Shown here piece by piece: positions 1 to 33,710 of a stretch of DNA of 33,710 nucleotides (within the stretch, counting starts at the first letter, position 1; every line of letters starts with the position of its first letter). The position numbers and the translations under genes were made by a program. Below the pieces are notes generated by a model that was not told the DNA's origin, searched no databases, and was given only the letters and a program-made list of their open reading frames with translations. Source of the stretch: an archaeon (GTDB lineage: Archaea; B1Sed10-29; WALL01); contig JBHOSQ010000012.1 of NCBI GenBank assembly GCA_042584585.1, forward strand, positions 1-33,710, in the 5' to 3' direction.

Positions 1-6
1 GCCCAG

Positions 7-1704
7 GTGCGGGCGCAGATTGAGGCATTGCGTGCCGAGGTCGTGAAGGCGCGTGAGGACGCGAAGGAAGTTTCGCCGGGGCTGGAGCAGCGGATTGACC
101 GGCTTTACGCCGAGATGGAGACGATGAAGAAAGAAGTGCCTCCCGAGCTGAAGTCGCTGGCGCAGGAAATCAATTCGGTTAACAATACAATGGACGGAAT
201 CCAAAAGGAGCTGAGGTACGGCGGGGCGGCCAAGGAAAAGATGGAGGCGTTGGCTGCCGGGGTGAACCGGCTTTACGGAATGGTCACTGACTTGACGAAG
301 GACGCGGGGGAGACACAGCTGCTTTTGGTTCGGGTGAACAAGCTTGAGGACGCGCTGGAAAAGGCGGGCGGGTTGAGCGGCAAGGAATTGAAGTCCACTG
401 TCGGGGCAATCAAAGCGGAATTGGATTCATTGGAAAAAGAAGTGGGGTCGGCCAAAACGGGGCAGAAGAGCCTGTCGAAGGAAGTCGAGGCCGCGCAGTC
501 GGCAATCCAGCGCTTGGAAAAGAAGACCCGTGACGAGCTGCATGCGCAGCTTGGCGACTTGAAGAAGCAGCTTGCGTCGACGAGTGATGTTAATGCGGCG
601 CAGGAAGCGTTGGGGGCGCTTGAGCACCGTGTCAAGGAGCCTGGGCTGGAGCCGGTGCACGAGCGCGTGTCGTTGGCGAAGGCGGCTGCCGACGAGGGCG
701 ACGTGGAGAGGGCAAGCTCAATCGTGAAGGACATGCCTGTGCCAACGCACGTGGTTGCGAAAGTGACTGTCGGGGGCCTCGAGGAGTTAGAGAAACAGCT
801 CGCCGAGGCGGACGAGGATTACTCTGGGTTTTTGGCGAAGGTGCGGGAGCTGCGTGATGATTATGCCACTAAGGGCTTGACCAAGGAATTGCAGGAGGAC
901 CTCGGGTATCTCGAGGAGGACTTGCTGGACTTTTGGCTGGACAAGAGGGGTTTGGCCGAGGCGTTGTCCCAGGCGAAGGGCGGCGACCTTGAGGCGGCGC
1001 GGCACTTGCTTGACTACGAGAGGGCGGCGCTTGAGGACTTGAAGCTTGACATTAATTCGCTTCGGAGGCGGGCGGCCTCGCTGCCGCACGCTGCTGTGGA
1101 GCAGGCCGAACTGGCGATTCAAAGGCGTGAGGGCGTGGAAAAAGAGTTGAGCGCGTTCGCGGAACTGAAGGAGTCTTTGGCTGGCATGAAGAGGGAGAGG
1201 GAGTTGCTGCACAAGGAGGTTCGTGCGGCGAAGGCGCATTCAACTACTGCCGTTGTCCCGGGGAGGGTGCAGGAGTCCCTTGACGTGGCGAAGAAGCGCA
1301 TGACCCCGGCCGTGGGCCGCGAGGTCGAAAGGCTGGAAAAGGATTTGCAGGACAAGCACGTGGTGCCGATTACCGAGAAGAACGTGGAGGCGGCGCGAGC
1401 CAAAATAGGGGAGCTGGCCGGAAAGGCGAGGCAGATTGAGTTCGGGACTGGTGACGCGAGCGTGGGCGTTGCGAGGGAGAGGCTGGAGTCGGCGCGGGGG
1501 AAGCTTGGGGAAGTGGTTTCTTCGAGCGAGTCCGTGAAGCAAATGGCTCTTATGGAAGAGTTGAACCGGTCCAGCGGGGAAATCAAGCTTGAAGAGCTTT
1601 CGAGCCGGACGGGCATTCCAGTGGCTGATATTGAGCGTATTTTGCCGTCAATCGGCTCGTACTCTGTTTCTAATGGCATTGTGGCCAAGGCGAAAGCCTT
1701 TTAA
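7..1704 (+). CDS. Large coiled-coil protein, probably 5'-truncated by the window edge, with a possible C-terminal winged-helix-like domain; function unknown
   Basis: The frame is open from position 1. The translation is E/K/A/L-rich with heptad-like periodicity. The C-terminus (EIKLEELSSRTGIPVADIERILPSIGSYSVSNGIV) resembles an HTH/wing. Stop TAA at 1702-1704. Confidence 0.7.
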   Translation: MRAQIEALRAEVVKAREDAKEVSPGLEQRIDRLYAEMETMKKEVPPELKSLAQEINSVNNTMDGIQKELRYGGAAKEKMEALAAGVNRLYGMVTDLTKDAGETQLLLVRVNKLEDALEKAGGLSGKELKSTVGAIKAELDSLEKEVGSAKTGQKSLSKEVEAAQSAIQRLEKKTRDELHAQLGDLKKQLASTSDVNAAQEALGALEHRVKEPGLEPVHERVSLAKAAADEGDVERASSIVKDMPVPTHVVAKVTVGGLEELEKQLAEADEDYSGFLAKVRELRDDYATKGLTKELQEDLGYLEEDLLDFWLDKRGLAEALSQAKGGDLEAARHLLDYERAALEDLKLDINSLRRRAASLPHAAVEQAELAIQRREGVEKELSAFAELKESLAGMKRERELLHKEVRAAKAHSTTAVVPGRVQESLDVAKKRMTPAVGREVERLEKDLQDKHVVPITEKNVEAARAKIGELAGKARQIEFGTGDASVGVARERLESARGKLGEVVSSSESVKQMALMEELNRSSGEIKLEELSSRTGIPVADIERILPSIGSYSVSNGIVAKAKAF

Positions 1705-1739
1705 AGGCGGATTCCCTAATCGGGTTCACAAAACCCTAT

Positions 1740-1747
1740 GGAGGTGA
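1740..1747 (+). promoter_or_regulatory. Strong Shine-Dalgarno (GGAGGTGA) for pilin 1; TATA-like TTTTAAAG at about 1699-1706
   Basis: GGAGGTGA lies 6 nt upstream of GTG 1754. Confidence 0.7.
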
Positions 1748-1753
1748 ACTAAA

Positions 1754-2122
1754 GTGAGGAAAGGTATTTCACCAATCGTGGCAGTAGTGTTGCTAATCGC
1801 TATCGCAGTGATTGCAGCCGTTGGTCTATACTTCTGGGTAGGCGGTCTCGCGACCAAGCAGCCGACCCCAACGACCCCCGGAACCATTACGGCAATTTGC
1901 ACTGGTGACGTAGCAGGAGGAACTGGCCAGTTGCTGGTTACAAACATCGGAGCCAACGCGCTTACAGATGTTGGATTGACTGTTACTGGAACTACGGACA
2001 CAACATGTGACGCTGTTCCAAGCGCATCTGGCAACACAGCCGTTTGTTCGACTGACATGGCTGCCGGCGAGACTGGAACCGTTTACGGTGCAGCAACCGG
2101 TGCAGCACAGTACAGCTGCTGA
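1754..2122 (+). CDS. Archaeal type IV pilin 1 (class III signal peptide)
   Basis: MRKG|ISPIVAVVLLIAIAVIAAVGLYFW: basic leader, KG cleavage site and hydrophobic helix typical of archaeal pilin/archaellin N-termini. 122 aa, GTG start with strong RBS. Confidence 0.92.
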   Translation: MRKGISPIVAVVLLIAIAVIAAVGLYFWVGGLATKQPTPTTPGTITAICTGDVAGGTGQLLVTNIGANALTDVGLTVTGTTDTTCDAVPSASGNTAVCSTDMAAGETGTVYGAATGAAQYSC

Positions 2123-2323
2123 AGCCATTTGGCACACGAACGACCCCTTCCGAGGGGTAGTGAACCCATAATAATTGTTTGATTGAAAAAATCAAAGATG
2201 GAGGCGAAAAAAAATGAAGAAAGGTATTTCACCAATCGTGGCTGTTGTGCTTTTGATCGCTATCGCGGTCATCGCTGCAGTCGGTCTGTACTTTTGGGTA
2301 GGCGGTCTCGCGACCAAGCAGCC
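1759..2323 (+). repeat. Direct repeat between the 5' ends of pilin 1 and pilin 2 (offset 460 bp)
   Basis: Identical blocks at 1759-1782/2219-2242 (24 bp) and 1835-1863/2295-2323 (29 bp), with only synonymous differences between the blocks. Confidence 0.85.
2143..2158 (+). terminator. GC-rich hairpin after pilin 1 (terminator, processing or stability element)
   Basis: ACCCCT-TCCG-AGGGGT. There is no immediate U-tract, so it may act in mRNA stability rather than termination. Confidence 0.45.
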
Positions 2324-2624
2324 CACCCCGACCACACCGATTGTAATCACAGCGCAGAGAGTGTCATGTAACACAACCGATGCGGGCAACCTGACTGCAC
2401 TTGTGCAGAACTTGGATCCCAGCACTACGTTATACGTGTCTCTCTACGTGACAGCTGATGACGGCACCACGGTTGAAAACGGAACTGTTGTTAACATTGC
2501 ACCAAGCGAACAGGGCCAGGTCGAATTCGGCATCACAGCTGATGAAGTCGGCAACTTCGTGAGTGGCAGCACCTACACCATTTACGGTGCCACGGGCGTT
2601 GGCCAAGCAACGGTTGTTTGTTAA
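2214..2624 (+). CDS. Archaeal type IV pilin 2
   Basis: MKKG|ISPIVAVVLLIAIAV...; residues 3-42 are identical to pilin 1. RBS GGAGG at 2200-2204. Three N-X-T sequons (NTT, NLT, NGT). Confidence 0.92.
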   Translation: MKKGISPIVAVVLLIAIAVIAAVGLYFWVGGLATKQPTPTTPIVITAQRVSCNTTDAGNLTALVQNLDPSTTLYVSLYVTADDGTTVENGTVVNIAPSEQGQVEFGITADEVGNFVSGSTYTIYGATGVGQATVVC

Positions 2625-2633
2625 AAACCAATA

Positions 2634-2702
2634 AAAAAACCATTAAACGGTTTTTTGAATCCCCCCGCCCCTGAACCGGGCGGGGCAAGAACTTCTTTTT
2701 TT
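2634..2702 (+). terminator. Terminator after pilin 2: two hairpins and a U-tract
   Basis: AAAAAACC-N7-GGTTTTTT (2634-2656), CCCCGCCC-N7-GGGCGGGG (2663-2685), then TTCTTTTTTT (2693-2702). Confidence 0.75.
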
Positions 2703-2737
2703 CAAAAAGCTTTTAAGCGAGCGAGCACTAGCTAGTG
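2703..2737 (+). promoter_or_regulatory. BRE/TATA promoter of pilin 3 (likely leaderless) with a 12-bp palindrome near the start site
   Basis: CAAAAAGC-TTTTAAG about 25 nt upstream of ATG 2740; no SD; CACTAGCTAGTG at 2726-2737. Confidence 0.55.
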
Positions 2738-2739
2738 TC

Positions 2740-3138
2740 ATGAGGAAAGGCCTTTCGCCTGTGGTGGCAGTGGTGCTGCTGATTGCCCTCGCGGTAATCA
2801 TGTCGATGAGCATTTACTTTTGGGCTAGTAGCCTGAACACCATGGAAGGGGCTTATCCCGATGACCAGGCGCGGGCCAAGCCCATCAGCGTGCAGACAGT
2901 GGAATGCAATGCAGGCGTGGGGGGAAACCTCACGGCAAGGATTCTGAACGTGGGCACGGCCACGATTGACGCCAATTTCACGTTGGTATACGCCAGCGGC
3001 TCGGTGGAAATGACTGGGATATCGATTATCCCGGGGGACAGCGAAGAAGTTGAGTTCCTCAACACTGAGCTCACTTCCGGGAGCATGTACGTGATTATGG
3101 GGACTGGGCGGGTTACGGCGGCTCCTGTGGTATGCTAG
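2740..3138 (+). CDS. Archaeal type IV pilin 3 (more divergent, possibly a minor pilin)
   Basis: MRKG|LSPVVAVVLLIALAVIMSMSIYFW; sequons NLT and NFT; ends in VVC like pilin 2. Confidence 0.9.
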   Translation: MRKGLSPVVAVVLLIALAVIMSMSIYFWASSLNTMEGAYPDDQARAKPISVQTVECNAGVGGNLTARILNVGTATIDANFTLVYASGSVEMTGISIIPGDSEEVEFLNTELTSGSMYVIMGTGRVTAAPVVC

Positions 3139-3162
3139 GCTGGCTTGGCGTATGCCATATTG

Positions 3163-3178
3163 GAAAAGGTTTTTATAT
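3163..3178 (+). promoter_or_regulatory. BRE/TATA promoter of the aglB operon
   Basis: GAAAAGG-TTTTTATAT upstream of aglB, with GGGTGA RBS-like at 3210-3215. Confidence 0.6.
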
Positions 3179-3221
3179 TCACTCTAATATAGTGTAGCCG
3201 ACGCGATTTGGGTGAATAATC

Positions 3222-5633
3222 ATGAACAGTGGTAAATTTATCAATAAAATGAACAATCACAAGCTCGAGATACTGTTGTTGCTCGCAGTGCTCCTCATTG
3301 CTTTCGGGACGTATTCCATCCCGAGCCAGACCTACCCCAACATCAACGAGTTCGACCCGTTTTACCACGCGAGAGTGGCTCGTGAATTGATTAAGACCGG
3401 CACAATCCCCGAGTGGGAATTCATGAGCTACTGGCCAGAAGGAATGGCCATGAATGATTTGTACCCACACTTGTGGCACTACGTGCTTGCCGCGACGTAC
3501 TGGGCGGTTGCGCTCCTGACCACCGGGTCGCTCGCGTACAGCGAGCCACTGTTCATAAAGGCTGTGTCGTGGCTCATGCCGTTCGTGGGGGCGTTCGGAG
3601 TCGCGTCCATGTACTTACTGGGCAAGGAAATCCGCAACAAAAAAGCGGGTTTGATTGCCGCGGTATTGTTCGCGTTCCAAAGCAACTTTTTGTACAAGAC
3701 CATGTACGCCGAAATCGAGGAAGACGCGTTCGGTATAGGGTTGCTAGTGTTTTCATTGTTTGCTTATGTTTACGCGCTGAAGCGAGGGGGCTGGAAAAAC
3801 GCGCTGTTCGCGGGCCTCGCGATGACCGCGCTCGTGCTGGCGTGGAGAGGCGCTGTGTACGCCGCGTTCCTGATTGCCGGAATCGCTATTTGGCAGGGCA
3901 TAAAAGCCATCATGAACAAGAAATGGGGTGAGCTCGAGAAGACCGCGGAGACCATGCTGATTAGCATCGTGCCCGTGGCATTGCTTGGGCTGCCGTTCAA
4001 CCCCCTGGTACAGGACGTCATTTACGTGCTGGGAATGCTCGGCGGGACCGCCGCGCTTTTGGTGATTGCCAACTACTGGTTCAGCTACCACAAGGCAGGC
4101 ACAAAGGCAAAGATGTTCAATGTCGACAAGAAAAAAGTGTACCAGGGCCTTGCCGCGGTAATGCTGCTGGGCACGGTTGTCGCGGGCGTTGTTTACGGCG
4201 GGCCGATACTCGCGCAGACGCTTTACGGGCTTAACATCGGGAAGGACAGCATCCGCCTGTACTACACCGTTGCGGAGCAGCACACCGTCGGGTTCGGCAC
4301 TGTGCTGGGGCCGATGAGCCTGTTCACGGTAATGGCCGTGGCGGGCGCGTTTTACACGCTTTACTTTTTCCTCAAGAACAAGTTTGACTGGGCCAAAAAG
4401 ATTGGCGAGCTCGGCGAGAACAAAGCCGCGCTTTGGCTGATTGCGATAATCAACCTCGTGGTGTTCTACGGGATTTCCGTGACAGGCATGACGAGCGGGC
4501 TTGGGCTGTTGACTTACTTCGGGATGATTGCTGCAGTCTACTTCCCGGTGCGTGGGCTCACTCGCTGGAAAGAAATGAAAAACTTTGACTTGCTGGTCGG
4601 AGTGTTCATGGCCACGTCAATAATCATGTACATGGGCCAGAACAAGCTGCATTACTTTTTCGGGCCGGTGGCCATGCTGGCGATTGGGATAGTGCTTGCC
4701 GACATACTGAAGTTCAGCGGCAAGCTGGACAAGTGGGCGAAGCGCGTGGCAATCCTCGGCGTGTTCGTGCTGCTTCTGTCAAGCGTGACGATTGGGTTCG
4801 CGCAGATGGAAGAGTTGAAGGTCCAGTACCCTATACAGGACGGCTGGTTCAAGACCATGGACTGGCTCGAGACCACGCCCGAGGACACCGCGTTCCTGAC
4901 GTGGTGGGACTACGGCCACTGGACAGCGTTCTTGGGCAACAGGCACGCGATAGTCGATAACACGAACATCAACAACACAAAAGTGGAGACAGTGGCAGAT
5001 ATATTCACGGAGTACCGTGCGAACAACAGCGAAGAGCTTGCGGAGCGGGTGCTCCCGAAGCTCAAGGCGTTCAAGGTCACGCACGTCGGGGTCGACCGGA
5101 TCCTGCTCACCAACAAGTGGGGCGCCTTGACGTACATCGCGGACAGGCAGTGCATCCCCACGAAGTCACTTGCCGCGAACGGCCTTACTTTCCCGCAGCT
5201 CAGCGAGATGTCGAAGTCGGCGTGCGGCTATGGCTACACTTATTCCGGGGAAATCGGGATTGCTGGCTGCCAGAAAAAGACCATCAGCTCCGAGTTTGGC
5301 GACGAGTCGTACGTCGGGTGCAACTTCATCCAGGGCTCGGAAGTCCAGTTCACTGAGCAGGAGTGGGACGAAATCAAGACCACGACGTGGCCAGGATACC
5401 CGTTGACGATTACGTCGCCGGACGGTGGCTCGCTTACCATGCGGGTCTACGGCCAGCCCGACAACACGATAATGTTTTTCCACGCGAACAACAAATTGCT
5501 TTTCGACGCGCCGGTTAACTACATGTACGGGTTCCGGGTGTTCTTCCAGGACCCCGGCCTCAAGCACCACGAGCTCGTGATAAACGAGTGGGTGCCGAAC
5601 GAGGAAGTCGTCGTGCAAAAGGTGGTCTACTGA
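3222..5633 (+). CDS. aglB: Oligosaccharyltransferase AglB (STT3 family)
   Basis: EFDPFYH, EED (DXD-like), TVAE (TIXE-like), WWDYG and DNTNINN motifs; many TM helices followed by a soluble C-terminal domain; 803 aa. Confidence 0.96.
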   Translation: MNSGKFINKMNNHKLEILLLLAVLLIAFGTYSIPSQTYPNINEFDPFYHARVARELIKTGTIPEWEFMSYWPEGMAMNDLYPHLWHYVLAATYWAVALLTTGSLAYSEPLFIKAVSWLMPFVGAFGVASMYLLGKEIRNKKAGLIAAVLFAFQSNFLYKTMYAEIEEDAFGIGLLVFSLFAYVYALKRGGWKNALFAGLAMTALVLAWRGAVYAAFLIAGIAIWQGIKAIMNKKWGELEKTAETMLISIVPVALLGLPFNPLVQDVIYVLGMLGGTAALLVIANYWFSYHKAGTKAKMFNVDKKKVYQGLAAVMLLGTVVAGVVYGGPILAQTLYGLNIGKDSIRLYYTVAEQHTVGFGTVLGPMSLFTVMAVAGAFYTLYFFLKNKFDWAKKIGELGENKAALWLIAIINLVVFYGISVTGMTSGLGLLTYFGMIAAVYFPVRGLTRWKEMKNFDLLVGVFMATSIIMYMGQNKLHYFFGPVAMLAIGIVLADILKFSGKLDKWAKRVAILGVFVLLLSSVTIGFAQMEELKVQYPIQDGWFKTMDWLETTPEDTAFLTWWDYGHWTAFLGNRHAIVDNTNINNTKVETVADIFTEYRANNSEELAERVLPKLKAFKVTHVGVDRILLTNKWGALTYIADRQCIPTKSLAANGLTFPQLSEMSKSACGYGYTYSGEIGIAGCQKKTISSEFGDESYVGCNFIQGSEVQFTEQEWDEIKTTTWPGYPLTITSPDGGSLTMRVYGQPDNTIMFFHANNKLLFDAPVNYMYGFRVFFQDPGLKHHELVINEWVPNEEVVVQKVVY

Positions 5634-6622
5634 TGCTTGAGTACTACGCGCTTGCCGCGTCATTTGTTGTGGCGCTTGTTTCGAGCTGGGTAGTGACGAA
5701 ATGGATTATCCCGAAAGCGCTCGAGAGGAACTTCACAGGGCGCGACGTGCACAAGGCGGAAAGGGTTTTTGTCTCCGAACTGGGCGGCGTCGGAATCTCG
5801 ATTGGGTTCATGCTCGGCGTGTTCACGTTTGTTGGCTTGTCCAACTACTGGAACATTTTGAGTGAGTGGAGCGCGATGTTCGCCGCGGTGGCGAGCGTGC
5901 TCGTAATATTCATCATCGGGCTGATGGACGACTTGTTCGAGATCCCGTGGGGCCAAAAGTCGCTTTTGCCCGTCATAGGCGCGATTCCGCTTGTCGTGCT
6001 CGGTGCGGGAGACCCCACTATGGTGCTGCCTATTCTTGGCTTGGTCAACTTTGGATTGATTTACTATCTAGTGCTTGTGCCGCTCGGCGTGACGGGCTCG
6101 GCAAACGCCATGAACATGATTGGGGGATACAACGGGTCCGAGGCAGGGCTCGGGATAATGATAATGGCCGCGATGGCTGTGATTGCGTTCGCGAGCGGGT
6201 CGGTGGCCGCGCTTGCGATATTGCTCGCGATGATTGCGGCACTGCTTGGGTTCCTTTTCTTCAACTGGTACCCCGCCAAGATTTTCATGGGCGACGCGGG
6301 CACGTTCCAGATTGGTGCGGTGATTGCCGCGGCGGCGATAATCGGCAACATGGAAAAGTACGCGGTGCTGTTGTTCGCGCTTTACTTCTTCAACCTCGTG
6401 ATTTTCGCTTGGGGAATTTTGACGAAGGCAAAGCTCGTGAAGTTCGCGCACCCAGACAAGGACGGGAAACTCGTCGCGCCGGAAAGCTTTTGGAAGCATT
6501 ACCTGCCGTTCGTTGTGGTGAAGCTGACGCACCCGACGGAACAGCAGGTGGTCAGCTACTTGATTGGCCTGCAGGCGATTGTTTCGCTTGTCGTGGTTGC
6601 ATTGTACTTCGGAGGATTTTGA
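5633..6622 (+). CDS. aglH: UDP-GlcNAc:dolichol-phosphate GlcNAc-1-P transferase (AglH/Alg7/GPT, MraY-like family)
   Basis: GRDVHK, ELGG, GLMDD, NAMNMIGGYNGSEAG and FNWYPAKIFMGDAG motifs; hydrophobic. ATG overlaps the aglB stop (TGATG). Confidence 0.88.
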   Translation: MLEYYALAASFVVALVSSWVVTKWIIPKALERNFTGRDVHKAERVFVSELGGVGISIGFMLGVFTFVGLSNYWNILSEWSAMFAAVASVLVIFIIGLMDDLFEIPWGQKSLLPVIGAIPLVVLGAGDPTMVLPILGLVNFGLIYYLVLVPLGVTGSANAMNMIGGYNGSEAGLGIMIMAAMAVIAFASGSVAALAILLAMIAALLGFLFFNWYPAKIFMGDAGTFQIGAVIAAAAIIGNMEKYAVLLFALYFFNLVIFAWGILTKAKLVKFAHPDKDGKLVAPESFWKHYLPFVVVKLTHPTEQQVVSYLIGLQAIVSLVVVALYFGGF

Positions 6623-7563
6623 TGGAAACTCTCAAGGCCGCAGTAATCGGCGCCGGGAACATGGGGAAGAACCACATTCGCCTATACTCCGAGCTGCCGG
6701 GAGTGGAGTTGGCTGCGGTCAGTGACCTGAACATCGAGGCTGCGCAGGGGTTTGCGAAGCAGTACAGCTGCAACGCGTACAAGGACTACGGCGAGATGCT
6801 GGCCAAGGAAAAGCCTGACGCAGTGAGTGTTGTGGTGCCGACCGCGTTCCACGCCAAGGTCGGGGGCGAGGTCCTCGCGAAGGCGAGCGCGCTGGTGGAG
6901 AAGCCGATTGCGCTGAACGAGGAAGACGCGGCGAAACTGATTTCGGCCGGAAAGGCATCGGGCAACAAGCTCATGGTCGGCCACATCGAGCGGTTCAACC
7001 CAATCATCAAGTACTTACAGGACTTCGCGGAAAAGGACGAGTTCCTCGCGTTCAACATCATGCGGCTGGGCCCTTACACCCCGAAGAGCCGGACGACCGG
7101 AGTCTTGATGGACATGGGCATCCACGACATTGACCTGGTCAGGTACATCACGAAGAGCGAGCCCGTGTCTGTGGACGCGTCTTACCGGCACGTCAACATA
7201 AGCGACTTCGAGGACCAAGCCCACGTGTTCATGAAGATGCCGGGCCCGAGCGCTTCGCTGGTGTGCAACTGGATTTCGCCCGTGAAAATCAGGCACTTGT
7301 ACGCCGTTACAACGAAAGCGTTCCTTTACTTGGACTTCATTACTCAAGAGGCAACAATCCACGAGCCCGGGAAAGAGGGGGCAGAAGCCGAACACGTGAA
7401 GCTGGAGTACGAGGAGCCGCTGAAGCGCGAGCTGAGCGCGTTCCTGGAGTGCGTGCGCGACGGTACGGAGTCGCCGGTGAGCGGAGAGGACGCGCTTGAG
7501 TCAGTTAGGGTGGCACTGCGCGCGGACAAAATCGCGCAGAAGAGTGACCCCCACATGAGGTGA
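6622..7563 (+). CDS. Gfo/Idh/MocA oxidoreductase, WbpB/WlbA-like UDP-GlcNAcA 3-dehydrogenase
   Basis: GAGNMG Rossmann motif, EKP, VGHIERFNP, DMGIHDID. True start is ATG 6622 after GGAGG. Confidence 0.85.
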   Translation: METLKAAVIGAGNMGKNHIRLYSELPGVELAAVSDLNIEAAQGFAKQYSCNAYKDYGEMLAKEKPDAVSVVVPTAFHAKVGGEVLAKASALVEKPIALNEEDAAKLISAGKASGNKLMVGHIERFNPIIKYLQDFAEKDEFLAFNIMRLGPYTPKSRTTGVLMDMGIHDIDLVRYITKSEPVSVDASYRHVNISDFEDQAHVFMKMPGPSASLVCNWISPVKIRHLYAVTTKAFLYLDFITQEATIHEPGKEGAEAEHVKLEYEEPLKRELSAFLECVRDGTESPVSGEDALESVRVALRADKIAQKSDPHMR

Positions 7564-7567
7564 TTAA

Positions 7568-7984
7568 ATGCCGAAAGTAGGAAGCAATACCAAAATCTGG
7601 GACGACAAGGGCCTGTGGGGCGAGTACGAAATCGGTGACAACTGTGTTGTCGGCAAGTTCGTCGAAATCGGGAACAACGTGAAAATCGGGAACAACTGCA
7701 AAGTTGAGGCCTTCGCATTCATTCCGCCGGGCGTGACAATCGAGGACGACGTGTTTGTCGGGCCGCACGTTTGCTTCACGAACGACAAGAAGCCGAAGGC
7801 GACGGGCGAGTGGGAGATAAGCGAAACCCTTGTCAAGAAGGGAGCTTCAATCGGCGCGAACTCGACCATCATGTGCGGGATAACGATTGGCGAGAACGCT
7901 TTGGTGGGCGCGGGCAGCGTCGTGACAAAAGACGTGCCTCCGGGGCAGACCGTGGTAGGAAACCCCGCGAAGGTGAAAGAGTGA
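7568..7984 (+). CDS. Hexapeptide-repeat N-acetyltransferase, WbpD/WlbB-like
   Basis: Left-handed beta-helix repeats; VFVGPHVCFTND, GASIGANSTI, GAGSVVTKDVP...VGNPA. Confidence 0.9.
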   Translation: MPKVGSNTKIWDDKGLWGEYEIGDNCVVGKFVEIGNNVKIGNNCKVEAFAFIPPGVTIEDDVFVGPHVCFTNDKKPKATGEWEISETLVKKGASIGANSTIMCGITIGENALVGAGSVVTKDVPPGQTVVGNPAKVKE

Positions 7985-8577
7985 TTAAAGCGATTCTTTT
8001 CGATATGGACGACACACTGCTCCACCTGAATGTGGACTGGAGCGCGGTCAGGGAAAAGATGAACGAGTACAGCAGCCAGTACGGAATCGACATCCCCCCT
8101 GGGATTCTGGAGGGGCTAATAGGCATCCAGGAAGAAAAAGTCAAGGCCGGGCTCTTCGGCATTATGGACGAGTACGAGGCCAATGGCTGGCAGGACTCGT
8201 ACCTCTTGCCCCACGCCAAAGAAGTGCTTGACTCGCTTGAAGGATATTCACTTGCGGTAGTGACCGGCAATGGCAGGAAAGCAACTAGCAAAGTGCTCGA
8301 AAAGCACGGGCTCACCGAATACTTCGGCGCCGTCGTCACGAGGGAAGACGGGCAAAAGCCGCTCCCAGACCCCATCTACGTCGCACTGGAGAGGCTTGGG
8401 TGCGAGGCAGGGGACGCTGTCTTCGTGGGCAACGGGCTCAACGACGCAAGAGCCGCCAGCGCGGCTGGCGTCACAGCCATCTGCCTGAACAACAGCTACC
8501 CCGAAGAAGAGCTTAGGAAGGCGGGCGCCAACAAAGTGATTGGCGACTTGCTGGAGCTCAAGGAGTTGATACAATGA
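7981..8577 (+). CDS. HAD-superfamily hydrolase (phosphatase)
   Basis: AILFDMDDTL motif I, VVTG motif II, KP.P motif III. GTG start overlaps the upstream stop (GTGA). Confidence 0.85.
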   Translation: MIKAILFDMDDTLLHLNVDWSAVREKMNEYSSQYGIDIPPGILEGLIGIQEEKVKAGLFGIMDEYEANGWQDSYLLPHAKEVLDSLEGYSLAVVTGNGRKATSKVLEKHGLTEYFGAVVTREDGQKPLPDPIYVALERLGCEAGDAVFVGNGLNDARAASAAGVTAICLNNSYPEEELRKAGANKVIGDLLELKELIQ

Positions 8578-9626
8578 AGACCATTCCAATTGCGAAGCCG
8601 TTGACCGGCGACGAAGAAAAAAAGGCAATCGAGGAGGTGCTGGCGTCGGGAATGCTCGCGCAGGGCGAGCAAGTCGCGCAGTTCGAGGAGAACTTCGCGA
8701 AGTTCATTGGCGTGAAGCACGCGGTCGCGTGCGGCAACGGCACGCTTGCATTGATGATGGCGCTGAACTGCCTGAACATTAAGGGAAAAGTCCTTGTGCC
8801 TGGATTCACTTTCATTGCCTCTGCCACGAGCGTGCTAGGCGTCAACGCCAAGCCCGTGTTCGTGGACATCGATCCCAAGACGTACTGCATCGATATAGAG
8901 GACGCGAAGAAAAAACTGGACAAGGACGTCGAGGCCATCATGCCCGTGCAGCTGTACGGCCAGTGCGCGAACATGGACGAGGTCACTTCGTTCGCCCAAA
9001 AGAACGAGCTCTACGTCATCGAGGACGCGTGCCAGGCGCACGGCGCCGAGTGGAACGGCAAGAAAGCTGGAGCACTAGGCGACGCGGGGTGCTTCTCGTT
9101 TTATCCAACCAAAAACATGACGACCGCAGAAGGCGGCATGGTGACGACCGACAACGACGCGTTGGCCGCGCGGCTTCGGGTGTTCAGGGACCATGGCCAA
9201 GCCCGGAGGTATTTCCACGACAGCCTTGGCTACAACTTCCGCATGACCAACATTCACGCGGCGATTGGGGTGGAGCAGCTGAAGAAATTGCCGAACTTCA
9301 ACGAGAAGCGGCGCAAAAACGCGGAATACTTTGACACTCACCTGGATGTAGACTCGCCGTACGTCCACCAAAAGGCGAGGCACGTCTACCACCAGTACAC
9401 TGTACGGGTGTCGGACCGCGAGAAGTACACGAAGCACTTGTCCGCGGGCGGAATCGGGTACGGGGTTTACTACCCACTCGGCGTGCACAAGCAGCCAGTG
9501 ATTAACTCGGGCGACCTGCTGCCGGAGACCGACAAGGCGTGCGACGAGGTCTTGTCGCTGCCTGTTCACCCGGCGTTGCGGAAGGACGACCTGGAAAGAA
9601 TTGTTGAGGCGATGAATTCCGTATGA
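8574..9626 (+). CDS. DegT/DnrJ/EryC1/StrS PLP aminotransferase, WbpE/WlbC-like
   Basis: NGTLAL, TFIASA, EDACQAHGA, SFYPTKNMTTAEGG, GYNFRM. Confidence 0.92.
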   Translation: MKTIPIAKPLTGDEEKKAIEEVLASGMLAQGEQVAQFEENFAKFIGVKHAVACGNGTLALMMALNCLNIKGKVLVPGFTFIASATSVLGVNAKPVFVDIDPKTYCIDIEDAKKKLDKDVEAIMPVQLYGQCANMDEVTSFAQKNELYVIEDACQAHGAEWNGKKAGALGDAGCFSFYPTKNMTTAEGGMVTTDNDALAARLRVFRDHGQARRYFHDSLGYNFRMTNIHAAIGVEQLKKLPNFNEKRRKNAEYFDTHLDVDSPYVHQKARHVYHQYTVRVSDREKYTKHLSAGGIGYGVYYPLGVHKQPVINSGDLLPETDKACDEVLSLPVHPALRKDDLERIVEAMNSV

Positions 9627-10456
9627 AGTCAGTCGCGCACGCAGTGAAGACCAAGGGAGTCATGAAAACGATCCAGAGAGTGGGGAGCATAGCCTGGCGG
9701 TACGGCGTGACATCCAAAAAGATGAAGAAAAACATTTCTGGATACGCGCGCCTGGCGAGTGATTACGGTGCAACTCCGACTTTTCCCGTCACTGCCACGG
9801 TGCTCGAGAAGCACGCAAAGTTTTTCCGTGGGATTGGAGAGGACGCGGAGCTGGCAATCCATGGGTTCAGGCACGTCAACATGGCTGCGCTCCCGGAGCA
9901 CAGGCAGCAGGAGCACGTTGCGAACGCAAGGCAAGTGTTCGAGAAGAACGGTGTAACCCCGCACGGGTTTCGCGCCCCTTACTTGATGTGGAACGACTCG
10001 CTCATAAGGACGCTGGAGCGGAGCAACCTGGAGTACGACTCGTCGGTTAGCTATTACTGGAAGGGGTTCGTTGAAGAAACTGCCTCAATCAAGCGGGCGC
10101 TGGACATGTACTCTCCGAAGAAGCAAACGCGGCCGTTCAAGGCCGGAAAGATTGTCCGGATTCCGGTTTCATTGCCGGACGACGAAATGCTTGTGGACCG
10201 GCTGGGCAAAAAGCCGGACGAAGTAAAGCGCGTTTGGCTTAACTGCTTTGACGCGGCGATGAAAAACAAGTCGCTTTTTGTGCTGCAGCTTCACCCGGAA
10301 AGGTTCGGGATTTTGAAGGACCCGCTGAAGGCGTTGCTGGAGCGGGCGCAGGAAAAAAAGGTTTGGCGCGGGCCACTGCACGAGGCCGCCAAGAGGAAAG
10401 AGGGGCTTGTCGTGACTGGTGACATTGATTTCATGGAGATAGGGGATCGCATATGA
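9623..10456 (+). CDS. Polysaccharide deacetylase (CE4/NodB-like)
   Basis: TFPV, ELAIHGFRH, GFRAPYL, YDSS, LHPE. Confidence 0.8.
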   Translation: MKSVAHAVKTKGVMKTIQRVGSIAWRYGVTSKKMKKNISGYARLASDYGATPTFPVTATVLEKHAKFFRGIGEDAELAIHGFRHVNMAALPEHRQQEHVANARQVFEKNGVTPHGFRAPYLMWNDSLIRTLERSNLEYDSSVSYYWKGFVEETASIKRALDMYSPKKQTRPFKAGKIVRIPVSLPDDEMLVDRLGKKPDEVKRVWLNCFDAAMKNKSLFVLQLHPERFGILKDPLKALLERAQEKKVWRGPLHEAAKRKEGLVVTGDIDFMEIGDRI

Positions 10457-11382
10457 CGTGGAACGATTTCGTCAAGGCGCACCCGAACGGGAATGTCTTC
10501 CAGACAGAGGAAATGGCTAAGGTTTACAAAGCAGCCAAGGGGTACAAGCCCATACAGGCTTCTGTGAAGGGCGAAGACGGCGAGCTGGCGGGCGTTTTGC
10601 TGGCGCACGTGGTCAGCGAAAAAGTGCCGCTAAGCTCAAGGGCAGTCATCCAGGGCGGGCCTTTGGCGAAGAGCAGGGAAGTGCTTGCCGAAGTCCTTGA
10701 GGAGTATAACACTAATGCACTTTACACTGAAGTTCGGAACATGCACGACGTGGCAAAAGAAAAAAGCGTGTTCGAATTGGAGGGGTACGAGTTCGAGGAG
10801 CACTTGAACTACGTTTTGCCGCTCAAGAAAAAGACTGATGAGATATTCGATTCAATGCACAAGAACAAGCGCTGGGGAGTGCGGAAGGCGGGCAAGGAAG
10901 GCGTTGAGGTGCGCAAGGCCAGTGGCCTCAACGAGTGGTATTCTTTGCTGCAGAAGACTTATTCACGCGCGAAGCTGCCGCTTGCCGACAAGTCTTTGTT
11001 CGACGCGGTGGCAAAAATAATGCCGAGGAATTCTCGGTTCACGATTGCTTACAGGGGGGAGACGCCGCTGGCGGCGATGGCTTGCATTTACTGGAACGGT
11101 GTTGCTTATGATTGGTACATGGGGATTGACCGCGAGCACTCGGAATTGTGCGGCGGCGACCTGCTGGTGTGGGAGATGATTGAGTGGGCCGCGAAGAGTG
11201 GGCTCAAGTCGTTTGATTTCATGGGCGGGGGGAAGCCGGGTGAAGAGTACGGCGTGCGAAAGTTCAAGAAGCAATTCGGCGGCGAGGAAACCAATTACGG
11301 CCGCTTCCGAAAGATGCACAAGCCGAGGCTTTACAAGGCGGCGCTGAAGGGCTTCGAGGTCTACCGGAGGGTGGCGCTGTGA
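10453..11382 (+). CDS. FemAB/FemX-like GNAT-fold acyl/aminoacyl transferase
   Basis: WNDFV..HP.GNVFQT, GGP, R.GVRKA.K.GV, LLVWEMIEWA, FDFMG, GVRKFKKQFGG. Confidence 0.82.
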   Translation: MTWNDFVKAHPNGNVFQTEEMAKVYKAAKGYKPIQASVKGEDGELAGVLLAHVVSEKVPLSSRAVIQGGPLAKSREVLAEVLEEYNTNALYTEVRNMHDVAKEKSVFELEGYEFEEHLNYVLPLKKKTDEIFDSMHKNKRWGVRKAGKEGVEVRKASGLNEWYSLLQKTYSRAKLPLADKSLFDAVAKIMPRNSRFTIAYRGETPLAAMACIYWNGVAYDWYMGIDREHSELCGGDLLVWEMIEWAAKSGLKSFDFMGGGKPGEEYGVRKFKKQFGGEETNYGRFRKMHKPRLYKAALKGFEVYRRVAL

Positions 11383-11849
11383 AGGCACTTTGCGTCCTGG
11401 GAACCGGGGGCCACACAATCCAAATGAGCGAGCTGGCGAGCCGCTTGGGCTTCGGCGTGGAGTACGTGATTGCGCGGGAAGACAAGTTTTCTGAAAAGAG
11501 GATTAAGAAGCGCGGGAAGGTGCGCAAGATTTATAGTGAGCATGTCTCGGCGCAAATTAGCCTAAAGTCGCTGCTGGCGTTGGCGGCGTGTGTAGTGGAC
11601 TCGTTTTTTCTGGCTCTGTCTATTGACGCTGATGCTGTGATTACTGTAGGTCCAGGATTTGCGGTTCCGCTGTGTTACTGGATGAAGCTGTTCGGTAAGA
11701 AAGTCGTGTTCATTGAGTCGTGGTCAAGAATTCATCATAAGTCCGCTAGCGGAAAGCTTGTTTACCCGATTGCTGACTTGTTTTTCGTGCAGTGGCCGGA
11801 GATGAAAAAGCTTTACCCGAAGGCGGTTTACGTCGGGAGGCTGGCATGA
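11379..11849 (+). CDS. Alg14/PssD/CpsF-like glycosyltransferase subunit
   Basis: GTGGH, ITVGPG.AVP, VFIESWSRI..KS.SGKLVY..AD.FFVQWP. Confidence 0.88.
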   Translation: MKALCVLGTGGHTIQMSELASRLGFGVEYVIAREDKFSEKRIKKRGKVRKIYSEHVSAQISLKSLLALAACVVDSFFLALSIDADAVITVGPGFAVPLCYWMKLFGKKVVFIESWSRIHHKSASGKLVYPIADLFFVQWPEMKKLYPKAVYVGRLA

Positions 11850-12289
11850 TATTTGTTACCGTTGGGACTACTGAGTTCGACGGGCTCGTGAAGAAAATTG
11901 ATGAACTTGTTGGCAAGGGCGCAATTAAAGACGAGGTCGTAGCGCAGATTGGCCGCGGGAAATACGAGCCTAAAAATATTGACTGGTTCAGGTTTGAGCC
12001 GTCGCTGGATTCTTATTTCAGGAAGGCGGGCGTGGTCGTGACGCACGAGGGCGCTGGGACGCTGCTGGAGTTGGTGAGGATGGGCAAGCGGGCTGTAGCA
12101 GTCGAAAACCCGGACACGGTGACGAACCCGGACATACTGGACAAGTTTTCTGGTGAGGGATACGTGCTAAAGTGCGACAAAGTGGGTGCTGTAGGGGAAT
12201 ACATTAAAAAAGCCAAAAAGAAGAAGTTCAGTAAGTACAAGAAGCCGCAGTGCTCGATAGCAAAGGAGATAGAGGTGTTTTTGAAGTGA
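11846..12289 (+). CDS. Alg13/PssE/CpsG-like glycosyltransferase catalytic subunit (GT28 C-terminal-like)
   Basis: MIFVTVGTTEFD.L, QIG, THEGAGT. ATG 11846 overlaps the upstream stop (ATGA). Confidence 0.88.
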   Translation: MIFVTVGTTEFDGLVKKIDELVGKGAIKDEVVAQIGRGKYEPKNIDWFRFEPSLDSYFRKAGVVVTHEGAGTLLELVRMGKRAVAVENPDTVTNPDILDKFSGEGYVLKCDKVGAVGEYIKKAKKKKFSKYKKPQCSIAKEIEVFLK

Positions 12290-13509
12290 AGGTATGTGTC
12301 GTTGGCCTAGGATGGATGGGGTTGCCTATAGCGGCGCTGTTCTCCGAGGGAGGGAACGAAGTCACAGGACTTGACGTCAACGCCGAGCTGGTGGAGAGGA
12401 TAAACAAGCTGGACATTCAGCGGGACGAGGCCGGGCTGAAAGAAATCCTGGAAAAGCACCCAATCAAGGCAACCACGAATCCGGAAGAGGCAATTCCTGA
12501 CGCGGACGCGATTGTGATTATTGTGCCACTGATAGTCAATGACGACAAGAGCATCAATTACAGCATTATCGACGACGCTGTCTCGAAGGCCGCGGAACAT
12601 ATGAAGGACGGTGCGCTGGTCGTGATGGAGACAACGATGCCGATTGGCGCGTGCAGGAAGCGCGTTGCGCCGATTTTGGAGAAGAGTGGGAAGCAGTTCT
12701 TGCTTGCGTACGCACCCATCAGGGCAATGAGCCGCTCGGCAATTGGTGACATGCGGGAAAAGTATTCACGCATTCTTGGCGCCTTGGACGACGAGTCCAT
12801 GCAAAAAGCAGAAGAGTTAATGAAAACTTTTTTCAAGAACGAGATAATCAAGCTACCGCTCGAGGAAGCAGAAGCTGTCAAGCTTTACGAAGTGGTCTAT
12901 CGCGACGTGAACATCGCGCTGGCGAACGAATTGGGAATGATTTCGGAAGAGCTTGGGCTTGACTACCGCCGAGTGAAGGAAGCAGCGAACTCGTGTGGCT
13001 ATTACCACTTGCACGACACTGGAATCGGTGTTGGGGGGCACTGCCTGCCGGTGTATCCATACCTAATTCTTAACGAGGTTAAGAAAGACCACGGCCTCAT
13101 CCGAAAGGCGCGGGAGATTAATGACCACATGCCCCAGCACGTTGCGGAAACGATTGAAAAATTGGGCGCCAAGGCGGTCACGATTTATGGCGTGTCTTAC
13201 CGCAAGGACACGAGCGAGTGCAGGTTTTCACCCGCATTCGAGCTGGCGAGGATCCTTAAGGCAAAAGGCGTTGTGGTGAAGCTGTGCGACCCGAACATAA
13301 GCGATGAGTCTCTTAGCAGATGGGGGGAGCCCGTGAGTGTTGATGGTGGGTTAAGCTCAGGCGTGCTCGTCTTCGTTGTGGGCCACTTAGAGTTCAAGGG
13401 CATTGAAGCAAAGATACCTGAGTCTGCCACAGTCATAGACATGAACAAAGTGCTTGATGAAGAAAAAATCAAGGGCCGTTATTTTCTCGCGGGGAGGGGC
13501 CCGAGGTGA
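12286..13509 (+). CDS. Nucleotide-sugar 6-dehydrogenase (WbpA/WecC/UGD family) with atypical active-site residues
   Basis: VVGLGWMGLP, RDVNIALANEL, GIGVGGHCLP (catalytic Cys), YRKDTSECRFSP. GTG start at 12286. Confidence 0.87.
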   Translation: MKVCVVGLGWMGLPIAALFSEGGNEVTGLDVNAELVERINKLDIQRDEAGLKEILEKHPIKATTNPEEAIPDADAIVIIVPLIVNDDKSINYSIIDDAVSKAAEHMKDGALVVMETTMPIGACRKRVAPILEKSGKQFLLAYAPIRAMSRSAIGDMREKYSRILGALDDESMQKAEELMKTFFKNEIIKLPLEEAEAVKLYEVVYRDVNIALANELGMISEELGLDYRRVKEAANSCGYYHLHDTGIGVGGHCLPVYPYLILNEVKKDHGLIRKAREINDHMPQHVAETIEKLGAKAVTIYGVSYRKDTSECRFSPAFELARILKAKGVVVKLCDPNISDESLSRWGEPVSVDGGLSSGVLVFVVGHLEFKGIEAKIPESATVIDMNKVLDEEKIKGRYFLAGRGPR

Positions 13510-14918
13510 AGCGGGAAAACGTCCTTGTCGTTGGCGCTGGCGAGGTTGGCGAACTGATTGCAAGAGAAGTCGCCACAACGTTCAAGGAAAAGTACAGCAT
13601 TGTAGGTTTTGTTGACGACGACAAGAAAAAGATTGGGAAACAGGTGCGGGACATAAGCGTGCTTGGCCCAACCAGTGAAATAGCACAGCTGGTGGAAAAG
13701 CACGACGTTGACTATATCATGATTGCAATCGCGACCGCATACGGCTCTGCACTGCGGAAGATAGTAGCTGCATGCGAAAAAGCCGGCGTCCCCTACAAGC
13801 TCATCCCGAACGTATACGAATTGATGGCTGGGTCTGTGCTCGTGAGCCAAATGCGGCCCGTGAAGGTCGAGGACCTGCTGAACAGGGAACCTGTAAAGCT
13901 GGACGCCAAAGGGCTTTCGAAGGAAGTAAAGGGGAAAACGATACTCGTCACCGGTGCCGGCGGAAGCATCGGCTCGGAGATATGCCAACAGCTCTGCGAG
14001 TTCAAGCCAAAAAAGCTGTTGCTGCTCGGGCATGGGGAGAACAGCATTTACGAAACGGACAACGAGCTGAGGCTAAAGTTTCCGGGAATTGATGTTGTCC
14101 CAGTGATAGCCGACGTTGTTGACGAAAAGAAAATTGGCCGGGTGTTCGAGACATACAAGCCTGACATTGTGTTCCACGCGGCTGCGCACAAGCACGTGCC
14201 GCTGATGGAGATGTATCCCGAGGAAGCGGTCAAGAATAATGTGCTTGGCACCCATGCCCTCGCAAACGCCGCGAAGGCGCACGGCTGCAGCCTTTTTGTG
14301 TTCATATCCTCCGACAAGGCGGTCAACCCAACAAGTGTCATGGGCGCCACGAAGCGCGTGGGCGAAATGATTGCCCAGAGCATGGCGAATGGGACTACGA
14401 GGTTCATCGCAGTAAGGTTCGGGAACGTGCTTGGGAGCCGAGGGTCAGTCATTCCGCTGTTCAGGAAGCAAATAGAGAGCGGGGGGCCGGTTACCGTGAC
14501 GGACAAGCGCATGGTTCGCTACTTCATGACGATCCCGGAGGCGGCGCAGCTGGTTCTTCAGACGACGCTTGTGGGAAAGAGCGGGGACGTCATGGTCCTT
14601 GACATGGGAGAGCAAGTGAATATAGCGGAGTTGGCGAAGCAGATGATTCTTCTCTCTGGGTTCGAGCCGGGAAAGGAAATAGAGATAAAATACACCGGCA
14701 TGCGGCCCGGCGAAAAGCTTTACGAAGAGATAATGACTGCAGCCGAGGGCATCAAGTCCACGTCGCACGACCAAATATTCACCGCAAGCCTCCCGAAAGT
14801 GGAACAAGCGGAATTGAATGCCTCGATCTCGCGGCTCGAGAAGAGTGCCGCCGACGGAGACACGAAAGCCATAACCGAAGAGTTGCGCCGGCTCGTGCCT
14901 GAGTTCAAACAGGCTTGA
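13506..14918 (+). CDS. UDP-GlcNAc 4,6-dehydratase (PglF/CapD/WbpM family) lacking the N-terminal membrane domain
   Basis: EDLLNREPV, TGAGGSIGSE, FHAAAHKHVP, SSDKAVNPTSVMGATKR, RFGNVLGSRGSV, RPGEKLYEE. Confidence 0.92.
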   Translation: MKRENVLVVGAGEVGELIAREVATTFKEKYSIVGFVDDDKKKIGKQVRDISVLGPTSEIAQLVEKHDVDYIMIAIATAYGSALRKIVAACEKAGVPYKLIPNVYELMAGSVLVSQMRPVKVEDLLNREPVKLDAKGLSKEVKGKTILVTGAGGSIGSEICQQLCEFKPKKLLLLGHGENSIYETDNELRLKFPGIDVVPVIADVVDEKKIGRVFETYKPDIVFHAAAHKHVPLMEMYPEEAVKNNVLGTHALANAAKAHGCSLFVFISSDKAVNPTSVMGATKRVGEMIAQSMANGTTRFIAVRFGNVLGSRGSVIPLFRKQIESGGPVTVTDKRMVRYFMTIPEAAQLVLQTTLVGKSGDVMVLDMGEQVNIAELAKQMILLSGFEPGKEIEIKYTGMRPGEKLYEEIMTAAEGIKSTSHDQIFTASLPKVEQAELNASISRLEKSAADGDTKAITEELRRLVPEFKQA

Positions 14919-15615
14919 CTGCCTTCACAAGAATTTTGGCGCCGTACTTCTTCAAGGAATTGGGTTTTTGCATACGCTCGAGCCATAGCCAAAGGTCAGC
15001 CAAGAACGGGAGTTTCGCAATCAAGTACTCGAAGTGAAGGAATCCGTCGTAGTCTGTTATTTTCATGCCCTCTTCTGCAAAGATGGCCTCAAGCTCTTTC
15101 TTGCTGAACGCGCGCTCCGGGACATTCAGGGGCTGCCCCCCACGGAGTAGATGCCTTAACTTTCGGATGGGATAGCTCGCAGAAGGCTCCAATAGGATTA
15201 ACGCGCCGCCTGGCTTCACCCTGGCAGCCATTTTTTTGATTGCGTTGCGGTAGTCCGGGATGTACATTAGGACAGTGCAGCAGAAGACGACGTCAAATCT
15301 TTCTTTTGTCTTGTATTCCATCAAGTCGGCCTGGAAGAACTTTATCTTGTGGCCGAAGCGGGCTTTTGCCTCTTTGATGAAAGTGCTGGAAAAGTCGAAA
15401 CCGGTGACCTCAAAGCCGCGGCCGTGCCAGTAGTCAGACCAAATTCCTTGGGCGCAGCCAACGTCAAGAAGCGTTCCAGAGGATTGCTTTAGCCGGTCGA
15501 GATAAAAGCACTTGACGCTACCAGTAAGTTTGCTGATTGTTTGGGATGCAGTATTTGCCGCGGTGGACTCAAAGTGCTTTTTCACTGTCTCACGGGCTTG
15601 TTTGCCTTGTGGCAT
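14905..15615 (-). CDS. Class I SAM-dependent methyltransferase (possible glycan methylation)
   Basis: LLDVGCAQG motif I, GFDFS, FDVVFC, VKPGG.LILLEP. Confidence 0.85.
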   Translation of the reverse strand: MPQGKQARETVKKHFESTAANTASQTISKLTGSVKCFYLDRLKQSSGTLLDVGCAQGIWSDYWHGRGFEVTGFDFSSTFIKEAKARFGHKIKFFQADLMEYKTKERFDVVFCCTVLMYIPDYRNAIKKMAARVKPGGALILLEPSASYPIRKLRHLLRGGQPLNVPERAFSKKELEAIFAEEGMKITDYDGFLHFEYLIAKLPFLADLWLWLERMQKPNSLKKYGAKILVKAVKPV

Positions 15616-15623
15616 GGGAGATG

Positions 15624-15647
15624 TTTAAAAAGAACAATATATAAAAA
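15624..15647. promoter_or_regulatory. Divergent TATA region between the methyltransferase and GT4
   Basis: TTTAAAAA and AATATATAAAAA in the short AT-rich gap between divergent genes. Confidence 0.5.
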
Positions 15648-15707
15648 CTCTTCCTGCCAATACCCACATACCCCCATTGTGTGGCATATCACAGGACGGA
15701 GACTAGA

Positions 15708-16802
15708 ATGAAAATCTGCTACTTTGCTGACGCATCCTCAATACACACCCACAGGTGGCTCAGCTACTTCAGTGGGAAGGGGCACGAAGTCCACTTGGTT
15801 AGCCTCGAAAAAAAGCGTGACGACCTGGACTGGAGGGGCGTCAAGTTCCACCACGTGAAAGACATTGGGTTCAAGAAGGCTTTGCTGCTCCCGTACTACG
15901 CACCGAAGTTCAAGAAAATAGTCAGGGGGATAAAACCGGAGGTCTTGCACGCGCACTACGCGACAAAGTATGGGTTCCTAGCGCACTTCACCGGGTTCCA
16001 TCCGCTTGTCGTTACTGCATGGGGGAGCGACGTATTGCTCGACCCTAAGGACTCATGGTTCACCAAGGTCTTCCTCAAGATGTCGTTGCCAAAAGCAGAG
16101 GCACTGACGTGCGACGGGAGCAACACAACCAACGCACTCACCGGACTTGGCGTGAAGCCCGAAAACATTCACCGGATTTACTTTGGGATAGACACGAAGC
16201 GGTTCGTCCCACGCGCGAGGAGCGAGCAGCTCAGGAAAAAGCTGGATTTAGGGAACAATCCCACGATAATCAGCCTGCGGACTCTTGAGCCACTGTACAG
16301 CATTGACACACTCCTAAAAGCGGTGCCGCTCGTGCTCGAAAAAGTCCCGCGCGCGAAGTTTTTGGTCTGCGGCAACGGGCCGCAGGAACAGGAGCTAAAA
16401 GAACTCGCGAAAACGCTTGGCGTCGAGAAAAGCGTTAACTTTGTCGGGCGGCTTAGTGGGGATGAGCTGCCGAAGTACCTGGCGTCATCAGACATTTACG
16501 TGTCCACATCGCTGTCGGATAGCGGGCTCGCGGCAAGCACTGGCGAGGCAATAGCTTGCGGGCTGCCGGCAATCACTACGCCCTCGGGAGACGCCAAAAG
16601 CATGCTTGGAGATAAGGGCCGCGGGATAATCACGCCCATGAAAAAGCCAAAAGTCCTGGCCAAGAACATTGTCCGCGTGATAAAAGACAAGAAGCTGCGC
16701 AACAGGCTTGTGGACGCGGGCAGGGACTACATATTAAATGTGCAGGCATACAACAAGAACATGCGCAAAATGGAACAGATTTACGAGGGCTTATTGAAAT
16801 GA
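15708..16802 (+). CDS. Glycosyltransferase family 4 (GT-B)
   Basis: MKICYFA, GHEVHLV, LHAHY..YG, TAWGSDV, DIYVSTS.SD, EAIACGLPAITT. Confidence 0.9.
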   Translation: MKICYFADASSIHTHRWLSYFSGKGHEVHLVSLEKKRDDLDWRGVKFHHVKDIGFKKALLLPYYAPKFKKIVRGIKPEVLHAHYATKYGFLAHFTGFHPLVVTAWGSDVLLDPKDSWFTKVFLKMSLPKAEALTCDGSNTTNALTGLGVKPENIHRIYFGIDTKRFVPRARSEQLRKKLDLGNNPTIISLRTLEPLYSIDTLLKAVPLVLEKVPRAKFLVCGNGPQEQELKELAKTLGVEKSVNFVGRLSGDELPKYLASSDIYVSTSLSDSGLAASTGEAIACGLPAITTPSGDAKSMLGDKGRGIITPMKKPKVLAKNIVRVIKDKKLRNRLVDAGRDYILNVQAYNKNMRKMEQIYEGLLK

Positions 16803-17779
16803 CGATGCCAAAAGAAACAGGACTCAGCATTTACCGGAAGATGCTGACAATCCGCCGCTTCGAAGAGCAAATTGCAGAAGGCTGCAAAGAAAAGAAAGTG
16901 ATTTGCCCCGCCCACCTTTACATCGGGCAGGAAGCAGTCGCGTCAGCAGTGTGCGAGCAGCTGAACAAAGAAGATTACGTGTTCGGAACACACCGCGCGC
17001 ACGGGTGCTACCTCGCCAAGGGCGGCGACCTTAACAAAATAGCTGCCGAGCTGTACGGCAAGGTGACCGGTTGCTCCCGCGGACGGGGAGGGTCAATGCA
17101 CGTCGTGGCCCCGGAAATCGGAGTGCTCGGCACGTCCGCAATAGTTGCTGGCACGATTCCACTGGGGGTCGGCGCAGCACTTGCCGCACAAATCAGAAAA
17201 GACGGTAGGATATCCGCCATTTTCTTTGGCGACGGCGCGACCGATGAGGGCACGTTCCACGAGAGCCTTAACTTCGCGGCGCTGCGGAAATTGCCGGTCT
17301 TGTTCGTTTGTGAAAATAACAGTTATTCTACTCATCTTCATATTTCATTGAGGCAGCCAAGGCACGACATCTCCCGCTTCGCGGAAGCACAGGCAGTGAC
17401 CTGGCTGCAGGGCGACGGGAACAACGCCGCCGACGTATATGAAAAGACGAAAAAGGCTGTCGAGATGGTGCGCGCGGGCAACGGCCCCGTGTTCCTCGAG
17501 TTCTTCGTGAACAGGTGGCGCGGCCACGTCGGCCCGAACTGGGACTACGACATCGGCTTGCGGTCGAAAGAACAGATTGAGCAGTGGGTCAGGGACTGCC
17601 CCATCGAGCTGTTCGCCAGCTACCTCAAGAACAAGGGGCTCGCGACAGAAGACGAGCTCAAGAAAATTGGCGGGGAAGTCGAGGACAGCATCAAGGAAGC
17701 CATCAAGTTCGCGGAAGACAGCCCGTACCCGGACGCGTCGACCATGGCCGATTATGTGTTCAAGGGGGGGAGCGAGTGA
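16799..17779 (+). CDS. TPP-dependent dehydrogenase E1 alpha-like subunit
   Basis: HLYIGQEA, THRAHG, GRGGSMH, FFGDGA...CENN TPP motif, RWRGH. Confidence 0.9.
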   Translation: MTMPKETGLSIYRKMLTIRRFEEQIAEGCKEKKVICPAHLYIGQEAVASAVCEQLNKEDYVFGTHRAHGCYLAKGGDLNKIAAELYGKVTGCSRGRGGSMHVVAPEIGVLGTSAIVAGTIPLGVGAALAAQIRKDGRISAIFFGDGATDEGTFHESLNFAALRKLPVLFVCENNSYSTHLHISLRQPRHDISRFAEAQAVTWLQGDGNNAADVYEKTKKAVEMVRAGNGPVFLEFFVNRWRGHVGPNWDYDIGLRSKEQIEQWVRDCPIELFASYLKNKGLATEDELKKIGGEVEDSIKEAIKFAEDSPYPDASTMADYVFKGGSE

Positions 17780-18747
17780 GGAACATCCGGTACGCCGACG
17801 CAATCAACGAGGCGCACCGCCAGATGCTCGAGGAGTACACGGACTCGCTTTTGATTGGCCAGGGGCTTGACAGCCCGTGGAGCGTCGGGACGAGCACGCT
17901 TGGATTAACTGAGAAGTTCGAGGACAGGGTTATTGACACTCCGATTGCGGAAAACGGGATTACCGGCGTTGCAGTCGGCGCAGCCTTGGCGGGAATCCGT
18001 GCGGTCGTGGTGCACCCAAGGATGGACTTCATGTACCTCGCAATGGACCAAATCCTCAACCACGCGGCGAACTGGTACTACATGTTCGGCGGAATGGTGA
18101 ATTGCCCCGTCACGGTGAGGGGGATAATCAACCGCGGGAACGAGCAGGCCGCGCAGCACTCGCAGAGCCTGCAGTCAATGTTCATGCACGTGCCGGGATT
18201 GAAAGTCGTTATGCCGAGCACGCCGTACGACGCGAAGGGGCTTTTGATTGCGTGCGTGCGGGACCCAAACCCCACGCTTTACATCGACGACAGGTGGCTG
18301 TACAGCCACGAGGCTGACGTGCCGGAAGAGCCATACGAAGTTCCGATTGGCAAAGGGGTTGTCCGCAGGGAGGGGAGTGACGTGTCCATTGTGTCAATGT
18401 CGTTCATGGCGACCGAGGCCGAGAAAGCGGCGGCAGAGCTCGCTAAGAACGGGGTGAGTGCGGAAGTGATTGACTTGCGTTCGCTGAAGCCCATGGACAA
18501 AGAGATTATACTCAAGTCGGTGAAGAAGACTGGGCGATTGGTTGTTGCGGATGGTGTTTGGAAGACCGGTGGAGTTGGCGCGGAAGTCGCGGCAGTCGTC
18601 GCGGAAAGCGACGTGGTGAAATCGCTTGAGGCTCCAATCCAGCGCGTGTCATTGCCGGACACGCCGACTCCGTCGAGCACCCCACTCGAGAACGAGTTTT
18701 TCAAGACTTCGGAAGACATAATCAAAGCAGTAAACAAGGTAATGTGA
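17776..18747 (+). CDS. TPP-dependent dehydrogenase E1 beta-like (transketolase C-terminal) subunit
   Basis: DTPIAENG, DQILNHAA, AAQHSQ, VPGLKVVMPSTPYDAKG, IDLRSLKPMD. GTG 17776 overlaps the alpha stop. Confidence 0.9.
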   Translation: MRNIRYADAINEAHRQMLEEYTDSLLIGQGLDSPWSVGTSTLGLTEKFEDRVIDTPIAENGITGVAVGAALAGIRAVVVHPRMDFMYLAMDQILNHAANWYYMFGGMVNCPVTVRGIINRGNEQAAQHSQSLQSMFMHVPGLKVVMPSTPYDAKGLLIACVRDPNPTLYIDDRWLYSHEADVPEEPYEVPIGKGVVRREGSDVSIVSMSFMATEAEKAAAELAKNGVSAEVIDLRSLKPMDKEIILKSVKKTGRLVVADGVWKTGGVGAEVAAVVAESDVVKSLEAPIQRVSLPDTPTPSSTPLENEFFKTSEDIIKAVNKVM

Positions 18748-19851
18748 ATGGGATACAAGGTCAGGTTTGTTGGATTTCCGCAACAGTACGAGGCGCTGAA
18801 GGGCGAGTTGAACGCCGAGTTCGAGAGCGTGATGAGCCGTGGGCAGTTCATAATGCGGGAAGAGATGGAAGAGTTCGAGGAAAGCATTGCCAAGTATGTC
18901 GGCGTGAAGCACGCGCTTAGCGTGAACAGCGGGACCGACGCGCTTTACCTGTCGGCAATCGCCGCGGGGTTGGGGCAAGGCGACGAGGCGATTACTGTGT
19001 CACATACTTTTGCGGCCACCATCGGGGCGATAGCCAACCAGGGGGCGACACCAGTCCTCGTGGACATCGCCGATGATTACAACATGGATGTGGACCTGCT
19101 TGAGAAGGCAATCACTTCGAAGACGAAAGTGATTCTCCCTGTGCACTTGAACGGGCACATGTGCGAGATGGACAGGATAATGGAGCTCGCCGAGGAAAAG
19201 AACTTGGTCGTGATTGAGGACGCGGCGCAGGCTCTGGGCGCAGAGTTCAATGGGAAGAAGGCGGCGTCTTATGGCTTGTCAGGGATATTCAGTTTTTACC
19301 CGGCCAAGATGCTTGGCGCGGCAGGCGACGGCGGTATTGTGACTACTAACGACGACGAGTTCGCGAAAAAAATCAGGGCGCTGCGTGACAACGGGCGCAT
19401 TGACGACGTGAAAGTCATTAATTGCTACGGCTACTGCAGCCGGCTAGACAACTTGCAGGCGGCGCTGCTGAACGTGAAGCTGAAGCACTTCCCGCAATGG
19501 GTCGAGAAGAGGCGGGAAATCGCAAAGAAGTATGACGACGAGCTTGCGGGATTGGAGGGGATTACGCCGCACCCACGCGCGGATGACCGGTTCTTTGACG
19601 TTTACCAGAACTATGTGATTCGCTCGACGAAGAGGGATGAACTGCACGAATTTCTGAAAGCCGATGGCGTGGAAACCATGGTGTCGTGGTGGGTCCCGAC
19701 ACACAAGCAGGAAGCTTTGGGCTTGGGGCACTTTGACTTGCCGAAGACCGAGCAGATTTCGCGCGAGGTGCTGTCGCTCCCGATGTTCCCGGAGATGACT
19801 GACGAGGAAGTCGATTACGTTATAGGCGCGGTGAAGAAGTTCAAAGCCTGA
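18748..19851 (+). CDS. DegT-family PLP aminotransferase 2
   Basis: NSGTDAL, EDAAQALGA, SFYPAKMLGAAGDGG, SRLDNLQAA. Confidence 0.92.
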   Translation: MGYKVRFVGFPQQYEALKGELNAEFESVMSRGQFIMREEMEEFEESIAKYVGVKHALSVNSGTDALYLSAIAAGLGQGDEAITVSHTFAATIGAIANQGATPVLVDIADDYNMDVDLLEKAITSKTKVILPVHLNGHMCEMDRIMELAEEKNLVVIEDAAQALGAEFNGKKAASYGLSGIFSFYPAKMLGAAGDGGIVTTNDDEFAKKIRALRDNGRIDDVKVINCYGYCSRLDNLQAALLNVKLKHFPQWVEKRREIAKKYDDELAGLEGITPHPRADDRFFDVYQNYVIRSTKRDELHEFLKADGVETMVSWWVPTHKQEALGLGHFDLPKTEQISREVLSLPMFPEMTDEEVDYVIGAVKKFKA

Positions 19852-21301
19852 ATCGTTCTAGTACAAATGCCTTCACGTCGGATAGGGCGCCAGTCTGTTT
19901 TTCGCCGAGGTACGCCAATGGAGCCAATAGTATGAGCGATAGCGCCAAACGCTGGGCGGTGAGGATTATACCGATACCGTCGCCGATGACCAAAGTAGTA
20001 ACTGTAATAGCGGCAGCCAGCCACAGGAAAGGGAAAAACAGGTTGGCCAGATATTTCGCCGCGCTTTTTTCTGGATAAGTCGATATCGAGGAAAATGATG
20101 TGATGGCGGCAAGGATGAAGTAGCTGACCAATGTGCCAAAGGCGACTCCCTCAATGCCGTACCCGTTGGTGACCATGAAATAGTTGATTACGATGTTTGT
20201 CGCTAGGGCGATGGCGATGCCCACCATGGCGACTTTTTCTTTTCTGATTGCGATGAGGAAATTCCCAGGGGAGAAGTAAAGGGAGTAGAAGAATGCTCCG
20301 AGAACAAGGATTCGCATCGCGTCGATGCCGGGGATGTAGGCGGGTGCGATAAAGCGGATTGCTAGGGGTGCGGTCATGTAGACCGCTGCTATGAAGAAGG
20401 GCATCAAGTAGGCAAGGAAGAGGTTAGGCAAAACGGCGTGTTTTTTCACGCCGGAACTGGAGCCGGTCTCGCCGAGGCGCTTGAGGGTTCGCTGGTAAAC
20501 CACGTCCACGAAGGACGAGGGGATGAAGTAAAGGAAGGATATCACCACGATGCCCACGGTGTAGTAGCCAACTTGTTCCATGTTAAGGAATCCCGCGATT
20601 ATGACTTTGTCAATGGTGCGGAGTGCAACAAGTGAAGAGCTGAGGAAGAACAGTGGCAACCCCACTTTAATGAGCCGTTTTGCTTCCTTAAAGTCAAGCC
20701 GGAGGGTGAACCCTACGCCATGCCACTTCTTTAGATAGATGATAACGACAAGGTATGACACCAACAGCGCGGCTATTGCACCCCAGAGGCCAAAGGGAAA
20801 AATGAAAGCGAGGGTAAGGACAAAAGTCAAAACACCGAGAAGTGTGATTCCTTTGCTGACTCCAGAGAAGTCTCCTTGCGAGCGCATGAGGACTGTGAGT
20901 GCAGAGTACAGCTGGAGAAGGATTGCGCCGAGGGCTATTGCCCATGAGGTCGTGACGAGCAGTTCGGGCAGCTCAAAGACAAGCGAGCCGATGATCACTG
21001 CAATTGCAAAGGCCGCTGAGAAAAGGAGCATGGTGGAGAAGGCAACGTCCCTGACAAAATCGGCTTTTTTGGTGTCGCCTTTGCCGATGAGGAAAGCGCT
21101 TTCTCGCATGAGTGCGCTCCTCAGGCCGATGTGAGACATCTCCCCCCAATTAAGTATTACGTGGAGGGTGCTCCAGACGCCATACATGCCTGGGCCAAGA
21201 ACGTTGGCGACGATGATGCCCCGGATCATCATGAGGATGTTGTTGACTAACATGCTGGTGCCATACTTCGAGGTATCCGCGATAAGATCTTTCCTACTCA
21301 T
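19841..21301 (-). CDS. Wzx/MOP-family oligosaccharide flippase
   Basis: About 12-14 hydrophobic segments; LGP..YG, DKVIIAGFL..EQVGYY, YGIEGVAFGT. Confidence 0.88.
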   Translation of the reverse strand: MSRKDLIADTSKYGTSMLVNNILMMIRGIIVANVLGPGMYGVWSTLHVILNWGEMSHIGLRSALMRESAFLIGKGDTKKADFVRDVAFSTMLLFSAAFAIAVIIGSLVFELPELLVTTSWAIALGAILLQLYSALTVLMRSQGDFSGVSKGITLLGVLTFVLTLAFIFPFGLWGAIAALLVSYLVVIIYLKKWHGVGFTLRLDFKEAKRLIKVGLPLFFLSSSLVALRTIDKVIIAGFLNMEQVGYYTVGIVVISFLYFIPSSFVDVVYQRTLKRLGETGSSSGVKKHAVLPNLFLAYLMPFFIAAVYMTAPLAIRFIAPAYIPGIDAMRILVLGAFFYSLYFSPGNFLIAIRKEKVAMVGIAIALATNIVINYFMVTNGYGIEGVAFGTLVSYFILAAITSFSSISTYPEKSAAKYLANLFFPFLWLAAAITVTTLVIGDGIGIILTAQRLALSLILLAPLAYLGEKQTGALSDVKAFVLERFRL

Positions 21302-21316
21302 TCCTAAAAGGCCCCG

Positions 21317-22777
21317 TTACTTCAATGCGCTGACGTCGTACAGCAAGAAGTTTTCTGTCTCCATTAGCTTCCTGACTTTTTTGGAGTTTGCGAGTGTGGT
21401 TATCTTCTTAATTTCATCGTATGACTTCGCGGCAAGTATGTAATCAAGCTGGTACTTGGAGATGATGCTCCTGAGGGGCATAGTGAGGACGGGGTAAAAC
21501 TCCGCCAAGCCCATGCTATCCGCCGCACTCATCTGCTCAACTATGTTTTTGTCTGCGGAGTATAACGCAACACGCATGAGAGCATAAGGGAATGCGATTA
21601 CGTTCTTCCCCTTGAGCCCCTTGAGCTTGCGCATGACTTTTTTCAGCTCGCTGCCGAAGACCAGTTGCTTTGAGCGTGCCAGCTGGCGGCTTTGGCTAAT
21701 CAATACTGCCACAATGCTCACGGCGAATCCCAAGGCAAGCAACGCAGTCATCAGCAGGGAATCCAAAAAGAAATAAAAATGGAAGTATGCGGCAAGCAGC
21801 GCGATGGGGAATGCATTGAATTGTAGATATCGCTCACCCTCGCCAAAGCACATAAGTGGTTTTACTGTTGACGTGAAAAGCGCGAAAGCCCAAGTTGCTG
21901 TAACCCAAAATACGAAAAGCCAAATCAACTGAGAAAGCGCTATGCCCAAGTAAAGGACTGCTGCAAGCTGGACGGCAAGCACGACTATGAACGGGTTGTA
22001 AAAGAACAGTTTGGCCACAAGTAAGCGGATGTCCTGCTTCTTGGCGCCGTATCTAGGGCGGTTAAACCAGAAGCGAATCATTGTTAGATGGCCCTTGAAG
22101 AGGCGAAGGTAGTAACCCTTCGTCACCACTGCTGTAAACACTGCAAGAGCGGGGACAGAGAGCAGGATTAATGGATTTTGTAGGAACACCCCGAAGAGAA
22201 GGACGGTGAAATACAGGGTTTGGGTTGTCATCTTGTGTGTCAGTAAAATTAGGCTGCCAAAAGCAAAAAAGGCGGCAAAGAAAACCAAGTCCCCATAGAG
22301 CGCAAACCAAATGAGCGAAACCATCGCGAACGAAAGTAAGAATGCGCCAAGAACCCGCTCTGTGAGGGTGCCTGCCTGGGAAACGGTGAGCGGTGTGACC
22401 GCGTACACCGCTGCCGCAACGAGTGCGAGCAATGAGTTGGCCGTCAGGACTGCAGTCACGAGAAAAAGCGCTAGCACGTGTAGTACATCAATGAACGGCG
22501 AAATCAGGTACATGAACTGCTTTAGCTGCCTGTCACTCAAAAGCGACAAAAACTTGTAGAAAACTGGAGGGAAATCGAGCCTGGAACCATCTGAACGGAT
22601 AAGCATCCGCTCGTCCCGGTCAGGAAAACCGCCGTGCATCCTGAACAAGCCAGAACGGTGTAGGTGAATGAACACGTCTGAGCCAAATGGCTGTCGGCCG
22701 AGGTGTATCCTAACCCGAAGGTAAAAAGCCACGGCAGAGACAACAAAAAGCGCTGCAATAAGGGCTATAACCAACAT
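21317..22777 (-). CDS. Multi-pass membrane protein, GT-C-like (AglB/PMT-type N-terminal signature)
   Basis: First TM followed by GSDVFIH...P.RD...DFPP; about 11 TM helices; GEGERYL; small soluble C-terminal domain. Confidence 0.6.
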   Translation of the reverse strand: MLVIALIAALFVVSAVAFYLRVRIHLGRQPFGSDVFIHLHRSGLFRMHGGFPDRDERMLIRSDGSRLDFPPVFYKFLSLLSDRQLKQFMYLISPFIDVLHVLALFLVTAVLTANSLLALVAAAVYAVTPLTVSQAGTLTERVLGAFLLSFAMVSLIWFALYGDLVFFAAFFAFGSLILLTHKMTTQTLYFTVLLFGVFLQNPLILLSVPALAVFTAVVTKGYYLRLFKGHLTMIRFWFNRPRYGAKKQDIRLLVAKLFFYNPFIVVLAVQLAAVLYLGIALSQLIWLFVFWVTATWAFALFTSTVKPLMCFGEGERYLQFNAFPIALLAAYFHFYFFLDSLLMTALLALGFAVSIVAVLISQSRQLARSKQLVFGSELKKVMRKLKGLKGKNVIAFPYALMRVALYSADKNIVEQMSAADSMGLAEFYPVLTMPLRSIISKYQLDYILAAKSYDEIKKITTLANSKKVRKLMETENFLLYDVSALK

Positions 22778-22816
22778 GCTAACACACCAAAAACCAAGTT
22801 CATTACGGCAATGAGA

Positions 22817-22884
22817 CTATATAAAACAAAAGGGGGGAACCCAAAAACATGAGGTATTTTTAAATAAAAGCGTCAAATATATAG
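22817..22884. promoter_or_regulatory. Divergent promoter region with several TATA-like boxes
   Basis: CTATATAAAA, TTTTTAAATA and AAATATATAG between divergent genes; AGGTG RBS at 22901-22905. Confidence 0.5.
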
Positions 22885-22912
22885 TTCCGAACTAACTAGC
22901 AGGTGCTTTGAT

Positions 22913-24022
22913 TTGATACCCCTTGTGCGGCCTTATTTTGACGAGGCTGAGGCAAAAGCAGTGGAAGAAACACTGAAATCGGGTTGGGTTGCGGGCCAAG
23001 GGCCAAGATGCAGGGAGCTAGAAGAAAAGTTCTCGGCATACAATGGCTCGAAATTCGCGATTACGGTCAACAACTGTACTGCGGCACTTCATCTCTCCCT
23101 GCTGGCTCACGGAGTCAAAAAAGGCGACGAGGTCATCGTTGCGGACTATACCTATCCCGCCACTGGCCATGCAGTCATGTACTGTGGAGCGACGCCAGTA
23201 TTCACGGACGTTGACGCTAGGACTTACAACATTAACCCTGAAGAAATAAAGAAGAACATAACAGAAAAAACGGTTGGAATAATCCCAGTTCACACGTTCG
23301 GCCAGCCCGCGGACATGGACCCAATCATGGAAATCGCGAGGGAAAAAGGTCTGTTTGTCGTGGAGGACGCGGCATGCGCGGCTGGTGCTGAATACAAAGG
23401 CAAAAAAGCAGGCTCCATGGGGGACGTGGGCTGCTTCTCGATGCACGCACGGAAAAACATGAGCACGGGTGAGGGCGGGCTTATTACAACCGACAACGAA
23501 AAGCTTATGGGAAAAATGCGCTCACTCTCGTGCTTCGGGATAGAGTCCGCGCACAAGCGTGCGTCCGGGGGCTTCAGCGTGCCCATGTTTACTGAACTGG
23601 GATACAACTACAAACTCAGCGACATCGCCGCGTCAATAGGGATTTGGCAGCTGGCCAAGCTTGACACAATAATCACACGCAGACGGGAGCTCGTCAAGAC
23701 GTATCTTGCTGGGCTGGAAGGCATCAAGGGTATAACCCCTCCGTTCGAAAGCCAGGACGGGAAGCACATATACCAAAGCTTTGTGTGCCTCGTCGACAAA
23801 GAAGTCAACCGGAACGAAGTTATAACCAAACTTCGTGAGAATGGGGTGGAGGCACAGATAGGAACGTACTCGTGCCACATCCAGCCAGTCTATAACTCTT
23901 CATATAAGTGTCCGGTGTCCGAAGACGTATTCAACAGGGCAATTGCATTGCCGATGTACTACGGCTTGAAGGACAGTGAAGTTGATTACGTTATTGAAAA
24001 GGTAGGAACGGTGCTCGAATGA
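22913..24022 (+). CDS. DegT-family PLP aminotransferase 3 (perosamine synthase/PglE-like)
   Basis: NNCTAALH, EDAACAAGA, FSMHARKNMSTGEGG, GYNYKLSD. TTG start after AGGTG. Confidence 0.9.
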   Translation: MIPLVRPYFDEAEAKAVEETLKSGWVAGQGPRCRELEEKFSAYNGSKFAITVNNCTAALHLSLLAHGVKKGDEVIVADYTYPATGHAVMYCGATPVFTDVDARTYNINPEEIKKNITEKTVGIIPVHTFGQPADMDPIMEIAREKGLFVVEDAACAAGAEYKGKKAGSMGDVGCFSMHARKNMSTGEGGLITTDNEKLMGKMRSLSCFGIESAHKRASGGFSVPMFTELGYNYKLSDIAASIGIWQLAKLDTIITRRRELVKTYLAGLEGIKGITPPFESQDGKHIYQSFVCLVDKEVNRNEVITKLRENGVEAQIGTYSCHIQPVYNSSYKCPVSEDVFNRAIALPMYYGLKDSEVDYVIEKVGTVLE

Positions 24023-24828
24023 AAGAACTCCTCGTGCTTGGGCTTGATGGCCTGGAATACGACAAAGTAATGGAGCTTGACTTAAAGACCTTGAAGCAAG
24101 CTGAATTTGGGAAGCTGGAGGTTCCAATACACAAAGTGTCGCAGCAGCCGCTTACGCCTCAAGTCTGGTACGCATTCCTCACAGGGAAAGTGAAGGACAT
24201 TGATTTCGTGCACAAGAGTAAGTCCATTTCATTGCTCCGGTGGCTGCGAGCCAGAGTGCCAATCTCACTGGGGTTGGGTAAGGTGGTCGCAAAGCACGTT
24301 GACACGACTGGCTACCTGCCGGAGTTGAAGGAAAAAACGTTTATAGAAACCCACGGAATTGAGCAGATAAACGCACCATACTACGACGAGGACTTTGTGG
24401 AGTCCCAAAAAAATGGGGCGAAATGGCTCAACGGCGAGATGAGCGAAGATGAATTCAAAGGCACAATTGAGAGTAAGTACGCAGAGGTCAAACAAAAGAT
24501 AGCCTCAAACAAAGCCAACAAGCTGTTCGCTTACATCAAGATATTTGACACGGCACAGCACTGTTTCTACACTGACGCTGATTACATCAACAAATTGTAC
24601 CGTGATGTGGATTCTTTTGTTTCCATGGCGGCAAAAGGGTACTCCAAGTGCCTGATACTGTCTGACCACGGGCTCAAAGGCGGGGAACACACCAATTATG
24701 GTTTTTACTCGTGCAGCGAAACGACCGGGCTGAAGGAACCAAGTGTTGTTGACCTGCATTATTACGTCACGGGAGAACCAAACAAAGAGGAAATAAAAAA
24801 GAGGCTTCAGGGCCTTGGGTATATGTAG
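24019..24828 (+). CDS. Alkaline phosphatase-superfamily protein (NPP/phosphodiesterase-like)
   Basis: VLGLDG, LTP.VW..FLTG, FDTAQH, LSDHG, GEH metal-site motifs; C-terminal EEIKKRLQGLGY. Confidence 0.75.
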   Translation: MKELLVLGLDGLEYDKVMELDLKTLKQAEFGKLEVPIHKVSQQPLTPQVWYAFLTGKVKDIDFVHKSKSISLLRWLRARVPISLGLGKVVAKHVDTTGYLPELKEKTFIETHGIEQINAPYYDEDFVESQKNGAKWLNGEMSEDEFKGTIESKYAEVKQKIASNKANKLFAYIKIFDTAQHCFYTDADYINKLYRDVDSFVSMAAKGYSKCLILSDHGLKGGEHTNYGFYSCSETTGLKEPSVVDLHYYVTGEPNKEEIKKRLQGLGYM

Positions 24829-24836
24829 TGATTAAA

Positions 24837-25781
24837 ATGGCGGACGAAAATGTTTTGGTGACTGGAGGGGCAGGATTCATAGGCTCGCACTTGGTCCAGA
24901 GACTGGTGAGCGAGGGCTACAAGGTCCGGGTTCTCGATAATCTGATTAGGTCTACAACGACGAGGATACAGCCATTGATTGACGACGGAAAAGTCGAGTT
25001 CATCGACGGCGACGTGCGCTACGAGGACGCTGTGAACAAAGCGATTGATGGGATAGATTACGTGTTCCACGAGGCCGCAGTCTGCATCAACAGAAGCATT
25101 GCCCACCCTAAGGAATCAATGGACATAAACCTTAATGGCTCGCACAACGTGTTCAGGGCTGCGCTCGACAACGGCGTGAAGCGGGTCGTGTTCGCTTCAT
25201 CGGCATCGGTCTACGGCGCTCCTGAAAAGCTTCCGATGTCCGAGAGTGATGACTTGAAACCCATCACGCCGTACTGCGTCGCAAAGCTGTCGAGCGAGTA
25301 CCTGCTAAAGTTCTTTGCGCGGCAGGGCCTTGAGTACAACGTGCTGAGGTACTTCAACGTCTATGGCGTAGGGCAAAAAACAGACGCGTATTACACGTCG
25401 GTGATAATAAAGTTCATAAAGCGCCTGCTGGCGGGAGAAGCGCCCCTAATAAGCGGAGACGGCTCACAATCCATGGACTTTGTCAACGTGCTGGACATTG
25501 TGGAAGCAAACATGCTTGCGATGAAGAGCGAGACCAAAAACGAGGTCATGAACGTTGGCAGCGGCACATCCGTGTCGATAAAAGAGCTTGCAGACATAAT
25601 CACCAAAGATTTGGGCTTGGACATAGAGCCCGAGTACCTCAAGAGAGAAGTTATTGTCAAGGAGCGGCGCGCAGATGTGTCCAAAATAAAAAAGCTGCTT
25701 GGTTTCGAGCCAAAAGTCTCGATTGACGAAGGGCTCGCGATGCTTGTCGAAGATATAAAGAAAAACCCCCAGCTTTATTGA
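24837..25781 (+). CDS. NAD-dependent epimerase/dehydratase (extended SDR, GalE/WbpP-like)
   Basis: VTGGAGFIGSH, ASSASVYG, YCVAK (YxxxK), RYFNVYG. Alternative GTG start at 24828. Confidence 0.92.
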   Translation: MADENVLVTGGAGFIGSHLVQRLVSEGYKVRVLDNLIRSTTTRIQPLIDDGKVEFIDGDVRYEDAVNKAIDGIDYVFHEAAVCINRSIAHPKESMDINLNGSHNVFRAALDNGVKRVVFASSASVYGAPEKLPMSESDDLKPITPYCVAKLSSEYLLKFFARQGLEYNVLRYFNVYGVGQKTDAYYTSVIIKFIKRLLAGEAPLISGDGSQSMDFVNVLDIVEANMLAMKSETKNEVMNVGSGTSVSIKELADIITKDLGLDIEPEYLKREVIVKERRADVSKIKKLLGFEPKVSIDEGLAMLVEDIKKNPQLY

Positions 25782-26821
25782 GGGATAGAGTGGACGGAGA
25801 GATTATTGAATTCATCAGGGAGAACGTCGCTACTTTTGGGTTAGACCTCTCTGGGCTTGTTGTGTTTACAGAAGCGGCTACTGGGAGCTATGCTGTGACG
25901 CCCGTCATTGCAGCCATTGCAAATGCGCAAGTGATTGCAATCGCAAAGGACTCAAAATACGGCAGTGCCGAAGACGCCGAGAACGCTGTTCGGGCACTTG
26001 CCGAAGAGGCGGGTGTCGAGGGAATAGAATTCGTGCGAGACAAAAGCCGAATTGGCGAAGCCGACATAGTAACGAACAGCGGTGCCGTGCGACCCATCAG
26101 CCGCGAAGATATTTCACGAATGAAAGAAACTTCAGTGATTCCACTCATGTGGGAGACCTGGGAATTCCGGGAAGCCGACATGGACCTCCGCGAGTGCTGG
26201 AAAAAAGGAGTGGCGGTGCTTGGCACTGACGAAAGTGTCCCGGAAATAAACCTTTTGTCATACACCGGCGCCGTGTGCCTTGCACTATTTGAAGATGCCG
26301 GCATACACCCGAGTGGGAAGAACGTTGTTGTCTTGGGCAACACGGTGTTCACGGAAAGGATTGCAGGTGCGTTGCGTGAGGCGGGCGCAACAGTAAAAGT
26401 GTTCAAAGAGAAATCACCCATTGATCTCACAAGTGTGGACGTGGTTGTGGTGTCGGAACATTTCGACCGCGGCACCGTTGTTGGGAAAGATGGCTGGATA
26501 AAAGCGAGTGAAGTGCCAAAGGGCGCACACGTAATACAGTTTTTCGGGGAGATAAACCGCGACGAGTTGGATGCCGCGGGGATTCTGTACACCCCAAAAA
26601 AGAGCCCGGGCTACGGGCACATGGGCAAGACCATGGCTGACCTGGGGCCGAAGCCGCTAGTACTATTAAACACGGGAAGCCTAAAAGTTGGAGAAGCTGC
26701 TGCCCGGGCACGGCTCTCGGGAAAGAGTATGGCAGAAGCCGAGAAAACCGCGCTACAGGAAAGCCCCGCACAAGGATTCGGTGAAGAACAGAAAAGAAGG
26801 TATGGCTATGGAAAACAATAG
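25778..26821 (+). CDS. Hypothetical protein, probable Rossmann-like alpha/beta fold
   Basis: 347-aa ORF coupled to both neighbours. TEAATG, ADIVTNSGAVRPI, MWETWEFR..D.D and GKNVVVLG segments. No family confidently recognised. Confidence 0.7.
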   Translation: MRDRVDGEIIEFIRENVATFGLDLSGLVVFTEAATGSYAVTPVIAAIANAQVIAIAKDSKYGSAEDAENAVRALAEEAGVEGIEFVRDKSRIGEADIVTNSGAVRPISREDISRMKETSVIPLMWETWEFREADMDLRECWKKGVAVLGTDESVPEINLLSYTGAVCLALFEDAGIHPSGKNVVVLGNTVFTERIAGALREAGATVKVFKEKSPIDLTSVDVVVVSEHFDRGTVVGKDGWIKASEVPKGAHVIQFFGEINRDELDAAGILYTPKKSPGYGHMGKTMADLGPKPLVLLNTGSLKVGEAAARARLSGKSMAEAEKTALQESPAQGFGEEQKRRYGYGKQ

Positions 26822-27881
26822 AAAGATGATATTATGCGGAGCCGGTGGGGGAGGCGGAAACAACCTCATAAGAAGCATCCGGAAAAGCGGATACCCAATC
26901 ACAATTATCGGGACCAACATGGATCCATACGCGCTGGCAAAGTCAACAGCGGACAAGAACTACTTGATGCCCAGCGGGAAAGACCCATCTTACGTGGACA
27001 AAGTTAACAGGATCATAGAGCGGGAAGGCGCCGACCTAATAACACCCAACAACGACACAGAAGTTGGAGTCATCTCGGAAAACAGGGAAAAAATAAACTG
27101 CAAGACGTTCCTGCCGTCCAAGGAAGCAGTTAGGGCTTGCCAAGACAAGCTTGAGTTCTACAATCACTGCAAGAAGAACGGCATTCCTGTGGCAGAGGCA
27201 AGGCTTGTGAGCGACTTGGATGAAGTGGAAAAACACTTCGAAGAGCTACCCGGAGACAAGCTATGGTGCAAGCTCAGGCAATGCTCAGGATCGCAAGGCT
27301 CCCTCCCAGTGAACTCCCCCGAACAAGTAAAGTTTTGGGTGGAATACTGGGAAAAAATGCGGAACATCCAAAAAAGGCAATTCCTGCTCCTGGAGTACCT
27401 GCCAGGCCGAGACTTTGCGTTCCAAAGTGTCTGGAAGGACGGGGAACTCGTCATCGCAAAGTGTTGCGAAAGAAAAAGCTATTTCTTCGCACGCAACATG
27501 CCCAGCAACACCTCGTCAACGCCCCAGCTCGCAAAGATGACCAAAGACCAGAGGGTATACGACATTTGCGTCAAAGCAATCAAGAGCCTCGACCCCAAAC
27601 CACATGGAAACTTTTGCTGTGACCTGAAAGAAAACATCAACGGCGACCCCTGCATGACAGAAATCAACATAGGGCGGTTCTTCATGATAACCAACATCTT
27701 CGACCTGACGGGCAAATACAACACTGCGGAAATGCACCTGCGCAGCGCGTTCGGCGACCCCTTGCCGGAAATGGACCCTTATGGCGACATCGACGAAAGC
27801 GTGTACATGATACGTGACCTTGACACCGAGCCAACCATAGTGACCAAAGAACAACTGGAAAACAGCTACGAAAAAATATGA
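26808..27881 (+). CDS. ATP-grasp fold ligase (CarB-like C-terminal, glycan-cluster type)
   Basis: GAGGGGG, P.ND.EV, CQDKL, K.R..SGSQG, EYLPG, D.KE...G.P..TEIN.GRF. Alternative start at 26802. Confidence 0.85.
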   Translation: MENNRKMILCGAGGGGGNNLIRSIRKSGYPITIIGTNMDPYALAKSTADKNYLMPSGKDPSYVDKVNRIIEREGADLITPNNDTEVGVISENREKINCKTFLPSKEAVRACQDKLEFYNHCKKNGIPVAEARLVSDLDEVEKHFEELPGDKLWCKLRQCSGSQGSLPVNSPEQVKFWVEYWEKMRNIQKRQFLLLEYLPGRDFAFQSVWKDGELVIAKCCERKSYFFARNMPSNTSSTPQLAKMTKDQRVYDICVKAIKSLDPKPHGNFCCDLKENINGDPCMTEINIGRFFMITNIFDLTGKYNTAEMHLRSAFGDPLPEMDPYGDIDESVYMIRDLDTEPTIVTKEQLENSYEKI

Positions 27882-27954
27882 TTACTAACCCGTTTAGATA
27901 ATTGCTTGGCTGTTTTGCTTAAAGTATTCTCTTTATGTAGAACAATCATACCAC

Positions 27955-27974
27955 AAAAAGGAAGTCTATATAAA
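27955..27974 (+). promoter_or_regulatory. BRE/TATA promoter of the com operon
   Basis: AAAAAGGAAGTC-TATATAAA upstream of comA; GGGAGTGA RBS-like sequence before ATG 28020. Confidence 0.6.
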
Positions 27975-28019
27975 GACGGGGATTGACAAAATTAGCCAAT
28001 GCCCCTGGGAGTGAGCTAA

Positions 28020-28802
28020 ATGCCAGTTTCATTTGGAAGTATATCCTTGCCAACAAGGACTGTGAAGCCTAGGGACAGCGGCATAACAATGGTGCTGGAC
28101 TCCGGCCTCGGGCTTAATGCCACAAAAGACCTGGTCGAAACAGCTGGCGACTACATCGACATCGTTAAGCTGGGATGGGGAACGTCCCGGCTGTTCAGTG
28201 ACGAGCTGCTAAAAAAGAAAGTTGAACTGATGAAGAGCCACGGCATCAAAGTTTGTCCAGGAGGCAGCTTTGTCGAAATAGCGGCGGCACAAAACAAAGT
28301 CGATGAGTTTTTCGGGAACGCCAAAGCCATTGGATTCGATTGCGTCGAGGTCTCCAACGGCGTGCACCCAATGAGCGAAGAAGAAAAGATTGGAATCATA
28401 AAGAAGGCTGTTGCACACGGGTTCTCAGTTACGTCAGAAGTCGGGAAGAAAAACCCAGAAGAAGACGCACTGCTCTCGGCTGACGACCGCGTCCGGCTCG
28501 CCGAGCAAGAGCTTGAGGCAGGCGCATGGAAAGTTATTATGGAGTCACGGGCCAGCGGAAAACTCGGCATGTTCGACAGCTCCGGCAAAGTCAAGGAAGA
28601 AATGGCGAAGGAACTTTTCAGCCGCCTCGACATCAGCAAAATCATTTTCGAAGCCCCAGCCAAAGCGCAGCAGCTATGGCTCATCGAGCGATTGGGCAAC
28701 GACGTCAACCTCGGGAACATTCGGCCCGACGACGCCATCCCTCTAGAGACACTGCGCCTCGGGCTCAGGGGCGATACACTCAAAAAATACCATTTGGAAT
28801 GA
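28020..28802 (+). CDS. comA: Phosphosulfolactate synthase
   Basis: KPR..GITMVLD.G, YIDIVKLGWGTS, PGG, VEVSNG, SEVGKK, ESR.SG, IFEAP.K.QQ, VNLGNI, LETLRLGLRGDT. Confidence 0.95.
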   Translation: MPVSFGSISLPTRTVKPRDSGITMVLDSGLGLNATKDLVETAGDYIDIVKLGWGTSRLFSDELLKKKVELMKSHGIKVCPGGSFVEIAAAQNKVDEFFGNAKAIGFDCVEVSNGVHPMSEEEKIGIIKKAVAHGFSVTSEVGKKNPEEDALLSADDRVRLAEQELEAGAWKVIMESRASGKLGMFDSSGKVKEEMAKELFSRLDISKIIFEAPAKAQQLWLIERLGNDVNLGNIRPDDAIPLETLRLGLRGDTLKKYHLE

Positions 28803-29470
28803 TATTAATGGAAGTGCGGCTCGAACACTGTGAGAATGGCGTCAGAAGCGCCGCCCAGCGGGGCGACGTCATCGTTCTTGTCGATGCCATCCGGGCAAGC
28901 TCGACCATTACCGCAGCATTGGCCAATGGGTTCGAGCGCGTGCTGCCGGTGGCATCGATTGAAGAATGTGCAGCCTACAACGGCAAGCCAGGATACGTGA
29001 CTGCGGGCGAGAGGGACGGCAAAAAGCCCAGTAATCTGGACCGCGGCAACTCACCCACCGGATTCCCTGAAGGGAAAACCCTTGTCATCAGCACGACGAA
29101 CGGAACACGCTGCCTCAAGGCAGCCGGTAACTCACAAGTGCTCATCGGCGCGCTCGTCAACTGCTCCGCAACCGCTGCCGCCGCCAAGCAAATGGCAAAG
29201 AAAATGGGTACAGGCATAAGCCTCGTGACCGCCGGATACCGCGGAGCCCCAGCCGAAGAAGACGATTACACTGCAGTGCAGATAATGAAGGCCATCAACG
29301 GCGAAGAACCTGACGCAAAAGATGAGTCGGTGTTCAAGAGCTCTGGCACGGCTCATAGGCTCGCGGGATGGGGCTATGCTGAGGACGTGCTGTTCTGCAG
29401 CCAAAGGGACATTTACAACATCGTACCGATATACAAAAACAACGAGATTGTGGTGCTTGAAATTGATTGA
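28799..29470 (+). CDS. comB: 2-phosphosulfolactate phosphatase
   Basis: VDAIRASSTI, AGERDG, GNSP, STTNGT, IGALVN, EDD. Start at 28799 or 28808. Confidence 0.93.
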   Translation: MILMEVRLEHCENGVRSAAQRGDVIVLVDAIRASSTITAALANGFERVLPVASIEECAAYNGKPGYVTAGERDGKKPSNLDRGNSPTGFPEGKTLVISTTNGTRCLKAAGNSQVLIGALVNCSATAAAAKQMAKKMGTGISLVTAGYRGAPAEEDDYTAVQIMKAINGEEPDAKDESVFKSSGTAHRLAGWGYAEDVLFCSQRDIYNIVPIYKNNEIVVLEID

Positions 29471-30488
29471 AGCAAATGTGTTGAAGGGATTCGTTTCGGA
29501 TGTGCTCGTTGCACATGGCGTGGCGGAAGACTATGCGTCTGTTACCGCAGACGTTCTTGTGGAGGCCGACCTTCGCGGCCATAACTCACATGGCGTGTCC
29601 CGACTGGGCAGGATACTCACCGGAATAAAAGCGGGCACCCACAACCCATCGGGAAGGGCAGAAGTCGAGCAGGACAAAGGCGCAACTGCATTGCTCACCG
29701 GCAACCAGGGCCTTGGCCACCCAGTGGCAAAAGAGGCGATGAAACTCGCAATCAAAAAAGCCAAGGAGTATGGCATTGGGAGTGTTGGGATACACAACAC
29801 CACCCACTTTGGCATGGCGGGGTATTACAGCGAACTCGCGGCAGAGCAAGGCATGATTGGCATAACTGTGTGCAATACAGAGCCGGCGATAGCTGCGTTC
29901 GGCGGGAATAAAAAAATAGTCGGCACCAATCCGATTGCGTTTGCCGCCCCCTACACGGAAGGCCGGCCGGTGCTTGTGGACATGGCCACGTCAGCCATCG
30001 CACGCGGCAAGGCACTTGAAGCCTCACGGAAGGGGGAAAAGCTGCCGCCAATGGTTGCGATGGACAGCGAGGGCAACCCAACACAAGACCCGAAAAAAGC
30101 GCTGGATGGATCGCTGATAGCCATAGGAAGTGCCTTCGCGTACAAGGGATTTGGACTGGCAATGGCTTTTGACCTGCTCAGTGGCGCACTTGTCCGTGGC
30201 CACTGCGGGACTGACGTCCATGGCAGCGCGACAACAACAGAAAGGTCTACAGTGGGGGACTTCATGATAGCGATAAACATTGCGAACTTCACAGACATCA
30301 GCGAATTCAAACAAAAGACGAGTAAGCTCGTGGACGAGGTAAAAGAAAGTGGTGAGGGCGTGCTCTATCCTGGGGAAAAAGAACAGGTGACAAGAGACGA
30401 ACGGCTGAAAAACGGCATACCTCTCGACGAAGGCTTGATAAGCGAGCTGCGAAAAATGGGGCGTGAGGTAAATGTCAATCTCGAGTGA
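29457..30488 (+). CDS. comC: L-sulfolactate dehydrogenase (Ldh_2 family)
   Basis: EADLRGHNSHG, HFGMAGYY, GTNPIAFAAP, DMATS, YKGFGL, YPGE. Probable TTG start at 29457 or 29463; lies between comB and comD. Confidence 0.88.
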   Translation: MKLIEANVLKGFVSDVLVAHGVAEDYASVTADVLVEADLRGHNSHGVSRLGRILTGIKAGTHNPSGRAEVEQDKGATALLTGNQGLGHPVAKEAMKLAIKKAKEYGIGSVGIHNTTHFGMAGYYSELAAEQGMIGITVCNTEPAIAAFGGNKKIVGTNPIAFAAPYTEGRPVLVDMATSAIARGKALEASRKGEKLPPMVAMDSEGNPTQDPKKALDGSLIAIGSAFAYKGFGLAMAFDLLSGALVRGHCGTDVHGSATTTERSTVGDFMIAINIANFTDISEFKQKTSKLVDEVKESGEGVLYPGEKEQVTRDERLKNGIPLDEGLISELRKMGREVNVNLE

Positions 30489-30972
30489 TGTTTTAGGCGA
30501 GATGAAAGATGCCGGCATAGACTTTGTCACTTCAGTGCCCTGCATCCTTTTGGCGGAATTGCTTGAGCTATTGGACAAAGAGCCGAGCATGACCCATCTG
30601 CCAGTCACGCGCGAAGAAGAGGGGATGGGCGTGTGCGCTGGCGCTTACCTGGCTGGGAAAACCCCTGCCATGCTAATGCAGAACTCTGGGTTGGGCAACT
30701 CAATAAACGCCCTCGCGTCCCTCGTGCTCTACTACGATATCCCCTTAGTGCTCATCTTTAGTCATCGGGGCACCGAAGGAGAGAAGATCAATGCTCAAGT
30801 CCCCATGGGAGACGCAACACCCAAACTGCTTGACGCCGTCGGGATTGAATACATCACCATTGAATCTGCGGAAAACATGGGGAAAATACGCGACGCGATA
30901 AAAAAAGCAAATTCCGAGAGCAAGCCAGTGGCTGTGCTGCTCCCGTTCTCGTTCTGGGGGGAACGGCAATGA
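30472..30972 (+). CDS. comD: Sulfopyruvate decarboxylase alpha subunit
   Basis: SVPC, TREEEGMGVCAGAYLAG, MQNSGLGNSINAL.SL, SHRG..GE...AQVPMG. Confidence 0.93.
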   Translation: MSISSDVLGEMKDAGIDFVTSVPCILLAELLELLDKEPSMTHLPVTREEEGMGVCAGAYLAGKTPAMLMQNSGLGNSINALASLVLYYDIPLVLIFSHRGTEGEKINAQVPMGDATPKLLDAVGIEYITIESAENMGKIRDAIKKANSESKPVAVLLPFSFWGERQ

Positions 30973-31523
30973 AGCGCATTGACGCAATCACGCAGATTGC
31001 CGAGGCACTGGGTGAAGAATGGGTTGTGGCGAACATTGGGTTCCCGTCAAGGGAGCTTTATTCCGTGAAGGACAGGGCGAAGAACTTTTACATGATGGGC
31101 TCGATGGGCCTGGCTTCGTCGATTGGGCTTGGTGTGGCGCTGTGCTGCAAAGAGAACGTGTGGGCAATTGACGGGGACGGGAGCGTGCTCATGAACCTTG
31201 GCACGTTGTCGACCATCTCTAACTACGGGCCTGAAAACTATACTCTTATAATACTGGACGACTCTTCCTATGGGTCAACGGGCTGCCAGCCCACACACAC
31301 CAGCGGGAAAACAGACTTGTCCAAGATGGCAGAAGGCGCGGGAATCCGAAGCGTGCACAACATTGGCGCCGGCGAACTCAAGGCAACACTGGAGTCGCTG
31401 CGCGGCAAGCCCGGGCCACACGTCGTTGTCGCAAGCTTCGAGCCAGGCAACGCAAAAGTCCCGATTATTCCAATGGAGCCCAGTGAAATCAAAAATAGAT
31501 TTATGGAGGCAATAAAATGCTGA
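30969..31523 (+). CDS. comE: Sulfopyruvate decarboxylase beta subunit
   Basis: NIGFPSREL, NFYMMGSMGLASSIGLG, DGDGSVLMN TPP motif, YGSTG.QPT. Confidence 0.93.
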   Translation: MKRIDAITQIAEALGEEWVVANIGFPSRELYSVKDRAKNFYMMGSMGLASSIGLGVALCCKENVWAIDGDGSVLMNLGTLSTISNYGPENYTLIILDDSSYGSTGCQPTHTSGKTDLSKMAEGAGIRSVHNIGAGELKATLESLRGKPGPHVVVASFEPGNAKVPIIPMEPSEIKNRFMEAIKC

Positions 31524-32914
31524 TTGATGGAAAGACCACGAAAGCAAAGGAGCAGGTTCCTGTGATAAACCCTTACGATGGGAACGAAGTTGGGATGGTG
31601 TGTGCCTGCACAAAAGGGGATGTGAAGCGCGCGGTCGATGCCGCGAAAAAGGCTAGGGGCGTGGCAAAAAAAATGACACCGTACCATCGGTACGAGCTGT
31701 TGTTTTCTGTTTACGAGCAAGTCAAAGAGAACAAGGAACAACTCGCGAGGCTCATCACTTCGGAATGCGGAAAAACCATAAAAGAAAGCCGTAGTGAAGT
31801 CGGGCGATCAATGGACACACTGCTCTTCTCGGCAGAAGAAGCCAAAAGAATCACCGGTGAAACCATGTCCGCGGATGTGACGCCGGTGGAGACCGGGAAA
31901 AGAGGGTTCACAATCCTGCAGCCAATCGGAGTCGTGGCCGCGATTTGCCCGTTCAACTTTCCGTTGAACCTGGTGCTGCACAAAGTAGCCCCCGCGATAG
32001 CATCGGGCAACACTTTGGTCGTGAAGCCGGCCAGCCAGACGCCACTGACTGCTTACAAACTCGGCGAAATGCTAACCGATGCCGGAGCACCCCCCGGCCT
32101 AATAAACATTGTCAGCGGGAGGGGTAGCGAAGTCGGTGCCGCTCTCGTGAAAAGCGATGTTAACATGATTACGTTTACGGGGAGTGTCGAGGTCGGCCAG
32201 AAAATTGCTGCAAACGCCGGAATGAAAAAGATGTCGCTGGAACTCGGCGGCAACGGCCCACTCATAATCATGGACGACGCCGACCTGGACAAAGCCATTC
32301 CCGATGCACTGGACGGGGCGTTCGGCACCGCAGGGCAAAGGTGCACAGCCGTGAAAAGAATTCTTTTACACAACAAAATTGCGGATGAATTCATCCCGCG
32401 CTTTGTGGAAGAGGCAAAGAAGCTCAGGGTGGGAGACCCCATGGACGACAAGACCGATGTCGGTCCATTGATTAACGAGAGTGCAGCCATTGACGTGGAA
32501 GAACGAGTTGAAGAAGCAGTCAATGACGGTGCCGAAGTGCTTCTTGGCAGGAAGAGAGAAAAGGCACATTACTGGCCAACCGTTCTGGACAATGTCCCGC
32601 GCACCACGCGCATGGTACAGACCGAAACGTTCGGCCCGACTGCACCCATAATCCGGTTCGACAGCCTCCAAGAGGCAGTGGAAATCGCGAACGAGACCCC
32701 GTACGGGCTTCAGGCAGGCATATTCAGCGAGGCATTTAAGAACATAAAATACGCTGTCAGCAACATCGAGTCTGGCGCAGTGGTCATCAACGGCCCGCCA
32801 GGGTTCAGAATCGATCCGTTCCCGTTCGGTGGCGTGAAGTACTCGGGCATGGGCCGCGAGGGCATCAAGTACGCAATACGCGAAATGACAGAAATAAAGA
32901 CCGTGTTCTTCTAG
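31517..32914 (+). CDS. NAD(P)-dependent aldehyde dehydrogenase; putative sulfoacetaldehyde dehydrogenase (PhnY/lactaldehyde DH-like)
   Basis: PFNFP, KPA, FTGS, LELGGN, GQRCTAVKR, ETFGP, PFGGVKYSG.GREG; overlaps the comE stop. The substrate is inferred from context. Confidence 0.88.
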   Translation: MLIDGKTTKAKEQVPVINPYDGNEVGMVCACTKGDVKRAVDAAKKARGVAKKMTPYHRYELLFSVYEQVKENKEQLARLITSECGKTIKESRSEVGRSMDTLLFSAEEAKRITGETMSADVTPVETGKRGFTILQPIGVVAAICPFNFPLNLVLHKVAPAIASGNTLVVKPASQTPLTAYKLGEMLTDAGAPPGLINIVSGRGSEVGAALVKSDVNMITFTGSVEVGQKIAANAGMKKMSLELGGNGPLIIMDDADLDKAIPDALDGAFGTAGQRCTAVKRILLHNKIADEFIPRFVEEAKKLRVGDPMDDKTDVGPLINESAAIDVEERVEEAVNDGAEVLLGRKREKAHYWPTVLDNVPRTTRMVQTETFGPTAPIIRFDSLQEAVEIANETPYGLQAGIFSEAFKNIKYAVSNIESGAVVINGPPGFRIDPFPFGGVKYSGMGREGIKYAIREMTEIKTVFF

Positions 32915-33429
32915 TGCATCCGCGCCTTGAGCGAGTTCACAGCCTCGAAGAGGACGTCCTGCGTGAATGACATGGACACCACCGGAATGTCCGATACGCG
33001 CTGGACCGTTGTTGCTGCTACAGGACCACAGATTAGTCCAAGAGCCCCATCCTTCTCTGCCTTAACGGCCGCCACTATCTCATCCTCAATACTTGTCGCG
33101 GGATAGTCCTTGATTATTACTTCTGTTCCACTGAAAGAAAAAGTGCGGTTCTTCAGGCGGTCAAGGACAGCACGACCAGTGATAAGCGCGACGAATGGCT
33201 GGGAAACACCCTCCATATCCCTCACCGTCTTGAAGATTTGCCGAAGCGTTGAAATGCGAAAGTCCAGCCTCTCGCCAGACACAATTTTGTAAAGAGTGTT
33301 CTGGGGGATGCCTGACTTCCTCGCGAAATCAATCACGCTCATGTTCTTGCTTTCCAGGAATACCTTGAAGGCTATGACGAACCCTTGCTCAGAACCCATT
33401 GCCGCTAGAAGCAGCTTTTTGTCTTCCAT
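32911..33429 (-). CDS. XRE-type HTH transcriptional regulator with C-terminal ligand-binding-like domain (archaeal type)
   Basis: MSVIDFARKSGIPQNTLYKIVSG.R.DFRISTLRQI HTH; C-terminal AAVKAEKDGA..LICGP...DIPV. Start at 33429 or 33438. Confidence 0.85.
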   Translation of the reverse strand: MEDKKLLLAAMGSEQGFVIAFKVFLESKNMSVIDFARKSGIPQNTLYKIVSGERLDFRISTLRQIFKTVRDMEGVSQPFVALITGRAVLDRLKNRTFSFSGTEVIIKDYPATSIEDEIVAAVKAEKDGALGLICGPVAATTVQRVSDIPVVSMSFTQDVLFEAVNSLKARMH

Positions 33430-33483
33430 ATTATACACCGAGGATAATTATTGCTTTAATCCTATTTAAATATGTCCTCTTTG

Positions 33484-33518
33484 TATAAGATATTTGTCTT
33501 ATAAGAAAGGTTTATATA
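33484..33518. promoter_or_regulatory. Inverted repeat (putative operator) next to a BRE/TATA promoter in the divergent gap
   Basis: TATAAGA-N6-TCTTATA (33484-33503), then AGAAAGG-TTTATATA (to 33518); ATTTAAAT at 33464-33471 for the minus-strand gene. Confidence 0.55.
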
Positions 33519-33553
33519 TGGAATTTTCCTAATTATTGGGGCAAGTGAGGAAG

Positions 33554-33710
33554 ATGGTAACCAAACGAGTACTAGTGATTGGGCTGGACGGCACTCCGCC
33601 GGAACTGCTTTTCGGAATGCGCGAACAGCTGCCGAACATTGACGCACTAATGCGGAAGAGCTTATGGGCACCTATGCGAACGTGCATCCCGCCGGTTACC
33701 AACCCCGCGT
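33554..33710 (+). CDS. Alkaline phosphatase-superfamily (type I phosphodiesterase/NPP) protein, 3'-truncated by the window edge
   Basis: Not in the ORF track. Translated by hand as MVTKRVLVIGLDGTPPELLFGMREQLPNIDALMRKSLWAPMRTCIPPVTNPA, with typical IGLDG, LPN..L and PP.T.PA motifs; GAGG RBS upstream. Confidence 0.8.
   Translation, partial: MVTKRVLVIGLDGTPPELLFGMREQLPNIDALMRKSLWAPMRTCIPPVTNPA

What the first reader, a model, noticed from the sequence alone, without database searches (positions are those of the whole stretch)
26808..32914. Coenzyme M genes comABCDE + aldehyde dehydrogenase + ATP-grasp ligase inside a pilin/N-glycosylation locus: candidate sulfonate (sulfoacetyl) glycan-modification system
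Seen: a complete, tightly coupled comA-comB-comC-comD-comE operon ending in an ALDH. It lies directly downstream of an ATP-grasp ligase and sugar-pathway genes, and is bracketed by AlkP-family genes, all contiguous with aglB and three pilins. No CoM-forming step, mcr or alkene-metabolism gene is present in the window. Established: ComABCDE convert PEP + sulfite via phosphosulfolactate, sulfolactate and sulfopyruvate to sulfoacetaldehyde; ATP-grasp enzymes join carboxylates to amines; phosphonoglycan loci use an analogous route (PepM, Ppd, then aldehyde tailoring). Inference: the ALDH oxidises sulfoacetaldehyde to sulfoacetate, and the ATP-grasp enzyme amide-links it to an amino sugar made by one of the three DegT enzymes. 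The product would be an N-sulfoacetyl sugar on pilin/S-layer N-glycans. I know of no described pathway of this kind.
Basis: partly seen in the sequence, partly recalled or inferred. Interest (0 to 1): 0.88.

Follow-up and report, generated by a model that had tools for sequence, protein, structure and literature searches.

The report
Sulfoacetate pathway inside an archaeal glycan island
A tiny non-methanogenic archaeon carries the first five coenzyme M genes plus an aldehyde dehydrogenase inside its surface-sugar gene island, so it probably makes sulfoacetate to decorate its surface glycans rather than making the methanogen cofactor.

Summary
comA, comB, comC, comD, comE and an aldehyde dehydrogenase (ALDH) form one overlapping operon at 28020-32914. 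An ATP-grasp gene lies just upstream, and the operon sits in a locus with aglB, pilins and amino-sugar genes.

The genome is about 1.0 Mb and 84% complete, a DPANN-type archaeon. I found no McrA, McrB, ComF-type or MMP16 coenzyme M synthase.

A same-genus genome has comA and comB, with a different ATP-grasp, inside the syntenic aglB island. A third has PepM-Ppd-ALDH, the phosphonate analogue. In both com-bearing genomes the island probably ends in CysD-CysN.

The ALDH clusters with PhnY-like enzymes, not with methanogen lactaldehyde dehydrogenases.

Best reading, confidence 0.45: PEP plus sulfite gives sulfoacetate, which is attached to a surface glycan. The ATP-grasp step is circumstantial. 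It lies in a separate transcription unit, and its family is widespread without com genes.

A ComA-linked N-sulfoacetyl group is already known in misaugamycin-B. I call this a new variant of a known kind.

The parts
3222..5633 (+). aglB oligosaccharyltransferase. Conserved left boundary of the glycan island, with three pilin-like genes at 1754-3138 upstream.
   Evidence: Pfam STT3 45.9 bits and AglB_core-like. 60% identical to the G002 copy.
22913..24022 (+). DegT3, a sugar aminotransferase. First gene of the five-gene unit upstream of the com operon.
   Evidence: NCBIfam best hit PseC 290.9 bits, below its cut-off. An exact TATA-like box lies at 22817.
24019..24828 (+). AlkP1, a small AlkP/NPP-like protein.
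   Evidence: Pfam Phosphodiest 22.2 bits, just below the cut-off of 23. 24% identical (E 7e-8) to the CysDN-linked AlkPb on contig C2. Homologues lie in G002 (27%) and directly after CysN in G017.
24828..25781 (+). SDR-type sugar epimerase/dehydratase.
   Evidence: NCBIfam GalE 169.3 and LegB 160.3 bits, both below their cut-offs.
25790..26821 (+). Uncharacterised NAD(P)-dependent dehydrogenase. Two-domain fold like alanine dehydrogenase or 2-hydroxyacid dehydrogenase.
   Evidence: Atlas structure search gives AlaDH / N5-(carboxyethyl)ornithine synthase-like folds at TM 0.59-0.65. 970 representatives have E <= 1e-3. A profile search of the PDB matches only the Rossmann domain. In P0465 this family is fused to a WbmS-like deacetylase.
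26808..27881 (+). PylC-like ATP-grasp carboxylate-amine ligase. Candidate, unproven, sulfoacetate:amino-sugar ligase.
   Evidence: Pfam PylC-like_N 45.3 bits. Atlas structure rows are ATP-grasp and carboxylate-amine ligase, TM 0.83-0.94. A 45% identical relative lies next to a WbmS-like deacetylase in a Desulfovibrio sugar locus.
27966..27974 (+). TATA-like box CTATATAAA, 45 nt upstream of the comA ATG. Candidate promoter of the com-ALDH operon.
   Evidence: Sequence read. The motif occurs 7 times with up to 1 mismatch, against 1.83 expected; 0 of 100 shuffles reach 7. The exact copies lie at 22817 and 27966.
28020..28802 (+). comA, phosphosulfolactate synthase (PEP + sulfite).
   Evidence: TIGR03849 299.5 bits, above 280. 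Pfam ComA 307 bits.
28799..29470 (+). comB, 2-phosphosulfolactate phosphatase.
   Evidence: Pfam 2-ph_phosp 163.9 bits. TIGR00298 136.4 bits, below 175.05.
29463..30488 (+). comC, sulfolactate dehydrogenase. The start is uncertain: TTG at 29448, 29457 or 29463, or GTG at 29478.
   Evidence: NF040650 386.3 bits, below 500 but the best hit by 155 bits. Pfam Ldh_2 393.4 bits. A 35% identical paralogue lies on contig C13.
30472..30972 (+). comD, sulfopyruvate decarboxylase alpha subunit.
   Evidence: TIGR03845 214.6 bits, above 147.95.
30969..31523 (+). comE, sulfopyruvate decarboxylase beta subunit.
   Evidence: TIGR03846 236.6 bits, above 221.5.
31517..32914 (+). ALDH, inferred sulfoacetaldehyde dehydrogenase giving sulfoacetate. 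Overlaps comE by 7 nt.
   Evidence: Pfam Aldedh 534.8 bits. It reaches no NCBIfam equivalog cut-off. Pocket signature is R-F-R-C-R, against R-H-R-C-R in PhnY and R-Y-V-C-R in 85 of 108 more distant listed homologues (P0013-P0120). It falls in a clade sister to the PhnY-like sequences. 48% identical to the PepM-Ppd-linked ALDH of G001.
32911..33438 (-). XRE-type HTH protein with a C-terminal domain of unknown function, convergent with the ALDH. Possible regulator.
   Evidence: Pfam HTH_26 26.8 bits and HTH_3 23.7 bits.
33536..33709 (+). N-terminal 58 aa of an AlkP/NPP-like gene cut by the contig end. It probably continues at the start of contig C2, where RHH, AlkPb, CysD and CysN follow.
   Evidence: ORF found. 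It aligns to residues 3-52 of the 406-aa G002 Phosphodiest protein (E 5.6e-7). The 5'-open ORF at the start of C2 aligns to residues 209-385 of the same protein (E 1.9e-13).

Best explanation
The six overlapping genes comA-comB-comC-comD-comE-ALDH are a biosynthetic operon in a small, non-methanogenic DPANN-type archaeon.

Proposed route: PEP + sulfite gives phosphosulfolactate, then sulfolactate, sulfopyruvate and sulfoacetaldehyde. These are the established ComABCDE steps. The pathway does not go on to coenzyme M. The ALDH oxidises sulfoacetaldehyde to sulfoacetate (inferred).

The operon lies inside the variable surface-glycan island, between aglB with the pilins and a probable CysD-CysN sulfate-activation module. 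So the sulfonated acid is most likely built into an N-glycan or other surface glycan as an anionic acyl group (inferred from context). The most likely chemistry is an amide to an amino sugar, made by the neighbouring PylC-like ATP-grasp ligase. This last step is the weakest.

The same-genus genome G002 would do the same with sulfolactate. It has comA-comB only, plus a different ATP-grasp.

My odds for the steps: sulfoacetate is the product, about 0.7. A surface glycan is the destination, about 0.5. This ATP-grasp is the ligase, about 0.35.
For: Gene identities:
- ComA, ComD and ComE are above their NCBIfam equivalog cut-offs. ComB and ComC are the best hits of their families.
- The six genes overlap and have their own TATA-like box.

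No use for coenzyme M found:
- No McrA in G000.
- No McrB and no HcyBio/ComF family in G000, G001 or G002, while the methanogen control G032 is positive.
- No MMP16 above its cut-off in 0 of 6 genomes of the family.
- No CofD in G000, so an F420 lactaldehyde role for the ALDH is unlikely.

The ALDH:
- G000 has a separate generic ALDH on contig C3 at 38% identity.
- The G001 cluster PepM, Ppd alpha, Ppd beta, ALDH has the same decarboxylase-then-ALDH layout, and its ALDH is 48% identical. That layout is the accepted route to phosphonoacetate (PMC8942020, passages read).
- The pocket residues and the tree place the ALDH with PhnY-like enzymes.

The glycan link:
- G002 has comA (64%) and comB (39%) between aglH and the Lrp-GFO-ATP-grasp-HAD-DegT1 genes of the syntenic island.
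- The island ends in AlkPa-RHH-AlkPb-CysD-CysN in G002, and by inference in G000.
- Among the 31 genomes of the phylum, ComA is above its cut-off only in G000 and G002.
- CysD is found in G000, G002, G017 and weakly in G008.
- ATP-grasp relatives with E <= 1e-10 are found in G000, G002 and weakly in G012.
- The two ATP-grasps are only 26-29% identical, so the two pairings are not one inherited pair.

Other support:
- The ATP-grasp family sits in amino-sugar N-acyl remodelling contexts, next to a WbmS-like deacetylase. The neighbouring dehydrogenase family occurs fused to the same kind of deacetylase.
- N-sulfoacetylation with a ComA gene in the cluster exists in misaugamycin-B.
- Enolase is present, so PEP can be supplied.
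Against: - No experiment and no expression data exist. No sequencing run was listed.
- The ALDH reaches no equivalog cut-off. Its best NCBIfam hit is the methanogen lactaldehyde dehydrogenase model (575.7 bits), ahead of PhnY (477.4) and SafD (474.5). It lacks the His159 equivalent of PhnY.
- The ATP-grasp is in another transcription unit.
- The ATP-grasp family is widespread. Its one relative with readable context has no com genes within 10 kb.
- Comparing longest-contig lengths across the three homologue lists showed no contig shared between the ComA list and the ATP-grasp list. The only length shared between the ComA and ALDH lists (3462 bp, P0245 and P0032) comes from different sources, so I treat it as chance. 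One contig length (58,673 bp) is shared between an ALDH homologue and an ATP-grasp homologue.
- The 11 ALDH orthologues at 60-68% identity could not be placed in context.
- No source of sulfite was found. There is no CysH-type reductase apart from CysD itself, and no APS kinase.
- G000, G001 and G002 are one genus, so co-occurrence counts are not independent.
- The join between C12 and C2 is inferred from synteny. The two contig ends do not overlap.
Confidence: 0.45

Rival explanations
1. Sulfoacetate (sulfolactate in G002) is made as a free small molecule, not as a glycan substituent. It could be a sulfite-detoxification product, exported for example by a TauE/SafE-type carrier. It could also be an anionic compatible solute. 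On this reading the position next to glycan genes reflects a shared variable island only.
For: The operon has its own promoter-like box and needs no neighbour to make sulfoacetate. G000 has two TauE-family genes. No ligase is shown to use sulfoacetate. Sulfolactate accumulates as a free solute in Bacillus spores (recalled, not checked here).
Against: In two species the com genes lie inside the aglB-to-CysDN glycan island, at different positions. That is hard to explain without a functional link. TauE genes are near-universal: 13 of 14 control genomes have them, and here they lie on other contigs. Spending one PEP per sulfite is costly for a 1-Mb genome.
Confidence: 0.2
2. A sulfonate is attached to the glycan by other chemistry. 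For example, sulfoacetaldehyde is transaminated to taurine. The ATP-grasp then activates a uronic-acid carboxylate and forms a taurine amide, as Cj1438C does with serinol phosphate. On this reading the ALDH has a side role.
For: An ATP-grasp that amidates the C6 carboxylate of glucuronate, followed by a phosphatase, is established in the C. jejuni capsule (PMC11800379, passages read). The window encodes a nucleotide-sugar 6-dehydrogenase at 12250-13509, three DegT aminotransferases and a HAD phosphatase.
Against: The ALDH overlaps comE by 7 nt and would compete for sulfoacetaldehyde. No taurine-type aminotransferase is in the operon. G002 has only comA-comB, whose product is a carboxylic acid and not an amine.
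Confidence: 0.1
3. The genes serve coenzyme M after all. The symbiont makes sulfoacetaldehyde or coenzyme M for itself or for a methanogenic host, using an unknown last step.
For: ComABCDE is the canonical coenzyme M route. The nearest ComA relatives outside the phylum include ANME and Methanosarcinales sequences at about 52% identity. DPANN archaea are often host-dependent (general knowledge). G000 is only 84% complete.
Against: No McrA, McrB, HcyBio/ComF or MMP16 was found in G000. G001 and G002 likewise lack McrB, HcyBio and MMP16 (McrA was searched in G000 only). The coupled ALDH removes the aldehyde that coenzyme M synthesis needs. G002 keeps only comA-comB.
Confidence: 0.07
4. The operon is catabolic. 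Imported sulfolactate is oxidised by ComC, decarboxylated by ComDE and oxidised by the ALDH to gain reducing equivalents, and sulfoacetate is excreted.
For: ComDE-type decarboxylases take part in bacterial sulfolactate degradation (recalled, not checked here). The ComC and ALDH steps each yield NAD(P)H.
Against: ComA and ComB are biosynthetic (PEP + sulfite) and open the operon. No sulfonate importer, Xsc or sulfite-handling gene lies in the window. G002 has only ComA-ComB.
Confidence: 0.05
5. Assembly or binning artefact: the contig, or its com part, belongs to a co-occurring methanogen.
For: The genome is a 32-contig metagenome bin, and the window is one whole contig.
Against: Contig C16 of G002, from an independent genome, carries comA-comB together with the same coiled-coil, pilin, aglB, HAD and DegT1 genes at 49-80% identity. 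The contig GC of 0.539 fits the genome range of 0.50-0.58. Contamination is 0.16%.
Confidence: 0.03

Closest known systems
Archaeal coenzyme M biosynthesis, ComA-ComB-ComC-ComDE then a coenzyme M synthase (ComF / MMP16), in class I methanogens
   Same: The five enzymes that take PEP + sulfite to sulfoacetaldehyde. ComA, ComD and ComE pass the curated equivalog cut-offs.
   Different: No terminal coenzyme M synthase and no Mcr were found. The genes are fused into one operon with an ALDH and lie in a glycan island. In the methanogen control G032, comA, comE and the ALDH homologue are hundreds of kb apart.
PepM-Ppd-PhnY-like ALDH route to phosphonoacetate, and phosphonoglycan logic
   Same: Same architecture: a PEP-derived 3-carbon acid with a C-X bond, a split TPP decarboxylase, then an ALDH giving an anionic acetate analogue. 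A same-genus genome carries exactly this, with a 48% identical ALDH. It is an accepted branch of phosphonate biosynthesis (PMC8942020).
   Different: The bond is C-S instead of C-P. ComABC replace PepM. The ALDH lacks the His159 equivalent of PhnY.
2-Sulfoacetyl N-acylation of misaugamycin-B (Streptomyces; misNOPQ: ACP, acyl-CoA ligase, phosphosulfolactate synthase, glyoxalase)
   Same: A ComA-dependent supply of a sulfoacetyl group that ends as an amide on an amine. Sulfite feeding raises the yield of the product (PMC9136965, passages read).
   Different: It is a bacterial peptide antibiotic and not an archaeal glycan. The route from phosphosulfolactate differs (glyoxalase, ACP and CoA ligase, with no ComBCDE or ALDH). 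Activation is by a CoA ligase and ACP rather than an ATP-grasp.
SafD sulfoacetaldehyde dehydrogenase of bacterial taurine-to-sulfoacetate metabolism
   Same: The proposed reaction is the same: sulfoacetaldehyde + NAD(P)+ gives sulfoacetate.
   Different: The NCBIfam SafD model scores 474.5 bits against a cut-off of 700, so the ALDH is not a SafD orthologue. The context here is biosynthetic, not taurine catabolism.
Sulfonated or sulfated archaeal N-glycans (sulfoquinovose in Sulfolobus and Thermoplasma, sulfated sugars in haloarchaea)
   Different: Those use UDP-sulfoquinovose synthase or O-sulfation. Here the sulfonate would enter as a C2 or C3 sulfo-acid made by cofactor-pathway enzymes.
Cj1438C / Cj1435 amidation of glucuronate in the C. 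jejuni capsule
   Same: An ATP-grasp ligase forms an amide on a glycan building block (PMC11800379).
   Different: There the sugar supplies the carboxylate and the fold is TupA-like. Here the ligase is PylC-like, and the direction of ligation is unknown.

Membership tests
Coenzyme M biosynthesis pathway (archaeal, PEP-dependent) | ComA phosphosulfolactate synthase | tested here: met
   TIGR03849 299.5 bits, above 280. Pfam ComA 307 bits.
Coenzyme M biosynthesis pathway (archaeal, PEP-dependent) | ComB phosphatase and ComC sulfolactate dehydrogenase | tested here: inconclusive
   The Pfam families are met (163.9 and 393.4 bits). Both are below the NCBIfam equivalog cut-offs (136.4 vs 175.05; 386.3 vs 500), though each is the best hit.
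Coenzyme M biosynthesis pathway (archaeal, PEP-dependent) | ComD/ComE sulfopyruvate decarboxylase | tested here: met
   214.6 bits above 147.95, and 236.6 bits above 221.5.
Coenzyme M biosynthesis pathway (archaeal, PEP-dependent) | Terminal step from sulfoacetaldehyde to coenzyme M (ComF/HcyBio-type or MMP16) | tested here: not met
   PF01837: no match in G000, G001 or G002, while G032 is positive. TIGR03287: 0 of 6 genomes of the family above the cut-off of 363.95, best 38.5 bits. G000 is 84% complete.
Coenzyme M biosynthesis pathway (archaeal, PEP-dependent) | A coenzyme M-using enzyme (Mcr) in the genome | tested here: not met
   PF02249: no match in G000. PF02241: no match in G000, G001 or G002, while G032 is positive. 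Other coenzyme M users (Mtr, alkene enzymes) were not searched.
SafD sulfoacetaldehyde dehydrogenase (NF047626) | Score at or above the curated cut-off | tested here: not met
   474.5 bits against 700.
PhnY phosphonoacetaldehyde dehydrogenase (TIGR03250) | Score at or above the cut-off, and the four basic pocket residues | tested here: not met
   477.4 bits against 635.65. 3 of 4 residues are kept: R97, R275 and R431, with F148 in place of His159. The role of these residues is recalled from the PhnY structure paper, which was not held.
Methanogen lactaldehyde dehydrogenase (NF040648, MJ1411 type) | Score at or above the cut-off, clade membership, and an F420 pathway in the genome | tested here: not met
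   575.7 bits against 650. The signature is R-F-R-C-R, against R-Y-V-C-R in 85 of 108 more distant listed homologues (P0013-P0120). It falls in a separate clade, support 0.93. No CofD in G000.
ATP-grasp carboxylate-amine ligases (PylC-like) | PylC-like N-domain and ATP-grasp fold | tested here: met
   PF21360 45.3 bits, above 27. Atlas structure hits at TM 0.83-0.94 to ATP-grasp clusters. My own AF2 model was too poor to use.
ATP-grasp carboxylate-amine ligases (PylC-like) | Substrates (which acid, which amine) | not testable with these tools
   Context only.

The most novel reading that the evidence does not exclude
One genus of DPANN archaea has recruited the front half of the methanogen coenzyme M pathway, and its phosphonate twin, as a toolkit. 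The toolkit makes small, permanently anionic acyl groups: sulfolactyl in G002, sulfoacetyl in G000 and perhaps phosphonoacetyl in G001. Dedicated ATP-grasp ligases graft them onto the amino sugars of AglB-dependent pilin or S-layer glycans.

The island also carries a conserved module of CysD-CysN with three AlkP/NPP-like proteins and no APS kinase. That module may be an unrecognised APS-dependent sulfuryl-transfer system acting on the same glycans.
Probability: 0.25. Interest if true: 0.85.

Novelty: new variant of a known kind. Interest (0 to 1): 0.68.

Why it matters
If true, this is a second biological use for the ComABCDE enzymes in Archaea, outside methane and alkane metabolism. It would also be a new route to C-sulfonated glycans, alongside UDP-sulfoquinovose.

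It carries a practical warning. com genes in metagenome bins are often read as markers of coenzyme M use or methanogenesis, and here they are not.

It offers a natural series within one genus: comAB, comABCDE plus ALDH, and PepM-Ppd-ALDH. That series could show how surface-glycan chemistry diversifies in ultra-small, probably host-attached archaea.

It also points to testable enzymes: a sulfoacetaldehyde dehydrogenase unrelated to SafD, and ATP-grasp ligases for sulfo-acids.

Tried and rejected
**Comparative searches**
- I scanned metagenome contigs with the ALDH. It gave 15 loci, all with ALDH at 43% identity or less. At E <= 1e-8 none of the 15 had a com or ATP-grasp hit. This was uninformative.
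- I scanned genome contigs with the ATP-grasp. It gave one locus (a Desulfovibrio MAG) with no com genes.
- I searched 401 related genomes with the ALDH. 30 matched at E <= 1e-120, and none but G000 exceeded 50% identity. So the 60-68% orthologues are not among them.
- I fetched five DPANN ALDH loci. None had com or Ppd neighbours, but three of these contigs are only 2.6-5.8 kb long.
- I matched contigs by their longest-contig length across. This is a weak proxy. Only the top 120 of each list are shown, so the lack of matches is inconclusive.

**Structure and alignment**
- Both single-sequence AF2 models were poor (mean pLDDT 49 and 37) and I did not use them. No fold search was run. I should have used alignments.
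- phmmer of the dehydrogenase against the PDB gave nothing meaningful.

**Readings I rejected**
- The Arg before the catalytic Cys is not a discriminator on its own. The generic ALDHs of G002 and G004 also have GQRCTA. Only the combined signature is informative.
- The Ldh_2 hit in G002 is not ComC. It lies in an unrelated context. G000 also has a second Ldh_2 gene outside the cluster, on contig C13 (35% identical to the window ComC), so this family occurs here apart from the com genes. I did not compare the G002 and C13 copies directly.
- The weak APS-kinase hit in G000 reads as a thymidylate-kinase-like P-loop protein, by my reading of its motif.

**Blanks that are no evidence**
- Sequencing runs: none was listed and there was no RNA holder.
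- Supplementary files of papers were not consulted. Figure S54 of PMC9136965, the proposed sulfoacetyl route, could bear on the comparison.

**Literature searches for prior description**
- 'phosphosulfolactate synthase' + 'DPANN': 0 papers.
- 'sulfoacetate' + 'glycan': 8 papers, none on a sulfoacetyl glycan by title or abstract.
- sulfoacetyl / sulfolactyl / sulfoacetamido / sulfoacetamide: 26 papers. Only misaugamycin is relevant, and 'sulfolactyl' had 0 occurrences among the 24 listed.
- 'phosphosulfolactate synthase' + 'glycosyltransferase': 5 papers, none relevant by title.
- Diapherotrites / Iainarchaeota with coenzyme M terms: none of the 15 listed papers links a phylum term to a sulfonate-pathway term, apart from one with a single passing mention that I did not open.

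Full report
**1. What is in the window**

The window is one whole contig (C12, 33,710 bp) of a 32-contig genome. The genome is 1.02 Mb, 84.4% complete and 0.16% contaminated.

Family searches give a continuous surface-glycan locus on the + strand:
- a coiled-coil protein;
- three pilin-like genes (1754-3138);
- aglB (3222-5633);
- an AglH-type Glycos_transf_4 gene;
- a UDP-GlcNAc 3-dehydrogenase-like GFO gene;
- HAD, DegT1, a polysaccharide deacetylase, a FemAB-family gene and Alg14/Alg13;
- a nucleotide-sugar 6-dehydrogenase and a PglF-like dehydratase;
- a GT4 gene, an E1 alpha/beta TPP pair and DegT2;
- a flippase and a membrane protein on the - strand.

Two further blocks follow. The first is DegT3, AlkP1, an SDR, an uncharacterised dehydrogenase and the ATP-grasp (22913-27881); all five overlap or abut. 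Then comes a 138-bp gap. The second block is comA-comB-comC-comD-comE-ALDH (28020-32914), whose genes overlap by 4-17 nt.

ComA, ComD and ComE exceed the curated NCBIfam equivalog cut-offs. ComB and ComC are below theirs but are clearly the best hits. AlkP1 lies at 24019-24828, and a 58-aa N-terminal fragment lies at the very end of the contig.

**2. Transcription units**

The gap before comA holds CTATATAAA, 45 nt upstream of the ATG. The identical 9-mer lies before the DegT3 block. One-mismatch copies lie before the GT4 block and the HTH gene. In all there are 7 matches against 1.83 expected, and 0 of 100 shuffles reach 7.

I read these as archaeal TATA boxes. This is an inference; the promoter scan tool covers only bacterial sigma-70 sites. 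If so, the com-ALDH operon is its own unit, and the ATP-grasp belongs to the neighbouring one.

**3. The host does not look like a coenzyme M user**

- McrA: not found in G000.
- McrB and the HcyBio/ComF family: not found in G000, G001 or G002. The methanogen-like control G032 has both.
- MMP16, recently reported as the main coenzyme M synthase of Methanosarcina (PMC11844431, search listing and start of abstract only): 0 of 6 genomes of the family above the cut-off. Only ferredoxin-segment hits of 38.5 bits or less appear.
- CofD is absent from G000. That argues against an F420 lactaldehyde role for the ALDH.

The caveat is 84% completeness. The relatives are small genomes of 0.3-1.3 Mb. The phylum holds only 31 species genomes. 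A 64% identical ComA is named by its source as coming from a 'Candidatus Diapherotrites archaeon'. I therefore treat the host as a DPANN-type archaeon.

**4. The ALDH**

Its best solved relatives are MJ1411 lactaldehyde dehydrogenase (3pqa, 395 bits) and PhnY phosphonoacetaldehyde dehydrogenase (4i3t, 353 bits). It reaches no NCBIfam cut-off: lactaldehyde model 575.7 against 650, PhnY 477.4 against 635.65, SafD 474.5 against 700.

I recalled four basic pocket residues of PhnY: Arg108, His159, Arg290 and Arg447. The paper was not held. All four numbers do land on basic residues of the 4i3t chain with a constant offset of 3.

The signatures at Arg108, His159, Arg290, the catalytic Cys and Arg447 are as follows:
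- Window ALDH: R-F-R-C-R.
- PepM-linked ALDH of G001: R-H-R-C-R, the same as PhnY.
- 85 of the 108 more distant listed homologues (P0013-P0120), the named ones being mostly Methanobacteriales 'lactaldehyde dehydrogenases': R-Y-V-C-R.
- All 12 sequences P0001-P0012: R-[F/Y]-R-C-R.

In a FastTree of 121 sequences the window ALDH lies in a 19-member clade that is all R-[F/Y]-R-C-R (support 0.93). That clade sits inside a 26-member clade (support 0.86) that adds R-H-R-C-R sequences. G000 also has a separate generic ALDH on contig C3 (38% identical).

Together with the 7-nt overlap with comE, this supports an anionic C2 aldehyde as the substrate. It does not prove it.

**5. Relatives give the strongest evidence**

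*G002 (same genus).* It has comA (64% identical) and comB (39%) on the contig that also carries the same coiled-coil, pilin, aglB, HAD (78%) and DegT1 (80%) genes. There the pair lies between aglH and an Lrp-GFO-ATP-grasp-HAD-DegT1 operon. No ComE was found in G002. Its only Ldh_2 hit lies in an unrelated context. So G002 should stop at sulfolactate.

*G001 (same genus).* It has neither ComA nor CysD, nor an ATP-grasp of this kind. It does carry PepM, Ppd alpha, Ppd beta, an ALDH (48% identical to the window ALDH) and a P-loop protein. This is the layout read in the literature as the phosphonoacetate branch (PMC8942020).

*The phylum (31 genomes).*
- ComA above its cut-off: G000 and G002 only.
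- ATP-grasp relatives with E <= 1e-10: G000, G002 (29% identical) and G012 (25%).

Because the two ATP-grasps are not orthologues and the com genes sit at different places, the two pairings look independent. Even so, all of this rests on one genus.

**6. The island probably continues into sulfate activation**

Contig C2 of G000 begins with:
- a 5'-open AlkP-like ORF;
- a small RHH-like gene;
- AlkPb;
- CysD (363.6 bits, above 195);
- CysN (TIGR02034 341.8 bits, above 336.1);
- a 5-formyl-THF cyclo-ligase.

Contig C16 of G002 is colinear: AlkPa (406 aa), an SDR, RHH (72%), AlkPb (81%), CysD (85%), CysN (83%) and the same cyclo-ligase.

The terminal fragment of the window aligns to the N-terminus of the G002 AlkPa. 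The first ORF of C2 aligns to its C-terminus. So C12 very likely joins C2, although the contig ends do not overlap.

G017 has no ComA but has the same CysD-CysN plus AlkP-like plus RHH module next to sugar genes. I found no APS kinase and no CysH-type reductase other than CysD. The source of sulfite for ComA is therefore unexplained.

**7. The ATP-grasp and its neighbour**

The ATP-grasp has 960 homologues with E <= 1e-20. The top identities are 43-55%, from many bacterial and archaeal phyla.

The one relative with readable context is in Desulfovibrio (45% identical). It sits in a WbpB/DegT/AsnB-type sugar locus directly after a WbmS-like deacetylase, with no com genes.

The gene upstream of the window ATP-grasp belongs to a large unnamed dehydrogenase family: 970 representatives, with an AlaDH / 2-hydroxyacid-dehydrogenase-like fold. 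One member (P0465) is fused to a domain that is 41% identical (E 1e-53) to that same Desulfovibrio deacetylase.

So the block at 22913-27881 looks like an amino-sugar N-acyl remodelling module. It also shows that the module works elsewhere without sulfonates, so the acid it uses here is not established.

**8. Comparison with the known, and verdict**

The enzymes are known. The combination (ComABCDE, then an ALDH, with no coenzyme M synthase) is what is unusual, together with its place in an AglB glycan island of a DPANN archaeon.

An N-sulfoacetyl group with a ComA gene in its cluster is described for misaugamycin-B. The chemistry as such is therefore not unprecedented. I found no report of a sulfoacetyl or sulfolactyl glycan, or of com genes in this phylum.

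I rate this a new variant of a known kind. Confidence is moderate (0.45) in the full reading, higher (about 0.7) that sulfoacetate is the product, and lower (about 0.35) that this ATP-grasp is the ligase.

Noticed in passing
window 33536-33709; G000:C2:1-4166 (L062); G002:C16 (L016 9339-15506); G017:C26 (L069 9879-14479): A conserved module of CysD-CysN, two or three small AlkP/NPP-like paralogues and an RHH-like protein sits next to sugar genes in three genomes of the phylum. One of them (G017) has no ComA. No APS kinase or CysH-type reductase was found. The AlkP-like proteins may use APS directly, by sulfuryl transfer or hydrolysis. That idea is untested.
   Followed up: partly
window 24784-24828 (C-terminus of AlkP1); G000:C2 1096-1344 and 2117-2920: AlkP1, the RHH-like protein and CysD all end in a similar motif of the type RL-x-x-LGY-[MI]. 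The last 15 residues of AlkP1 and of the RHH-like protein are 67% identical. It may be a shared docking peptide. Seen in the translations.
   Followed up: no
G001:C29 (L013) 889-5165: A same-genus genome carries PepM, split Ppd, an ALDH and a 358-aa P-loop protein with weak CbiA/DUF1611-like hits. Nucleotide and NAD genes flank it, not glycan genes. This is a probable phosphonoacetate pathway whose product has an unknown fate.
   Followed up: partly
window end and G000:C2 start: Contigs C12 and C2 are probably adjacent. The break falls inside one AlkP-like gene, and about 150 codons are missing. The inference rests on colinearity with G002:C16. The contig ends do not overlap.
   Followed up: partly
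window 16799-18747: A pyruvate-dehydrogenase-E1-like TPP alpha/beta pair lies in one operon with a GT4 glycosyltransferase and DegT2. This suggests a two-carbon (acyl or branched-chain) modification of a sugar.
   Followed up: no
window 9623-11382: A polysaccharide deacetylase is followed by a FemAB-family gene just after DegT1. This suggests de-N-acetylation, then aminoacyl-tRNA-dependent aminoacylation of an amino sugar.
   Followed up: no
window 25790-26821; P0362-P0510: The dehydrogenase upstream of the ATP-grasp belongs to a large family: 970 representatives at E <= 1e-3, 396 at 1e-30. It has no Pfam model or solved structure. Invariant residues are T31, E32, R105, P106, W128, E129 and E152. 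Fusions exist to a WbmS-like deacetylase (P0465, tested) and to what looks by eye like a GNAT domain (P0395, not tested).
   Followed up: partly
window 20000-28000: GC drops to 0.49-0.52 across the flippase-to-ATP-grasp stretch, against about 0.55 for the genome. The com-ALDH operon is at 0.53-0.55. The variable part of the island may be of mixed origin.
   Followed up: no
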